The notes under the pieces were generated by a model. That model did no database searches, had not been told where the DNA came from, and saw nothing but the letters and a program-made list of their open reading frames with translations. The position numbers were made by a program, and so were the translations under genes. From a bacterium (lineage in GTDB: Bacteria > UBA8248 > JACPRG01 > G963555815): 64,000 nt of DNA. The stretch spans positions 288,001-352,000 of the forward strand of contig CBDHDG010000007.1 in assembly GCA_965261595.1 (NCBI GenBank), given 5' to 3'. Below are positions 1 to 64,000 of the stretch, piece by piece. Positions within the stretch are counted from its first letter, which is position 1, and each line of letters starts with the position of its first letter.

Positions 1-1296
1 CTCCGGCAGAGGGATCTCTTCGTCTTCGACGGCTGGGTCGGGGCCGACGTCCGTCACCGGATGGGCGTGCGCATCATCACCGAGAAGGCCTGGCACAACC
101 TGTTCGCCAAGACCCTCTTCATCCGGCCGACCCGGGAGGAGCTCGAGTCCCACAAGCCCGAGTTCACCGTCATCGACGCCTGCGAGCTTCACGCCGACCC
201 CGAGACCGACGGCACCCGCTCGCCCACGTTCATCGCCGTCAGCTTCGAGCAGCGCGTCATCATCATTGGGGGCACCCATTACGCCGGGGAGATGAAAAAG
301 GGCATCTTCGGCATCCTCAACTATCTGCTCCCCGAAAAGGGCATCTGCCCCATGCACTGTTCGGCCAACATGGCGGACGACGGCTCGACGGCGCTTTTCT
401 TCGGCCTCTCGGGCACGGGGAAGACCACCCTCTCCGCCGACCCGAACCGCCGCCTCATCGGCGACGACGAGCACGGCTGGACGGACAACGGCATCTTCAA
501 CTTCGAAGGCGGGTGCTACGCCAAGACCATCAACCTCTCCCGCGAGGGCGAGCCCCAGATCTGGGACGCCATCCGTTTCGGCTCCGTCCTCGAGAACGTC
601 ATCGTCGACCCCGAGACCCGCGAGGTGGATTACGACGACGACACCATCACCGAGAACACCCGCGCGACCTATCCGGTCGAGCACATCGACAACTGCGTCA
701 TCCCCGGCGTGGGCGGGCACCCGGCGGACGTAATCTTCCTCACGTGCGACGCCTTCGGCGTCCTGCCGCCCATCAGCCGGCTCACCATCGACCAGGCCAT
801 GTACTACTTCCTCTCGGGCTACACGGCCAAGGTGGCCGGCACGGAGGCCGGACTCAGCGAGCCGGAGGCCACGTTCAGCACGTGCTTCGGCGCCCCCTTC
901 CTGGCCCATCACCCCACCCGCTACGCCGAGTTGCTGCGCGAAAAAGTGACCCGGCACAAATCGGCCGTCTGGCTGGTGAACACCGGCTGGATCGGCGGCG
1001 CGGCGGGCTCGGTCCCCCGGATGAAGCTGGTCCACACCCGGGCGCTGCTGACGGCCGCCATGGGCCGCAAGCTCGACGACGTAAGCGCCTCGCCCGACCC
1101 TGTCTTCGGCGTCCTCGTTCCGGATTCCTGCCCGGGCGTTCCCGCCGAAATCCTCAAGCCGGCCAACGCCTGGAAGGATCACAAGGAATACGAGGCCAAG
1201 GCCCGGGAGCTGGCGAAGCACTTCGAAGAGAACTTTCGGCAGTACGCCGACCAGGCGACCGCGGAGGTCGTCGCGGCCGGGCCGAAATCCGCTTAG
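1..1296 (+). CDS. pckA: Phosphoenolpyruvate carboxykinase (ATP), 5'-truncated by window edge
   Basis: YAGEMKK, MHCSAN, kinase-1a [24 protein letters not shown] motifs; frame open from base 1. Confidence 0.97.
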
Positions 1297-1326
1297 CCGA
1301 AAAGCGTTCCTTGGGGAGCGGCCGAG

Positions 1327-1788
1327 ATGGCCACGGACGCCACGACGCCTGTTGATATCCGCATCGACAAGAAGCGGCTGCTCTACGTTGCCTGGAAGGA
1401 CGGCCACGTCAGCCGGTTTCCCCTCGGCTATCTCCGCAAGCTCTGCCCGTGCGCGACGTGCAACGACCTCCGGCAGAAGCTTTGCGACGCACAGCCTCAA
1501 CCTCCGGCCGGCGGCGGCTTCACGAGCCTCAACGTCCTCCCGGACGCCGCCCCGAGGCCGGTTGGGTCCACGGAGATCACCGAAGCCCATCCGGTCGGCC
1601 GGTACGCCCTCCAGTTCGTCTGGAGCGACGGTCACGACACCGGGATTTATTCCTTCGACATCCTCCGCGCCCAGTCGCCCGCCGACCCCTATCAAGCGGA
1701 TGAAATGTGGGAAGGGAAGCGCGTGGCCCGGCTCGGCGAGGACCTCGAAGCCGAATCCCGCGCGAAGAACGCCCCGCTCTGGGAGTAG
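1327..1788 (+). CDS. DUF971 / gamma-butyrobetaine hydroxylase-like N-terminal domain protein
   Basis: LRKLCPCATC and PVGRYALQFVWSDGHDTGIYSF motifs; GGAG RBS. Confidence 0.85.
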   Translation: MATDATTPVDIRIDKKRLLYVAWKDGHVSRFPLGYLRKLCPCATCNDLRQKLCDAQPQPPAGGGFTSLNVLPDAAPRPVGSTEITEAHPVGRYALQFVWSDGHDTGIYSFDILRAQSPADPYQADEMWEGKRVARLGEDLEAESRAKNAPLWE

Positions 1789-1804
1789 CGGCCTCTAAAT
1801 GAGA

Positions 1805-1828
1805 CACTGGCGGACAAGCCGCCAGTGG
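1805..1828. repeat. Palindrome CACTGGCGG-ACAAG-CCGCCAGTG between convergent genes (terminator or REP-like)
   Basis: 9-bp perfect inverted repeat just after the stop of 1327..1788. Confidence 0.5.
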
Positions 1829-1895
1829 CGCCCGTCTTTGAGGAGGTTCGGAATTCGTGAAGTTATCTACGTAACGCGACACTAACCATTCCCCC

Positions 1896-3350
1896 TCACT
1901 TCCGGTCCCAACTCCTCACACCCGGTTTCAGGTCATCGGTCGTCAGGATCACGGGCTTCAACAAGTCCCCGCCCTTCTCCCCGATGAGGCGAAGGGTGAC
2001 GCGGGGGGGGTCGGCCGTCGTATCGAACTCCAGAAGTCCGAAATTCTTCGAGAACGCGTTCGGGGGGCGAACGGGGCGAAATCCCCCGGGCAGAAATCTC
2101 CCCCGGTACACCCCCTGGGCCAGGGGGGAGCTGATGACCTCATACAGGTCGTACCCCCCGAAATCCGACCAGGGGATAACGTTGATCCGCGGCAAGTGGC
2201 TGTCGCCCGCCAGAAGAAAAACCCCGGTGATCCCATGGTCCCGGATATACCTGAAAATCTCGTCCCGCTCGTTGAGGAACGCCCCCCACGAATCTCCGAA
2301 GCCGCCCTTCCCCTCCGTCCAGGCGCCCGAGGCGACCAGGACCTTGAAGACCACCCGGCTTCTCCGCAACTCCGCCTTCAGCCATTCTTTCTGCCGGGTC
2401 CCGAGGTGGGTCTTCTCCGGTCCAGCCAGGGCGCGGTTTGGATCGCGGTGCGTGCGGGTGTCGAGGAGAAAAAAATCCACGTCCCCGATGGACCACCGGA
2501 AGAAGACACCCGGGGTTCCTGGAAGGCCATATCCGGGATTGGCCCAATACTCCCGGAAGACCCGCAAAGAATTCCCTTTGCCGGAAAACCGCCGGTCGCC
2601 GTCATTGAGGCCGAAATCGTGGTCGTCCCAGATAGCGAGCTGCGGAACGGAGGCCTGGAAATCGAGAAGGTTTTTCACCCCGCGCTGACGCCGGTATTTC
2701 CGGCGCAACACCGACGGATTCCCGGAGTCGCCATAGATGTTGTCCCCCAGCCACAGGAAGGCGTGGGGACGGGCCGAAGAAACCGCCCGCCAAATCCGCT
2801 GGACCGGGTCCACGTCTACGGACGCGCACGAGCCGAAGGCGACCCGGAATTTTCCCGGCGTCCGGGATGGAGGAAGCGTCCGGAAGACCCGCGCGGGTCG
2901 GGATTTTCCCCCGACCGCCTCCTTCCCGTTGATGAGAAGTTCATAGCGGTAGGCCGTGTCCGGATCGAGACCCGACAACGCAATGACTGCCGTGTAATCG
3001 TATTCCGGAAGCGCCGCGACGGCCCGTGACGCCAGTCCCCGCCCGTTCTTTTCGGATTTCACCGCCCGGTAGCGAACCTGAACCTTGTGATTCCCATTCA
3101 CGCGGACCCAGATCCTCGCTTCCCGATCCGAGACGAACCCAACCATGGGCCCCTGTAGAAGGCGGGGCGGCTTTTGGGAGCTGTCGGTGATTCCGGTTGT
3201 GGCGACGGGTTGGGACAGGGCTTGGCCGAGAAGCGGGCCGGAGGAGATCAGGAGGGCAAAGGCAGTCGCGGGAAAGGCCAATGCCCTGGCGGTCCCTACC
3301 GTGAAACCGCCGGAGCGGAGCCTTTTTCGCAGAAAAATCCGTTCAGTCAA
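1896..3350 (-). CDS. phoD: Alkaline phosphatase D (PhoD) family phosphoesterase
   Basis: AFGSC, WLGDNIYGD, WDDHDFG, LLDTR, GDSH metallophosphatase motifs; N-terminal hydrophobic export signal; start uncertain. Confidence 0.88.
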   Translation of the reverse strand: MTERIFLRKRLRSGGFTVGTARALAFPATAFALLISSGPLLGQALSQPVATTGITDSSQKPPRLLQGPMVGFVSDREARIWVRVNGNHKVQVRYRAVKSEKNGRGLASRAVAALPEYDYTAVIALSGLDPDTAYRYELLINGKEAVGGKSRPARVFRTLPPSRTPGKFRVAFGSCASVDVDPVQRIWRAVSSARPHAFLWLGDNIYGDSGNPSVLRRKYRRQRGVKNLLDFQASVPQLAIWDDHDFGLNDGDRRFSGKGNSLRVFREYWANPGYGLPGTPGVFFRWSIGDVDFFLLDTRTHRDPNRALAGPEKTHLGTRQKEWLKAELRRSRVVFKVLVASGAWTEGKGGFGDSWGAFLNERDEIFRYIRDHGITGVFLLAGDSHLPRINVIPWSDFGGYDLYEVISSPLAQGVYRGRFLPGGFRPVRPPNAFSKNFGLLEFDTTADPPRVTLRLIGEKGGDLLKPVILTTDDLKPGVRSWDRK

Positions 3351-3362
3351 TCGTTTTTCCGC

Positions 3363-3437
3363 TCAGTCGCGAGCGATGAAGATGCAGATAGCCTCAAGGT
3401 CATCGAAAGCCTGTGGCGTCCACCTTACTTAAGCCAT
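3363..3437 (-). pseudogene. RelE/ParE toxin N-terminal remnant (MA*VRWTPQAFDDLEAICIFIARD*)
   Basis: Overlaps antitoxin end; typical RelE/ParE N-terminus; stop at codon 3 and truncation after 24 codons. Confidence 0.7.
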
Positions 3438-3607
3438 CCAGCCATCCGCCGGCGGGCCTCCTCCTGACTGATCATCTCTCCACGGTTCGCTTGGCGAAGA
3501 CCCCTGTGAATCTTGTAGAGCAGGTATAGTCGGTCGATGGCGTCCCCAACACTGGCGTCGTCGGGCAGTTCTTCGATTGCCTTCAAGATCTGTTGCTTGG
3601 CTTCCAC
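3425..3607 (-). CDS. Putative type II antitoxin (RelE/ParE partner), copy 1
   Basis: GTG start with GGAGG RBS; IEELPDDAS...KIHRGLRQANRGEMISQEEARRRM pattern resembles 6433..6618. Confidence 0.75.
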   Translation of the reverse strand: MEAKQQILKAIEELPDDASVGDAIDRLYLLYKIHRGLRQANRGEMISQEEARRRMAGWLK

Positions 3608-3684
3608 AATGCACCCTCCCATCAAAGTTCAGCTATAGCGTAGCATGAACTCTGTCCGGGATCACTTCGCTTACCGCCGCGGGT

Positions 3685-3744
3685 GTATAACGACAGGCCT
3701 GAGCCGCGCGCGCAAGCGCGTCGGCCTCCAGGGGTTTGTTAGCG
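3685..3744 (-). repeat. attC site (60 bp)
   Basis: Minus strand: CGCTAAC-AAACCCCTGGAGGCCGACGCGC-TT-GCGCGCGCGGCTCAGGCCTGTC-GTTATAC, 10 nt after the stop of the upstream cassette ORF. Confidence 0.85.
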
Positions 3745-3754
3745 CTGAATATGA

Positions 3755-4343
3755 TCACAATAACCCCACTCGGTATACGCGAGCATAGTGATCTCGTGGG
3801 AGGGACTTGGACAATACGCCAATTACGTGAGCGTCGAACTCCCCGCCAAGCGCGTTTGTGAAAGTCATGGGCTTACCCGCGAAATATTCCGGCCGGATGT
3901 CCATTTCAGCCCCAGAAGGCAGCCCGAAAAAATGTTCGTATCCGTTGCTCGGGTTTCTAAAGTAAACTGCCATCTCTTCAGTCGTCACATAGACGAAGTA
4001 GCAGGTGTCCTTTGTGGCTTCGTGTACCAAGAGAAGTCGGTGCAGATCTCGGAAGACGTATCCAGCTTTTCGCGTCTTGGGTTGATTCTTCCCGCCGGGC
4101 GGATCACGGTCGTACTTGAACTCGATGGCGATTGACTGCCCACCGTAGTTTGGCAACCAGGTATCAACGTACGCGCGAGGTATAGCGGGGTGAGGATACT
4201 CGAGAACAACGTCGTCAGGAGGAACCCCGTCATAAAGGAGGGCAGCAAAGAGTGTGTACCGGACCAGAATCTTCGGTTGTCACGACGCCCTTCTCGAGGC
4301 GCACCTCAAGAAGTCTGCCGAACTCTTGAAACACCTTGTTCAT
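3755..4343 (-). pseudogene. Cassette gene, PD-(D/E)XK nuclease-like, +1 frameshift near 4265
   Basis: MNKVFQEF...TTEDS joins VRYTLFAALL...LEYPHP...VDTW...IAIEFKYDR after removing one base; D...EFK catalytic pattern. Confidence 0.6.
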
Positions 4344-4353
4344 TCTAACTTGG

Positions 4354-4420
4354 GGGAATCTGGGGGACACCATACCTATTTCTCAAAGTCAAGAATTTAG
4401 TATGGTGTCCCTGGAATCCC
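4354..4420. repeat. ~67-bp palindromic miniature element (GGGGACACCATAC...GTATGGTGTCCC), copy 1
   Basis: 12-bp inverted repeats flanking an AT-rich core; near-identical to 6701-6767. Confidence 0.85.
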
Positions 4421-4430
4421 GTGCGGTCTC

Positions 4431-4733
4431 TCATCTTCGCTGTTTCCAAGTGTCCGGGTGACGGTGCATATGCAGAACGGCAAGGATGACTACTCGATTC
4501 GGCTTCGGTTCAGGCACGAAGTAGATACCGTAAGGAAAGCGACGTAACAACGCACGACGCATGCCTTTCTCAAGCTCAGGAAATTGGAGGGGATTTTCGG
4601 CAATTCTTGCAAAGACCTCCGTGAGGCCGTCCAGAAATCGAGTCCCGAGTCCGCGCTGTTGCTCCTCGTACCATAACGTAGAAATCTCAACGTCAAGTCC
4701 CGCTTCCGGCCGAAGAATCAGCGGCCACGCCAT
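4431..4733 (-). CDS. Type II TA toxin, RelE/ParE family
   Basis: WYEEQQRGLGTRF...NPLQFP...RRALLRRFPYGIYF...ILAVLHMHRHP. Confidence 0.9.
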   Translation of the reverse strand: MAWPLILRPEAGLDVEISTLWYEEQQRGLGTRFLDGLTEVFARIAENPLQFPELEKGMRRALLRRFPYGIYFVPEPKPNRVVILAVLHMHRHPDTWKQRR

Positions 4734-4981
4734 TAGTCGGAGGGTTGGCCGCGAAGCCTGCCTCGCACTTCCTCCCGAACCTGCTCCCAGGTCTTTCCTT
4801 GTTCGGGTTCGGTCCGATAAGCCGCTAGCCTTTCATCTAAGACGCGCAAATGCCAGTTTGGAACGGGGACTTGCTGTGGGGTTGCCAGGATTCGCTCCCA
4901 AAGGGACTGCACATAGTCAATTTTCTCTTCCACCTGGAGTTCGTCGAACCCCGCTGGTGGGTTCGGCACAGCCTCGGCCAT
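4733..4981 (-). CDS. Addiction-module antitoxin (TIGR02574 / Unstab_antitox-like)
   Basis: LQVEEKIDYVQSLWE...VPNWHLRVLDERL...GKTWEQVR; stop overlaps toxin start; GAGGA RBS. Confidence 0.88.
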   Translation of the reverse strand: MAEAVPNPPAGFDELQVEEKIDYVQSLWERILATPQQVPVPNWHLRVLDERLAAYRTEPEQGKTWEQVREEVRGRLRGQPSD

Positions 4982-5057
4982 TATCTTATCCTCCTCAGAA
5001 GGAATCTACGCCGAAACATGCCAATTAGCAATTCTGGCGCTGCGGCCCTGCGAGCCG

Positions 5058-5110
5058 GGGTAACGGCTGCGCTCAGCTACCGACGGGCGAGCAACGCGAA
5101 CCCCCGGTCC
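5058..5110 (-). repeat. attC right half (left arm deleted)
   Basis: Minus strand GGACCGGGGGTTCGCGTTGCTCGCCCGTCGGTAGCTGAGCGCAGCC-GTTACCC, fused directly to truncated antitoxin copy 2. Confidence 0.65.
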
Positions 5111-5229
5111 GTTTGGCGAAGGCCTCTGTCAATCTTGTAGAGCAGGTAGAGTCGGTCGATGGTGTCCTCAACACTGGCGTCGTCGGGCAGTTCTTCGATT
5201 GCCTTCAAAATTTGTTGCTTGGCTTCCAC
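5077..5229 (-). pseudogene. Truncated second copy of the 3425..3607 antitoxin
   Basis: About 5113-5318 is a close repeat of about 3492-3695, including RBS and GTTATAC core site; coding identity stops at RGLRQ. Confidence 0.8.
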
Positions 5230-5307
5230 AATGCACCCTCCGATCAAAGGTCAACCATAGCGTAGCATGAACGCTATCCGGGGCCACCTCGCTTACTCGC
5301 CACGGGT

Positions 5308-5404
5308 GTATAACGACAAAGTTCAGCAGTCGGGGTCGCCGAGAGACGCTGACGCGCGCAGAAACCAGTGGGCGGCCCCGGTCTGCTGCAACGCCATGTT
5401 AGGC
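5308..5404 (-). repeat. attC site (97 bp)
   Basis: Minus strand GCCTAAC-ATGGCGTTGCAGCAGACCGGGG...CCCCGACTGCTGAACTTTGTC-GTTATAC, 7 nt after stop codon. Confidence 0.92.
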
Positions 5405-5411
5405 GCGGCCC

Positions 5412-6044
5412 TTACTCCACACGCTTGTACACGCTGTTCAAGAAGAACAAGAACAAAGGCGTTTTTTCCGACGCTGAGGGCATGCACGCCTTCAAGGACC
5501 CTGCCATCTCCACCACGACGTTGCACGCCCACCGGGCAACCGCTCGCGTGCTGATCTGACCGAGCCAAGATGCCGTCACTTTCGGCCCGAAATCTTCGCA
5601 GAGATCCTTTGCTCGGAGGCGCTGGAGAATCTTGTGCGGCTCTCCCGTAATATTTTCCGGCATCATGTGGATGATGGCATCCCGCATGGAAAAAAGAGTA
5701 TCGAAGTCTTGATAAGGTTGCGAACCCTTATCGTAGCTCTCGCCCCCAAGCACAACCTTGGCGAGAAGAAACTTGAGCCGAATCTCCCCTCTGGAAGCCT
5801 CTGTCTCATCGAGGATCGCCGCGACCGACTGGAGCGGTTTGTAACCGAATAGCGCCGAGTCGGATTCCGCCATTAAAGCAAGTTCCATGACGAAGGCTTC
5901 GAGCGTTGCGGCCGAAAAGAGAATTGCGACCAAGACGTCGTTTTCCGCGCTGGTCTTGTCAGGCGGTGCAGACTTCAGGCGTTCGCAGGCTGAAACTGCA
6001 ACGCCGAAGAGGATGCCAGAGTTTAGGAAGTAGCCGCCCATCAT
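5412..6044 (-). CDS. Cassette protein with HEPN-like RxxxxH motif
   Basis: ATG at 6044 with GGAG RBS just after core site GTTAGGC; AILFSAATLEAF helix and LFSMRDAIIH motif. Confidence 0.65.
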   Translation of the reverse strand: MMGGYFLNSGILFGVAVSACERLKSAPPDKTSAENDVLVAILFSAATLEAFVMELALMAESDSALFGYKPLQSVAAILDETEASRGEIRLKFLLAKVVLGGESYDKGSQPYQDFDTLFSMRDAIIHMMPENITGEPHKILQRLRAKDLCEDFGPKVTASWLGQISTRAVARWACNVVVEMAGSLKACMPSASEKTPLFLFFLNSVYKRVE

Positions 6045-6058
6045 TGCATCTCCACGCC

Positions 6059-6147
6059 GCCTAACGTTAGCGATGACCAAGCGGGCCGGCATAGGTAGAA
6101 GAGCAGGGTTTTAGGCATAATCCCGTCTGTCCATTACATGGTTATGC
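6059..6147 (-). repeat. attC-like site (possibly hybrid)
   Basis: GCATAAC 4 nt after toxin stop ... GTTAGGC before next ORF; internal arms pair poorly. Confidence 0.6.
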
Positions 6148-6151
6148 GCGA

Positions 6152-6445
6152 TCAGAGCTGATACTTGCTGATATCGAGCGAACCGTGGAAGACACCCAGG
6201 ACATCGATGTTCCGCCCATCCTTGATCAGATAGGCGATGCGGTAGTGGCCGTAGAGGAGAATCCGTACATGGCGGCTCGCTCCCCAATAGCGATGCCCCA
6301 TCTCAGGAAAGTCAGCCAGCACCTGCGTCCGCTCGTAGATGCCGTTGACGGTTTGGGCAGCCGCGTGCGGATTATCCTGGGCAATGTACTCGAAGATGTC
6401 CTTGAGCCAATGCTGAGCCTCTGCGGTCCAAGTTATCTCTGCCAT
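6152..6445 (-). CDS. Type II TA toxin, RelE/ParE family
   Basis: ITWTAEAQHWLKDIFEYIAQDNP...LADFPEMG...YGHYRIAYLI...GVFHG. Confidence 0.9.
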   Translation of the reverse strand: MAEITWTAEAQHWLKDIFEYIAQDNPHAAAQTVNGIYERTQVLADFPEMGHRYWGASRHVRILLYGHYRIAYLIKDGRNIDVLGVFHGSLDISKYQL

Positions 6446-6618
6446 GAGCGGATGCGTCGCGCCATCTCATCATTCGAGATGACTCGGCCCGCGTCTGAGT
6501 CAGTAAGCCCCCGCTCGACCATGACGTGAAAGGCCAGTTCACGAACGATCTCGTCGCGCGAGCTGTCCTCCGGTTGCTCTTCGATGAGCTTCGTCAGTTC
6601 TTGCTTCGCTTTCGACAT
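6433..6618 (-). CDS. Cognate type II antitoxin
   Basis: GGAGG RBS; overlaps toxin start; EEQPEDSS...VERGLTDSDAGRVIS pattern. Confidence 0.8.
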   Translation of the reverse strand: MSKAKQELTKLIEEQPEDSSRDEIVRELAFHVMVERGLTDSDAGRVISNDEMARRIRSWQR

Positions 6619-6677
6619 AGGCCACGCCTCCAGTCTGCCTTGAATCTTGTCACACTCAAAGAATACGATCAAATAGC

Positions 6678-6791
6678 AGATAACGACCCTGGCGTTCAGC
6701 GGGAATCTGGGGGGACACCCTACTTATTTCTCAAAGTCAATAATTTAGTATGGTGTCCCCGAATCCCGGCAGATTCAGCAGCTTGTTAGCT
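6678..6791 (-). repeat. attC site interrupted by miniature palindromic element
   Basis: AGCTAAC-AAGCTGCTGAATCTGCC [element] CGCTGAACGCCAGGGTC-GTTATCT. Confidence 0.7.
6701..6767. repeat. ~67-bp palindromic miniature element, copy 2
   Basis: GGGAATCTGGGGGGACACCCTACTTATTTCTCAAAGTCAATAATTTAGTATGGTGTCCCCGAATCCC, near-identical to 4354-4420. Confidence 0.85.
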
Positions 6792-6801
6792 AGGCAGCGT
6801 A

Positions 6802-7467
6802 TCATATGGTCCTGTGGCCTCGTCCATCATGGGACACTACTACGAGAGCCCACAAATTGGTGGACAACGCCATTTCGAGGGCAGCGATGTGTGCAAATGC
6901 CCTATAATTGTGCAGTATAATTGATTCGGCGAAGGTCTCTCCTATCACGTTGACGGGAAGCGCGTCCCGCATCGCATGATGCCAGGAAAAGAACCCATGC
7001 GATTTGAATGGACCCTCCTGCTCATATGCGATGGCTACTAGAATGTTCTTCAGCAAACGACATATTTGCCCACGCCACGCCTCGGGAAGCGGGTTCTGTT
7101 TGTCCCAAGCCGAGGCCGCCATGAACACAGCAGCCTGCATCTCAGGATCATCATCACAAGCTTTTAGAAGTTCAGCAGTGTGGAGCGTGCCCTTCTTGAT
7201 TTTCCAGTAGGCGCCGAAAGTGCCGTCACGTGTAAGGGAAACCCGCCGCGTCGGGATTTCAGCGGTCGGCCACCAATCAATGATGCCAGAACCAATTCGG
7301 AGTCCATTCTTCGGGGAGGAAACGGGGACCTCCTAGAATCGGACCGGAAGGGCTGCATCGAATCCCAACGTCATGCACGCAATCCGCCACGCGGAATACA
7401 GGTCAGGCCAACTCGGAGAAACGGGGGCTTGATGTTCGCCACGTTTACGCATTTGACTCTCTGGCAT
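6802..7467 (-). pseudogene. Cassette hypothetical gene (~221 codons) with internal TAG at 7333-7335
   Basis: ATG directly follows core site GTTAGCC (7468-7474); frame continues into ORF 6802..7140 with a single amber codon. Confidence 0.6.
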
Positions 7468-7630
7468 GGCTAACATTGTTTATATCGATCCGCATAACAC
7501 CCCAAATGCCGTGTCGATTGCCGTATAAGACGCCTGCGCAAAAGACAACGTTCGGGCATAACCAATGAGATATCACCTGTTGCGTCGAGGCGCTGTTCTT
7601 ATCACGGTGTTTTATACGGATCGGCATAAA
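7468..7630 (-). other. attI-like motifs (two imperfect direct repeats)
   Basis: TTATGCGGATCGATATAAACAAT-GTTAGCC and TTATGCCGATCCGTATAAAACACC-GTGATAA; no attC-like hairpin. Confidence 0.4.
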
Positions 7631-7652
7631 CCCTCATGATAACCTCAGAACA

Positions 7653-7736
7653 CATCGACGGGGCTGCGGAGCAGCGGCGGGAGGACTCGCAAGCTCGCTC
7701 GCGTGGACGACCGTTCGCTGCAGCCGCTTGATGGCC
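7653..7736 (-). repeat. Degenerate attC site
   Basis: GGCCATC-AAGCGGCTGCAGCGAACGG...CCGCCGCTGCTCCGCAGCCCC-GTCGATG; core AAC/GTT mutated to ATC/GTC. Confidence 0.55.
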
Positions 7737-7762
7737 GGCGCACCGAATCAAACGCTTTTGGC

Positions 7763-8215
7763 TCATATCGTGAGGTCGACTTCACAATCAAGGACGTGAA
7801 GGAGTGACAACAACGGGTCTATGGATTTGCGGTAATTCGTCTGATCGAGAAGTCGGTAGAATTGGGCCGCGGAAGTGCCAAGCCGCCGTATGATCTCCCG
7901 CTTGGACAACGGGCTGGCATCCACCCGTTTTTGAGCCTCGATGGTCAATTTGTAAAGGAGCAGATCTCTCAAATACCTGGGGTCCTGGTTGTATTCAAGG
8001 ACCTGCTCGATGTGAACTGTCCCCTCTTTGCCCGATTCCAGGACGTAAGTGAAACCTTCCCGGCCTAACTCCTTATCCACAAACACCCGGTCGATAGGGT
8101 CTTCGGCCGTCGGCTTTGGATTGACCTTGGCATAGGGAAAAACCAAGGTCTTAGCCGAGGCCGTCACCTCGAATGCTTTCTTTCGGTTGTTGTATGTGAC
8201 AGATCGGATCTTCAT
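7763..8215 (-). CDS. Putative antitoxin with C-terminal XRE-like HTH
   Basis: LSKREIIRRLGTSAAQFYRLLD helix-turn-helix; ATGA overlap with upstream small gene. Confidence 0.7.
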   Translation of the reverse strand: MKIRSVTYNNRKKAFEVTASAKTLVFPYAKVNPKPTAEDPIDRVFVDKELGREGFTYVLESGKEGTVHIEQVLEYNQDPRYLRDLLLYKLTIEAQKRVDASPLSKREIIRRLGTSAAQFYRLLDQTNYRKSIDPLLSLLHVLDCEVDLTI

Positions 8216-8406
8216 AACAAGCCTTCAGCATCCAGTTCCTCTATGAGTTCAAGAACTCTCCTTACTGCTTCGCCCTTCATGGGTTTCCTGTGGCCCAAAT
8301 CCCATTTCACCACGAGCTTCCCGTCCCGATAGACATGCACGTGTCGAGGGGGATGATCACCCTTCCAGGTGACAAAGACATCGCCACCCCGTCGAATCTT
8401 CCCCAC
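8212..8406 (-). CDS. DUF4160-like putative toxin
   Basis: 64 aa, DHPPRHVHV motif. Confidence 0.7.
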   Translation of the reverse strand: MGKIRRGGDVFVTWKGDHPPRHVHVYRDGKLVVKWDLGHRKPMKGEAVRRVLELIEELDAEGLL

Positions 8407-8412
8407 ATAATA

Positions 8413-8441
8413 ACGTTACCCCAGGAGGTAACACTTGTCAA
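8413..8441 (-). promoter_or_regulatory. Sigma70 promoter with overlapping palindromic operator
   Basis: TTGACA-N17-TAACGT; GTTACC-N6-GGTAAC inverted repeat at 8415-8432. Confidence 0.7.
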
Positions 8442-8477
8442 GAATCAATCACCGAAAGAGAAACGCTCTTCCCGCCC

Positions 8478-8509
8478 GCATAACGCTCAAGCTCAGCGGC
8501 GGCGCGTAG
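8478..8509 (-). repeat. attC right half at array boundary
   Basis: CTACGCGCCGCCGCTGAGCTTGAGC-GTTATGC. Confidence 0.65.
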
Positions 8510-8594
8510 ATCACTCTCTCAAGCCCGGGAAAGGATGGTTGTAAATCAAGAAAAAACTCTCTATTTTCCCAGGTCCATCCCGCGCTCCCGGCCC

Positions 8595-9767
8595 TCACCC
8601 GCACACGGGAAAATGGAACGGATACCGGTGAAGGGACTCCCCCCCGCCGGGTTTGACGACGACGGCCGCGCCGAGTTGAAGGCCGGCCTTTCCGTCCGGC
8701 GTCATGGGGTTGGGCTGGATGACGACGACCATGTTCTCCGCCAGCGTGAACGGCTCGAAGGCGTGGTTGGAGCCGCGCGTGCCCAGCTCCGGATTGCGGC
8801 CCCCCTCGCCGTGGAACAGGATGTCGAGAATGGGATAGCCTTTGTCCTCTGTCATCCGCGATGAAACCTCGACGATCTCCTCGCTCGTGGCGCCGGGTCG
8901 CGTGACCTCCCGGACGGCTTCGTAGCACTCCAGCGCCACATCGAAGAGCTCCCGGTAAACCGGCGTCGGCTCGGCGGCCACGGCGAAGGGCCGGTGGATC
9001 TGCGTGACGTATCCCCAATAGGTGATGGTGATCTCCATAATAACGGCGTCCCCCTTCTCCAACTTCCTGGGCGTGAGGAACTGCCACGGCACAGGGCGCT
9101 CCGGGTTCTCCATCGGGGTGGTGGACACAAAGTGGATGCCCATGTGGCCCGACTCGGGCAGGAAGGCGCTGTGGATGACGGCGCTCAGGTCATACTCCGA
9201 GAGTCCGGGGCGGATTTCCCGCTCCAGGGCCTCGCAGGTCAGGTCGGAGAGCCGGCCGCTTTCGCGGAGCCACGCCAGCTCCTCCTCGCCGCGGATGATC
9301 CGGATCCGGTTATATGGCCCGGCCAGATCGGCGAACTCGGCGTCCGGCGCTTCCGCTTTCAGGGTCTCGAACTGGCTGTGGGGGATCGAATTTCCCAGGC
9401 CGATCACACCGATCCTCGCCGACCCCAGCCCCCGCTCCTTGAGATTTTCCGCCACGGCCTTTCCGGGATTCGGATGGGAGCACCGGACGTCCTCCACCAA
9501 GGACAGGGTCCGGGTGCACGCGATGTGGTTGTAGAAGTGCAGGAACAGCGTCGAGGGGCCTTCCAGGGGGAAGACCAGCCAGGCGGGCCGGGCGGGAATG
9601 TAATGGCTGAGATAGTGGACCGCCGAGCCCATGGCGCTGGTCCCGTGGACGACGAGGGCTTCGACGCCTTCGGTCCGCATCATGTCCCGGACGAGACCGA
9701 AGCGGCGCCGGTGTTCCGCGCCGGAAAACCTGGGATAGGGACCGCCGCCCCAGCCGGGGCCGCTCAT
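8595..9767 (-). CDS. M24 (Xaa-Pro peptidase/creatinase) family protein
   Basis: Creatinase-like N-domain (FSGAEHRRR, HYLS); pita-bread fold region (IRPGLSE, LEKGD, RPGAT); start at MSGPG. Confidence 0.8.
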   Translation of the reverse strand: MSGPGWGGGPYPRFSGAEHRRRFGLVRDMMRTEGVEALVVHGTSAMGSAVHYLSHYIPARPAWLVFPLEGPSTLFLHFYNHIACTRTLSLVEDVRCSHPNPGKAVAENLKERGLGSARIGVIGLGNSIPHSQFETLKAEAPDAEFADLAGPYNRIRIIRGEEELAWLRESGRLSDLTCEALEREIRPGLSEYDLSAVIHSAFLPESGHMGIHFVSTTPMENPERPVPWQFLTPRKLEKGDAVIMEITITYWGYVTQIHRPFAVAAEPTPVYRELFDVALECYEAVREVTRPGATSEEIVEVSSRMTEDKGYPILDILFHGEGGRNPELGTRGSNHAFEPFTLAENMVVVIQPNPMTPDGKAGLQLGAAVVVKPGGGESLHRYPFHFPVCG

Positions 9768-9828
9768 CGATGGGTCCAAAACTCGCTTCCTTCTGAGTGG
9801 CGGGGATTGGAAGAGATTCTTCCTTGTG

Positions 9829-10194
9829 CTAGTCCTCCGGCGGCCAATAACCCTTGTAAGACGTGTCCGTCCCGTTGAGCCACGCCCGCGTGCCGAGGCC
9901 AATGATGGAGCTTTCATGAAAACTCCACAGATGCATTTCGTAAGTCTTGAGACCCCGGACGTGGAAGGGATCTTTCTCGACGATCGCCCGGGCCTCTTCC
10001 TCCGTCTCGGTGAACAGAACGTAAAACCCCACCGGGTCGCGGCCGGGGGCGAGCTCTCCCAGCGGACCCGCCGCGAAGAGCTTTCCCGCATGCTCGGACT
10101 CGAACTGAAATTTCAGGTGACCTTTGAGGCTTTGATCGGCCTGTTCGGGACTCACGCCCGGGACCGGCTTGGACAAAATCCAATAAAGCGGCAT
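9829..10194 (-). CDS. YciI/muconolactone isomerase-like protein
   Basis: HLKF...GKLFAAGP...EEARAIVEKDPFH. Confidence 0.8.
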   Translation of the reverse strand: MPLYWILSKPVPGVSPEQADQSLKGHLKFQFESEHAGKLFAAGPLGELAPGRDPVGFYVLFTETEEEARAIVEKDPFHVRGLKTYEMHLWSFHESSIIGLGTRAWLNGTDTSYKGYWPPED

Positions 10195-10422
10195 GTTGTG
10201 CGTCTCCTCGACATGGGAACCGGCGATGCGCCGGCGTGAGCGCCCCGCCTATGAACCGGACTCCGAGGGTTCTATCCCAACACCCCAAGACCCTTTCCAT
10301 CAGATTCAACCCGATTTTCGCGCGAAAGATAGAGTCGCGTAAAGCCTCCGCGCGCGACCGGACGGCCGCCCCGGCGACGGACCCGGCCCACCCGGACCCG
10401 GGATAGGACGCGGAGGGGAGGG

Positions 10423-11448
10423 TCAGGCGTTGCCGCTGAACTTCGGCCTTCCGGCCACGTAGCCGTTCTCCTCGAACCACCGGGCGGCGTCGCTCAGGGC
10501 GGTCTCGGGAGGGGTCTGCTGAAAGCCCAGCTCCCGGACGGCTTTGTCCGATTTGTAGAACATGTAATGGGCCGCGTGGCGAACGGCGGAGAGCGGGATG
10601 AGCGGCTGGCGGCGGGTTACGTATCTGGAGACGGCTTCGTTGACGTGGGCCATCAAAAGGGCAAGGCGGTGGGGAATCCGGATTCTCGGGGCGCGCTTGC
10701 CCAGGATGTCCGCCAGCAGGCCTAAAATCTCTTTCAACGTCAGATTGGCGTTCCCCAGGATGTAGCGCTCGCCGGGTTTCCCCCGCTCCATGGCCAGAAC
10801 GTGGCCGCGGCACACGTCCCGCACGTCCACCAGGTTGAGGCCAGTGTCCAGATAGGCCGGCATCTTTCCCTTCTGAAAATCCAGAATGATTCGGCCCGTG
10901 GGGGTCGGCTTCACGTCCCCCGGACCGACGGGGGCGCTGGGGTTGACGACGACGACCGGAAACCCTTCCGCGCTCACGGCCAGGGCCTCTTTCTCGCCCA
11001 GGTATTTCGTTTTTCGGTATTGCCCCTCCAGCGCGTCCACCCCCGGGTCCGAAGACTCGTCCAGGGGCGTTCCATCCGGAGAATTCCCCAACACCGCGAC
11101 CGAGCTGCAGTGAACGGCCTTTTCCACCCCCGCGTCCCTGGCCGCTTCCAACACGGCCCGCGTTCCCCGGACGTTGACGGCGAACATCCGCTCCGGGTCG
11201 GGAACCCAGAGGCGGTAATCGGCGGCGACGTGATAGAGCCGCTCGCAGCCCTCAATGGCCGGACGGAGCCGCTCCGGGGAGGTCAGGTCCCCCTCGACCC
11301 ACTCCAGCCGGTCCCCCGGCAGATCAGCCAGGTGCGCCCGGAGGCTGCCCGGCCGGATCAGCGCCCGGACCGTGTGGCCCTCCGAGACGAGGAGGCGGAC
11401 GAGATTGGCCCCGACGAAACCGGAGGCGCCTGTGACAAATATCTTCAA
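10423..11448 (-). CDS. hpnA: Hopanoid-associated sugar epimerase HpnA (extended SDR)
   Basis: TGASGFVG, HVAADYRLW, YRKTK, GDVKPTPTG; adjacent to hpnH. Confidence 0.9.
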   Translation of the reverse strand: MKIFVTGASGFVGANLVRLLVSEGHTVRALIRPGSLRAHLADLPGDRLEWVEGDLTSPERLRPAIEGCERLYHVAADYRLWVPDPERMFAVNVRGTRAVLEAARDAGVEKAVHCSSVAVLGNSPDGTPLDESSDPGVDALEGQYRKTKYLGEKEALAVSAEGFPVVVVNPSAPVGPGDVKPTPTGRIILDFQKGKMPAYLDTGLNLVDVRDVCRGHVLAMERGKPGERYILGNANLTLKEILGLLADILGKRAPRIRIPHRLALLMAHVNEAVSRYVTRRQPLIPLSAVRHAAHYMFYKSDKAVRELGFQQTPPETALSDAARWFEENGYVAGRPKFSGNA

Positions 11449-11504
11449 TTCAGGATTTCAGGCGTGAAGGCGATTCAGTACGGATAGCGATATGAAAAGA
11501 CAGG

Positions 11505-12650
11505 TCACCCGACACCGGCGGTCTCGCGGTCCAGGACTTCTTTTCGCTTCACCTGGATGCTGAGCTCTTTGACCTGTTTTTCATACCGGTACTCGGCGGA
11601 CCGGGCGCCATCCAACGGGATCTCGGGCGCCATGGGTCCATCGGTCCGGATGCCGCGGAAGGCGACCTTCATCGCATGGAGCGGGTTGGACAGGGTGTCC
11701 GTAACGGCCGTGGCCTCGTATCCGCAGTGGGCCATGCAATCGGCGCATTTCTCGTAATTGCCGGTGCCGTACGCCTCCCACTCAGTTTCCTCCATCAACT
11801 CCCGAAAGGTGGGAACGAAGCCCTCGCCGAGGAGGTAGCACGGCTTCTGCCAGCCGAAGATGTTGTACGTCGGGTTCCCCCACGGGGTGCAATGGTACTG
11901 CTGATTCCCGGCCAGGAAATCGAGATAGAGGGTCGAATGGCTGAAACGCCATTTCCGTCCTTTTCCGTGCCGGAAGATTTCCCGGAACAGGTTCTTGGTT
12001 TTTTGCCGGTTGAGGAAATGCTCCTGGTCCGGCGCCCGCTCGTAGGCGTAGCCCGGCGAAACGGTGATGGAATCAACCCCCATCTCCATCACCGAGTCGA
12101 AGAATTCGGCCACGTTTTCCGGATCAGTTCCGTCAAAAAAGGTGCAGTTGACGTTGGCGCGGAACCCCTGCTTGCGGACCTCCTCGATGACCGCCACCAC
12201 CTTGTCGTACACACCGTCCTGACAAACCGATGCGTCATGGTGCTCCCGGTCGCCGTCCAGGTGGAGGGAAAACGTGAGGTATGGGCTGGGCGTGAAGAGG
12301 TGAAGCTTTTTTTCCAGCAACAGGGCGTTGGTGCACAGGTAAACAAACTTCTTCCGCGCGACGATGCCCGCCACAATCTCGTCGATGTCCTTGTGAATCA
12401 GCGGCTCGCCGCCGGGGATGGAAACGATGGGCGCTCCGCATTCATCGACCGCCTTCAGACATTCCTCGACGCTGAGCCGCATGTTGAGGATGTCGCCCGG
12501 GTAGTCAATCTTTCCGCATCCGGCGCAGGCCAGGTTGCACCGGAAGAGGGGCTCCAGCATCAGCACCAGGGGATACTTCTTGTTCCCTTGAATGCGCTGC
12601 TTGAGGATATAGGCGCCAACGCGAATTTGCTGTATCAGCGGGACCGACAC
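11505..12650 (-). CDS. hpnH: Adenosyl-hopene transferase HpnH (radical SAM)
   Basis: YPLVLMLEPLFRCNLACAGC, CTPWGNPT, CADCMAHCGYE. Confidence 0.96.
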   Translation of the reverse strand: MSVPLIQQIRVGAYILKQRIQGNKKYPLVLMLEPLFRCNLACAGCGKIDYPGDILNMRLSVEECLKAVDECGAPIVSIPGGEPLIHKDIDEIVAGIVARKKFVYLCTNALLLEKKLHLFTPSPYLTFSLHLDGDREHHDASVCQDGVYDKVVAVIEEVRKQGFRANVNCTFFDGTDPENVAEFFDSVMEMGVDSITVSPGYAYERAPDQEHFLNRQKTKNLFREIFRHGKGRKWRFSHSTLYLDFLAGNQQYHCTPWGNPTYNIFGWQKPCYLLGEGFVPTFRELMEETEWEAYGTGNYEKCADCMAHCGYEATAVTDTLSNPLHAMKVAFRGIRTDGPMAPEIPLDGARSAEYRYEKQVKELSIQVKRKEVLDRETAGVG

Positions 12651-12798
12651 GGCCGGGTTCCTGAATGAAAGAGGCCAACAGCAACGAACAACCGGGAATT
12701 CGAGGATTCAACGGGGGGCTATCGTGAACCCCAACTGCCGGAGCGCGCGGTTCAAGGGGTTTGCGCCGCCTGCCAGTTTCGCCGTAAACGTTGAATTC

Positions 12799-12827
12799 AT
12801 GTTAATTGGGCATCGCGATGTTGTCAA
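12799..12827 (-). promoter_or_regulatory. Sigma70 promoter for hpnH-hpnA
   Basis: TTGACA-N17-TAACAT. Confidence 0.55.
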
Positions 12828-12876
12828 CTGAAACGCCGGGGACCGTCAATGGACTTGGGTCCCGATCCGGCCCGCG

Positions 12877-13968
12877 CTATCTCAAATCGAACTGACTGCC
12901 CAGGGAAAAGTAAAGACTGAAATCCGCGTCCACGGCCGCCGAGTTCTTGAAGTTCTGGACGATCCCGAATTGGGCCAGCCAGCCCTGTCTAAACGCCCAT
13001 TTGGCGCCCAGGTTGATTTCATAGCTCCGGTCCGTCAACGGCCGGACACTCAGCACGATGTTCGGATCCGCCGACTCCTCGGCGTCCAGATCCATCAATC
13101 CCCCCACAATCTTCAATTGACCGCCGATGGACCACTCCGCGCTGAGCAGCCGTTCCAGAGAAAAATGGCCGTAGAGAATGGGGTCGGGCTTCAAGCGCGG
13201 GGTTTGAAAAGGGTTGCCGGGGAGTGTTACGCCACCACCGACGGATACGCTCCACCGTCCCCAAATCTTCTGGATCGCCACGCCGGCGGCTCCGTCGAAT
13301 TCCCCGCTCCCGTGTAGGTCACTGAATTCTCCGGTTGGAAACTTGACGGCCAGTCGGAGCGAGACGGCCGGGATCCAGAAGGTTTCCTGAAAGACCTGAA
13401 ACAGGCCCTCCAAGGAAACATCCCCGACGCCGAAAGTGTCTTCTCTCACGTCGATTTCCGTCGTCCCGCCGTCAATCAGCCGAATGTCGACCTGATTCGC
13501 CGTTTCAGCCTCCCGGTCGCCCCGGATCCTGTCGATGGAACGCTCGACCGCCTCGATGAACCCATCCAGGAACCCACCATGGATATAAACGATCGGAACA
13601 TTCACCCCGAGGGTCAGGCGTCGGGTGAGACCATATTTGAATCTTCCGGTCACGCGCGTCATCTCGGCGTCGGCCTTGAAGAATGGTTCCTTCCCCGTAT
13701 CGTCCAACAGGGTGTTGGTCTCCGTGACGTCCAAGCGCACCTGGAGCCGCCCTTTCCGGAGCGCATAGGCCCTTTCCGGCGTAAATCCAAAGAAAAGGAG
13801 ATGAATGGGCTGAAGGTTCCGGATGGGAAGCGGGCCCAGAATTTCCCGAGGATCCATCAACTCGGCTTGACTGGATGTCATCCGGTCGGATTGAGCGGAG
13901 CCCTTTTTCTCGGCGGCGGCGCAAACCGCGGCCACCAGCAGGACACCGGCCGCCACGCCAATCCACAT
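12877..13968 (-). CDS. Outer-membrane beta-barrel, DUF3187-like
   Basis: Signal peptide; PLPIRNLQP, GGFLDGFIE, GVGDVSL, KFPTG...GSG motifs; amphipathic strands. Confidence 0.7.
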   Translation of the reverse strand: MWIGVAAGVLLVAAVCAAAEKKGSAQSDRMTSSQAELMDPREILGPLPIRNLQPIHLLFFGFTPERAYALRKGRLQVRLDVTETNTLLDDTGKEPFFKADAEMTRVTGRFKYGLTRRLTLGVNVPIVYIHGGFLDGFIEAVERSIDRIRGDREAETANQVDIRLIDGGTTEIDVREDTFGVGDVSLEGLFQVFQETFWIPAVSLRLAVKFPTGEFSDLHGSGEFDGAAGVAIQKIWGRWSVSVGGGVTLPGNPFQTPRLKPDPILYGHFSLERLLSAEWSIGGQLKIVGGLMDLDAEESADPNIVLSVRPLTDRSYEINLGAKWAFRQGWLAQFGIVQNFKNSAAVDADFSLYFSLGSQFDLR

Positions 13969-14313
13969 CCGCAATCCGGCAAACACCCAATTCGGGCGAC
14001 ACAAAAACGGCAACACATCTCTCCCAGAGAGAACCAATTAAAAATCCTTAAGGTATTACTTGAGTATAAAAGCCCCCACAACCCTTTGTCAACACAAGGG
14101 TTATCGAATCGTTCTCCATCTTTGTCGGGCTGTCTTAGAGGTTATCTCATCGGAGTCGCCTTGCAAGCGATTTCTTCAACGGCGTATAATCCGATTTCAA
14201 GATAAACATTTCCGGCACATTCTGATTTCGATCCCCTCGAAACGGGAAAAAACGGACCGGATTTTGCACTTTTTATCCGCCCGTCGACGAAATGCGTTTG
14301 AGCAGGACGTTTC

Positions 14314-15744
14314 ATGCGGTGGAATGCCGATCTGTATGCGAGGCCTAGGGTGCGCAATAAAATCCGGGTTTTGGGCTGGACGTTGGGTTTGGCCGTTTGG
14401 CTTTCAGTCGGATGTGCGGGTTTGTCTTCACTGCACGCGGAAACGTCCCAGCCCCTCCCCCCCCTGAAGAAAAGCCCTCAGCAACCGCAACTGCTGGTTC
14501 TCAGTCCACAGACCAAGCCGCCGGCCCTGCCATCCTCCTTGAACTTGTTGATGCACGCCCAGTTCCAACCGTCCACCCTGCGCCGGCGACCTGAAATAAA
14601 AGAAGAAAATGGCCGGACCCGGCCGCTGTTTCTCCCATTGCCGGCCATTGCCTCGAATCCGAACAAGGGGGTGGATTTCGGCATCCTTCCCGTCGTTCTG
14701 TTTTTCGACAAGGAGAACAGCGGCCGGATTAAGAACATCCTGGCGCCCTCGCTGATTTTCAATACGGAGACCGGTCTGAAAGGGGCCTTTCGCTGGCTGG
14801 GTTATCTGCCAAAGGGCGCGAAGTACCAACTCATCGCCATTCAATCCATCGATGTGGATTCGGATTACATCGCGGAGATTCAGGCCCCCCGGATTGGGCC
14901 AAACGACCGTTTCGCCGCCGCCACGGGGGTCCGCTTTGAACGAGACCCAACGAAGGTGTTTTACGGCTTTGGACCGGACAGCCGGAAGGGAGGCAAGTCG
15001 GGCTTGATCCAACGGCAATACCTTGCCTCTTTGAGCGCTGGGATTAACCTCCTTGAACATTTCCGGGTCAGCTACAACGAGCGGCTGCGCGTCGCGCTCA
15101 TTGAGGACGGCGGGGGCTCGCAGGACCCGTTTATCGGCGACACCTTCCCGGGCGCTTCGGGGGTTCGCACGTGGAGCACCATCTCGGCCCGGGGATTGAG
15201 CGTATTGTTCGACACCCGCGATTCAGGGGCCACGCCGACGCGGGGATATTTCGGGATGGTGGGCATTGAAATCTCACAACAAGCGCTCGGAAGCGAACAA
15301 TCTTTCACACGGGTTTACGGTGAGGCCAAGGCCTTCATCCCCTGGCCCAACACGCAGTGGATCAGCGCGGTGCGGGTTTTTAGCAGTTTCATTGATAACG
15401 GCGGCGTCCCTCACTATGAGCAAAGCGTTCTGGGCGGAAAGGATTTTCGAGGATTTCCCAGCGGCCGCTTTGTAGACCGGGGGGTTTTCACCGTCAACCT
15501 GGAAGAAAGAATCCAGGTGATTCGCTTGGAGCTTCTTCGGGTCCCCTTTGACGTGGAAGCGGCCCCGTTCGTCGAGTTCGGCCAAGTCTTCAACGATCTG
15601 GCAGACATCGAAGCCCGGCGGCTTCAGGTGTCTTATGGCTTGGGTATTCGGGCGGTGGTTCGGCCGGACGTTGTGGGAAAGATAGACATTGGAGTGGCCG
15701 ACGAAGGATTAAATATCCGCGTGGGATTGGATTATCCCTTCTAA
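14314..15744 (+). CDS. Omp85/BamA-TamA-like barrel protein without obvious POTRA domains
   Basis: FDTRD, LGG-FRGF-GRF motif, C-terminal DYPF; start uncertain. Confidence 0.75.
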   Translation: MRWNADLYARPRVRNKIRVLGWTLGLAVWLSVGCAGLSSLHAETSQPLPPLKKSPQQPQLLVLSPQTKPPALPSSLNLLMHAQFQPSTLRRRPEIKEENGRTRPLFLPLPAIASNPNKGVDFGILPVVLFFDKENSGRIKNILAPSLIFNTETGLKGAFRWLGYLPKGAKYQLIAIQSIDVDSDYIAEIQAPRIGPNDRFAAATGVRFERDPTKVFYGFGPDSRKGGKSGLIQRQYLASLSAGINLLEHFRVSYNERLRVALIEDGGGSQDPFIGDTFPGASGVRTWSTISARGLSVLFDTRDSGATPTRGYFGMVGIEISQQALGSEQSFTRVYGEAKAFIPWPNTQWISAVRVFSSFIDNGGVPHYEQSVLGGKDFRGFPSGRFVDRGVFTVNLEERIQVIRLELLRVPFDVEAAPFVEFGQVFNDLADIEARRLQVSYGLGIRAVVRPDVVGKIDIGVADEGLNIRVGLDYPF

Positions 15745-16344
15745 GCCTGTTTGAAACTGTCATGGCGGCCGGGGTTGAAAGGCCCGAACGGGGGCGGGGA
15801 AGAAGGGGGGCCGCGTTTCCGTGACACCCGGTCATTACGGTGTGGTCAGTTTCCCGCCCACCCTGAAATACTCCCCAAAAGATCGTGGACGCGCTAACGG
15901 TCATCACAATCCGTCTCGTTAGCCTTGTAGGCGGGATGAAACCGCTGCGTCCTCTCTTGAGCGCCGGATAGCCATCGTTCTTGCGCTCCTCCCGGCCTTC
16001 ATCCACCTCACCCGACTCGTGCGGCCGGGGCGTCTTCCCGGAGCCGTCCTCGCCGTGACCCGCGGGACGCCGCCTATCACCCCTCCACCGAACCCGCCGC
16101 GTTCGAGCGGCTCTGGGCCGGAGGGGAGCTGATCCTGTTAATCACCAGATGGGGAGATTCCGCCCGGGAGCTGCTTTTCCGCTATCCGGAGCGGACCCGC
16201 GTGATCGCCGTTAATGACAGCGCCTGGGTTCTCGCCAATGGTGGCTGACACCGCTTCCGTTGGCCGGGCCGGCGGGATGCGCTATGATCCTCATTGCTTT
16301 CCCTGTCCTCACAGGGAATTTCATTCGCCTGATGGAGAAAGTTC

Positions 16345-17328
16345 GTGGCGGAAGTCGGCCCTTTGCTCGAAAAGTTTCCGGAGTGCCGCGTCCTGGTCGT
16401 CGGCGACTTGATGGCAGACAAGTACGTCTGGACGAAAGCGCACTCCCCGCCGTCCCAGCGGACCCCCATCCTGAAATCCACCCGGGAAGATTACGCATTG
16501 GGCGGCGCCGCGAACGTGGCGCATAACCTGATCGCCTTCGGCGCCGAGGTCTACCTGTGCGGCCTGGTCGGCTACGACGACGCCGCTCACTGGTTCCGGC
16601 GGAGTTGCAACGAGGCCGGGATCAAGACGAGCGGCGTCTTTCCCGTGAGCGACCGGCCGACGACCCAGAAAGTCCGGGTGATGTCGGCCGACGGATCCTC
16701 GCCCCTCATCCGCCTCGATTACGAGGTCACGGACCCGCCCACCGACCTGGAAACCGCCTCGATGCGGACGTACATCGAGCACTACCTGCCCCTGGTGGAC
16801 GCTGTCGTCCTCTCCGATTACGACAAGGGCATTTTCGGACACGTGACCTTTGCCCGCGAGATTCTCGATAGAGCGCGGGAACTCGAGAAGTTCACGGTCG
16901 TCGAATCCAAGGCCCATCTGTTCAAAGAGATCCGAGGCGCCCGGCTTGTGATCCTGAGCGACGACCAAGCCGAGACCTATTTCCTGAAGGAGGCGGGGTC
17001 GGTGCCCATGGAGACCGAGACAATCGGTTTCCGGGTCCGGGGGATGCTCGGGTGCGAAGTCCTGGCCATCCTGCGGGCGGACCGGGAGCTCTGGGTCTTC
17101 TACGCCGAAGACGGCGAGGAGCGATACACGGTCGTCTCGATCGACGATGACAAGGTCTTGGACCCCACCGGCGTCAAAGACACGGTGACCGGGACCTTGG
17201 CGCTGGGATTCGTCGCCGGGGCGGACATCCGGCAGGCTGCGCATCTGGCCATCCGGGCCGCCGAGGCGGTCGTCCAGCGGGTGGGAACCGCAACCGTCAG
17301 GCTGGAGGAGCTCCTCCGCATCCTGTGA
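16345..17328 (+). CDS. PfkB-family kinase, RfaE/HldA heptose-kinase-like
   Basis: VVGDLMAD, LGGAANVA, RPTTQKVR, LSDYDKG, DPTGVKDT, VGTA. Confidence 0.8.
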   Translation: MAEVGPLLEKFPECRVLVVGDLMADKYVWTKAHSPPSQRTPILKSTREDYALGGAANVAHNLIAFGAEVYLCGLVGYDDAAHWFRRSCNEAGIKTSGVFPVSDRPTTQKVRVMSADGSSPLIRLDYEVTDPPTDLETASMRTYIEHYLPLVDAVVLSDYDKGIFGHVTFAREILDRARELEKFTVVESKAHLFKEIRGARLVILSDDQAETYFLKEAGSVPMETETIGFRVRGMLGCEVLAILRADRELWVFYAEDGEERYTVVSIDDDKVLDPTGVKDTVTGTLALGFVAGADIRQAAHLAIRAAEAVVQRVGTATVRLEELLRIL

Positions 17329-17398
17329 CGCCGGCCGGAGGAGAGAAGGCCCCGAGCCGCGTCGCCGACGGAGATCGACAGGGGAGAATCGCGAACCG

Positions 17399-18334
17399 AT
17401 GACCGCGCCCGAAGCCGAAGCCCTGAAGGAAATGGAAAGCAAGGTCAGCGAAATGGCCCGGAGGGCAGGCTTGATGTTGGCCGAGTATTTCGGCCGGGGC
17501 GTCCAGGTGGAATTCAAGGATAAGGGAAAGAATCGGGACCCCGTGACCGAAGCGGACCGTCGGAGCCAGGAGTTCCTCAGGAAAGAGATCGAGACCCACT
17601 TCCCGGGTCACGCCATCCTGGGCGAGGAAAAACTGAGCCAGGAAGGGGAGCGGCCCGAATGGGTCTGGGTGCTGGACCCGCTGGACGGAACAACCAACTT
17701 CATGCGGGGTTTCGACATTTACGGTGTCTCGATAGGGGTCCTGCACCACGGCCGGCCCGTCGTCGGGGCCATCTTTCTCGCCGGCGGCGCCGGAGGCGGG
17801 GGCCGCGTCTACCATGCGAGGGTCGGAGGCGGCGCACACCTGGAGGGGGACCGAATCTCCGTCGCCAAAGTGGACCGTCCGGCGCCGACGCTTCTCGTCT
17901 GCGTACCCGGAAACCATTGGAAAGTCTTCGAGATGCAGAGCCCGTTGAAGAAACAGCCGGGGGAGCTCCGGGGCTCGGGCAGCATTGCCAACGACATGGC
18001 CCGCACGGCGGAAGGGACCTTCCACTACGCCGTCTTCGCGGGGCCGAAGATTTGGGACGTGGCGGCCGGCGTCCTCCTGGTGAAGGAGGCCGGGGGCGAG
18101 GCCCTGGTCCGAAGGGGCAAAGGGATGAAGTGGCGGCCGCTGGAGCGCTTCGGCCGCGATTTCGTTTCTCCCCCGACCTCCCTGGAGGAGTTGAGAGAAT
18201 GGAAGGGCGCCCTCATCATCGGCAACAAGGCCATCACCCGGTTCGTGGGGGACAACCTTCGCCGGCCGGTCCGCGGACGTCTCAGCCCCAAACGCAATGC
18301 CGGCCGAATGAGTCCACGGAAGACCTCCCGTTGA
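17399..18334 (+). CDS. Inositol monophosphatase family protein
   Basis: DPVTEAD, GEE, WVLDPLDGTTNF, WDVAAG. Confidence 0.92.
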   Translation: MTAPEAEALKEMESKVSEMARRAGLMLAEYFGRGVQVEFKDKGKNRDPVTEADRRSQEFLRKEIETHFPGHAILGEEKLSQEGERPEWVWVLDPLDGTTNFMRGFDIYGVSIGVLHHGRPVVGAIFLAGGAGGGGRVYHARVGGGAHLEGDRISVAKVDRPAPTLLVCVPGNHWKVFEMQSPLKKQPGELRGSGSIANDMARTAEGTFHYAVFAGPKIWDVAAGVLLVKEAGGEALVRRGKGMKWRPLERFGRDFVSPPTSLEELREWKGALIIGNKAITRFVGDNLRRPVRGRLSPKRNAGRMSPRKTSR

Positions 18335-18508
18335 CCGGACAATCCACCGAACATCGCCGGTCCCGCACGCGAAACGTATGAGGCGAACAGACCTCCAGGG
18401 GCGGGATTGTTGCGCCCGCCGCACCCTCACGACCCATGGGTTGAAAAGCGGCGCTTCTCGACTTATCCCAAACGGGTGAATCCCTTCTTCTTGTGAGAAA
18501 TTCCGGCC

Positions 18509-19762
18509 ATGCCTCCTGAAAATCACCCCGCCCGGATCTTCTACGGATGGTGGGTCGTCCTGGCGGGGTTCGTCGTCCTGGCCTCCGGGGCGGGGATCTG
18601 GACAGGCTTCGGCGTGTTTTTCAAGCCGCTCCTCGAGGAGTTCGGGGGATCGAGACGGGGGATGGCGCTCGTCATCTCCTCCGGGATGGTGATCTGGGCC
18701 CTGGGCCAGTTCGCGGCCGGGGCCATACTGAACCGGTTCGGACCGAGGAAGGTCATCGCCATCGGCGTCTGCGTCATGGGACTCGGTGCCTTGCTCTCCT
18801 CCCGCGTCGACTCGGTGAACGGCCTCCTGGGGACTTACGGTCTCATCGTCGGCGCGGGAACGGGCTTCGCCACGATGAACAGCGTCACCGTCCTGGTCTC
18901 CCGCTGGTTCGTGAAAAAGCGGGGAACGGCCCTCGGCCTGACGATTGCGGGGTTCAACGCCGGGCAGTTCCTGCTGATCCCGCTGACCCAGGTCCTGGTC
19001 GTCGCGGTCGGGTGGCGGGGCGCGTTCCTCATCTGGGCGGGGGTGCTCTGGGTGGTCGTCTTCCCGCTGGTGGTGATGCTTGTGCGGGACGATCCGGAGC
19101 GGATGGGCCTCCATCCCGATAACACCGCCGAGGCCGAAACCGAGAGTGCGGAGCCCATCTCGACGCGGGTCGAGTGGATTCCCCGGGGCGTGGTCCGGGA
19201 GGCGCTCGGAGAACGGGCCTTCTGGCTCCTGTTCGTGAGCCATGTGGGTTGCGGGTTCACCGATTTCACTCTCTACGTCCACCTCCCCATCTTCGCGACG
19301 GGGCTCGGCTTGGGCGCGCAGACCGCCGCCAACGCGGTTGGCCTGATTGGAGGGCTGAGCATCATCGGCGTCGTCGGAATGGGCGCCCTGGCCGACCGGA
19401 TCGGATTCCGGGCGCCCCTGACCCTCTCATACGCAATCCGGTGCGTGGGGATGATCCTTCTGACGCTGACGGCCGGGAAGACGATGCTGTTTGTCGCCAT
19501 CACGATCTACGGTGTGTTTCACCTGGCCACAACACCCCTGACGCCCGGCATGGCCGCGGCGCTTTATGGCCGCCGGCCGCTCGGGAGTCTCTACGGTTAC
19601 CTCCTGCTGGGCCACTCCTTGGGGGCGCTTTTGGGACCCTATGTCGCCGGGGCGGTCTTCGACTGGACGGGACAGTACAAAATGGCCTTCATCCTCATGG
19701 CGGTGATCCTCGCCGGCGCGTCGGCATGCTGTGCGATGATCAAGGCGAGAGAGAGGTATTGA
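18509..19762 (+). CDS. MFS transporter (MCT/OFA-like)
   Basis: FYGWWVV, RFGPR, RWFVKKRG, ADRIG; about 12 TM segments. Confidence 0.88.
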   Translation: MPPENHPARIFYGWWVVLAGFVVLASGAGIWTGFGVFFKPLLEEFGGSRRGMALVISSGMVIWALGQFAAGAILNRFGPRKVIAIGVCVMGLGALLSSRVDSVNGLLGTYGLIVGAGTGFATMNSVTVLVSRWFVKKRGTALGLTIAGFNAGQFLLIPLTQVLVVAVGWRGAFLIWAGVLWVVVFPLVVMLVRDDPERMGLHPDNTAEAETESAEPISTRVEWIPRGVVREALGERAFWLLFVSHVGCGFTDFTLYVHLPIFATGLGLGAQTAANAVGLIGGLSIIGVVGMGALADRIGFRAPLTLSYAIRCVGMILLTLTAGKTMLFVAITIYGVFHLATTPLTPGMAAALYGRRPLGSLYGYLLLGHSLGALLGPYVAGAVFDWTGQYKMAFILMAVILAGASACCAMIKARERY

Positions 19763-19960
19763 CGCGGGGGGTGTCGAGGACCGCGTTCCGGTGAATCCGC
19801 GCCGGTGGATGATTCTTCGGGAAACGTGCGCGTGGAACAAACCAGTCTGAATCTTTGAAGCATTGAGGCCGGCGCATCCTGCCAGGGGTTCGGCTTTGAA
19901 TGAATCCGGCCTGATGCCTTACGGATTCAACGCCCCATGCTCACCCGGGAGGAGAGGAAA

Positions 19961-20869
19961 ATGAACGACCGAAAAGAGACCATCGGATTCATCGGCGCCG
20001 GGATCATGGGACGGCCCATGGCCCTCAACCTTCTGAAGGGCGGTTACGCCCTGAACGTCTACAACCGGACGCCGGAGAAGGCGCGGGAGGTGATCGACGC
20101 CGGGGGCGCGCCCAAGGCGTCCCCCCGGGAGGTCGCCGAGACCTCGGACGTCATCATCACCATCGTGACGGACACGCCCGACGTGGAGGATGTCCTGTTC
20201 GGCGAGGACGGGGTGGCGCAAGGCGCCCGCGAGGGGGGAAACCGGACGGTCATCGACATGAGCACCATCTCTCCGGACGCCACGCGCGAGTTCTCCGCGC
20301 GCCTGTCCGGGATCGGCGTCGAGATGCTGGACGCCCCCGTCTCGGGCGGAGAAATCGGCGCCGTCAACGCGGCCCTGACCATCATGGTCGGCGGCAAAGC
20401 GGAGGTCTTCGATCGCTGCCGGCCCGTCCTGGAGACCATGGGGAAGAGGATCACCCACGTGGGACCGGCGGGCTCGGGACAAACCGTCAAGGCGTGCAAC
20501 CAGATTATGTGCGCGGTCAACCAGGTCGCCGTCAGCGAAGCCCTGTCCCTGTGCCACCGGGCGGGGATCGACCTGGACGTGATGCACCAAGTGGTTACGG
20601 GCGGGGCGGGCAATTCCTGGGCGCTCGAAACCCTGGGCCGGAAGGTGATCGATGGAGACCTGAACCCCGCCTTCATGATCCGCCTCATCCAGAAGGACCT
20701 CAACATCGTCGCGGATATGGCGAAGCGGATGAACCTTCCCCTTCCCGGAACCTCCCTGGCCGTTCAGCTCTTCCGCTCGATCGAATCGGAAGAGGGCGGC
20801 GGGGACCTGGGCACGCAGGGGATGATCAAGGCGTATGAGCGCCTGGGGAACTTTCAATTGCCGCGATGA
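19961..20869 (+). CDS. Beta-hydroxyacid dehydrogenase (3-hydroxyisobutyrate/tartronate semialdehyde reductase family)
   Basis: GFIGAGIMG, DAPVSGG, GSGQTVKACNQ, KDL. Confidence 0.92.
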   Translation: MNDRKETIGFIGAGIMGRPMALNLLKGGYALNVYNRTPEKAREVIDAGGAPKASPREVAETSDVIITIVTDTPDVEDVLFGEDGVAQGAREGGNRTVIDMSTISPDATREFSARLSGIGVEMLDAPVSGGEIGAVNAALTIMVGGKAEVFDRCRPVLETMGKRITHVGPAGSGQTVKACNQIMCAVNQVAVSEALSLCHRAGIDLDVMHQVVTGGAGNSWALETLGRKVIDGDLNPAFMIRLIQKDLNIVADMAKRMNLPLPGTSLAVQLFRSIESEEGGGDLGTQGMIKAYERLGNFQLPR

Positions 20870-21167
20870 GTTGAAATGAGTCAAAAGATGGGCGAATTGG
20901 TAAAGGGGGGGGCTTTTTGTAAGACGCTGACACCCCCCGGGCAGAGCAGGCTTCCCGCCTGCCATCCTTGGGATGGCCGCGCCGCATGTCCGAGCCGCCG
21001 GCTCAGCCCGCTCGCGGAAATCGGGGAGCGCTTATCGATTATCCGCGCCGCATGGATTTGCCTTCTAACCGCGAGAGAGGGCGGCCTCTCCTTCCCACTG
21101 AAAGCGGTCCGGGGGACGCCCCGCTCCGGGAGGGGGGGGCATCGAAATCCATCCCCGGGCATTTCGG

Positions 21168-21644
21168 TCAACCGTAAGGGAAGATAAAAGGATACTCCGG
21201 GATGATGAGCTCCCGGGTTTTCTGGTCTTCATCGGCGGTCGGCGCCACCAGCAGCACCCGGCACGGGGCGCTCGCGATGACCGCCTTGGCGGTCCCGCCC
21301 ACCACCGTATCCAGGATTCCCCGTTTGCTGTGGGTGCCCATGACGATGAGACGGGCGTCAAGCTCTTTCGCCACCTCGGGGATGATCTCGCGCGGCGAGC
21401 CTTGCCGGACGATGGACTCCACGCGCAGACCCCGATCGATCAGCGGCGCCAGGAACCGTTCCATCTTCTGTCCGGTGTCCTCCTCCTCGGGCATCAAGGC
21501 AAGCTGAACGTGCACCGTGAGGACGGCCAGGGGCGCGTTGTAAAATTCCGCCATGTCGGAAGCCACGTCGCGGACCGCAATCGCCCGGGGGGTGATGTCC
21601 CCGTACCGCTGAAGCGCAACAGCCAGAAGGATGGTATCGCCCAT
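21168..21644 (-). CDS. Universal stress protein
   Basis: GSPREII, LIVMGTH...GGTAKAVIASAPCRVLLV. Confidence 0.88.
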   Translation of the reverse strand: MGDTILLAVALQRYGDITPRAIAVRDVASDMAEFYNAPLAVLTVHVQLALMPEEEDTGQKMERFLAPLIDRGLRVESIVRQGSPREIIPEVAKELDARLIVMGTHSKRGILDTVVGGTAKAVIASAPCRVLLVAPTADEDQKTRELIIPEYPFIFPYG

Positions 21645-21951
21645 GACCTTTCTCCTCGATCCGGCGAGCCCATGAAAGAGGGCCGGTCTTTCACCGCCGA
21701 GAGGATCCCTCCTCCCGGAATCGAATCTTCCCTCACCATTTAAATTACAACGCTAAACCCCATTTGTATAGACCGGAAATACGAATTCTTTCGGTCCCGG
21801 CCCAAGGCAACATTTGAAGCCGGCGGCGAAGTCGAGTCGGGGGTCGCGCCCGCGGAACGCCATCCGGCCTTCCGCGCAGCAAATGGGGCGTCCCCGGTCA
21901 GGGCCGGCGGCTCCCCGAGCCGGTGGCTCCTCGGATCGGAATGCGCGCCGG

Positions 21952-22914
21952 TCAGGAAAGGTTCAGCTCTTTGAGGAGGCTCTTCCAAGCCGCGGTTTCG
22001 CGTTTCGGCTCGAAGAGGGGGGCAAGCTTGCCGCACGCCGCCGCGAGGCGACGGCCGAAAGCGGGTTCGGACTCCAGCCGGTTCAAAAGACGGGCCAGCG
22101 CGCGCGTGTCCCCGTAAGGAAAGTATCCCGGATAGTTTTTGCCCAGAAGACCGACCGATCCGGGGATGTCCGAAGCCAGGACCGGAACGGACGCCGTCAG
22201 GGCCTCGGAGATGACATTCGCGCCGCCTTCCAGCTTCGAGCTCAGGATGAGCGCCCGGCTGCTGGTCAGGATGCGGTCCTTCCGCGCCGGGGATTTCTCG
22301 CCCAGCCACCGGTAGCGCGGGTTGCGCACCGTCTCCGCCCGGGCCCGCCGCGCCATGCTTTCGCTGAGGGCCTTGCCCAGGTGAAGCACGCGGAGCCGTG
22401 AGGACGCGGGGACCAGCCGGGACGCCATCGCCGCCCGAAGCGGGTCCTTGACGGGACGCAGGTTGCCGATGACGCAGACGTCGAAGGTGTCTGACCCGGA
22501 CCGGGGAGCGGCCTCTCGCCGCTTGACGGATTGGAGGATGACCCGGGTTTTGTCCCGCAGGTGGCCGGGAAGCGCCTCAATCCCTAGGGGTTGAAGAACG
22601 ACGAGTCGCGTCGCCAGCTCCAGGACGCGCCGGGCGGAACGGCTCGTTCGGATATCCCGGTAGAGGTCCGTGCCCGTCAGGCAGACCACGACGGGGACTT
22701 GGGGATGGTCTTTGCGGAAGCCCAGGACCGGCTTCGAGCTCCGGCGGGCGTGCAACGCGACAAGGAGGTCGCACGATCGCCCGTTGCAAACCCCTTTCAC
22801 CCCTATCCGGTGACCGAGATCCTTAAGCACCCGCACCCACCGCGCGGCGGTCACCCGATTTCCCGACCATTGAGCCGGATTGGAAGGTGTAATAAATTCG
22901 ATGAACATAAACAC
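21952..22914 (-). CDS. senB: SenB-like GT-B glycosyltransferase (TIGR04348; selenosugar synthase family)
   Basis: SGNRVTAARW, ALHARRS, LTGTDLYRD, LRPVKDP, EGGANV, GLLG..YPGYF. Confidence 0.8.
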   Translation of the reverse strand: MFMFIEFITPSNPAQWSGNRVTAARWVRVLKDLGHRIGVKGVCNGRSCDLLVALHARRSSKPVLGFRKDHPQVPVVVCLTGTDLYRDIRTSRSARRVLELATRLVVLQPLGIEALPGHLRDKTRVILQSVKRREAAPRSGSDTFDVCVIGNLRPVKDPLRAAMASRLVPASSRLRVLHLGKALSESMARRARAETVRNPRYRWLGEKSPARKDRILTSSRALILSSKLEGGANVISEALTASVPVLASDIPGSVGLLGKNYPGYFPYGDTRALARLLNRLESEPAFGRRLAAACGKLAPLFEPKRETAAWKSLLKELNLS

Positions 22915-23298
22915 AGTTTTAAGTGGAATTTCTGGTTATCGGGGTCAATCACTCAGCGGATGCGCCGCCTGTCCCTGTTGCCCCCCCCGACCCGAATCGA
23001 ACGACTTATTCAATATAGGTTATCATATCGGACAAGGGTCCACCGACCCGGGGGTCCACCGACCCGATCCTCAGCGGCGCGAACGTTCAACAGACCGGCC
23101 GCCCCTTGCGGCCGTCCGGATGCCCGGGATGGAAATTTCAAAATCAATCGTCCAGGTTGTCGATGGCCGCGTGGAAGGAGCCCGATGTTCATCAGGGGCC
23201 TTCCGCATGCCGTTCGTCTTCGATCATGAAAAGCGGGCGCATTGCGTGGAAGCCTCCTCATTCCGCCTTGGCTCCCATGGCGGACGCTCCACGGACCG

Positions 23299-24114
23299 AT
23301 GAATCCCCCCCCCCCCCTCCCTCCCGGCGTCCTTCAGGCGCAAGACGTCCACGTCGTCTATCCGGGCCGTCCAGGGAAAAACCGCCCCGGTGAGGTGCGG
23401 GCACTCCGCGGCGTAAACCTCTCGGTCGCGGCGGGGGAAACCGTTGCGCTCGTCGGCGAGAGCGGCTCGGGCAAAACCACGCTGCTGAAGCTCTTCAACC
23501 ACCTGGTCGAGCCTTCCCAAGGGGTCGTTCTCGTGCGGGGAGAGGATGTTGCGTCCCAGGACCCCATCCGGCTTCGCAGACACATCGGTTACGTCCAGCA
23601 AGAGGGCGGGCTTCTGCCCCACTGGACCATCGCCCGCAACGTCGAGCTGGTGCCCCGGCTTCTGGGATGGGACCCCGAGAAGCGGCGCGTGCGAATACGG
23701 GAGGTGCTGGAGCTGGTCGGCCTGCCCGACACGGACCTGGCCGAAAGACACCCCCGGGAGCTGTCGGGCGGACAGCGCCAGCGCGTGGCTATCGCCCGCG
23801 CCCTGGCGGCCGGTCCGGACGTGGTCCTTCTGGACGAGCCTTTCGGCGCGCTCGACCCCATCACCCGGGCGGACCTCCAGCGCGAGTTCCTCCATCTCAG
23901 CGCCCGCATGGAGAAAACCATCCTCCTGGTGACCCATGACGTCGGGGAGGCCTTCCTGCTGGCCGACCGGGTGGCCGTCATGCGGGAGGGAACGATCCAC
24001 CAGGTCGACGCGCCCCGGCGCCTGCGCGACGCCCCCGCCACGGAATACGTCCGGGCGCTGCTTGAGCGGACGCAAAAAGGCAAGACATTAAGTGACCGGG
24101 GAACGGGAACATGA
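23299..24114 (+). CDS. ABC ATP-binding protein, osmoprotectant (OpuA/ProV/EgtV-like)
   Basis: GESGSGKT, LRRHIGYV, LSGGQRQR, LLDEPFGALDP. Confidence 0.9.
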   Translation: MNPPPPLPPGVLQAQDVHVVYPGRPGKNRPGEVRALRGVNLSVAAGETVALVGESGSGKTTLLKLFNHLVEPSQGVVLVRGEDVASQDPIRLRRHIGYVQQEGGLLPHWTIARNVELVPRLLGWDPEKRRVRIREVLELVGLPDTDLAERHPRELSGGQRQRVAIARALAAGPDVVLLDEPFGALDPITRADLQREFLHLSARMEKTILLVTHDVGEAFLLADRVAVMREGTIHQVDAPRRLRDAPATEYVRALLERTQKGKTLSDRGTGT

Positions 24115-24482
24115 AAAGAGTATCGCTTGAATGGAAAAGGTTTGAGACTTTCAGAGAGGCTAGGAAAATTTTCCGTGGGATTCCCTGCATCTACACCATA
24201 ACTGACGGAGATGAGGCGCATGTTCTCAAAATTGGTCAGAGCCAGGACCTGTGGAAAAGGTATTTGGGGGGAACCGGGTATACGGTCGATGCAGCCATGC
24301 ACGGAACTGGCAATCGGGTCTTTGTCGCGGCAGGACCAGCAGATAAGTGGGAAAGAGAAACTATCGAAGCGATTCTGATTTTCAAATCCCAACCACCTTA
24401 TTGCGTCCAAAAGAAAAAATTTCTCCCGCCTGACGAATTAGAAATTCAGCACCACGGAGACGCGCCAAAGACAATGCCATGA
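24111..24482 (+). CDS. Small GIY-YIG-like protein
   Basis: CIY...KIGQS.DL..R...EAILI....P.Y pattern; AT-richer than neighbours. Confidence 0.55.
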   Translation: MKRVSLEWKRFETFREARKIFRGIPCIYTITDGDEAHVLKIGQSQDLWKRYLGGTGYTVDAAMHGTGNRVFVAAGPADKWERETIEAILIFKSQPPYCVQKKKFLPPDELEIQHHGDAPKTMP

Positions 24483-24504
24483 CGATTCATGTCGACGGAA
24501 GGGC

Positions 24505-24588
24505 TGTAGCGCGGAGGCTTTAGCCTCCGCTTTGTAAGAGACGTTTGTGAATTTACTGACGAGCGGGGGCTAAAGCCCCCGCGCTACA
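24505..24588. repeat. REP doublet (REPIN-like)
   Basis: TGTAGCGCGGAGGCTTTAGCCTCCGC...GCGGGGGCTAAAGCCCCCGCGCTACA: inverted GTAG-type palindromes. Confidence 0.8.
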
Positions 24589-24633
24589 ACCGTTGTTTTG
24601 GAAAACGAGCCTTGGAGGAACGAGACAGCACAT

Positions 24634-26229
24634 ATGAACAGGCGCGGCGAAACCAGTAAGAAGTTCCTCCTTGCAATTCTCTACCTTGTCGTGGCTTCGA
24701 TCTCTGCGTTTTCCGGAAAGCGCCAGGAGGTGTGGGCCGCCGGTCCCGTGGTCGTCGGCTCGAAGAACTTCGCCGAGAACCGCTTGCTGGCGGAAATGTT
24801 CGCCCAGCTCATCGAACAACGCGCGGGGCTCGCCGTCACGCGGCGGTTCAACATGGCGGGGACGCAGGTCCTGTTCGAAGGACTCCGAACGGGCGCCATC
24901 GACGTCTATCCCGAGTATACGGGCACGGGATGGGTCTCCATCTTGAAGCGGCCCGCCCGGGGGACTCCGCCGGAAGTCCTGGCGCGGGTCCGGCGGGAAT
25001 TCCTGCGGCGGTGGAAGCTGGTCTGGCTTGCGCCCCTGGGCTTTGAGAACGCCTACGAGCTCGCCATCCGGAAACAGACGGCCGAGCGCCACAGGCTCCG
25101 GACGATTTCCGATCTGGCGGGTGTCGCCGGAGCCTTGCGCGGGGGGTTCGGGTACGAATTCGTCGGGCGGCCCGACGGCCTGCCCGGACTTTTAAAGACT
25201 TACGGTCTCCGGTTCTTCGAGGTCCGGAGACTTCAGCAGACCCTCAAATATCAGGCCGCGGCGGCGGGCCGGGTGGACGTCATCGACGTATACACAACGG
25301 ACGGCCGAATATCCCTGAGCGGCCTGGTCATCCTGGAGGACGACCGCGGTTTCTTTCCCCCCTACCAGGCGGCGCCGCTTGTGCGGGCCGACGCGCTGGA
25401 TCGGTTCCCGAAGGTGGGAGAGGCGCTGTCGCTCCTGTCGGGCCTCCTGGACGAGAACCGGATGAGAGGCCTCAACCGCCGGCTTCAGGAGGACAAAGAG
25501 CCGGTTTCGCGCGTGGCGCGGGACGCCCTGGCGGCCCTCGGCCTGCTCAGGAAATCGAGTTCGGACGAGCCGCCGGCGATCCGGTCGCCCGGGTTGGGGG
25601 CGCATCTCTGGACGGAGCGGGGCGCGTTGGGCGCCAGGGCGCTGGAGCATTTGGGGATGGTGAGCGCTTCCCTCCTCCTGGCGGCGATGTTCGCGATTCC
25701 CCTCGGGCTGGCCCTGGAGCGGCGGCGCAAGGCGGCCGAGGCAATCATCCGGGGGATCGGCGTTACACAGGCGATCCCCTCCATCGCGCTCCTGGCCTTC
25801 ATGATCCCCCTGCTGGGCGTGGGCGTGAAACCGGCCATCGTGGCGCTCTGGGTCTACGCCCTGTTTCCCATCATCCGGAACACGTACACCGGCGTCCTGT
25901 CGGCGGACCCCGCCGCGGCCGAGTCCGCCCTGGCGTTGGGGATGACGCCCGTCCAGGTCCTGCTGCGGGTGAGGCTTCCCCTCGCCGCCCCGGTGATCCT
26001 GGCGGGGGTCCGGACCGCCGCCGTCATTAACGTCGGGACGGCGACCCTCGCGGCGTTCATCGGCGCCGGCGGGTTGGGGGAGCCCATCGTCACCGGCCTG
26101 CAACTGACCGATACAACGCTGATCCTCTCCGGCGCGCTGCCCGCGGCCGCCTTGGCCCTCGGGGTGGACGGACTTCTCGCCCTGGTGGAGCGCGGCTTCC
26201 GGCCGCGGGGCGTCCAGGAACCCCGGTAG
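24634..26229 (+). CDS. Fused substrate-binding/permease subunit, betaine/ergothioneine-type ABC importer
   Basis: GSKNFAE, YPEYTGT, LGFENAY, YTTDG, FFPPY; C-terminal permease with IPSIALL and ESALALGM loop. Confidence 0.9.
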   Translation: MNRRGETSKKFLLAILYLVVASISAFSGKRQEVWAAGPVVVGSKNFAENRLLAEMFAQLIEQRAGLAVTRRFNMAGTQVLFEGLRTGAIDVYPEYTGTGWVSILKRPARGTPPEVLARVRREFLRRWKLVWLAPLGFENAYELAIRKQTAERHRLRTISDLAGVAGALRGGFGYEFVGRPDGLPGLLKTYGLRFFEVRRLQQTLKYQAAAAGRVDVIDVYTTDGRISLSGLVILEDDRGFFPPYQAAPLVRADALDRFPKVGEALSLLSGLLDENRMRGLNRRLQEDKEPVSRVARDALAALGLLRKSSSDEPPAIRSPGLGAHLWTERGALGARALEHLGMVSASLLLAAMFAIPLGLALERRRKAAEAIIRGIGVTQAIPSIALLAFMIPLLGVGVKPAIVALWVYALFPIIRNTYTGVLSADPAAAESALALGMTPVQVLLRVRLPLAAPVILAGVRTAAVINVGTATLAAFIGAGGLGEPIVTGLQLTDTTLILSGALPAAALALGVDGLLALVERGFRPRGVQEPR

Positions 26230-26268
26230 GCTGCCCGTCCGGGAAGCCATCCAAGGAGGTGGCCGAAT

Positions 26269-27477
26269 TTGAACAGCCGAAGGGAATCCCGCACACTCGG
26301 CGTCGTCACGATGTTCATCACCAATGTCATCGTGACCATCGGGCTGGTCATGATCGCCCCGCTTCTGCCGGTGTTCGCCCAGCGGGCCGGGGCGTCCGGG
26401 GCCTGGATGGGAGCGCTCTTCGCCGCGGACATGGTGGCCCGGACGGTGGCCATGCCCCTGTGCGGCAGGGCTTCGGATCGCTTCGGCCGGAGGCCCTTCC
26501 TCATCCTCGGACTGATCCTGTTCGCCGCGGCCTCCTTTTCGTTCACGCAGACATTCGGCAAGACGACCCTGTTGGCCGTCAGGACCCTTCAGGGGGTGGG
26601 CGCGGGGATGGTGATCCCCGTCATCATGGCCTACTTCGGAGAATTCGCCTCGACCCACCGTGTGGCCTTGACGATGGGGACGCTGAACATCTCCTTTTTC
26701 GGCGGGCTGGCGCTCGGCCCCTTTCTGGGCGGGCTCCTGGAATCCCGCTTTTCCCTGGAAGCGCCCTTTTATTTCCTGGCGGCCGCCGCCCTCCTCAACG
26801 CGGGGTTCATCTTCTGGCTCCTGCCGGAGTCCGCCTCCCGGGGGCGAACGGACGGAGGCCGGAAGGGCGGAACGGCGGACTCCGTCGCTCCGTGGAGAGC
26901 AGTCCTGTCCGACGCGACGCTGCGGCGGCTTTGCACACACCGGTTCCTGGTGTCATTCGGGGTCTCGACCGCTTGGGCCTTCGTCCCGCTCTACGCGGTC
27001 AAGGTGTTGGGACTCTCGACCTACGACGCCGGAATCGTCGTCGGCGCCATCACCCTGTTGACGGCCGTCCTCATTTCGCCCGGGGGCTGGGTCGGAGACC
27101 GGGTGGACCAGTGGCTGCTCATCCTCGCCGGAACGCTGATCCTGTCGCTCTGTTTCGGGGCGGTCTCCTGGTCAACAGGGTTCTGGGCGCTGGCCGCGGT
27201 CTGCGGGGCCATGGGCCTGGCCCAGGCCTGCTACATGCCCGCCGCCTACGCCCTCATGGTGGGCGTCGGCCGGGAGATGGGGATGGGCGCGAGCCTGGGC
27301 GTTTACTCGACCTCCCTCACCCTCGGCCTTGCGGTCGGCCCCCTCGTCTCGGGAATGCTCGTCGACGGGTTCGGGTTGCGGACGACGTTTCTCGTGACCG
27401 GGGCGCTGGGCCTTTTGGCGGCCGGGACGATCTTGAAGCGGGTGAATCTCAAAAAGGGGATGGCGGGCGATTCGTAG
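26269..27477 (+). CDS. MFS transporter (DHA1-like)
   Basis: GRASDRFGRRP motif A; about 12 TM segments. Confidence 0.88.
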   Translation: MNSRRESRTLGVVTMFITNVIVTIGLVMIAPLLPVFAQRAGASGAWMGALFAADMVARTVAMPLCGRASDRFGRRPFLILGLILFAAASFSFTQTFGKTTLLAVRTLQGVGAGMVIPVIMAYFGEFASTHRVALTMGTLNISFFGGLALGPFLGGLLESRFSLEAPFYFLAAAALLNAGFIFWLLPESASRGRTDGGRKGGTADSVAPWRAVLSDATLRRLCTHRFLVSFGVSTAWAFVPLYAVKVLGLSTYDAGIVVGAITLLTAVLISPGGWVGDRVDQWLLILAGTLILSLCFGAVSWSTGFWALAAVCGAMGLAQACYMPAAYALMVGVGREMGMGASLGVYSTSLTLGLAVGPLVSGMLVDGFGLRTTFLVTGALGLLAAGTILKRVNLKKGMAGDS

Positions 27478-27703
27478 CTGGGGCCGATCTTCCAGGAGGG
27501 GTGGACGGCCATTTGAATTGCGATCCGGGGGATGCGGAACCCCTCTCCCCTCCCCTTCGTGGAGGCCCGGTTGGGGGGCGTCCTCAACCGCCCTTGACAA
27601 TCATCCGCCACACCCGGCATCGTCGGTGAATGGGGTGAAACTTCGGCCGGGCCGGACCGAGCTTGCGCCGGTCCCGGGAACAGCGGACCTCGATGAGGAG
27701 AGG

Positions 27704-28132
27704 ATGACCATGCCGGACATCAAACCGCATTTGAAGCTGACGCAAGATGGGGCCCTGAAGATTTTGAACGCGGCCATCCAAAAGGCGGATGAAATGGGCC
27801 AGCCGCAGTGCATCGCCGTCGTGGACGACGGGGGGCACCTGCTGGCGTTCGTCCGGATGGACGGGGCGAAAGTCATGAGCATCGATTCTTCAACGCGGAA
27901 AGCGATGACGGCGTCTTCGAGCCGCGTCCCCACCAGCGGGGTGTCGAAGGACAACGAGCTGAAGCTCGCCCACGCCACAAGCGGCAAACTGACGAACCTG
28001 AAAGGCGGCCTCCCCATCATCATCGACGGTCACGTCGTCGGAGGGATCGGCGTCGGCTCCGGGACGGGCGAACAGGACCTCGAAGTCGCCAAAGAGGCGC
28101 TGAAGGCGGTGGAAGGGACGCAGGAGTTTTAA
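27704..28132 (+). CDS. GlcG/HbpS heme-binding family protein
   Basis: IAVVDDGG..LAFVRMDGA, KAMTA, GGLPI...GGIGVGSG. Confidence 0.9.
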   Translation: MTMPDIKPHLKLTQDGALKILNAAIQKADEMGQPQCIAVVDDGGHLLAFVRMDGAKVMSIDSSTRKAMTASSSRVPTSGVSKDNELKLAHATSGKLTNLKGGLPIIIDGHVVGGIGVGSGTGEQDLEVAKEALKAVEGTQEF

Positions 28133-29825
28133 CCCGCATTTCCCATATGGATGATAATTTTTAACGCCCCGAAGGCCGTTTTCTCGTGTAAAATCAAAGT
28201 GTTGGCCTCTCCCTGCCATCATCTTGCGAGGGGACCCGATGGGTGAAGCGAAAAAGAGGCCGTTGAGGCTCCAATTCGACGGTCGGCTCAGGCTGGAGTT
28301 TCACGGAGCAAAGGTTACGAGTGACGCCGGTTTGCTTGCCTATCGTGAACTGGATGAGGTGTTGGGGCTGACGAAGGCGGCCGAGGGGTTTCTGTCCGAT
28401 TCACGGACGGGCGGGAACACCCGGCACAGCCTCACCGCTTTGGTGCGCCAGTCGGTCTACAGCCGCCTGGCAGGATATAAAGACACCAATGATGCCGAGC
28501 GGCTCTGTGTCGATCCCGCCATGCGTCAGGTGGTTGGGGGGCGAGCGAAGTATCACACCGCTGCCTCCACCAGCCAGATGAGCCGATTCGAGACGCAGAC
28601 CCTCACCCGGCCCCTTAACCTCAAGGCGCTGAGCGGTCTGCCCGGTGTGTTGGTGGATCGTGTCCGCAAACGCAAGCCGATTCGCAAGCTGATCCTGGAC
28701 ATGGACAGTTCGGTCAGCCCGACCCACGGTGAGCAGGAAGGCTCTTCCTACAACGGCCACTTCGGCTGCACCTGCTATCACCCACTGTTTTGCTTCAACC
28801 AGTTTGGCGATCTGGAGCGGGCGCTGTTGCGCAACGGCAAGGTCCACAGCGCTGATGACTGGTGGTCTGTATTGGAGCCGGTGGTAGCTCGCTACCGGGA
28901 TGCGAAGGTCTGTCGGTTTTTTCGAGGCGACGCGGCATTTGCCAAGCCGGAGGTGTACCGATACCTTGAGGCGGAGGGCTACTCCTATGCGATTCGGCTT
29001 CCGGCCAACGCCATCTTGTACAGGGACATCGAATGCCTTCTGACCCGGCCGGTTGGCCGACCGCCCAAAAGGCCCATTATCTTCTACCACAGCGTCTCCT
29101 ATCAGGCGGCTAGTTGGGAGAAGCCTCGCCGGGTGGTGGTGGCGGTCGAGTGGCACCAGGGCGAGTTGTTTCCAAGAGTCAGCTTCATCGTGACCAACCT
29201 GCACTGGCGGGAAGAGAACGTCGTGAGGTTCTACAACCAGCGTGGGACGGCGGAGCAGTGGATCAAGGAGGGCAAGTACGCCCTGAACTGGACGCGCCTG
29301 TCCTGCCACGGCTTTGAAGAGAACCAGGTCCGCTTGCAACTATTTGCCTTGGCGTACAACCTGGCAAACTTCCTGCGGCGGCTGGCGTTGCCCAGAGCGG
29401 TGAAGCACTGGTCGCTGACGACGTTACGCGAGAAGCTGATTAAGATTGGGGCCAAGGTGGTCACCCACGCCCGGTACACCACCTTCCAGATGGCCGAGGT
29501 GGCCGTGCCGCGTCAACTGTTCAGGGCAATCCTTGAACGAATTCGACGGTTGTGGTTACCGCCTCCCGTACCAGATACCGGATGACGGAGCAGATGGCCC
29601 GGAAGCTTAGTGACGTGGTGGAGACGGGGGATCAGTCTGCGCCGAACTCCCCTGAGTGTGCCGGTAGAGCTGGGTTTTCAAGGGATTGCGGCTTTAGGAC
29701 GGCCGTTGCCCCTCGATTGAGCAGAGGGTTCTGCAAAGAGACCCTGAATCTGTAGTAAAATGGGGTACTTTGATGACACAGGAGGACCGCAGGATGGCTA
29801 AGAGTGGTCATCTGGGAAATCCCGG
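28133..29825 (+). mobile_element. IS1380-family insertion sequence
   Basis: IRL CCCGCATTTCCCATATG, IRR CATCTGGGAAATCCCGG; TTTAA direct repeat at 28128-28132 and 29826-29830. Confidence 0.93.
28239..29585 (+). CDS. IS1380-family DDE transposase
   Basis: [38 protein letters not shown]. Confidence 0.95.
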
Positions 29826-29848
29826 TTTAAATCAAGACAACTCTTGTA

Positions 29849-30434
29849 TTGACCACCCGTTGCTCTTTAACTCAATTAGAGCCCTCTTTACCGGGGCTGT
29901 CAACACCATTTCGGGCGCCTGAAACCCTGATCGGAGCGGTATCCGCCATTGGAAAACCATGTCAGCGCCGGCGTGTAAACGGGCTTGACCACCAGGTTTG
30001 GAGTCTTCGTCATTTTGCCCTTGTGTGGACTCCGCTTAGGGTCGCTAGACAGGCACCGGGCATCATCGCTTGATTCTCTCCAAGATAAGGGCAAATGTCT
30101 TCCTGGATACACCGACCTCGGCCAACTGGAAGGTGATGTGGCGGGCGTACCGCACGAGCCGGCCGCCCATTTTGAGGAGCTTAAGCTGAAGGCCGCGTAA
30201 CGACCAGTGCTTGATCCCTCTCGGCAGGCCAGCAATCCCGCATCCGAAGTCATTCTGGTTCCGTGAAACTCAAGCCTCAGCCGACGCTCAAAACGGACCT
30301 TCAACGCCCACTTTTTCGCTTCACCCATTGGATTACCCCGCGAGAGGATGGCTCGGGGAGGCTCATGCATTGATTTTACTCCAGAAAATGTCCTCCGGTC
30401 CGACAAAAGTTATGATCCATATGGGATATCTGGG
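29849..30434 (-). mobile_element. Internally deleted IS1380 relative
   Basis: IRL CCCAGATATCCCATATG at 30434; transposase N-terminus (MGEAKK...TSDAGLLA) joined out of frame to C-terminus (HWSL...FQLAEV). Confidence 0.85.
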
Positions 30435-30742
30435 TTAAACCGAATCTCACGCCGGGGCATACGCCCTGACGGGGCGGGGGGGGGCGAGGGAGTCGCTTGC
30501 CTTTTTGAGACTTGCCCATTCTTGCCGGTGAGGATTCCCGGGGAACAGTGTAGCGCGCCCTTGCGCTGCGCCGCTTATGTCAGATGGCTTGCAAATCACA
30601 CGTGAGCCGATTCCTCGCTATTCCCGGTGGCGCCTTTCTGATTCTCCCCACCATCCATACAATATATCATTACAAATCAATAGGTTAATAAGACATCACT
30701 CGGGATCAATGATTCGGCTTCAAAAATAACCCATCTTTTTTC

Positions 30743-30800
30743 TTGACTAAATCAAACGAACGTTTATATTATCAAACAAGTGATTGAAACAATCGTTTCA
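30743..30800 (+). promoter_or_regulatory. Promoter with three PsrA/TetR-type operators
   Basis: TTGACT-N16-TATATT; TCAAAC-N4-GTTTAT, TCAAAC-N4-GATTGA and perfect TGAAAC-N4-GTTTCA. Confidence 0.75.
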
Positions 30801-30853
30801 CTCAGTTCATCCGTTTCACACAGGCTGAAATGCCAAAGCAAAGGAGAAACAAA

Positions 30854-31177
30854 ATGAAGACGGCAAAGATTTTCAAGGCGATCGCCCTTTCGACGCTGCT
30901 CCTGGCCGGGACAACCGGCGCGGCCCTGGCCGAGGGGCCGATCTCCGGCGAACCCTATCCGGGGTTCTTCGAGGGCGTGGTGATACAGGCCGACGGCCCA
31001 GTGGCGAAATTCCAGGTGGCCAGCGAGGCCCCGGGGCGGTTGGTGGAGGTCGAGGGCGGGACGATCCGCGTCAACGGGCTGAGCGCGGTTGCACTCGCGG
31101 AAATCCTGCCTCAAGCGTTCATCGGGCTGCCGGTTGACGCCGACGCCGATTCCACGGCCGTCGCCCGAGTCAACTGA
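30854..31177 (+). CDS. Secreted hypothetical protein, paralog A
   Basis: AAGGAG RBS; Sec signal ending AALA; similar to 31436..31795. Confidence 0.8.
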   Translation: MKTAKIFKAIALSTLLLAGTTGAALAEGPISGEPYPGFFEGVVIQADGPVAKFQVASEAPGRLVEVEGGTIRVNGLSAVALAEILPQAFIGLPVDADADSTAVARVN

Positions 31178-31280
31178 TCGCCGACTCAATTCACCCAACG
31201 GGGTATCCCGCCGCGAAGGGACCGGGCGCCCAATCGGGCGTCCCGGCCTCTTTCCGGCAGTCAACAAAGGAGCCGATTTC

Positions 31281-31403
31281 ATGACGGAAGCCTACATTTC
31301 CATTTTGCAAAGCCTGTTCGTATTCGCCTCAAGCGGCGCCTTGGGTCTCCTTCTCTGGGGCGCCTATCAGGACGGGCGATGCCAAAATTCCGAGGATTGC
31401 TGA
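31281..31403 (+). CDS. Small single-TM peptide (40 aa)
   Basis: AAGGAG RBS; hydrophobic ILQSLFVFASSGALGLLLW. Confidence 0.5.
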   Translation: MTEAYISILQSLFVFASSGALGLLLWGAYQDGRCQNSEDC

Positions 31404-31435
31404 ACCGATAACCTCTATCCGTAAGGAGATTCAGG

Positions 31436-31795
31436 ATGCAAGTGAATAAGACATTCAGGGCAATAGCGCTGAGCGGATTGTTTCCAGGTTATACGGCTCC
31501 GAAAGCCGCCGGACTTCTTCTTGCTGGTGTCGCCGCCGCCGCACCGGCTCAGGAGTCTTTGGTTTCCGGAGCGCCCCATCCGGAATTTTTTGGAAGCGTC
31601 CCGAGTGAGGCCGAGGGTCCGGTCACGGCCGATATCGTCGGCCACGGTGAGGGCGATTCCTCGAAGGTTGTCCGGAAAACCATCCGGATAGGGGCCGAAA
31701 ATGGTGTAGAATTAACAGAGGTTTACCCGGAGGCGTTCATCGGCCTGCCAGTGGAGGTCGAGGGAGCCGACACCACCATTGCCGAAGCCAAGTGA
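31436..31795 (+). CDS. Secreted hypothetical protein, paralog B
   Basis: AAGGAG RBS; shares SG.P.P.FF...A.GPV...IR...L.E..P.AFIGLPV with paralog A. Confidence 0.75.
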   Translation: MQVNKTFRAIALSGLFPGYTAPKAAGLLLAGVAAAAPAQESLVSGAPHPEFFGSVPSEAEGPVTADIVGHGEGDSSKVVRKTIRIGAENGVELTEVYPEAFIGLPVEVEGADTTIAEAK

Positions 31796-31879
31796 TCGGA
31801 GGAAGCGCAGGCCTCCAGGCGCCCATTCGGGCGTCTGGAGGGCGGGACGCGATAACGGAGAGCAGACGGAGGGCGTCTG

Positions 31880-32320
31880 ATGGATCTTCTCATCACAACC
31901 TCTTATTCATGGCCGTTGCTTGTCATCCGAGTGTTCCTGGGTATGATCATGTTCGCCCATGGGGCCCAAAAACTCTTCGGGTGGTTCGGCGGCAGGGGGC
32001 TCAAGGGGACTTGCGCTTACATGAAAGAGGCGATGGGGATTCCACCGTTTCTGGCGTTCCTGGGCTCTCTGACGGAGACGTTCGGCGGGTTGGCGCTCTT
32101 TGCGGGGTTTCTCTCCCGGCCCGCGGCATTGGGAATCATCATCGTCTTGCTGACATCCATCTCGAAGTTCCACAAAGGAAACGGCTTTTTCATCAACTGG
32201 GCTCAGGTGGAAGGGAAAGGCCACGGCAGCGAGATGGACCTGGCGCTGCTCGGCATGGCCCTTGCTATCCTTATAGGCGGCAGCGGATTAATGTCGGCTG
32301 ATTTGGCCATTCTTTACTGA
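31880..32320 (+). CDS. DoxX family membrane protein
   Basis: RVFLGMIMFAHGAQKLFGWFGG, ETFGG, GFLSRPAA, GSE. Confidence 0.92.
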   Translation: MDLLITTSYSWPLLVIRVFLGMIMFAHGAQKLFGWFGGRGLKGTCAYMKEAMGIPPFLAFLGSLTETFGGLALFAGFLSRPAALGIIIVLLTSISKFHKGNGFFINWAQVEGKGHGSEMDLALLGMALAILIGGSGLMSADLAILY

Positions 32321-32372
32321 CGCGGACCTCCAGGAAAAAGGTGCGCGCCCCCACCCCATCCGGTGAAAGACA

Positions 32373-33075
32373 ATGATCACGATTCGCAAATCCGAAGACC
32401 GGGGCCAATTCGACCATGGATGGTTGGACACCTATCATACGTTCTCGTTCGGGGACTACCGCAATGCCAAGTTCTCCGGGTTCCGGAAGATGCGCGTTCT
32501 CAATGAGGACCGCATTCAGGCAAATCAGGGTTTTGGCCGGCATCCCCACCGCGACATGGAGAATCATTACCTACATCATCGATGGGGCGCTCTCGCAGAA
32601 GGACAGCATGGGACACGAGTCGGTCCTCCATCCGGGGGACGTCCAGCGAATGACCGCCGGAACGGGCGTGACGCACAGCGAGTACAACGACTCCAAGGTA
32701 GAGCCGGTCCACATCCTGCAAATCTGGATCCAGCCCGAGCGGGGGGGCATGGAGCCCGATTACGAAGAGAAGAATTTCCCCATTAGCGAAAGGCTCGGAG
32801 CATTCCGACTCATCGGCTCGCCCGACGGCCGGGAGGGCTCGATCACCATTCATCAGAACGTCAATCTATTGACGATTTCTCTGGAGCAGGGTCAGGAGAC
32901 GAAGCACCAGCCGCCGCCGAACCGTTACGGCTGGCTTCAAATCGTCCGGGGCTCGATGGAGTTAAACAACCGGAAACTCAAGGCCGGAGACGGAGCGTCG
33001 GTGGAGGCCGAGGAAACTCTTCGCCTGGTCGGAACAGGCGAGGAGAATGAAATCCTGTTCCTCGACCTGGCCTGA
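32373..33075 (+). pseudogene. Pirin (YhhW-like), +1 frameshift near 32562
   Basis: HGWLDTYHTFSF...HPHRDME in one frame, IITY...MTAGTGVTHSE...QIW in another; extra A in GAG-A-ATC. Confidence 0.85.
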
Positions 33076-33088
33076 CTCGCGCGTTGAC

Positions 33089-33147
33089 CCCCCTACCTCC
33101 CCCTCTCCCTCTCCCTCTCCCTCCCCCTCCTCCTCCCCCCTCCCCCG
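33089..33147. repeat. Polypyrimidine/polypurine tract
   Basis: Almost pure C/T run with CTCTCC units; many G-runs on the minus strand. Confidence 0.85.
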
Positions 33148-33217
33148 CCGCCTGATTCAGGCGAGCGAGGAATCGGCGGGTTCCGACTCGTGAAGCGGAC
33201 AATCGAGGACCGGCGCG

Positions 33218-33892
33218 ATGGCCGTCAAAGCGGATAAAAAATCCACAAGGGAGCGCATCCTGGATACGGCGGAGCGGATTTTCGCCGAGCAGGGTTTCGA
33301 CGCGTGCTCGATCCGTACGTTAACGACCGAGGCGGGGGTCAACCTGGCGTCGGTGAATTATCATTTCGGCTCGAAAGGGGGTCTCATCAAGGCGGTGTGG
33401 GAGCGGCGCGTGGCGCCCGTCAACCGGGAGCGGATCGCCATGTTGGACGCCGTCGAGGCGGCGGTCGAAGGCCCCCCGCCGTTGGAATCCGTCCTGGAGG
33501 CGCTTATTCGGCCTTTCCTTCGTATGATTCAGGACCCGGAGCACGGAGAGACAACCCGGCGCTTGTTCGGACGCGTTTTCGCCGAGCCCAGCCTGCGCGC
33601 GATAGTCTTCGAGGTGTACGAGGCTTTCTCCCGGCGTTTCGGCGATGCGTTCAAGCGCGCGCTGCCCGGCCTGCCGGCCGAGGACCTGTGTTGGAAAATT
33701 CACTTCGCCATCGGGGCCATCGACGCCGTCAATGATCCCGAGCGGTTGAGCTACATGTCTTCCACCTTGGGTTGCGGCCTCTGCCGGGAAGAGGACGAAA
33801 TCGTGGAGCGGCTGATTGCGTTCGTCGTAGCGGGGATGAAGGCCCCCGCCCACGCCGCCTCGGGTGAGCCCCTGACCACGGCCCTCCAATAG
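33218..33892 (+). CDS. TetR-family regulator, PsrA-like
   Basis: TRERILDTAERIFAEQGF...AGVNLASVNYHFGSK...VNRERIAML...LIAFVVAGM. Confidence 0.9.
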   Translation: MAVKADKKSTRERILDTAERIFAEQGFDACSIRTLTTEAGVNLASVNYHFGSKGGLIKAVWERRVAPVNRERIAMLDAVEAAVEGPPPLESVLEALIRPFLRMIQDPEHGETTRRLFGRVFAEPSLRAIVFEVYEAFSRRFGDAFKRALPGLPAEDLCWKIHFAIGAIDAVNDPERLSYMSSTLGCGLCREEDEIVERLIAFVVAGMKAPAHAASGEPLTTALQ

Positions 33893-33917
33893 CGGTCCTC
33901 GCCATGCCCCGGCGGAA

Positions 33918-34394
33918 TCAAATCCGCTTCCCTTCCGGCCGCACCAGGACGCAACCCCCGATCTTCCAGCCGCCTTCTTTCTGTCGCTCCATCATGTAGA
34001 GGGCGGTCACCTCTTCCCCGCCGGGGCCGACGACCCCCACCTTCTGGACCCATCGGCCGTTGGCCTTCACCAAGTCGAGGAACTCCACCCGCCGTGGCCG
34101 GTAGACCGCCTTGTAGCCGGTCCGGACCATTCGCATGAAGTTCTCGGCGGTCTCGAATTGACGCCGGATGCCCGGCGCCGCGTGCGAGAAGGCGGCCGCG
34201 CCGTCGTCCCGCCGGAACGCGGCCATCTGGTCCCGGATGATCTTTACAATGGCCGTCCGATCCGCCTCCGTGAGGGCCGATTGGGCCATGTCCCCGGGGA
34301 GCGCCGAGGACAACCCGTCGGCCCGGACCGCTTCTGGCCAAACCCATAGGGTCCAAAAGAGAAGCAACAAACATATGGGTTGGATTCGCTTCAT
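33918..34394 (-). CDS. Exported DUF4864-like protein
   Basis: Signal peptide; QMAAFRRDD...AFSHAAP...FMRMVRTGY...WKIGGC. Confidence 0.8.
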   Translation of the reverse strand: MKRIQPICLLLLFWTLWVWPEAVRADGLSSALPGDMAQSALTEADRTAIVKIIRDQMAAFRRDDGAAAFSHAAPGIRRQFETAENFMRMVRTGYKAVYRPRRVEFLDLVKANGRWVQKVGVVGPGGEEVTALYMMERQKEGGWKIGGCVLVRPEGKRI

Positions 34395-34477
34395 GGCTCC
34401 CCTCCTCCATCGTCCAAATTTCTCATCGACCGATCGTCCGGCGCTTCGCTTGGCGAGCAAGTCTCCATCGGTCGTTT

Positions 34478-34662
34478 GTACGGGCGGAGACCCCCTGCCT
34501 CCGCAGAGGGCAGGCTTAGCCCCGCCCCTACGTCGAAAAGACCCTGTTTGCCCGCTGTTTGAGCTTCTTGCGAAAGGGTGCGGCCCATAGGGCCGCACCC
34601 TTTCGCGAAACAAAAGTTTTCGAGGGGGGGTTGGGGGGACAGTTTTCAAAATGTCCCCCCAA
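34478..34662. repeat. Cluster of three palindromes (REP-like, 17-bp stem, 11-bp stem)
   Basis: GTACGGGCGG...CCGCCCCTAC; GCGAAAGGGTGCGGCCC-ATA-GGGCCGCACCCTTTCGC; TTGGGGGGACA...TGTCCCCCCAA. Confidence 0.75.
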
Positions 34663-34668
34663 GGTCTT

Positions 34669-35670
34669 CTAAAACCCGTCCGCGAAGGCATCGATCATCG
34701 CCTTGGGATCGTCCCCGAGGGGGTAGAGGATTGGGCACGTGCACCCGGATTCGCAGTATTGGCGAACCTTGGCGCGGCAGTCGTCGGCGTTGCCGGCCGC
34801 CGCGACCTTCTGGACGATGTCGTCCGTCACCAGGTGCTTCGCGTCCAGTAGTTTGGACTCGTCGGCGGGCCAGCCCACAATCTCGTTCACCGCGTCGATC
34901 AAATCCTGGGACACACCGCTGGCCTTCATGATGTGGGGTTGTTGGCCCAGGTAGAGCGTGACCATTTTCCGGGCGTTGTCCAAGGCCTTGTCGCGGTCCT
35001 CATCGAGCGAGCAGACGACGAGCTGGGGCCGGTCGATGTCTTCCACAGACCGGCCGGCCTTGGCCGCGCCTTTGGCGAGGGCCTCCATGGCCTGGGCGTT
35101 GTAGTCTTCGGAAACCAGGTAGTTGAGGCAGACGCCGTTGCCGATCTCCCCCGTCAGCTCCATCATCTTCATCCCCGTCGCACCGATGTAGATGGGGACG
35201 TTTCGCGGCTGGTCGCCCCCGTAGATCGGATCGATCTGGATGTCCTCGACGTTGACGTATTCGCCCTGGAACGTCACGTTCTCCATCCGGAGAAGGCGGC
35301 GGACAACCTCGACGATCTCCCGCATGGCGGTGAGGGGTTTCCTTCGCTTCACGCCCACCTTCGAGGCCAACGGCTCCCACCAAGCCCCGATGCCCAGGAT
35401 CACGCGCCCCGGGGCCAGATCATCCAGGGTGTAGAAGGTCTGGGCGATGAAGGCCGGATTGCGCGTCCACATGCTGATGACGCCCGAGGCCACCTTGATG
35501 CGGCTCGTGACCGCCGCAAAAGCGGCGAGGGGAATGGTGCACTCGCGGACCAGCCGGGATTCCGCCTGCCAAACCGCGTCAAAGCCCCGCTCCTCGGCGT
35601 ATTGGACAATTTTCATACCCTCACGGGGCGGATGGGCGTCCTGAAGATAGATGGCTACACGGTTCTGCAT
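34669..35670 (-). CDS. LLM-class (luciferase-like, Mer-like) flavin/F420-dependent oxidoreductase
   Basis: [40 protein letters not shown]. Confidence 0.88.
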
Positions 35671-36152
35671 ACCGGTTCTCCAATTCGTTGAGCGCGGCCC
35701 GCCGGACCTTCGGACCGGGTCTCCGGAAGGGCTCCGTTTTGGCAAGGTTCTTTCCGCCGCCGCATCTGAAACCTGCCCATGGAATTCCCAACTGCGCCGA
35801 TTCGAGGGATCAGGTCCCATGGTCTTGATGCGAAATTATACCATGTGCGGGCCGTCTCACCGTCAGGGCAAACCGGCTCCCGGGATTCATCCGGCTTTAC
35901 CGTTCCGTCCGGAACACCCTTTGGTTTGATTTGGACTGTCAAATTCGAGAATTGGAAAGTTCGCAATGTTTGTCGGCTTTCATCATCACGTGAGAACTTT
36001 CAGATGTGTTCTTGGCGGAGGGGGGGATAATCGAAACCTGAATTGATGTTGCGCGGGCGACCTCGGAATTGTAAATAGTTGTCTTAACTCCCAGTTTCGC
36101 ACGACAGGCGTGTTCGACGGGTATCCGACTTCCATGATCAGGAGAGGGTTCA

Positions 36153-36365
36153 GTGACAGCGGGTACGGTGAAATGGTTCAGTGACGCAAAGGGTTATGGC
36201 TTCATTTCGCAGTCCGACGGTGACGATGTCTTCGTCCACCACACGCAAATTCAGGGTGAGGGTTTCAAGACGCTTGAGGAAGGCAACAACGTGACCTTCG
36301 ATATCACCGAAGGTCCAAAAGGCCTCCAGGCCTCGAATGTTCAAAAGACAGAGGGCGGCGAGTAA
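36153..36365 (+). CDS. Cold-shock protein (CspA family)
   Basis: GTVKWF, KGYGFI (RNP1), VFVH (RNP2), GPKGLQA. Confidence 0.96.
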
Positions 36366-36387
36366 AAAAATCCTGAAGACGAAGATA

Positions 36388-36420
36388 AATACGGCGGCCG
36401 TCACCGGTCGCCGTATTTTT
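36388..36420 (+). terminator. Intrinsic terminator
   Basis: AAATACGGCGGCCG-loop-CGGTCGCCGTATTTTT. Confidence 0.8.
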
Positions 36421-36453
36421 GCTTAGCGCCCAATTGAATCAACCGGGGGAATT

Positions 36454-37134
36454 TCACCCGGGCGCAAGGGCGGCGCGCTGACGTTCCAGGATGTGGGACA
36501 CAATCAGGTCACGGTCCCGCGGGGTCATGTCCGTGAAGTGGACGGCGGCCTCCCAGAGCGGCTTGCCCTCCTCGATGATCAAAACGCAGGTCCGAATCAC
36601 CTCCGCGATTCCGGAGACAAAGGCCGAACCGCCCTCTCCCACCAGCAGGCGAAACAGAACAAAAGCCTCGGCCTCAATCACGTATTTCGTGTAAAAACGG
36701 ACGCCGGCGCCGCTGAGGTCGTGAACCACACCCGAGCAGTACGGCCGACCGCTGTTTTGCTTCTGGGCCGGGAGCCGCGCAAGGCGCTCGTGCTCATCGG
36801 CCGAAAGAAGGCAGAACTCGATCCGGGATTCGTCTTCGATCCGGAACATCTCCCTGCGGTCCGCGCCCGACCCATCCGGATCCGCGCAGAAAATTCGCAG
36901 AAAACCCGGCGTCGACCCTCGCAAAATTTTTCCTTCCTTCGGCTGAATCCCTTTCCCGCCGTCGCGGCTGTGGATTTGAACCCGGTCGTCGGTGATCTCA
37001 TCCAGGTCCTCCGGAACGGGCACCAAGAGACGGGAACCTTCCTTGTGGAGAATTCTCGTCGTGTAGCGCAGGGATTTTTCCTTCACGGTGAATGTGAGGA
37101 TAACCGTATCTCCCTCGTGGAAAATCTCTTCCAT
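36454..37134 (-). CDS. PilZ-domain c-di-GMP receptor (YcgR-like)
   Basis: RREMFR (RxxxR) and DLSGAG (DxSxxG). Confidence 0.82.
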   Translation of the reverse strand: MEEIFHEGDTVILTFTVKEKSLRYTTRILHKEGSRLLVPVPEDLDEITDDRVQIHSRDGGKGIQPKEGKILRGSTPGFLRIFCADPDGSGADRREMFRIEDESRIEFCLLSADEHERLARLPAQKQNSGRPYCSGVVHDLSGAGVRFYTKYVIEAEAFVLFRLLVGEGGSAFVSGIAEVIRTCVLIIEEGKPLWEAAVHFTDMTPRDRDLIVSHILERQRAALAPG

Positions 37135-37440
37135 CCTTCGCTCCTCTTTCGCTACACAAGAATCAGCTTTCCCGGTCCTGAATTCGAATGTTGCAAAAGG
37201 GATACCAAGGCCGCCTATTCAGAACGTCCGGCTCGTGTCCAGGCCACACCGCCCGGAGCCTTGCCCAACCGATCCGGCCCCGCATGTCGCAAAAGCGGGG
37301 CGCTGTATCAAAATTCGTCCCCGCATGTCATTCCGGCCGACCCGGAGAGGGCGCGATGGATTTTCTCCCCGGGGCGCATGATTTTTGGGTATGCTTCATG
37401 TTCGATTCCAGACATCGATTGATGGGGGAGGATAGATAAC

Positions 37441-38439
37441 ATGCTGAAGATCCTTCGGCTGGGGCACTACGCCCTCAAAGTGGCCGACATCGAGCGGTCC
37501 GGCCGCTTTTATCGGGAAATCCTGGGTCTTCATGAACACGAGCGGGGGCCGCGGGGCGAAGCGTACTTCCAGCGGGGACCCGACCACCACTGCCTCGTCC
37601 TCTACCCGGCCGACGCCAAAGATCCCGACGACCCGGAGTTTCCCGACGGCCCGATCCTCCACCACACGGCGTGGGAAGTCGCCTCCGAGACGGAGCTGGA
37701 AAAGGCCCGACGAATCCTCGATGGGGAAGGCATCGAGATCCTGGCCGGCCCCAAAACCCATCCCGGCCCCGGCCGCCACACCTACCTTCGCTTCCAGGAC
37801 CCGTTCGGCGTCCCCTATGATCTCTTCTGCGGCATGGAACAAGCCGTAGAGACCGCCGCGGAGAAACCCTTCCAGCCGCAAAGGCTGGGACACGTGGGAC
37901 TCGGGACGAAGGACTTGGACGGATCGGTGAAGTTCGCCACAGAGGTCCTGGACTTCCGAATTTCCGACTGGGTTCGCGGGGTCTTGTGCTTCGTCCGGTG
38001 CAACGAGGATCACCACGCCCTGACGTTCGTCCAAAGCGGCGTTCACAACCTCCACCACGTGGGCTACGAGACGGGGGACTTCGAAGGGATTAAGCGGTTC
38101 GCCGACCATGCCTCGGCCAACAACGTGTTCCTCGAATGGGGACCCGGACGGCGCCCGCCCGGGGAGACCCTGTTCGCGTACGTCCGGGACCCCGACGGGA
38201 ACATCGTCGGGACCTTCGCCGAGCTGGTCCGGATCGAAGACGAAGAGCGCTGGCAGGTCCAGGTCCTCGATCCGGGGCCGAGGAGCGTGGACCGCTGGGG
38301 AAGCGCCCCGCCGGGCGAAGATTTTTTGCGCGGACCCGGTTGGAGCTTTCAAGCCAAACCCCGGCGCACAGGCGGCGCGGAAGCTCCGCTTGGACCGGCG
38401 CCGGACCCGCCCGCCCTGATCGACGGGAGTGGAGAATGA
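37441..38439 (+). CDS. Two-domain VOC protein, extradiol dioxygenase-like
   Basis: RLGHYAL, LHHTAW, RLGHVGL, DHHAL, LHHVGY, WGPGR, DPDGN. Confidence 0.82.
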   Translation: MLKILRLGHYALKVADIERSGRFYREILGLHEHERGPRGEAYFQRGPDHHCLVLYPADAKDPDDPEFPDGPILHHTAWEVASETELEKARRILDGEGIEILAGPKTHPGPGRHTYLRFQDPFGVPYDLFCGMEQAVETAAEKPFQPQRLGHVGLGTKDLDGSVKFATEVLDFRISDWVRGVLCFVRCNEDHHALTFVQSGVHNLHHVGYETGDFEGIKRFADHASANNVFLEWGPGRRPPGETLFAYVRDPDGNIVGTFAELVRIEDEERWQVQVLDPGPRSVDRWGSAPPGEDFLRGPGWSFQAKPRRTGGAEAPLGPAPDPPALIDGSGE

Positions 38440-39176
38440 CCATGGCAGACCGAAACATCCGCATCGACGTTGACGGAACCGAGGTCCCCGCATATCTGGC
38501 GCTGCCCGAAGGATCGGGGCCGCGCCCCGGCATGCTGGTCATTGAGGAGATTTTCGGCGTCAACGACCAAATCCGGGATGTCTGTCGCCGGTTCGCGAGC
38601 GAGGGATACGCCGCGATCTCGGTGGAACACTTTCATCGCGAAACCGAACCGCTGACCCCGTATGCGGATAGGGAAACGGCGGGAGAGAAGATGCGCCGCC
38701 TGAAGGACGCCGAGATGGTGGCGGAGATGCGCGCGGGCGTAGATTATTTGAAGACCCTGGCGGAGGTCGATGAAAACCGCGTTGGCGTCATCGGCTACTG
38801 CTTGGGAGGAACACTCTCCTACCTGGCGGCCGCGAAGATGCCGGACTTGGCCGCCTGTGTCGTCTACTACGGGACCGCCATCGTCAACGACGACTTGAAT
38901 GAGAACACCCCGGTCACTCCGATCAGCCTGACGAAAGACATCCGCTGTCCCGTCCTGGGGCACTTCGCCGAGAAAGACCACGCCGTCCCCCTCGAACACG
39001 TCGAGCGAATCAAGGGGGCGTTGAGCGACGCGGCGAAGACGCACGAAATCTTCGTCTACGAGGGAGCGCTTCACGCCTTTTTCCGTGACAACGACCCGAA
39101 CAGGTATCACCCGGACGCGGCCGGGCTTTCCTGGAGGCGCACACTGTCCTTTCTGGAAAAGAACCTGAAGGGTTAG
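38436..39176 (+). CDS. Dienelactone hydrolase family protein
   Basis: EIFGVN, GYCLGG nucleophile, FAEKD, HAF. Confidence 0.9.
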   Translation: MTMADRNIRIDVDGTEVPAYLALPEGSGPRPGMLVIEEIFGVNDQIRDVCRRFASEGYAAISVEHFHRETEPLTPYADRETAGEKMRRLKDAEMVAEMRAGVDYLKTLAEVDENRVGVIGYCLGGTLSYLAAAKMPDLAACVVYYGTAIVNDDLNENTPVTPISLTKDIRCPVLGHFAEKDHAVPLEHVERIKGALSDAAKTHEIFVYEGALHAFFRDNDPNRYHPDAAGLSWRRTLSFLEKNLKG

Positions 39177-39273
39177 GGGGAACAACGTCCGCCCATGCGG
39201 CCTCCGGGAAATCCCCGCGCATTTCCGGTCTCCGGACCCGCGACATTCGAAAACCGATCCAGGGGGAAATGTC

Positions 39274-39927
39274 ATGGAAGAGAATCACGCGCCGATCGAA
39301 CTGGACCTGGCGAAGACGGCCCTTGTCGTCATCGATATGCAAAACGACTACTGCTCGCCGGGCGGGGATTTTGACCAACGGGGGATCCCCATCGAGCCCG
39401 CCCAGGCCATCCTGCCGAACATCCGGCAACTGCTCGACACAGCGCGGGGCCGGGACATGTTCGTCCTCTACACCGCCATGGTCTTCGACGAATTCACCTA
39501 CGAGGACCGCCACCACAAAATTGTCCCGGAGCGGATGCGCGACCGGAAACTGTGCCGGCGGGGGACCTGGGGCGCGGAAGTGATGGATGCGCTCGCGCCC
39601 CGGCCGGAGGAGTTGACCATCGAGAAGTGCCGGTACAGCGCCTTTTACAACACCAACCTCGAAGTCTTGCTCCGCAACCGGGGGATCACGACGCTCATCC
39701 TGGCGGGGGTGGTGACGAACGTGTGCGTGGAATCCACCGCGCGGGACGCCTGGCACCGCGACTTCGACGTGCTTGTCGTGAGCGACGCGACGGCCGGCTA
39801 CGCCAAGGACCTCCACGAGGGGGCGCTCACGAACATCGCACACCTCTGCGGGGCGGTGCGCCCAACGGATGAAGTCATCCGGCTGTTGGGCGTGGAGGCG
39901 AAAAAGCCGGCGGGGCGGACAGACTGA
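39274..39927 (+). CDS. Isochorismatase-like cysteine hydrolase (RutB-like)
   Basis: IDMQND, EKCRYSAF, TNVCVESTARDA (D-K-C triad). Confidence 0.9.
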   Translation: MEENHAPIELDLAKTALVVIDMQNDYCSPGGDFDQRGIPIEPAQAILPNIRQLLDTARGRDMFVLYTAMVFDEFTYEDRHHKIVPERMRDRKLCRRGTWGAEVMDALAPRPEELTIEKCRYSAFYNTNLEVLLRNRGITTLILAGVVTNVCVESTARDAWHRDFDVLVVSDATAGYAKDLHEGALTNIAHLCGAVRPTDEVIRLLGVEAKKPAGRTD

Positions 39928-40261
39928 GACACGCATGCCGGCCGCCGGTTTCCGGCCGAACCCCGCGGGACACGACCCAACCGGACAGCCTCCGAAATTC
40001 GTGTTCGGTGGTTTCTCGTCGTGGTGCGGTCAGTCGCGGATATGATGGTGACCATCACTTGCACGTCGGCGACGTTGGACGGCATGCTCGGCCAGACCAC
40101 TTTTGGCGTGAAGACCCGTCTCTTTGATGCGGACAAGGGCCCCATCGAGGCCGCGACCTCCAGCATGATGAGCCCGGCAATCCACTTTTCCATGAAAACA
40201 ACATCCCCTTGACGCTCCAGCCGGCCTCCATGCTCTCGGCACCTTCACCCGGAAAATCCCT

Positions 40262-40289
40262 TTGACTTGTGAGACCGGCAACCTATAAT
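40262..40289 (+). promoter_or_regulatory. Sigma70 promoter of gap operon
   Basis: TTGACT-N16-TATAAT. Confidence 0.6.
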
Positions 40290-40354
40290 TGGAGCCTGGA
40301 TGGTTGCTTCATATTTTGATGGTTTTCTGTTATTTCCCCCATCTGAATCAGTGA

Positions 40355-41416
<1,062 letters not shown>

Positions 41417-41444
41417 GCCCTGCCGAGGCTCCGCAAGAGAGGTC

Positions 41445-42656
41445 ATGACCCCGCGTTCCGCTTGGAAAACCCTCGCCGACCTGGACCTGTCGGGACGGTT
41501 GGTTTTCGTCCGGTGCGACTTCAACGTCCCCTTGGATGACGAAAGGCGAATCACCGACGATACACGGATGCGCGCGACGCTCCCGACGCTGGAGCGGCTC
41601 CGGTCCTCGGGGGCGCGGACGATCCTGGCCTCCCACCTGGGCCGCCCGAAAGGGGCGCCCAATCCGGATTACGGTCTGGCCCCGATCGCGGAACATCTGG
41701 CCGGACTTTTGAAGCAGGATGTGCCTTTGGCGCCGGATTGCGTCGGCCCCGAGACGGCCGCCCTCGCCCGGGACATTCAGCCGGGGGCCTTCCTCCTGCT
41801 CGAGAACCTGCGTTTCCACCCCGGCGAGGAAGAGAACGACGAGGCGTTCGCGCGGGCGCTCTCGTCCCCGGCCGAGGTCTACGTCAACGACGCTTTCGGC
41901 TGCTCACACAGAACGCACACGTCCGTGGCGCGCATCGTCGAATTTATCCGTCCCGCCGCGGCGGGGTTGCTGCTCGACCGAGAGCTCGGCGTCCTGGGAA
42001 GACTGATGGAGAACCCCGAGCGGCCCGTGGCGGCGATCCTCGGCGGCGCCAAGGTCTCGGACAAGCTGGGCGTGATCGAATCCCTGATGGATCGCGTCGA
42101 CCGAATCCTGATCGGCGGCGCGATGGCCTTCACCTTTCTGAAAGCCGAGGGACGGACGGTGGGCGCTTCCCGGGTGGAAGACGACTGGATCGAAACCGCC
42201 CGGGGGCTTCTCCGCGCTTCGAAAGAAAAAGGCTGCGAGATGATCCTGCCGATCGATTGCGTGGTCGCGGAGCGGTTCGCGGCCGACGCGGACCACCGAA
42301 TCGTCGGTCTCGATGAATGCCCCGAGTCCTGGATGGGGCTCGACGTCGGCCCGAAGACGGTGGATCGCTTCCAACAGGCCCTGGCGGACGCACGGACCAT
42401 CGTCTGGAACGGCCCCGTGGGCGTATTCGAGATGAAGGCGTTCAGCCGGGGGACCTACGCCCTGGCGGAATTCGTCGCCGCTTCGGACGCCACAACGATC
42501 ATCGGCGGCGGCGACTCGGTCGCGGCAATCCGGCGGGCGGGCGCGGCGGACAAGGTGTCCTTCATCTCCACCGGAGGCGGGGCCTTCCTGGAATGGCTCG
42601 AAGGCAAAGAGCTCCCCGGCGTGGCTGCGTTGAAGGAGGCAGCGGAAGATGACTGA
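41445..42656 (+). CDS. pgk: Phosphoglycerate kinase
   Basis: [37 protein letters not shown]. Confidence 0.98.
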
Positions 42657-43422
42657 GGCGCGGCGGGCGATCATCGCCGGCAACTGGAAAATGAATACCC
42701 GCGGGGCGGAGGGAGAGACCCTGGCCTCCGCCCTGGCCGAATCCCTGAAGGCATCCATTCCGGCCGGCGTGGACGTGGTCATCGCGCCGCCCTTTCCTTA
42801 TCTGGAACGGGTCGGACGGGCCATCGCCGGCGCCCCCGTCGCCCTGGGCGCCCAGGACGCCGGCTGGGAGGAAAAGGGCGCGTTCACCGGCGTGGTCTCG
42901 CCGAGCATGCTCCTGGACGCGGGGTGCGCGTACGTCATCCTCGGCCATTCGGAGCGGCGCGCGCTCCTGGGGGAATCGGACGACCTGATCAACCGCAAGG
43001 TCCACGCCTGTCTGAAAGCCGGGCTGACCCCCATTTTGTGCGTCGGGGAATCGGCCTCGGCGAGGAAAGGGAACCGGGCGGAATCTGTCGTGGAGCGGCA
43101 GCTTTCCGGGTGCCTGAAGGGGGTGGACGCGGCCGGACTTCGGCGCATGGTGATCGCCTACGAGCCCGTCTGGGCCATCGGAACGGGCGAGACCGCCACG
43201 CCCGAGCAGGCCCAGGAGATGCACGCGTTCGTTCGAGCAACGCTCGCCGCCGGGATCGACGCCGTTGCGGCGAAGGAAGTTCGGATACAATATGGGGGAA
43301 GTGTGAACCCGGAGAGCATCGGATCCCTCATGGCCCAGCCGGACGTGGACGGCGCTTTGGTCGGCGGGGCCTCGCTCAAGGTGGAGACGTTCCTCCCCAT
43401 CGTTCGCTATCCTGGGAGTTGA
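42649..43422 (+). CDS. tpiA: Triosephosphate isomerase
   Basis: [28 protein letters not shown]. Confidence 0.98.
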
Positions 43423-43436
43423 AGGAGAAGTCAACT

Positions 43437-43778
43437 GTGACGCCCGACTTGTTGCGCGTTCTCTTGATCGGCTTGCATGTGATCGTGAGTCTTTTTCTGA
43501 TCCTGGTCGTGTTGCTCCAAACCGGCAAGGGCGCCTCCCTGGGCGCCGCCTTCGGGGGGGCAAGCGATACGATGTTCGGGGCCCGAGGCGCGGGGAGCTT
43601 CCTCAGCAAGCTGACGACGGCCGGCGCCGTCGTGTTTATCCTGACCTCGCTCGCGCTCGCCACCCCGTACGTGACCAACCGCGAGGCCGGATCGGTGATC
43701 GGTGAAAAGCCGCCCCCGGCGGCCCGGCCCGTCGCGACGCCGCGCGGGGCGGAAAAGGCCCCTTCGGAGACAAAGTGA
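43437..43778 (+). CDS. secG: Preprotein translocase subunit SecG
   Basis: GTG start with AAGGAG; VLLQTGKGASLGAAFGG...FLSKLT; follows tpiA. Confidence 0.93.
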   Translation: MTPDLLRVLLIGLHVIVSLFLILVVLLQTGKGASLGAAFGGASDTMFGARGAGSFLSKLTTAGAVVFILTSLALATPYVTNREAGSVIGEKPPPAARPVATPRGAEKAPSETK

Positions 43779-43858
43779 GCCTGGATGCGCTGAGGAGGGC
43801 CGGCGCATTCTCCACCTCTTGGGTGGGTTCTGCCTCGTAGGAAGGGAGCGAATCCTGG

Positions 43859-45940
43859 ATGTGGGTGAAACGGGTCCTCCTCTTCATTCCCATCGCGGTC
43901 TCCCTCTTCCTGCTCCAGTCGTTCTTCTGGGTCCCGACGTACGATGACCCGAGCAAGGGAAGCCCCAAGCGGCTCACCCAGTACATCGAAGGCTCCATCG
44001 GCGACGCCGCCATTCTCAACCCCATCCTCAGCGCCGACTCCGCCAGCGGCACGATCAACAACCTCATCTTCGAAGGCCTGATCGACCGGGACCGCGACCT
44101 CCGCTTTCGGGGCCGTCTCGCCACGCGTTGGGAACTCTTCGAAGAAGCCTACCTCCTGGCCGACCCCGCCCTCTCGCTGTCCGGGGGCGAGGACGCCACA
44201 GCCAAGGCGATTGCGAAGCGGATTGAATCCGCGCGGGCGGCTGGAGGTCCGAAGTGGGCCGGGAACATCCTGAAGGTCGAGGTCCTCCCGCCCGGGATGG
44301 AGACCCGGACCGTCCGGACCCCCCCGGCGAAGCCCGGCGGGAAGCCGGGGCGCGCGGAACTCAAGATCTCCCGCCCCGCCCGCGTCAAGATCACCCTGCG
44401 CAAGGTGGACCAAGAGTTCTTCAACAAGTTGGCCGGGGTCCTCGGGAAGGAGTACCTCAGGGGGCTGAAGCCGGAGAAATTCATCGAAGGGCCGGAGGCG
44501 GCGGTCCGCCGGAACGCGCGGGCCGTCCTCCCCCCCGCCGAGCATAACCCGGTCATCATCTTCCACCTGCGGAAGGGCGTGTTCTTCCAGGACGGCCACG
44601 AGTTCGACGCCGGGGACGTGAAGTTCACGTACGAATCCATCGTGGACTCCCGAAACCTCTCCCCCCGCACCCCCGATTACGAGCCGGTGAAATCCGTCGA
44701 GGTCCTGGACCGGCGGACGGTGCGCATCGTCTACAAGCGCCTGTATTCCCCGGCATTCGGGACGTGGGGGATGGGGATGCTCCCCGAGCATCTTCTGAAC
44801 CGTCGGGCGCTCGCGCGCGAGGCGCGGGCAAAGGGCAAGGACCCGGCCAAGTTCACGATGCGCGACAGCGACTTCAACCGGCGTCCGGTCGGCGTGGGGC
44901 CGTTCATATTTGCCGAGTGGAGATCGGACGAGTTCATTCGGCTCGTCCGGAACGAGAAATATTGGGAGGGCGCGCCCAACTATAAGGAGTATGTCTTCCG
45001 AATCCTGCCCGATCGGCTCGGTTTGGAGATGTCCTTTTACGCGGGGACTGTGGACGCCTACAGCGTCGAGCCGCATCAAGTGGCGCGGCTGAAGAAGAAT
45101 CCGGAATATCAAAGCTATTCCGGACTTTCGTTGGGATATTCCTACATCGGCTACAACATGCGCCGCCCACTCTTCAAGGACCGCCGGGTTCGCCGGGCCC
45201 TGGGCATGGCGATCAACGTGGACGAGATCAATCAGTACGTTCTGTACGACCAGGCGGAGGAGATCACCGGGCCCTTCGTGAAGCAAACCGACTTTTACAA
45301 CCACAAAATCAAACCGATCCCCTACGACCCCGAGGGCGCCCTCCGGCTCTTGGAGAAGGCCGGGTGGCGCAAGGTGGACGGACGGCTCATGAAGAACGGA
45401 AAACCCTTCCAGTTCACCCTCATCACCAATCAGGGCAATGAGCAGCGGAAGGCCATATTGACGATCGCGCAAAACGCTTGGAAAAAACTGGGGATCAAGG
45501 TCAGGACCGACGTCCTGGAGTGGTCCGTTTTTATCCAAAAACGGGTCAACCAACTCAATTTCGACGCCGTGGTCCTCGGCTGGGGGCTGGGAATCGAGCC
45601 CGATCTGTACCAGATCTGGCACTCCAGCCAGACGGGAAAATTCCAGTTGAACTTCGTCGGATATCGAAACGCCGAGGCGGACGACCTTATCATCAAAATC
45701 CGGCGGGAGTACGACCACGAGAAGCAGGTCGGATACACCCACCGCCTCCACCGGATCATTTATGACGATCAGCCTTACACCTTTCTCTATGTCCGGAAAT
45801 GGACCGGCCTTTTGGACCGGAAGATCGTCATCCAAGAGAACGGCAAGGTTAAGAAAATCACCCCCACGAAGACGGGGAGCTACACCTTTGACTTCAACCG
45901 CTGGATCAAGCTCCCCCAGGTCCCGCGGTTTCAGACGTAA
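43859..45940 (+). CDS. Family-5 (peptide/nickel) ABC substrate-binding protein with N-terminal anchor and large insertion
   Basis: LNPILS, LRKGVFFQDG.EF.A.DVKFT, PVGVGPF, DRRVRRAL, YDPEGA. Confidence 0.9.
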   Translation: MWVKRVLLFIPIAVSLFLLQSFFWVPTYDDPSKGSPKRLTQYIEGSIGDAAILNPILSADSASGTINNLIFEGLIDRDRDLRFRGRLATRWELFEEAYLLADPALSLSGGEDATAKAIAKRIESARAAGGPKWAGNILKVEVLPPGMETRTVRTPPAKPGGKPGRAELKISRPARVKITLRKVDQEFFNKLAGVLGKEYLRGLKPEKFIEGPEAAVRRNARAVLPPAEHNPVIIFHLRKGVFFQDGHEFDAGDVKFTYESIVDSRNLSPRTPDYEPVKSVEVLDRRTVRIVYKRLYSPAFGTWGMGMLPEHLLNRRALAREARAKGKDPAKFTMRDSDFNRRPVGVGPFIFAEWRSDEFIRLVRNEKYWEGAPNYKEYVFRILPDRLGLEMSFYAGTVDAYSVEPHQVARLKKNPEYQSYSGLSLGYSYIGYNMRRPLFKDRRVRRALGMAINVDEINQYVLYDQAEEITGPFVKQTDFYNHKIKPIPYDPEGALRLLEKAGWRKVDGRLMKNGKPFQFTLITNQGNEQRKAILTIAQNAWKKLGIKVRTDVLEWSVFIQKRVNQLNFDAVVLGWGLGIEPDLYQIWHSSQTGKFQLNFVGYRNAEADDLIIKIRREYDHEKQVGYTHRLHRIIYDDQPYTFLYVRKWTGLLDRKIVIQENGKVKKITPTKTGSYTFDFNRWIKLPQVPRFQT

Positions 45941-45961
45941 CAGCGACTGGAGAAATCGGGC

Positions 45962-46921
45962 GTGATCGCCTATCTCATCCGAACCGGGCTCAGCAAGCTC
46001 GTCACGCTGTTTTTCATCTCGGTGATCTCGTTCGTCATCATTCATCTGGCGCCGGGGGAGCCGAGCCAGATTGATCCGCTCAACCCGCGCTTCACAAAAG
46101 AGGACCTGGTGCGCTACCGGAGCGCCTTCGGTCTGGATCAGCCGCTTCACATCCAGTACCTGCGCTTTTACCGGAAGCTCTTCACGGGCGACCTGGTCGC
46201 TTTCAAGGACAACCAGCCGGTCCTCGGGAAGATCTTCGGACGATTTCTGAACAGCCTGCCGCTTTTCATCGTGGGATCAATTCTCACCTGGTGCCTGGCG
46301 TTCCCGCTGGGGATCCGTTCCGCCCTCGCGCGGGGGGGAGCGTTCGACCAGGTGACGACGTTCCTCTCATTCGCCCTGCTCTCCTTGCCCGGCTTCTTTC
46401 TGGCTTATCTGCTCATCATTTTCGTCGTGAACACGTTTCAGGTCCCGGTCCTTGGGCTTCGAACATTCGGACGCGAGGGCTTGGGATTTCTCTTCTCGGG
46501 GATGGATCGGGTGTGGCACCTGGTCCTGCCGTCGTTTCTGGGCGCGACGGCCGGGATTGCCGTCCTCGCCCGGTACGTCCGGGCGCAGATGCTCGAGGTG
46601 ATGAGCCAGGAATTCGTTAGGACGGCCCAGGCCAAAGGGCTCACCGGCGACAAGGTCTATTACGTCCACGCCCTGCGGAACGCCCTCCTTCCGTTCGTCA
46701 CGATGTTCGGTATGATTCTTCCGGGCCTGATCGGCGGGTCGGTGATCATCGAGACCATCTTCGCCTGGCCTGGGATGGGGCGAATGGGTTTTGAGGCGAT
46801 CCTGGCCCGGGACTATCCCATCATCATCAGTCTTAATTTCGTTGCCGCCGTTCTGACGCTTGCGGGAACGCTTGTTTCCGACCTGCTCTATCTGTGGGTC
46901 GATCCCCGCATCAAGTTGTAA
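45962..46921 (+). CDS. OppB/DppB-like permease
   Basis: LAPGEP, GLDQP, HLVLP, FVRTAQAKG, HALRN, RDYP, DPRI. Confidence 0.93.
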   Translation: MIAYLIRTGLSKLVTLFFISVISFVIIHLAPGEPSQIDPLNPRFTKEDLVRYRSAFGLDQPLHIQYLRFYRKLFTGDLVAFKDNQPVLGKIFGRFLNSLPLFIVGSILTWCLAFPLGIRSALARGGAFDQVTTFLSFALLSLPGFFLAYLLIIFVVNTFQVPVLGLRTFGREGLGFLFSGMDRVWHLVLPSFLGATAGIAVLARYVRAQMLEVMSQEFVRTAQAKGLTGDKVYYVHALRNALLPFVTMFGMILPGLIGGSVIIETIFAWPGMGRMGFEAILARDYPIIISLNFVAAVLTLAGTLVSDLLYLWVDPRIKL

Positions 46922-46947
46922 GGCGCGCTTCGGGGGGGGGGGACCTG

Positions 46948-47907
46948 ATGGCTATGGCGACGACAGCCGACGCGGCGATTCCCGCCCGGATCGACAAGCT
47001 TTCCGCCTGGGTGTGGCGGAGCCTCAAAGGAAACCGTCTCGCGATGGGGGGGATGGCGGTCCTGATCCTGTTTTTCGTCGCGGCCTTCTTGGGCTGGCTC
47101 GGGACCTCGGGCGACTCGCCCCTTTTCGACCCGACAACCGTCCGGCTGCCGGACAAACTGAAACCTCCGCTTTCGCGGCCTTCGGCGGATGTGATTCCGG
47201 CCGCCGAGCTTCCTATTTTGGGCCTCTATCCGTTAGGCACGGACGAATTGGGCCGGGACGTGTTCGCCCGGATGCTGGAAGGGGCGAAGGTCTCGCTGGC
47301 CGTGGGGTTCGTCTCGGTGGGCATCGCCATCCTTCTGGGCGTAACGCTGGGCGGCATGGCCGGTTACCTGGGGCAGCGGTGGCGCTGGGTGGACACCGTG
47401 TTTCTGACGCTGGTGGACATCCAGTTAAGCTTTCCGACCTTCTTCCTGATCCTGACGGTGATTGCCGTGCTTTCACCGAGCATCTGGAATATCATGATCG
47501 TCATCGGGATTACCGGCTGGGTGGGTCCGGCGCGTTTCGTGCGTGCGGAGATCCTCTCCCTCCGAGAGCAGGAGTTTGTTTTGGCGGCGCAATCCCTCGG
47601 CGCGGGGGCGGTCCGCTTGGTGTTCCGCCACCTCCTGCCCAACTCGATGGGGCCGGTCATGGTCTCGGCAACCCTCGGGATCGCCTCAGCCATTCTCACC
47701 GAGGCCGGCCTGTCGTTTCTCGGGTTCGGCGTCCCCCCCCCCGACGCCACGTGGGGGAACATCCTGTCGTCCGGGAAGAACTACCTCTTCGACGCCCCCT
47801 GGTTGACCTTCGTGCCGGGGATCGCCATCCTGGTGGTCGTTCTGGCGTTCAACCTGTTCGGGGAGGGACTTCGGGACGCCCTGAATCCGAAGCTTCAGGG
47901 GGAATGA
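46948..47907 (+). CDS. OppC/DppC-like permease
   Basis: LGTDELGRD, EQEFVLAAQSLG, RHLLPN, NLFGEGLRDAL. Confidence 0.93.
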   Translation: MAMATTADAAIPARIDKLSAWVWRSLKGNRLAMGGMAVLILFFVAAFLGWLGTSGDSPLFDPTTVRLPDKLKPPLSRPSADVIPAAELPILGLYPLGTDELGRDVFARMLEGAKVSLAVGFVSVGIAILLGVTLGGMAGYLGQRWRWVDTVFLTLVDIQLSFPTFFLILTVIAVLSPSIWNIMIVIGITGWVGPARFVRAEILSLREQEFVLAAQSLGAGAVRLVFRHLLPNSMGPVMVSATLGIASAILTEAGLSFLGFGVPPPDATWGNILSSGKNYLFDAPWLTFVPGIAILVVVLAFNLFGEGLRDALNPKLQGE

Positions 47908-47927
47908 GCCTCGAAATTCGCCCCGGT

Positions 47928-47956
47928 TTGACAGGCCTTTGGGCGGGATGTAAATT
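47928..47956 (+). promoter_or_regulatory. Sigma70 promoter for tRNA
   Basis: TTGACA-N17-TAAATT. Confidence 0.6.
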
Positions 47957-47999
47957 ATCGGATTGATTTTTCTGAGCTTGCAAAGCCTCGCTTCGCGGT

Positions 48000-48086
48000 G
48001 CCGAAGTGGTGGAACCGGTAGACACGCCATCTTGAGGGGGTGGTGGGCGAAAGCCCGTGGGGGTTCGAGTCCCCCCTTCGGCACCA
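48000..48086 (+). tRNA. tRNA-Leu(GAG)
   Basis: GCCGAAG/CTTCGGC acceptor stem, CCATC-TTGAGGG-GGTGG anticodon arm, long variable arm, GTTCGA T-loop, encoded CCA. Confidence 0.96.
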
Positions 48087-48204
48087 CAGAATTAGAAATT
48101 CTTGTTTTTCAGGTAGTTAGAATAATCGAGCAGGCGGACGGGAGTAAATCGGGAGTACGGCAAGCCTCTTTTGGGGTAAATTCTCCTCATATCCGGTCCG
48201 GTTA

Positions 48205-48711
48205 TTACGCACTTTCTTGTTTCCTTTCATCCTCACTCAAAGACTCCCCATCTTGCCCCACCACCCGGGAAGCAAACTCGCTTCCATCCCGCCGGGTTCT
48301 GTTCGGGATAAACCGGGCATACACCTTGAAAAGCATCTCCACGCTGTCCCCTATCATGGCCACCACCCAGGAGAGGGCCTCTCCGGCGGCAAGGGCATTT
48401 GAGGCAAAGGAGTGACGCGTCGCATACATAGTGCGGCGGCGAAGCCCCGCCTTGGTGAGCGTCGGATACCAAATCCGTTCCCGAAGGTGGTTGATGTTCA
48501 AAAGTCCCCATTTTTCTCCCGTGAACACATAATCCTCCCCCCGTTCCGGCGCACCCACTCCCGCCTTAATTCTCTGGGCGGCCTGTTGAGCCTTCTGGAC
48601 CTTCAGCGCCTCCGCCACCGGCGGGAGAATGTCCACGTTCCGGATGCTTGAGGCGGTTTTCGCGGCGGCCTTCCGGATGATGTGAAGCGCGGTCTCAAGG
48701 TCGAGCTGCAT
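48205..48711 (-). pseudogene. Tyrosine integrase C-terminal remnant fused to a foreign N-terminus
   Basis: KT..SIRNV, YVF, W...L.KAGL, YATRHSFAS, VYARFI; lacks N-terminal and box I regions; convergent on tRNA. Confidence 0.8.
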
Positions 48712-48736
48712 CGGTCCCTTCCTCCGGCTGTATGAC

Positions 48737-49882
48737 TCACCCCGTGAATTCGAGGATGTCCAAACCGTTCAGGCGGTCGAGGGCGTAGATCAGGCCGTCC
48801 TTGGCGAGAAACACGTCGTTGGTCTTGGTGACCTCCTGGCCCTTGCTGGGGAGCGGCACGTGGTATCCGACCTCTTTCGGGCGGTAGGGGTCGCTGATGT
48901 CCACGGCCCGAAGGCCCCCCGTGAACCAAGCCACGAAGAAGATGTGGTCGTACACGCCCGGATAGATCTGCTCCTGGGGCTGATGGGCGCCGAACTGGGT
49001 CGGGTGATGGAAGGGATGGGGGTCCGGGACCTGATACGTCGAGACGGGCGCCGGGTTGGTCTCGTCGGTGATGTCCACCATCCAGAAGAACGCGTTGGGT
49101 TTGTCGGTCAGCCTGTCGGGGACCTCTTCGTCCGTCACGACCAGGAAGCGTCTCCCCCCGATTTCATAAGGGAGGGGAAGCGCGGTGTGCGTGGGACAAG
49201 GGTACGGGGGGCTCCAGTCCACCCGGCTGAGGAGCTTCGGCTTGCCCAGGTCCGCGATGTCCAGGATCATGAACCCCGCGTGCCAGTAACTGACGTAAAG
49301 CCGGTCGCCGAGGCGAAGGGGGTGATGGCAGCGGCACGCTCGGCCTTCCAATTCGGGCGTCTCGCCTCCGGCCGTGTGCTGGCCCGGGACCCACCAGCGC
49401 GACACCTCCTCCGGGCGTTCCGGATCGGCGATGTCCAGGATCATCATGATGTTCCCCTGGTAACCCTCCATCTCCGGCGAGATGTAGGCATGCCGCCCGT
49501 CGAAGTCGAAGCGGTGGACGCCGGTTCCGCCCGTTTTGAAAAAGCCGATCTCTCGGGGCTTGGACCTGTCCGAGATGTCGTAGACTTTGAGGCCGCCCTG
49601 AACCGGCTCGGTGGCGTTGCGCATCCGCTCATGGTTGACGAGCATGATGTCCCCGGCCACCCGGACCTTGTGGGAGTGGACGCCCGGGGGGACGGTGAGA
49701 TGGGAGACGATCCGGGGATTCCGGGGATCCGAGACATCCAGGATGGTTGTCCCGTCCCGGGGGCCCATGTGCCCCACATAGGCGTAGCCGTTCTCGACGG
49801 TGATCTGCCCCCCGCCCACGACGTCGATTCGGCCGACTGTCTTGAAGTTTTCCGATATCCCGAACGTGCGTTCCGGTGCCAT
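48737..49882 (-). CDS. LVIVD-repeat beta-propeller protein
   Basis: Repeated ILDVSDP.NP, VYDISD.SKP, ILDIADP.RP, AVDISDP.RP. Confidence 0.85.
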   Translation of the reverse strand: MAPERTFGISENFKTVGRIDVVGGGQITVENGYAYVGHMGPRDGTTILDVSDPRNPRIVSHLTVPPGVHSHKVRVAGDIMLVNHERMRNATEPVQGGLKVYDISDRSKPREIGFFKTGGTGVHRFDFDGRHAYISPEMEGYQGNIMMILDIADPERPEEVSRWWVPGQHTAGGETPELEGRACRCHHPLRLGDRLYVSYWHAGFMILDIADLGKPKLLSRVDWSPPYPCPTHTALPLPYEIGGRRFLVVTDEEVPDRLTDKPNAFFWMVDITDETNPAPVSTYQVPDPHPFHHPTQFGAHQPQEQIYPGVYDHIFFVAWFTGGLRAVDISDPYRPKEVGYHVPLPSKGQEVTKTNDVFLAKDGLIYALDRLNGLDILEFTG

Positions 49883-50304
49883 GAACCCCTCTCCCTGGTT
49901 CTTTCGTCCGATTGATGATTGACCCTGAAATCTTTGAAAATCCTATCTATACAAAGGATTGCAGTCAACGGTTCCAGCAAGAACCGAGGTCCACGGGGGG
50001 CTGTTCCCTTCCAGGGTCGATTCGAGAGGAGGAAGATTCTGTGATTATGACCGGCAAAAGTCGCGGCGGGAGATTTTCGGCGAGATCGTTCTCGGCCGGG
50101 TCCGGAAAGAGAAGTAGAGTCCGGGCCAACGGACTTGGGGTCTCGTGAGGGTCCGGGTGGATGAAGCTGCCCGCGTCTACGATGGGGAGACGTTTTTCAT
50201 CGACGGCGATAAGGTTGCAAATGGCCGCTACACGAAATTTGTCTGGTCAGCCGGAGGCGACCGGGTCTTGCTTTCCCTTTTTCCACCCGCGTGAATTCGC
50301 TTCC

Positions 50305-51309
50305 TCACCAGGATTTTTGGAAGATCCTCGGGTTAAACCGATTGGTATATAGGTCCTCGAGCTTGACCTCCGTTTTGAGTTTTAACAAGCGGACCATCAG
50401 GTCCCGGGTTTCCTTCATTTTTTCTTTAAGCATATAACCGACGCCGTTCTTCTTCGCTTCCGGTGTTGAAAGCAGACTGACGGCCACCTTCCACTGTCCG
50501 AGCACAAGCTGCTTTGATGAACCTGGGTTGTACTTGAGGAAATGCTTTACGGCCTCTTCCGGGTGATCAATCCCATACGCGATGCCCTGGATCGCTGCTT
50601 TTAGGAAGCGCCTGACCCGACCCGGCCGGTTCTGAATGTCGTCATCGTGCGCGATAATCCCATTAGAGTATATGTTGAAGCCAGAATCCCTCTAGAGTAG
50701 CATGCCGACGGATTTTCCGGCCTCTTTCGTCTTGAACGTGACTACTGGAAGGCCCGTGACATAGAAACAACCCGCATCCACCTTTCCCGCGAGAACACTC
50801 GGTAGAATGGACGGGAAATCCATGAACTGGAATTTCACCTTGGATTGGTCAATACCCGCGAGGTGGGCATAGGCCCCGAATGCCTTGAAGCTTCCCGACC
50901 GTTGGGACGCTCCAACCACGCGTCCTTCGAGGTCTTTGGGTTTGCGGATGCCGGACGATTTCAGGAAATACACCCCGTGGGGCGCTTTGCCAAACACCAT
51001 GGCGATCTCTTTGGCCTTTGACCCCCTCGCCCTGCCTCCCACAAGAGAGCCGGTGTCAGCGAATCCGAAATCGACCGTCTTGGTGCTCACATATTTGATC
51101 GTGTTTCCGGAACCGAATCCCCGAACGATTTCCGTGTCAAAGCCGGCCGCTTGGTAGAAGCCCTTTGCCAGGGCAGTGAAAAATCCGGAATCAGGCCCAT
51201 AAAACATGGAGCTGGTTGAGAACTTCATCTTCTCGGCGGCCTGCGCCCCAGAGACCAGTGACAACATTAACATTGCCACAAAGATCAGACACCAGGATTT
51301 CCTTCTCAT
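50305..51309 (-). pseudogene. NMT1/THI5-like ABC substrate-binding protein with internal TAG (50692-50694)
   Basis: Signal peptide, KGFY..AG, RGFGS, DLEGR; frame continues *RDSGFNIYSNG...RFLKA...LYTNRF. Confidence 0.82.
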
Positions 51310-51440
51310 GGACCATCTCCTCCTGGAAAAGGGGTCGTATTTGCCCTCCATATTGACCTGCCCCCTGAAACCGGTCCGGTTTGAGAGTTAGGATTTTCGC
51401 ACGGCTTTCGGGACTGGATTGGCCTAGAAAGGGGGCAGTG

Positions 51441-51719
51441 ATGAGTCGGAAGCGATTCACCGCGGAGCAGATCATCCACAAGCTTCGTCAGGCCGAGGTG
51501 GAGTTGGCCAATGGGCAGAGGATGGCTCAGGTCTGCAAGACGCTGGGGATCTCCGAGCAGACCTATTACCGGTGGCGGCGGGAGTACGGAGGCCTGCGCC
51601 TGGACCAGGCGAAACGACTGAAGACACTGGAGCAGGAAAACGCCCGGCTAAAGAAGCTGGTGGCCGAGCAGGCCCTGGATAACGCCATCTTGAAGGAGGC
51701 CTCCCAGGGAAACTTCTGA
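51441..51719 (+). CDS. IS3 transposase OrfA (HTH)
   Basis: RFTAEQII...LGISEQTYYRWR...LEQENARLKK. Confidence 0.92.
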   Translation: MSRKRFTAEQIIHKLRQAEVELANGQRMAQVCKTLGISEQTYYRWRREYGGLRLDQAKRLKTLEQENARLKKLVAEQALDNAILKEASQGNF

Positions 51720-51742
51720 GCCCGCCTGCGCGGCGGCGGGCG

Positions 51743-52612
51743 ATGGAGCATGTGCGGGAGAAGCTGAGCGTGTCCGAACGTCGCGCCTGCCGGGTGCTGG
51801 GTCAGGCCCGCTCGACTCAGCGGCGCTCTGCCCAGGTCCCTGACGATGAGGCCCGTTTGGTGGCGCGGGTGACAGAGCTGGCGAGCGAGTACGGACGGTA
51901 CGGCTACCGGAGGATAACGGCTCTGTTGGAAAGAGAAGGCTGGCGAGTGAATCACAAGGGGGTGGAGCGGATCTGGCGCCAGGAAGGCCTGAAGGCGCCG
52001 AAGAGACAGCCCAAGCGAGGGCGTTTATGGCTGAACGACGGCTCTTGTGTTCGCAAGCGTCCGTCTTATCGGAATCATGTGTGGTCCTACGACTTCCTGG
52101 CCGCGAGGACGCACGATGGGCGGCCTTTACGGATGCTGGCTGTGATGGATGAGTTGACCCGGGAGTGCTTGGCCCTTGATGTAGAGAGAAGACTCAACTC
52201 CGAGGACGTCCTGGACCGCCTCACCGAGTTGTTCGTCCGGCGTGGCCTGCCGGCTTATATCCGCTCGGACAACGGGGCGGAGTTCACGGCGAATGCGGTG
52301 AGAGGGTGGCTCACCCGTCTTGGGGTGAGAACGCTTTACATCGAGCGGGGCAGTCCCTGGGAGAACGGCTATGTGGAGTCCTTCATCGGCAAGCTGCGCG
52401 ATGAGCTGCTCAACGGGGAGATCTTCTACACCCTGACAGAGGCCAAGGTGTTGGTGGAGAGATGGCGACAACTCTACAACCGGGTAAGGCCCCATAGTGC
52501 CTTGGGCTACCGGCCCCCGGCGCCGGAGGCCATCGAACCAATGCCTCCGGGCATCCCTACACTTTCGGATATCGGGGAGAAGAGACTAACTCAAAAAGTG
52601 GTACAACTTTAG
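51743..52612 (+). CDS. IS3 transposase OrfB (DDE/rve)
   Basis: WSYDF, RSDNGAEF, PWENGYVESF, RPHSALGY. Confidence 0.93.
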   Translation: MEHVREKLSVSERRACRVLGQARSTQRRSAQVPDDEARLVARVTELASEYGRYGYRRITALLEREGWRVNHKGVERIWRQEGLKAPKRQPKRGRLWLNDGSCVRKRPSYRNHVWSYDFLAARTHDGRPLRMLAVMDELTRECLALDVERRLNSEDVLDRLTELFVRRGLPAYIRSDNGAEFTANAVRGWLTRLGVRTLYIERGSPWENGYVESFIGKLRDELLNGEIFYTLTEAKVLVERWRQLYNRVRPHSALGYRPPAPEAIEPMPPGIPTLSDIGEKRLTQKVVQL

Positions 52613-52998
52613 GGGGCGGGTCAGTTGAAAGAGATTGTAACCCCAAAGCTTCAAAGATTCGCGGGCCTTGGATTGTTCTTTTTGCCGAACAACATTCCCG
52701 AAGGGCGAACCTACCTGCCCAGCGCGGAATTCGTTGAAACCCGTCCGGCCATCCTCGGTATCCGGGCGGACGCCTGCTGAGGCGTGAGCTCTGACGGATC
52801 GGGAGGAAATCCTGAAGGGTCGAGGTGGATGGCGCCGCTGGATGCGCTCAATTACCGGATGAAAGTTCTTAACCCGTCCACCCGCGCCCGGCCCTCGCGG
52901 TTGACGGTTTCCCCTCCTTTTGGGTACGCTCGGACGAACTTCCGGAATGACGACAATCGGGCCCGGGAAAGGAAAACTCGAAAATACCGTTTGAAGGT

Positions 52999-53346
52999 TT
53001 GCGCGATTACCTCGATGCGCTGGAGCGGGAAGGGCTTTTCCGCTGGGTGGACAGCGAGGTGGACAAAGACTGGGAAATCGCTTCCATGAGCCGGATGCTC
53101 TTCCGCGCCTACGCCGAAGAGCAGCGGTACGGGCTGGGATTCCGGAATATCCCGGGGATTTCCCGGCGGCCGGGGGAGGCCTCTGGGGGCACCAAAGGCG
53201 CGAAGGTCATCATCGACGCGACGAAGAAGTGGGACTACCCCGAGGTGTCTCTGCCGCCGCGCGAGATCCTGGACCGGGTTGTGGAGAACTGGGCGAAGTA
53301 CGAGCTTCCGCCCCTGAGGGACATTCGGCTGCCGGGGGGCCTGTAG
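52999..53346 (+). pseudogene. UbiD-family decarboxylase relic with in-frame internal deletion
   Basis: N-terminus LRDYLDALEREG...EVD.DWEI...FRNIPG joined to C-terminus KVIIDATKKW...V.ENW.KY; only 115 aa. Confidence 0.75.
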
Positions 53347-53499
53347 CCTCTTAAGGGACGTTTTGCGGCTTGTCCGCCGATCCCGGAAAGATTGGCTCCG
53401 CTTTTCAGGGTCCCCGTCAGCGAAAATGAGGGTTGTGTGAAATGGGGCTCGATCCACCGCCCCGGAAGAATCGACCGCCGGACCGGAGGAATAAAAGGC

Positions 53500-54381
53500 A
53501 TGGCCGCAGCGAAGAAGGGCAAAAGACAATCGGTCTGGATGCAGGACCTGACGTGGGAGGAGATCGCCGAATACCTCGAGGGCGAAGACATCGTCATCGT
53601 CCCCATCGGGAGCACCGAGCCGCACGGCCCCCATCTGCCCATCGGCGTGGACGGGTTCGAGGCCATCGACTATTCCGAGGGCATCGCCGAGACGGCCGGC
53701 GTCCTGTGCGCGCCGCCCACCTGGTTCGGCGACGCCCAGCACCATATGCACAAACCCGGAATCTCACTGATGCCCGAGACAGTCGTGGCCCTTTTGAAGG
53801 ACATCTACCGCAGCCTCATCCGGCACGGTTTCAAGAAGGTCATCACCTTCAACGGACACCGGCTGGCCAACACGGCGGCCATCGGAATCGCGACGAAGAC
53901 AATCAAACAGGAGTTTCCCGAGGTGATCTTCGCGCTTTACGATCCCTTGATGATCGCGGCCACGACGCACCGCGAGGTCTGCGAGAATCCGGGTGCCGGC
54001 CAACACGGCGGCGAGTTCGAGACTTCCCACATGCTCTACCGGCGGGGGGGCCTCGTCCAGATGGACAAGGCCTTCGAGCACCGGGGGAGACTTCTGTTCG
54101 AGACGCGGTTTTTCTCGCACGACCACTTGGGAGGCGGGGACCGGATTCCCATCACGATCGACGCGAAGGACCAAAGCTTTTACACCCCCCCCGCCCATAT
54201 CGGCGACCCGACCGTGGCGACGGCTGAAAAGGGGGAGATGCTCTGGAACGCCATCATCGGCAACGGGGTGGAATTCATCGAATCGCTCCGGAAATTTCAA
54301 CCCGCGAAACGGCGGAAATACCCCCGCGCCGTCCGACCCTCTCGTGCCGGGTCCCGGCCGAAGGGGAGAAAATCCAAGTAA
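53500..54381 (+). CDS. Creatininase/MftE family amidohydrolase
   Basis: LTWEE, PIGSTEPHGPHLP..D, NGH, HGGEFETS, ATAEKG. Confidence 0.9.
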   Translation: MAAAKKGKRQSVWMQDLTWEEIAEYLEGEDIVIVPIGSTEPHGPHLPIGVDGFEAIDYSEGIAETAGVLCAPPTWFGDAQHHMHKPGISLMPETVVALLKDIYRSLIRHGFKKVITFNGHRLANTAAIGIATKTIKQEFPEVIFALYDPLMIAATTHREVCENPGAGQHGGEFETSHMLYRRGGLVQMDKAFEHRGRLLFETRFFSHDHLGGGDRIPITIDAKDQSFYTPPAHIGDPTVATAEKGEMLWNAIIGNGVEFIESLRKFQPAKRRKYPRAVRPSRAGSRPKGRKSK

Positions 54382-54483
54382 CCATAGGGAAGGACGCCGG
54401 TCCAAAGCGGTTTGCCCGGACCGGCCGGTTTGTCAAAATCCCCGCGCTTCAGGAGCGCCCTGGAAAATTTCACGCCATCAGGA

Positions 54484-54511
54484 TTGACGAATACGCTTCT
54501 TTGGATATAAT
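54484..54511 (+). promoter_or_regulatory. Sigma70 promoter
   Basis: TTGACG-N16-TATAAT. Confidence 0.6.
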
Positions 54512-54641
54512 TACAGAAAAACCAACGAGTTATCGCTCTGATGACCCTTCAGGGTGAAATGGGGATTGAACGCTGTAAATTTTTGAATGGGGCGACAAGT
54601 CTGACATCTCTGTCAAAAGCGGCCCAGGGAGATCTTGAAGT

Positions 54642-54827
54642 ATGGCCACAGTCAAAGAGGATTTCACGGCATTTATACGCATGGGAAAAGACGGCGACCC
54701 CGAACCCGTCGAGTTTGCAGAGGGTGATGAGGTGTCGATCGTCCAGGAATGGGAGGGAGAGCTGGTCTTAATCAAGAATGATGACGGAAAATTATTCAAC
54801 GTCAAGAAAATTTTGATTGACCTATGA
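54642..54827 (+). CDS. Small acidic hypothetical protein (SH3-like beta pattern)
   Basis: GGAG RBS; FAEGDEVSIV...LIKNDDGKLFNV. Confidence 0.6.
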   Translation: MATVKEDFTAFIRMGKDGDPEPVEFAEGDEVSIVQEWEGELVLIKNDDGKLFNVKKILIDL

Positions 54828-55046
54828 GCAGATTAGAATCGATAGAAAAAAAGTTTAATAAAGCGGCCTTGAAGCGGAATCAGCCGAGGCCGGAGATAAC
54901 GTTGGGCAGGTCATGAGGAATGGCTCCATTGAGTCTGTCACAATATCCGAAGCGCACCCTATCTGAATTCCAGAGGGCCCTACGCCGGGCGGGCGGAGCG
55001 GTCGTTCCATTTTCATGTTGCTCTCAGAGAGAAGGATATTTGTTCA

Positions 55047-55562
55047 ATGTCGAGAGGAAGGATTAAAAGACTGATTACGGACCGAGGATTTGGATTTATT
55101 GAAACAACCCAAGGGGAGGATTTGTTCTTTCACTGCTCAAAACTCCGAGAAATTGAGTTTGCCGACCTTCACGAGAACCAGATCGTAGAGTTCGACATCG
55201 CACAATTCTCCCAAGGACTTCAGGCGGTGAACGTCCGCACGTCGGGGTCCGAAATCAATGAACCCCAGGCCGAAAATGGGTGGTCCGCCACCGTTCCCTC
55301 CCAATCCGGTTGGGAGGAGGAAACGGAAGATCAGCCCGATTCTTTCGAAGAAGAAGGAGAAGAAAACGCCCTGACACCGCGCGAACAATTGATGATCCGC
55401 CTCGCGGTCAACATCACGCGGGGCGCCGAAGGGGGCGTTCGGGACCAATTGGACGCCGCGCGACAGTTGGGAATCGACAAGGCAACCTTGTCGGCGGTGA
55501 TCGATTGGGTGAGCAAGGCTAACGCGGACGCCTGCCGGGCGGTTACGGCCGAAAACCTGTAA
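55047..55562 (+). CDS. Cold-shock domain fused to acidic linker and CMD/AhpD-like helical domain
   Basis: RGFGFI, LFFH, GLQAVNV; then ALTPREQLMIRLAV...ARQLGID. Confidence 0.8.
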   Translation: MSRGRIKRLITDRGFGFIETTQGEDLFFHCSKLREIEFADLHENQIVEFDIAQFSQGLQAVNVRTSGSEINEPQAENGWSATVPSQSGWEEETEDQPDSFEEEGEENALTPREQLMIRLAVNITRGAEGGVRDQLDAARQLGIDKATLSAVIDWVSKANADACRAVTAENL

Positions 55563-55641
55563 GCTTCGCCGCCCCCGAAATTCGGCCGCTTCATGATGTT
55601 TTTCAGGGATCGTCATCTTCCCGTCCACAAGAGGAGCCGAC

Positions 55642-55887
55642 ATGGAAAAAGAGATCCTGGGACGGGTCGCCAAGATCCGGTTGGCCGAAGGGAAGGAGAG
55701 GTGGGAGGTCTGGGCGGACCTCTATGAGGACGGCGGGAAGCCTTCCGATGGAGAGGACGCCATCGAGCGGGAATTTTACGGCATCGGTGATGACCGGGAA
55801 GAGGCGGAAGAGATGATCGAGGTCCTCATCACCAATTACCTCAAGAAAAAGTGGAAAAAAGAACGGCTTCGAGGACAGACAGATTAA
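55642..55887 (+). CDS. Hypothetical acidic protein
   Basis: GAGGAG RBS, 81 aa. Confidence 0.6.
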   Translation: MEKEILGRVAKIRLAEGKERWEVWADLYEDGGKPSDGEDAIEREFYGIGDDREEAEEMIEVLITNYLKKKWKKERLRGQTD

Positions 55888-55997
55888 ACGGCCCAGCCCT
55901 CGCCTGTGACCGACCTCAGCCGTTCAACCTCACCTGAATCGTTTCAAACCTCGGAATTCAGCGCTGCCGCCCTCACCCTGAGGAGGACCCTTCGCAC

Positions 55998-56513
55998 ATG
56001 AACGCTGTCCGACATCTCGTTTCTTCCGCCGGGGCGGGCGCCGCGGTCGGGGCGGCAACCGGATCCCCTGAGATTGGAACGGCCTTTTTCATCGCGGGTT
56101 GGGCCATCGACTTTGACCACGCGCTGGACTTTGGCCTGAAATGGGGCCCCCGGGGGGCCTTTGTCCGGATGGCCCGGATGGGAATCGGCCCAATCAACCG
56201 CCCGGACACCGCCATCTTGTTCCTCCACGCCTACGAGGTCTCCGTCCTGCTCTTCGCGCTCGCGGCCGCTTTTCCCGAATCGCCCTGGATATTGGGCGCG
56301 GCCCTGGGACAACTCTTTCACCTCCTTCTGGACCAAGTAACGAACTTGCGAAAATGGGGGCCCACTTACTTCCTCGCTTATCGGTGGTCGCGCCGATTCA
56401 GACTTGAGCTGTGTTTCCCCGGACAGACCCCGGAGCGGAAGCACGGCCCGCAAACCGTGACGACCGACCTCGCGTCCGAATCCGGGCCTCCCTCCTCCCC
56501 TTCCGGGAGTTGA
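55998..56513 (+). CDS. Membrane protein, metal-dependent hydrolase-like
   Basis: GAGGAGG RBS; H, DFDH, LHAYE, HLLLD motifs among TM helices. Confidence 0.65.
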   Translation: MNAVRHLVSSAGAGAAVGAATGSPEIGTAFFIAGWAIDFDHALDFGLKWGPRGAFVRMARMGIGPINRPDTAILFLHAYEVSVLLFALAAAFPESPWILGAALGQLFHLLLDQVTNLRKWGPTYFLAYRWSRRFRLELCFPGQTPERKHGPQTVTTDLASESGPPSSPSGS

Positions 56514-56649
56514 AACCCGCCCTCTCCGGGCGTGAAACATTCCGATCTTCTGAAAATGCGTCGTGGCCTTTGCGGCCGGGAGCGGAGAGAGGGGGAGAGT
56601 ATTCCACGCGCCCGCGGCCTCTTCGGAGGCGGCGGCCTCACCGGAGACT

Positions 56650-57993
56650 TCAGGGCTCGCGAGAAAACAGGTCGATGTCGGCCGGGAGCGGCTCGTGAAG
56701 GAATGGCCTCGCGTCCTCGCCCATGTAGTCGCCGGCCCGATGTCCGGCCCCGGCAACCTGATACTTGTACGTCACCAGACCATCGAGACCCACGGGTCCG
56801 CGGGCGTGAAGCTTCTCCGTGCTGATTCCAACCTCGGCCCCCAGACCGTAGCGATAACCGTCGGCGAAACGGGTGGACGCATTCCACAGGACGCTCGCCG
56901 AGTCCACCCCCGAGAGAAAGGCCTCGGCCGCCGCGGGTTCTTCTGTGAGGATCCCGTCAGTGTGCCGCGACCCGTGCAGGTTGATGTGACGGACGGCTTC
57001 CTCCAGGTCCGACACCACCCGGATGGACAGAATGAGGTCCAGATACTCGGCGTCCCAGTCCTCCTCCGAGGCCGGCGTCACGCCCTGCACGACAGCGCGG
57101 GTTTTCGCGCACCCCCTCACTTCAACGCCCGCATCCCGCAACGCCCGGACCGCTTCAGGAAGAAAATCGGCCGCCGCCGCCTCGTGCACAAGAAGGGTTT
57201 CGACGGTGTTGCAGGCGGCCGGATAATTTGTCTTTGCGTCCAGAAGGATGGCGACGGCCGACTTGCATCCTGCGGAGCGCTCCACGGCCCGGTCCACGTA
57301 GAGATGACAGATCCCGTCGGCGTGGCCGAGAACGGGAGTTCGCGTGTTCTCCCGGATGTAACGGACGAACGCATTGCTTCCCCGGGGGATGATGAGGTCC
57401 ACCAAACCGTCAAGTCCCAGCAGCTCTTTGACCTCTTCCCGATCCTCCAGAATCTGGAGGGCGCCCGTCGGAATTCCGCTTGATTCCGCCGCGCGGGTCA
57501 GAAGACGGACGGTGACGCGGTTCGTCCGCACGGCCTCCCGACCGCCCTTTAGAATCACGGCGTTCCCGGACTTCAAGCAGAGCGAAGCGATTTGCGAAAC
57601 GGCGTCGGGGCGCGCCTCGAAAATGGCGGCAATCACGCCGAGCGGGCAGGTCACCCGCCGCAGGACCAGACCCTCGTCGAGCCGGCAGGCGTAGTCAACC
57701 CGGCCGACGGGATCGGTCTGGCGGCGCACGGCCCGGACGTTTTCCGCCATGGAGATAATTTTGGCCTCGTCCAGCACCAACCGTTTGAACAGGGCCTGGG
57801 TCATCCCTCCGGACTGAACGGCCCGCTCGGCCTCGGCGGTGTCCTCCCGGTTGGCCTCGAGGATTTCCGCCGCGTCACGCTCGATGGCCTCCGCCATGGC
57901 GCTGAGCGCCGCGTCACGAACCTCCGCTCCAAGGACGGAAAGTCCCAAAAAAACCTCTTGGGCCCTTCGACAGATTTCCAGGACCGCACTCAC
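56650..57993 (-). CDS. proA: Gamma-glutamyl phosphate reductase
   Basis: FEARPD, LKGGREA, IIPRGS, AACNTVE, NASTRFADG, LHARGPVGL. Confidence 0.96.
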   Translation of the reverse strand: MSAVLEICRRAQEVFLGLSVLGAEVRDAALSAMAEAIERDAAEILEANREDTAEAERAVQSGGMTQALFKRLVLDEAKIISMAENVRAVRRQTDPVGRVDYACRLDEGLVLRRVTCPLGVIAAIFEARPDAVSQIASLCLKSGNAVILKGGREAVRTNRVTVRLLTRAAESSGIPTGALQILEDREEVKELLGLDGLVDLIIPRGSNAFVRYIRENTRTPVLGHADGICHLYVDRAVERSAGCKSAVAILLDAKTNYPAACNTVETLLVHEAAAADFLPEAVRALRDAGVEVRGCAKTRAVVQGVTPASEEDWDAEYLDLILSIRVVSDLEEAVRHINLHGSRHTDGILTEEPAAAEAFLSGVDSASVLWNASTRFADGYRYGLGAEVGISTEKLHARGPVGLDGLVTYKYQVAGAGHRAGDYMGEDARPFLHEPLPADIDLFSREP

Positions 57994-58222
57994 GTTCTTC
58001 GAGCCTCCTCTAAGATCTCTATCCAATGTATCCCATTTAGAGAACCATTTCCAAAACGTCCGGACATTCCCGAAGAATACACGGAGGCCTCAGGCCCGGG
58101 CATCTCTCAACCCTTATGTTTCTGCGGAGGCTGAGGGTTAGCGGACGATGGGGTCAGAACTTTACTTTTTGGTTTTTGGGTTGTGAGAATGTTTGCCGCG
58201 AAACCGATATCAACAATTCGGG

Positions 58223-59206
58223 TTAAGCCGCTCCGGCGCTTTTCCGGCTCTTCAATCCCGCCAGTTTCCGGAATTCCTTCGCCGTCATCGGTTCCTTGCC
58301 GAGGGTCCTTCCCAGCTCGATGGCCTCGCGGACGGCCTCGGCCGTTGTCTCCAAAACGTCGTTCTTGTGGGGATACTTGTAGAGGACGTCTTCCATCCCC
58401 ACGCGAATGTGAAGCCCCAAGAGATGGTTGATCGTCGTCCCGTACACTGAGGCGCGCCCGGCATCGCTGGCAATGATGATGGAGTCGGGGTCGATCTCCT
58501 GAATGCGGTCCACCAGAAAGGTCATCCCGTCCCACGTCGCTCGGACATGCGGCATGTACAAAGTCCCGGGAATTCCGGGCAACAGGTGCCAAACGAAAGG
58601 TCTTTGCAGTATTCCCGTGTCGATGAGATTGCGTTTGGCGTTCCAGATGCTCGACGCCTCATGAACATCGATTATGCAGCGGACCCCCATGGCTTGGTAG
58701 TACTCCGCCTGGGCCCGCATCGTCTCCGGACGCATCGCGCGAAGCCGGTCCCCCAGCAAGCCCGAAGTCGGGTTGACGATGCAGAGATCGAACAGCCCTT
58801 CGGTGACGGGTGTCATGCACTCCTCGAACGTCCGGCCCGTCATGGTTCCTCCGTCGATGACGATATCGTCCCCATACCGCTCGATGATGGGATCGAGCAC
58901 TTCGTGGTAAATCTCGGCCCGGGCGGTGGGCCTTTCGTCCCGGTCCCGGACATGGACGTGGATCCCCGAGGCCCCGGCCTCGATGGCGGCGAAAAACGCG
59001 TCCCGGACTTCCTCCGGCAGGATGGGCTGCTTTGGGTTCTGGTCCTTGTTGACGAAGCTGCCGACGACGGCGGCGCTCACGAAAAACCTCTCGGGGATCT
59101 CCCACGGCGCCTGGACACGGAAGTCTACGCCCCGGGTCCCCCAATCAGGCTTGTGGGGCGGTGCCACGTCTTTGAACTTCCTGAGGAGCTCCGCGCTTTT
59201 CTCCAT
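58223..59206 (-). CDS. Beta-keto acid cleavage enzyme (BKACE/DUF849)
   Basis: AGASGIHVHVRD, HIRVGMED, start MEKSAE. Confidence 0.88.
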   Translation of the reverse strand: MEKSAELLRKFKDVAPPHKPDWGTRGVDFRVQAPWEIPERFFVSAAVVGSFVNKDQNPKQPILPEEVRDAFFAAIEAGASGIHVHVRDRDERPTARAEIYHEVLDPIIERYGDDIVIDGGTMTGRTFEECMTPVTEGLFDLCIVNPTSGLLGDRLRAMRPETMRAQAEYYQAMGVRCIIDVHEASSIWNAKRNLIDTGILQRPFVWHLLPGIPGTLYMPHVRATWDGMTFLVDRIQEIDPDSIIIASDAGRASVYGTTINHLLGLHIRVGMEDVLYKYPHKNDVLETTAEAVREAIELGRTLGKEPMTAKEFRKLAGLKSRKSAGAA

Positions 59207-59375
59207 CTCCCCCCCCCTCCCGTCGAGGCCGGTGTCAGGCCGATGCAAGAACGCTCTGCGCCCTCCCGCCGCTATCCGCGCGCACGCCGTCACCGACGGA
59301 ATCCGTCAAGGCGCGGTTCGGCCGGTTTATCTCCGCGGGTCCGCCCGGTCCTCTGCGGACATCCTCGCACAGCCG

Positions 59376-60470
59376 TCAATTGAGGAGCAATAAATCCAGG
59401 AAGGGCGGGAGGTTCTCGTGCAGCACTTCCCAGGTCTTTCCGTCCGGACCGGACCGGATGATCCGGCCCTTTTGAGACGGCGGGTCCACACTGGGCGAGA
59501 TCATCCCATCAACGTTGTAATACTTGAGCGGCAGCTCGTCTTTCGGATTCGCCGAGGGCCGGAGGTAGGGGCTGATGGAAAGGATAACGCCGCCCGGCGC
59601 CTCGGGGTCCGGCATGATCTTCGGCAGGTAGTTCACGGTGGGCAGGTGGACGCCCCGATGGGGGCACGTCCAGGTCTCCCCCCCGTCCTCGGTCCGAAGG
59701 AGGTCTCCCCCCGTTCCCGTCGGGACGTGCCAGTCGCCGGGCGCATAGGGATACGCAACGACGTGAAGGACCTCGGGCCGGACCGGATCGATGCACATCC
59801 GCCAGGTGTACATGGGGTGCATGTCCCGGTACCGATACTCCCAGGACTCCCCGCCGTCCCTCGTCCAGTAAACGCCAGGCCGATAGGAGGAGGCAAAACC
59901 GGTGCTGACGTACAGGGTGTCCGGATCATCGGGGTGCATGATGATAACGTGCGTATCGCGGTTCACGTCGTCCGTTATCGGTTTCCAGGATTCCCCTCCG
60001 TCCCGGCTTTTCATCACGCCCCCCATCTCCACTGTCGCGTACAGGATGTCCGGGTCCCCGGGGTGAAAGGCGAAGGAGACGAGCCGGGGATCATGGGGCG
60101 GCGGGGGAAAGTACCAGTACTTGGAGCCTTCGGTCTTCCGGAAAGTCTCCACGCGCTCCCAGCGCTCGCCGTCCGGCGCGCGGAAAACATCAGCCGGCCA
60201 TGTGCCCGCGTACACCGGATAAGGGGGATGAGGCGAGACGGCGACGCACATGAACCGCTCTCCGGGACGGGCCTCGAACTGTTTTTCCCATTGATTCCCG
60301 CCATCTCGGCTTTTGTAAATGCGCCCGCCCGCCGTCACGGCGTAAAGGGTTCCGGGCTCGGGCGAGGCCGCAAGCGTGGTGACCCTCTCGCCTTCGAGCG
60401 CGACGCGCTCACAGCGTGAGTCCTCAGCGGCCCAGATCCCGTCGGCTGTCCCGAGTAAAAAAGTTTTCAC
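59376..60470 (-). CDS. BNR/Asp-box beta-propeller protein
   Basis: SRDGGNQW, SRDGGESW, TRDGGESW, TEDGGETW repeats. Confidence 0.85.
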   Translation of the reverse strand: MKTFLLGTADGIWAAEDSRCERVALEGERVTTLAASPEPGTLYAVTAGGRIYKSRDGGNQWEKQFEARPGERFMCVAVSPHPPYPVYAGTWPADVFRAPDGERWERVETFRKTEGSKYWYFPPPPHDPRLVSFAFHPGDPDILYATVEMGGVMKSRDGGESWKPITDDVNRDTHVIIMHPDDPDTLYVSTGFASSYRPGVYWTRDGGESWEYRYRDMHPMYTWRMCIDPVRPEVLHVVAYPYAPGDWHVPTGTGGDLLRTEDGGETWTCPHRGVHLPTVNYLPKIMPDPEAPGGVILSISPYLRPSANPKDELPLKYYNVDGMISPSVDPPSQKGRIIRSGPDGKTWEVLHENLPPFLDLLLLN

Positions 60471-60654
60471 CGCCCCACCCTCCCCCCAATCCCCAGACCG
60501 CCGCCCGAACCGTCCGGTCCCCCAAAGAAAGCGGACCGGGAAGAGGAGCCGCCCCTTCGGCATCCCTCTCCTTCCCGCAAGCGAGGCGGGCTTCGCCATT
60601 TCCTCAAACCGATGCTCCTACACAACGCAAATTTCCATGCGCGCACCCGTCCGG

Positions 60655-61443
60655 TTAATGCTTCCCCACAAACTCCCGAACGCGCTGATAAAACGCTTCG
60701 GGTCTTTCCTTGTAAAAGAAATGTCCGCCCTGGAGGATCGCCAACTCCGCCTCGGGAATCGCCTCGGCCAGCTCTTTGGAAAAATAAGGCGGCGTGCAGA
60801 AATCCTCCTCCCCCACGATGACCAGCGTCGGCTTCCGGATACCTCCCAGGCGATCGAGTTGATCGTGGGCGATGATCATGTCGATACGCTTGATCATGAC
60901 ATCGACGTCGGCGGGAATGGCGGTGACCATCTCACACCATTGCCGGACGTCGTCGTCATGGTCGCGCACGTAGGTGGGAGCGAACAGAAACAGCGCGTTC
61001 GCCTGCTGGTACGCTTCGATGCCAGAATCCCGCAAGGTCTGCTTCCGGACTTCAAACTCCCGGCGAAAGAAGGCGTCCGTTCTGGCCCAGGAAGAGCACA
61101 CGACGATGGTCCTGACAACGTCCGGGTGGTCCAGAGCCATCACCGTCGCGATGGCGCCGCCGGTGGAGGAGCCGACGATGTGCGCCGGGCCGCAATCCAG
61201 CGACCGAAGCATGTCCGCCATGTCCGAGGCGTGCTGCTCGATGGTGTACCCGTCCTCGGCAAACGTGGACTGCCCGGCCCCCCGGTGGTCCGGAACGATG
61301 GTGAAAAACGCTTTTGAGAATATCGGAACTTGCGGGCCCCAGCCTTTTCCCGCGCCGCCCAACCCCGTGAGGAGCATGAGGGGGTCGCCTTCACCCTGGG
61401 TCTCGTAATAGATCTCGATACCGTTCACCGCCGCCTTGGGCAT
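60655..61443 (-). CDS. Alpha/beta hydrolase (RutD-like)
   Basis: DHRGAGQS, GSSTGG nucleophile, GEED, GGH. Confidence 0.88.
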   Translation of the reverse strand: MPKAAVNGIEIYYETQGEGDPLMLLTGLGGAGKGWGPQVPIFSKAFFTIVPDHRGAGQSTFAEDGYTIEQHASDMADMLRSLDCGPAHIVGSSTGGAIATVMALDHPDVVRTIVVCSSWARTDAFFRREFEVRKQTLRDSGIEAYQQANALFLFAPTYVRDHDDDVRQWCEMVTAIPADVDVMIKRIDMIIAHDQLDRLGGIRKPTLVIVGEEDFCTPPYFSKELAEAIPEAELAILQGGHFFYKERPEAFYQRVREFVGKH

Positions 61444-61710
61444 CTTCTTCCTCCCTTGTTCGTCTTTTCATCCAGATGACTTCCGGCGCTTCTCGGCCGG
61501 CGTCTTCAAACTTCTCTATTCCGTCGATCGAAGTCAAGGAATCCCATTCCGGGCGCCATACCGTTTGACTCGGGAATCCGGGCTGTGATAGAGATTCTCA
61601 TAAGTTCCACACACGGTAGTTCAGTCGATGCCCGGAGGGATTCCGCCTGGAGGCGGGGTCCGCGCCGGTTCCGAATTCGGCGCGGAGATCGCCCGAACAG
61701 GAGGCCCTGA

Positions 61711-63072
61711 ATGAACAAAGAGCAGGCGGCAAGACGGCTCAAGCAAGACAAGGTGGAGTTCATCCTCGCCCAGTTCGTCGATCTCTACGGATCCGCCAAG
61801 GTCAAGCTCGTGCCGGCCGGCCATTTCGATGACCTCTGCGAGGGCGGGGCGGGATTCGCAGGGGCGGCGGTCCTGGGGTTGGGACAGGGACCCCACAGTC
61901 ACGACATGATGGCCAAGCCCGACCTCTCCTCCTATACGTTGATCCCTTGGAAGGAGGGCCTCGCCCGGTTCGCCTGCGACATCTTCGTGGACGAAGAACC
62001 CCATCCCTTTTGCAGCCGGACCCGACTGCGGGATGTCCTCCATGATTTGCGGAAGGACGGTTATGTCCTCAACGTAGGCATGGAGCCGGAGCACTTCCTG
62101 GTCCGGCGCGGCGCCGACGGGGGGATCGCCATCGATGATCCCGACAGCGTGGACACCCTGGCGAAACCCTGCTACGACTTCAAGGCGATGTCCGGCCAGC
62201 TCGATTACCTCCGGACGCTGACCCGCTACATGAACGGGCTGGGCTGGGACGTCTACCAGATAGACCACGAGGACGCCAACGGGCAATACGAAATCAACTT
62301 CGCCTACGCCGACGCCCTGATCACCGCCGACCGGTACATCCTGTTCAAGATGATGACCAGCCAAGTTGCCAAGGCCCACGGCTGCATCGCCACCCACATG
62401 GCCAAGCCCTTCGACGACCGGACGGGAAGCGGCGCGCACTTCCACTTCTCCATCGCCAACGCCAAGACGGGAAGAAACCTCTTCATCGACAAGAAGGACC
62501 CGAAGGGCCTGGGCAAGTCGCAGCTCGCCTACCACTTCCTGGGCGGACTCATTCACCACGCGCGCGCCCTCGCGGCGGTGACCTCCCCGACGGTGAACTG
62601 CTACAAGCGGCTCCAGGCGGGGGCGGCCCTGTACGGCAGCCGCTCGGGCTTCACCTGGACCCCGGCATTCATCACGTACGGCGACAACAACCGCACGCAG
62701 ATGTTCCGCACGCCGGACGCCGACCGGTTCGAGGACCGATCCGTCTCGGCGGCCTGCAACCCGTACCTGTCCATGGCCGCGTACGTGAAGGCCGGGATGG
62801 ACGGCGTTCGCAAAAAGCTCGACCCCGGCGAGCCCAACATCGGCCGGAACATGTATGAGATGAGCGCCGCCCAACTTAAAAAGCGGGGCGTGAAGGTCCT
62901 GCCCCAGAATCTCGGCGAGGCGCTGGACGCCCTGGAGCGGGACCCCGTCGTCCAGTCCGCCCTGGGCGAGCCCCTCTACCGCGAATTCCTCTCCGTAAAA
63001 CGGGAAGAGTGGGCCCAATACAGCCGGACCGTTTCCCAATGGGAGGTGGATCGCTTCCTGACCGCGCTCTGA
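61711..63072 (+). CDS. glnT: GlnT-type glutamate-amine ligase (likely gamma-glutamylmethylamide synthetase GmaS)
   Basis: AKVKLVP, GAGFAG, KPCYD, DHEDANGQYEINF, YGDNNRT; followed by GlxB/MgsA-like gene. Confidence 0.85.
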   Translation: MNKEQAARRLKQDKVEFILAQFVDLYGSAKVKLVPAGHFDDLCEGGAGFAGAAVLGLGQGPHSHDMMAKPDLSSYTLIPWKEGLARFACDIFVDEEPHPFCSRTRLRDVLHDLRKDGYVLNVGMEPEHFLVRRGADGGIAIDDPDSVDTLAKPCYDFKAMSGQLDYLRTLTRYMNGLGWDVYQIDHEDANGQYEINFAYADALITADRYILFKMMTSQVAKAHGCIATHMAKPFDDRTGSGAHFHFSIANAKTGRNLFIDKKDPKGLGKSQLAYHFLGGLIHHARALAAVTSPTVNCYKRLQAGAALYGSRSGFTWTPAFITYGDNNRTQMFRTPDADRFEDRSVSAACNPYLSMAAYVKAGMDGVRKKLDPGEPNIGRNMYEMSAAQLKKRGVKVLPQNLGEALDALERDPVVQSALGEPLYREFLSVKREEWAQYSRTVSQWEVDRFLTAL

Positions 63073-63204
63073 GTCCTCCGGACTGCGCGACCCGAGATTT
63101 CCGCCTGACGGGTCCATCCATGGATTGAAGACCGGGCGGTTACGTGATAAATAGTCTCATGAGCGCAAGATAAAACCCGCCGAACGGAAGGCAACCAGCG
63201 GGAC

Positions 63205-64000
63205 ATGTGCGGCATCGCCGGAATCCTCTACAACGAAAGTGCGCCGGACCGCGGCCGATCCGTCGGCCGGGACATGGTCCGGATGCTGACGTCCATGCGC
63301 CACCGGGGGGCCGATTCGACGGGCGTCACGGTCCTGGGGGAAAGCTTCCCGGGGGATCTCATTCTCCGTCTGCACGCCCCCGGGGCGGGGACGAACGGCG
63401 GCGATGAAAGCAATGGCCATGGGGGCGAATGGGCGGAGGCGGCCCTTGGGGCCGTCGAAGGCTCCGGGGCAAAAATCCTGGACCGGGACGGCGACCGGGG
63501 ATTCATGCGGCTGACGGTCGATTATGGCGGCGAGATCAGGGAGCTGGCCGACGCCCTTTACGAAGTTCCCGGGGTGCGGATCCACAGCATCGGGCGCTGC
63601 TCGGAAGTGATCAAGGACGTGGGCGACGCCGCCGCGCTGGAATCACGCCACCAGGTCGGCGCCCTGACCGGCACGCACGGGATCGGCCACGTCCGCATGG
63701 CCACCGAGAGCCGGGTCGACATCACCCATTCCCATCCCTTTTGGGCCTTTCCCTTCTGCGACATTACGGTGGTCCACAACGGCCAGCTCACCAACTACCA
63801 CAAGATGAAGCGCCTGTACGAACAGGACGGCTACCGGTTTCAGACACACAACGACTCCGAGCTCATCGCCGTCTACCTCGCCCACCACCTGGAGCGGGAC
63901 GCCGATCTGAAGCGCACACTGCACCGGGCCCTGGAAGACCTTGACGGAACGTTCACCTTCCTGGTCTCGACCCCGACGGGGCTCGGGTGCGCCAAGGACA
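63205..64000 (+). CDS. Class II glutamine amidotransferase (GlxB/MgsA-like), 3'-truncated by window edge
   Basis: MCGIAG N-terminal Cys, HRGADSTG, GHVRMATES, HPF, HNGQLTN, NDSE; absent from ORF track because it has no stop in the window. Confidence 0.88.
   Translation, partial: MCGIAGILYNESAPDRGRSVGRDMVRMLTSMRHRGADSTGVTVLGESFPGDLILRLHAPGAGTNGGDESNGHGGEWAEAALGAVEGSGAKILDRDGDRGFMRLTVDYGGEIRELADALYEVPGVRIHSIGRCSEVIKDVGDAAALESRHQVGALTGTHGIGHVRMATESRVDITHSHPFWAFPFCDITVVHNGQLTNYHKMKRLYEQDGYRFQTHNDSELIAVYLAHHLERDADLKRTLHRALEDLDGTFTFLVSTPTGLGCAKD

Follow-up and report, generated by a model that had tools for sequence, protein, structure and literature searches.

The window analysed here, a stretch of 64,000 nucleotides, contains a 4.85-kb island of small ORFs and toxin-antitoxin (TA) pairs on the minus strand (3356..8207), flanked by genes for a PhoD-like phosphatase and a DUF4160 protein. 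The island is absent from the same-genus genome G001, in which window segments 1-3355 and 8208-16000 are contiguous at 93-94% identity and the empty site reads CAATCGTTATAACAAGCC. A search for a sister array in G001:C49 gave a single inverse-core-like site, beside a ParE fragment. Two near-identical palindromic elements lie in the island, referred to as copy 1 and copy 2. The TA pair upstream of copy 1 in the minus-strand sense (4431..4981) comprises an antitoxin (4733-4981; Unstab_antitox, PF09720, E 1e-13) and a ParE-family toxin (4431-4733; PF05016, E 1.1e-5). In the minus-strand sense, the next cassette after copy 2 (6152..6672) carries a second ParE-family toxin (6152-6445; PF05016, E 1.2e-16) and an upstream small ORF (6433-6672), which has no Pfam match and is probably the antitoxin. 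After copy 1 the minus strand reads CCAA-GTTAGAA-TG, and the core-like site GTTAGAATG (4341..4349, minus strand) overlaps the ATG that opens a frameshifted ORF (pieces 3755-4343). Our reading agrees with the initial annotation of this DNA, in which GTTAGAA was the sole core-like site left after copy 1, before the next ATG.

In PMC5027507, attC sites are described by R''/R' boxes, complementary L arms, bulged bases and an unpaired spacer. The full layout is present twice in the island, on the minus strand in both cases. The best attC-like site (3683..3746) consists of GCGCTAAC, an unpaired spacer, a bulged stem, a 4-nt loop and GTCGTTATAC, and its hairpin of -14.3/-14.7 kcal/mol has z values of just -0.67/-1.27. 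The second one, about 100 nt long (5301..5406), consists of GCCTAAC, a spacer, a bulged stem, a large loop and GTCGTTATAC, with z values of -1.40/-1.16. Two attC scanners written for this analysis, which combined R-box complementarity with a constrained fold or duplex energy, were dropped because they were too unspecific or missed the best sites, one of them giving 3429 genome matches. The GTCGTTAT motif has 62 matches genome-wide and occurs three times within 3 kb in this island only; no other attC-like array was found in the genome. An integron integrase was not found, the best score in the genome against TIGR02249 being 78.5 bits, with a cut-off of 265 bits. Groups of attC sites without an integron integrase are known as CALINs. 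The island resembles a CALIN (compare the IntegronFinder paper, PMC4889954) in being a row of small ORFs and TA pairs on one strand that lacks an integrase and has two or more attC-like hairpins. It differs in that only two of its five spacers fold in an attC-like manner, weakly against shuffles (z -0.7 to -1.4), while the other three fold poorly, and in that its sites are called attC-like from layout and folding, in place of the standard IntegronFinder covariance model. Across 41 genomes of the class, a search at E<=1e-30, run with no positive control, did not find IntI either.

Copy 1 (4354..4420) and copy 2 (6701..6767) are REPIN-like elements of 67 bp, to which no strand is assigned. Copy 1 is built from the outer GGGAATCTG, the 13-bp core GGGGACACCATAC, a 24-nt loop, GTATGGTGTCCCT and GGAATCCC. 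Copy 2 has the same outer GGGAATCTG and the same internal junction, carries one mismatch in the core stem (CCC versus CCA), and is 93% identical to copy 1 over 59 nt. Sequence comparison confirms two statements of the initial annotation, namely that this palindromic pair occurs nowhere else in the 64-kb window and that copy 1 lies 10 bp past a toxin stop, its edge being 10 nt from the stop of the minus-strand ParE ORF (4431-4733). Both copies can form long DNA hairpins, with folding energies from -16 to -18.7 kcal/mol and z values from -2.75 to -4.17 relative to dinucleotide shuffles (-16.4 kcal/mol and z -3.86 for copy 1; -17 kcal/mol and z -2.75 for copy 2). Only 0-1 of 200 shuffles were as stable; together with the reversed-pattern control given below, the shuffles rule out a chance palindrome. 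An Rfam scan of window positions 1-14000 at E<=1 gave no match at either element. A reading of the element as a terminator or promoter was dropped, since there is no promoter-like site at the element, no terminator-type call covering the whole of it, and no T-tract.

The surroundings of the two copies were compared as well. Their flanks show no mutual similarity, and a segmental duplication of an element-bearing cassette is therefore ruled out. Homology between the window and the ParE fragment of G001 stops about 3 nt or less from the right edge of copy 1. A displaced 6-nt direct repeat, TTCAGC, is found near both sides of copy 2, not directly at the right edge of the element, and is not accounted for by the origin proposed below. 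An adjacent target-site duplication is absent at copy 1, at a further copy of this genome (C7:583 kb), and at the copies in two other genomes, G003 and G006. The minus-strand flanks of copy 2 carry core-type motifs on both sides. The left one (6678..6700) reads AGATAACGAC..GTTCAGC on the plus strand and GTCGTTATCT, an R'-type core, on the minus strand. The right one (6768..6791) reads GGCAGATTCAGCAGCTTGTTAGCT on the plus strand and AGCTAAC, an R''-type inverse core, on the minus strand. The AGATAAC (6678-6684) and GTTAGCT (6785-6791) that flank copy 2 in this way correspond to the R-box motif of the better attC-like hairpins of the island. The arms adjoining the element show no complementarity and carry TTCAGC in the same sense, so that this is not an intact attC site with a large loop. 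The earlier placement of copy 2 between the two arms of an attC site thus stands for the attC-type R boxes and falls for the adjoining arms, which do not pair. Copy 1 is without any inverse-core (R'') side, and neither element position combines R''/R' boxes with pairing L arms.

The same genome encodes one intact Y1/HUH transposase of 222 amino acids (G000:C6:336180-336845). Its ORF is bounded by GGGGACACCATAC at 336164(+) and by GTATGGTGTCCCC at 336888(-), defining a unit of about 740 bp (G000:C6:336164-336900) that carries the transposase only. A RAYT gene between the GGGGACACCATAC ends of the element, which the initial annotation had suggested looking for, is thus present. The ORF scores 48.3 bits against Pfam Y1_Tnp (cut-off 23 bits) and 69.6 bits (E 2.6e-19) against NCBIfam REP_Tyr_transpos, the latter being under the 80-bit cut-off of this RAYT model. 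Its sole match to a solved structure is E. coli TnpAREP (4ER8, E 6.8e-6). The catalytic residues H60, H62, Y119 and N123, the last two forming a Y-x3-N motif, are intact and at least 95% conserved among 33 aligned sequences. In addition to the intact copy, at least eight decayed RAYT copies are present at different loci of the genome, several of them with the same ends. Each end of the unit, roughly 22 nt, follows the pattern (GGGAATYNN)GGGGACACCATAC, and over 13-22 nt one end repeats the other in inverted orientation. Alignment resolves the 67-bp element into the left ~21 nt and the right ~28 nt of the RAYT unit. One internal junction is common to five copies, namely the two in the window, the one at C7:583 kb, and one each in genomes of two other genera; in their alignment, the sequence left of the junction matches the left end of the RAYT unit and the sequence right of it matches the right end. 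The link to a RAYT and the non-autonomous, REPIN/MITE-like nature first proposed for the element are borne out by these shared ends around a Y1/HUH gene. An ORF of 431-443 amino acids beside many copies was also considered as the partner gene, and proved to be an antisense frame of an IS3-family element.

The family extends beyond the window. The genome contains 26 exact cores versus none for the reversed control; at <=2 mismatches the counts are 143 and 67, and at <=1 mismatch there are 52 units. Twelve doublets are present, two in the window and ten outside, the latter in intergenic DNA that is ordinary or rich in IS, with metabolic genes and IS copies around them. Of 41 genomes, 6 have exact cores, 8 have RAYT matches and 5 have both; the five relatives with any exact core have 1-5 each, versus 26 here, and no full-length match to the RAYT protein was found in the 40 other genomes searched. 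Related RAYT loci are found in MAGs labelled as many phyla, and the core is present at <=2 mismatches in 33 of 80 such loci. An inverted repeat spans the gene in 33 of the 41 RAYT loci examined, mostly of the GGGGACA type. The end variants co-vary, with ..CCCTAC/GTAGGG.. and ..CAATAC/GTATTG.. as examples of variants that match at both ends. MAG labels in the RAYT clade with the conserved 13-nt end include Planctomycetota, Desulfobacterota/"Deltaproteobacteria", Alpha- and Gammaproteobacteria, Acidobacteriota, Omnitrophota and others.

We have compared this system to REPIN-RAYT systems and to the IS200/IS605 family. It resembles the former, as described by Bertels & Rainey 2011 (PMC3116915), Bertels 2017 (PMC5581495) and Quentin 2018 (PMC6006769), in its Y1/HUH transposase with HUH and Y...N motifs, in the position of the gene between inverted copies of a short repeat, in the extragenic dispersal of the same repeat as hairpin-forming doublets, and in the co-occurrence of repeat and gene in the same genomes. 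A canonical REP is a palindrome with a 5' GT[AG]G foot (PMC6006769). In contrast, the 13-nt GGGGACACCATAC is a half-site that is not self-complementary, and its GTAT/GTAG becomes part of the doublet stem. RAYTs are described as single-copy and as not transposing as a unit (PMC5581495, PMC6006769), whereas the RAYT unit here has multiplied, which sets it apart from the domesticated RAYTs of Groups 2/3 with their single copies. With 26 exact cores and 12 doublets, the population is also far smaller than classical REPIN populations, which number in the hundreds. The system therefore departs from classical REPIN-RAYT in its half-site unit and in a RAYT that is not single-copy. With the IS200/IS605 family (IS608, ISDra2) it shares the superfamily (Pfam Y1_Tnp), a multi-copy, transposase-only unit of about 740 bp, and a single-stranded hairpin as the presumed substrate. 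In IS200/IS605 elements, each end carries a separate subterminal hairpin and the ends are not mutual inverted repeats, in contrast to the present ends, which are inverted repeats and form a common stem. The tyrosine motif, Y-x3-N, is that of TnpAREP and not the Y-x3-Q of IS200/IS605 (PMC6006769).

Considering this anatomy, we propose that the 67-bp palindromes are probably miniature, non-autonomous derivatives of a RAYT/TnpAREP-like unit, dispersed with no preference for attC, and that the pair in the window stems from colonisation followed by a short-range hop. The parent unit would be the 222-aa Y1/HUH transposase gene between its inverted ~22-nt ends, from which an internal deletion would have removed all but ~21 nt at the left extremity and ~28 nt at the right one, joining the two. 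Both conserved 13-nt cores are retained and predicted to pair as the stem of a single hairpin. In single-stranded DNA, the sole intact transposase that the genome encodes (C6:336180-336845) would bind and cut this hairpin in trans, and the element would then be moved or copied into new single-stranded targets, in a manner comparable to IS200/IS605 and REPINs. For IS200/IS605, such movement via single-stranded hairpins has been described, and for REPINs it has been proposed. The two window copies would then be sister copies that landed in inter-ORF spacers of a small, integrase-less, cassette-like TA island, copy 2 inside a former attC-like site whose arms no longer pair and copy 1 leaving the core-like GTTAGAA. 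Most likely, the island was colonised once and a local hop then gave rise to the second copy. Two of the 12 doublets lie in an island that makes up 0.08% of the genome, which exceeds uniform scatter, and about 0.05 pairs that close are expected from the doublet positions. Some local bias of the doublets thus exists, of which a hop is only one possible explanation. Local clustering is also seen in a metagenome contig with three identical 66-nt copies, 1.7-1.8 kb apart and with unrelated flanks. An empty site, which the initial annotation had proposed to look for, was not found in clean form for either window copy; for copy 2, homologous TA pairs in two other genomes (G032 and G008) have unrelated flanks and no cassette context. 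Because of this, and because G001 lacks the whole island, the mobility of the two window copies is inferred and not demonstrated.

The hairpins could alternatively be mobile no longer, serving as host-useful or neutral palindromes (mRNA 3'-end stabilisers or protein-binding sites) that are relics of a decaying RAYT family. We regard this as unlikely, although several observations fit it. The family is small and decaying, with one intact RAYT versus at least eight broken ones and no full-length match to the protein in the 40 other genomes, copy 2 carries a stem mismatch, and the junction type must be old, as the same type occurs in three genera. Against it, the intact RAYT retains its conserved catalytic residues, and the 26 exact cores exceed the 1-5 of the five relatives having any. 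The lack of a T-tract, of a terminator-type call over the whole element and of an Rfam match also argues against such host roles. Moreover, the sister copies have different flanks, which points to movement after the island arose.

The initial annotation had favored an element that targets or replaces attC hairpins and could freeze cassettes. Taken as a specific preference for folded attC hairpins by which integron cassettes become fixed, this proposal is now considered very unlikely. Both window copies do occupy inter-cassette positions of the only attC-like array found, copy 2 between attC-type R boxes, and two of the 12 doublets lie in this small part of the genome. In addition, the ParE fragment of G001 has an inverse-core-like GGCTAAC 35 nt past its stop, where the window has the element. 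However, the window pair amounts to about one independent event, since the two are sister copies (93% identical, with the same outer GGGAATCTG), and landing at an attC position is the default, because every spacer in such an island is one. Copies elsewhere in the genome are scattered in ordinary or IS-rich intergenic DNA, an outcome that the initial annotation itself had named as refuting its proposal. TAAC...GTTA flanks are found at one of the ten doublets outside the window, the other nine lacking them, and the enrichment next to attC for which the initial annotation had suggested a test is not seen in metagenomes, with such flanks at 1 of 73 doublets versus 1 of 73 for a control arrangement among the matches listed (122 stretches). 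The copies in G003 and G006 have non-attC flanks, and no ParE or antitoxin families were detected in 82 scanned ORFs neighbouring dispersed copies. As no IntI that could be blocked was detected in the genome, the suggested freezing of cassettes is moot here. Targeting of attC as a property of the family is thus largely refuted. IS1111-attC elements and group IIC-attC introns occupy a defined attC position in many cassettes (PMC3001079, PMC11187229). The position of copy 2 between the R boxes of an attC-like site recalls these elements, but their preference is not shared by this family, and its enzyme is a Y1/HUH protein, where the others use a DEDD transposase or the reverse transcriptase of an intron. 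A full-text literature search returned no report of REP, REPIN or RAYT elements inside attC sites, and PMC8266576 draws merely an analogy between TnpAREP and IntI.

A weaker form of this connection is also conceivable, since a hairpin element with a Y1 transposase needs single-stranded targets. Such an element may enter extruded attC hairpins opportunistically, destroying their L arms and fixing mobile cassettes; copy 2, with R boxes kept and arms lost, and copy 1, with GTTAGAA left, would be two stages of this process. We consider it very improbable. Least probable, and hardly credible, is a reading of the element as a classical MITE, with terminal inverted repeats and a DDE transposase to move it, the link to Y1 being coincidental. 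In favor of this, the ends have the form of terminal inverted repeats, TTCAGC is found on each side of copy 2, and a candidate 1404-bp IS3-family element (about 190 copies) lies within 1 kb of 13 of 36 family sites versus 10% of random points. However, the ends of this IS (TCCCCCGCTCTAGGG... / ...GGGGCGGTCCA) are unrelated to those of the element, TTCAGC is not adjacent on the right, and copy 1 has no comparable repeat. Such a MITE would also have duplicated target sites at its copies and a DDE gene within the same repeats, whereas the gene between these ends is a Y1 transposase at many loci, in MAGs labelled as several phyla (RAYT-protein search).

The derivation of the palindromes from a RAYT-like unit, as preferred here, opens no new mechanism, and the proposed integron link failed testing. 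The system is of a known kind, of which it is an atypical and IS-like variant, and it provides a tidy example of a miniature, REPIN-like element whose cognate transposase has been identified. For annotation, it follows that such hairpins should not be called attC sites, terminators or sRNAs. Unlike textbook RAYTs, the RAYT clade described here is still IS-like, being a multi-copy, decaying gene unit that yields deletion derivatives, and is therefore useful for the study of the passage of RAYTs from selfish to domesticated.

Two copies of the hairpin element, copy 1 (4354–4420) and copy 2 (6701–6767), are 93% identical across 59 nt and are the only copies within the 64-kb window. Folding either strand of each copy as DNA gives a single long hairpin, with energies from −16 to −18.7 kcal/mol; compared with dinucleotide shuffles, of which 0 or 1 in 200 folds equally well, the z-scores run from −2.75 to −4.17. 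Outer parts of 7–9 nt (GGGAATCTG ... GAATCCC) border a core stem of 13 bp (GGGGACACCATAC / GTATGGTGTCCCC), which encloses an A+T-rich loop of 24 nt. The near-identical palindromic pair described in the initial annotation, absent elsewhere in the window, is borne out by this identity and by the folding of both copies. The observation as a whole, which also placed both copies at attC positions, is partly confirmed.

The source genome comprises 6.17 Mb in 7 contigs, and the window is C7:288001–352000. A strict two-arm pattern recovers only the window copies (n = 2) from the whole genome. The exact 13-nt core occurs 26 times versus 0 for the reversed control. Allowing ≤1 mismatch gives 52 occurrences, a handful of which look like chance matches within genes, and ≤2 mismatches give 143 versus 67 for the reversed control. 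Family copies take three forms: 12 head-to-head doublets with 28–38 nt separating the arms (two of them degenerate); single units, often beside tandem 9-mers such as GGGAATTAA; and distant pairs, 340–724 bp apart. The outer 9-mer is repeated in tandem (GGGATTCCA ×4, TTAATTCCC ×3–4) directly beside family units at C6:~211783–211816, C7:~712313–712348 and metagenome loci L131, L139 and L191; in some of these arrays the repeated stretch also takes in a portion of the core. Such arrays may have been left behind by repeated cutting and rejoining where the element ends. It should be mentioned that the genome also carries a 1404-bp IS3-family element (OrfA HTH_Tnp_1 and OrfB rve; e.g. C7:737128–738531, L116:529–1932) in ~190 copies of 98–99% identity, summing to 262.7 kb or ~4.3% of the genome. 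Hairpin-family sites fall ≤1 kb from an IS3-family copy in 13 of 36 cases versus 10% of random points, and at C6:1663863 a family unit is directly abutted by an IS end.

The 724-bp distant pair (C6:336164–336900) surrounds an intact 222-aa ORF (C6:336180–336845). This ORF scores 48.3 bits against Pfam Y1_Tnp, above the cut-off, and 69.6 bits (E 2.6e-19) against the NCBIfam REP-associated tyrosine transposase (RAYT), under the 80-bit cut-off. Searched against solved structures, it matches E. coli TnpAREP alone (4ER8, E 6.8e-6). In an alignment of the protein with 32 relatives, from which one locus with an internal stop was left out, H60, H62, Y119 and N123 are ≥95% conserved. They correspond to the HUH and Y-x3-N motifs of TnpAREP, as given in the motif description of PMC6006769. 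On this evidence the ORF encodes a RAYT/TnpAREP-like Y1 transposase. Shorter distant pairs surround broken versions of the gene; by tblastn, the genome holds one full-length copy, fragments at 8 further loci and three distant Y1_Tnp paralogues with 28–38% identity to the RAYT (C4:384896–385225, C7:693344–693547 and C7:1197215–1197496). The initial annotation had proposed looking for a RAYT bounded by the same ends as the element, and with an intact gene between the inverted cores of the C6 pair this check is positive.

The origin of the miniature element can be traced through five aligned copies: two in the window, one at C7:583 kb, and one each in G003 and G006, relatives from two other genera of the same family. 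All five have one internal junction in common, ..TTATTTCTC|AAAGTCAAGAATT.., left of which they match the RAYT left end and right of which they match the final ~28 nt ahead of the RAYT right-end core. Judged from this alignment, the 67-bp element is both ends of the RAYT unit joined. A second doublet type in the source genome (spacing 29 nt, loop ..TTATTTCTGGAATTATG..) has another junction, so the formation of miniature derivatives happened on more than one occasion.

A search for RAYT relatives over one genome per species gave 95, of which 80 were kept. Their MAG labels include Deltaproteobacteria/Desulfobacterota, Planctomycetota, Omnitrophota, Alpha- and Gammaproteobacteria, Acidobacteriota, Armatimonadetes and others. 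The core at ≤2 mismatches is present in 33 of the 80 loci, typically ~55 nt before the start and, inverted, 10–20 nt past the stop. Among the best 41 of the 80, an inverted repeat spans the gene in 33; seven of the remaining eight lack one and one has too short a flank. Nearly all flanking repeats belong to the GGGGACA..TAC type, and variants at one end are mirrored at the other. The clade is broad, with ends that co-vary. Perfect doublets were found in at least 122 metagenome stretches, and the 80 examined share this core, combined with many loops and outer flanks that are specific to particular lineages. Of 41 genomes of the class, 6 contain exact cores, 8 contain RAYT-protein matches and 5 contain both; the source genome is the only one with a full-length RAYT and has the highest core count (26 versus 1–5 in the other core-bearing genomes).

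Both window copies lie in a toxin-antitoxin island at 3356–8207. The flanks, 1–3355 and 8208–16000, adjoin each other in G001, a genome of the same genus, with 93–94% identity, so these 4,852 bp constitute an indel, with the empty site CAATCGTTATAACAAGCC. G001 lacks the whole 4.85-kb island and has the PhoD-like gene next to the DUF4160 gene; a palindrome in this empty site, GTTATAAC, is similar to the island's attC-type core. The island ORFs are all small and on the minus strand: two ParE-family pairs, an HTH protein, a duplicated 195-nt small-ORF unit and a frameshifted ORF. The 195-nt direct repeat (3480–3674 and 5102–5296, 90% identity), a small cassette present in duplicate, spans a 56–66-aa ORF and the DNA as far as the GTTATAC core of the attC-like site before it. 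The ORF that begins with the ATG directly following copy 1 (3755–4343, minus strand) consists of three overlapping frames (4343–4236, 4248–3985 and 4156–3755) with no match in Pfam, and is probably a frameshifted cassette gene. Two spacers (3683–3746 and 5301–5406) have an attC layout, in the order inverse core ..CTAAC, unpaired spacer, stem bulged on one arm, variable loop and GTCGTTATAC. Compared with shuffles these two spacers fold only slightly better (z −0.67 to −1.40), and two other island spacers fold poorly. The GTCGTTAT motif has 62 genome matches, and only in the island do three lie within 3 kb. The best score for an integron integrase in the source genome (TIGR02249) is 78.5 bits versus a 265-bit cut-off, and none was found at E≤1e-30 in the 41 class genomes, in a search run without a positive control. 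With attC-like spacers and no integrase found, the island can at best be called an integrase-less cluster of attC-like sites.

Between the edge of copy 1 and the stop of a ParE-family ORF (4431–4733, minus strand) lie 10 nt; only GTTAGAA follows the element, with no inverse-core side. A 106-nt fragment of this ParE gene in G001 is 96% identical to the window, and the homology stops within ~3 nt of the copy 1 edge, giving way in G001 to other sequence with an inverse-core-like GGCTAAC. The element edge is thus a breakpoint, which does not reveal the earlier occupant. Copy 2, which the initial annotation placed between the two arms of an attC, lies between the R boxes AGATAAC (6678–6684) and GTTAGCT (6785–6791), but the sequences between boxes and element are not complementary. 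An attC with a large loop is ruled out by these unpaired arms and by TTCAGC in the same sense on either side (6694–6699; 6768–6776 region). The copy 2 position is an attC-like site with its arms lost; minus the element, ~47 nt are left. It is noted that CAGATTC right of copy 2 is the complement of GAATCTG in the left outer unit, displaced 9 nt. An empty site was looked for but not found at either position; G001 lacks the island.

IS1111-attC and group IIC-attC introns are the known attC-seeking elements (PMC3001079). Full-text searches of the literature brought up no report of REP, REPIN or RAYT elements within attC sites. The neighbours of the ten other doublets in the genome are ordinary genes (among them an amidohydrolase, FMN dehydrogenase, metallo-beta-lactamase-fold protein, LUD-domain protein, EamA transporter and PnrA-like binding protein) or IS copies, and none of the 82 neighbouring ORFs scanned matches ParE or antitoxin families at E≤1e-4. 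A crude attC signature, with TAAC in one flank and GTTA in the opposite flank, each within 60 nt, is present around copy 2, absent around copy 1, and present in 1 of the 10 other doublets. Among the metagenome matches listed, it flanks 1 of 73 doublets with full flanks (7 of 80 loci with short flanks left out), versus 1 of 73 for the control arrangement GTTA...TAAC. Flank counts and ordinary neighbours thus reveal no attC enrichment over ordinary DNA, the outcome that the initial annotation had itself set against its proposal. Targeting of attC is not supported by these data, nor by the G003 and G006 copies, whose flanks are unrelated too.

The two neighbouring copies are each other's nearest relatives and have the outer GGGAATCTG in common, with unrelated flanks. 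From the doublet positions (12 doublets, 6.17 Mb), one would expect ~0.05 pairs lying within 2.3 kb of each other and one is seen, so the clustering is real but modest. An unrelated metagenome contig (L164–L166) shows similar local clustering, with three identical 66-nt doublets at ~14617, ~16428 and ~18156, 1.7–1.8 kb apart in unrelated flanks. The two sister copies are most simply explained by one arrival in the island followed by a local hop. Wherever an insertion is tolerated among such short cassettes, it comes to lie at an "attC position".

The REPIN/RAYT half of the initial interpretation is supported by the same-ended Y1 transposase and by the junction matching both ends: the element would work like a REPIN with its RAYT. 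Classical REP/RAYT features are defined in the relevant sections of PMC6006769 and PMC5581495. In the classical system a REP self-folds with a GT[AG]G foot, whereas here the unit is a half-site, and here the transposase unit has, like an insertion sequence, both multiplied and decayed. Unlike in IS200/IS605, the two ends repeat each other in inverted orientation. Overall, the element represents an atypical, IS-like variant of the REPIN-RAYT kind.
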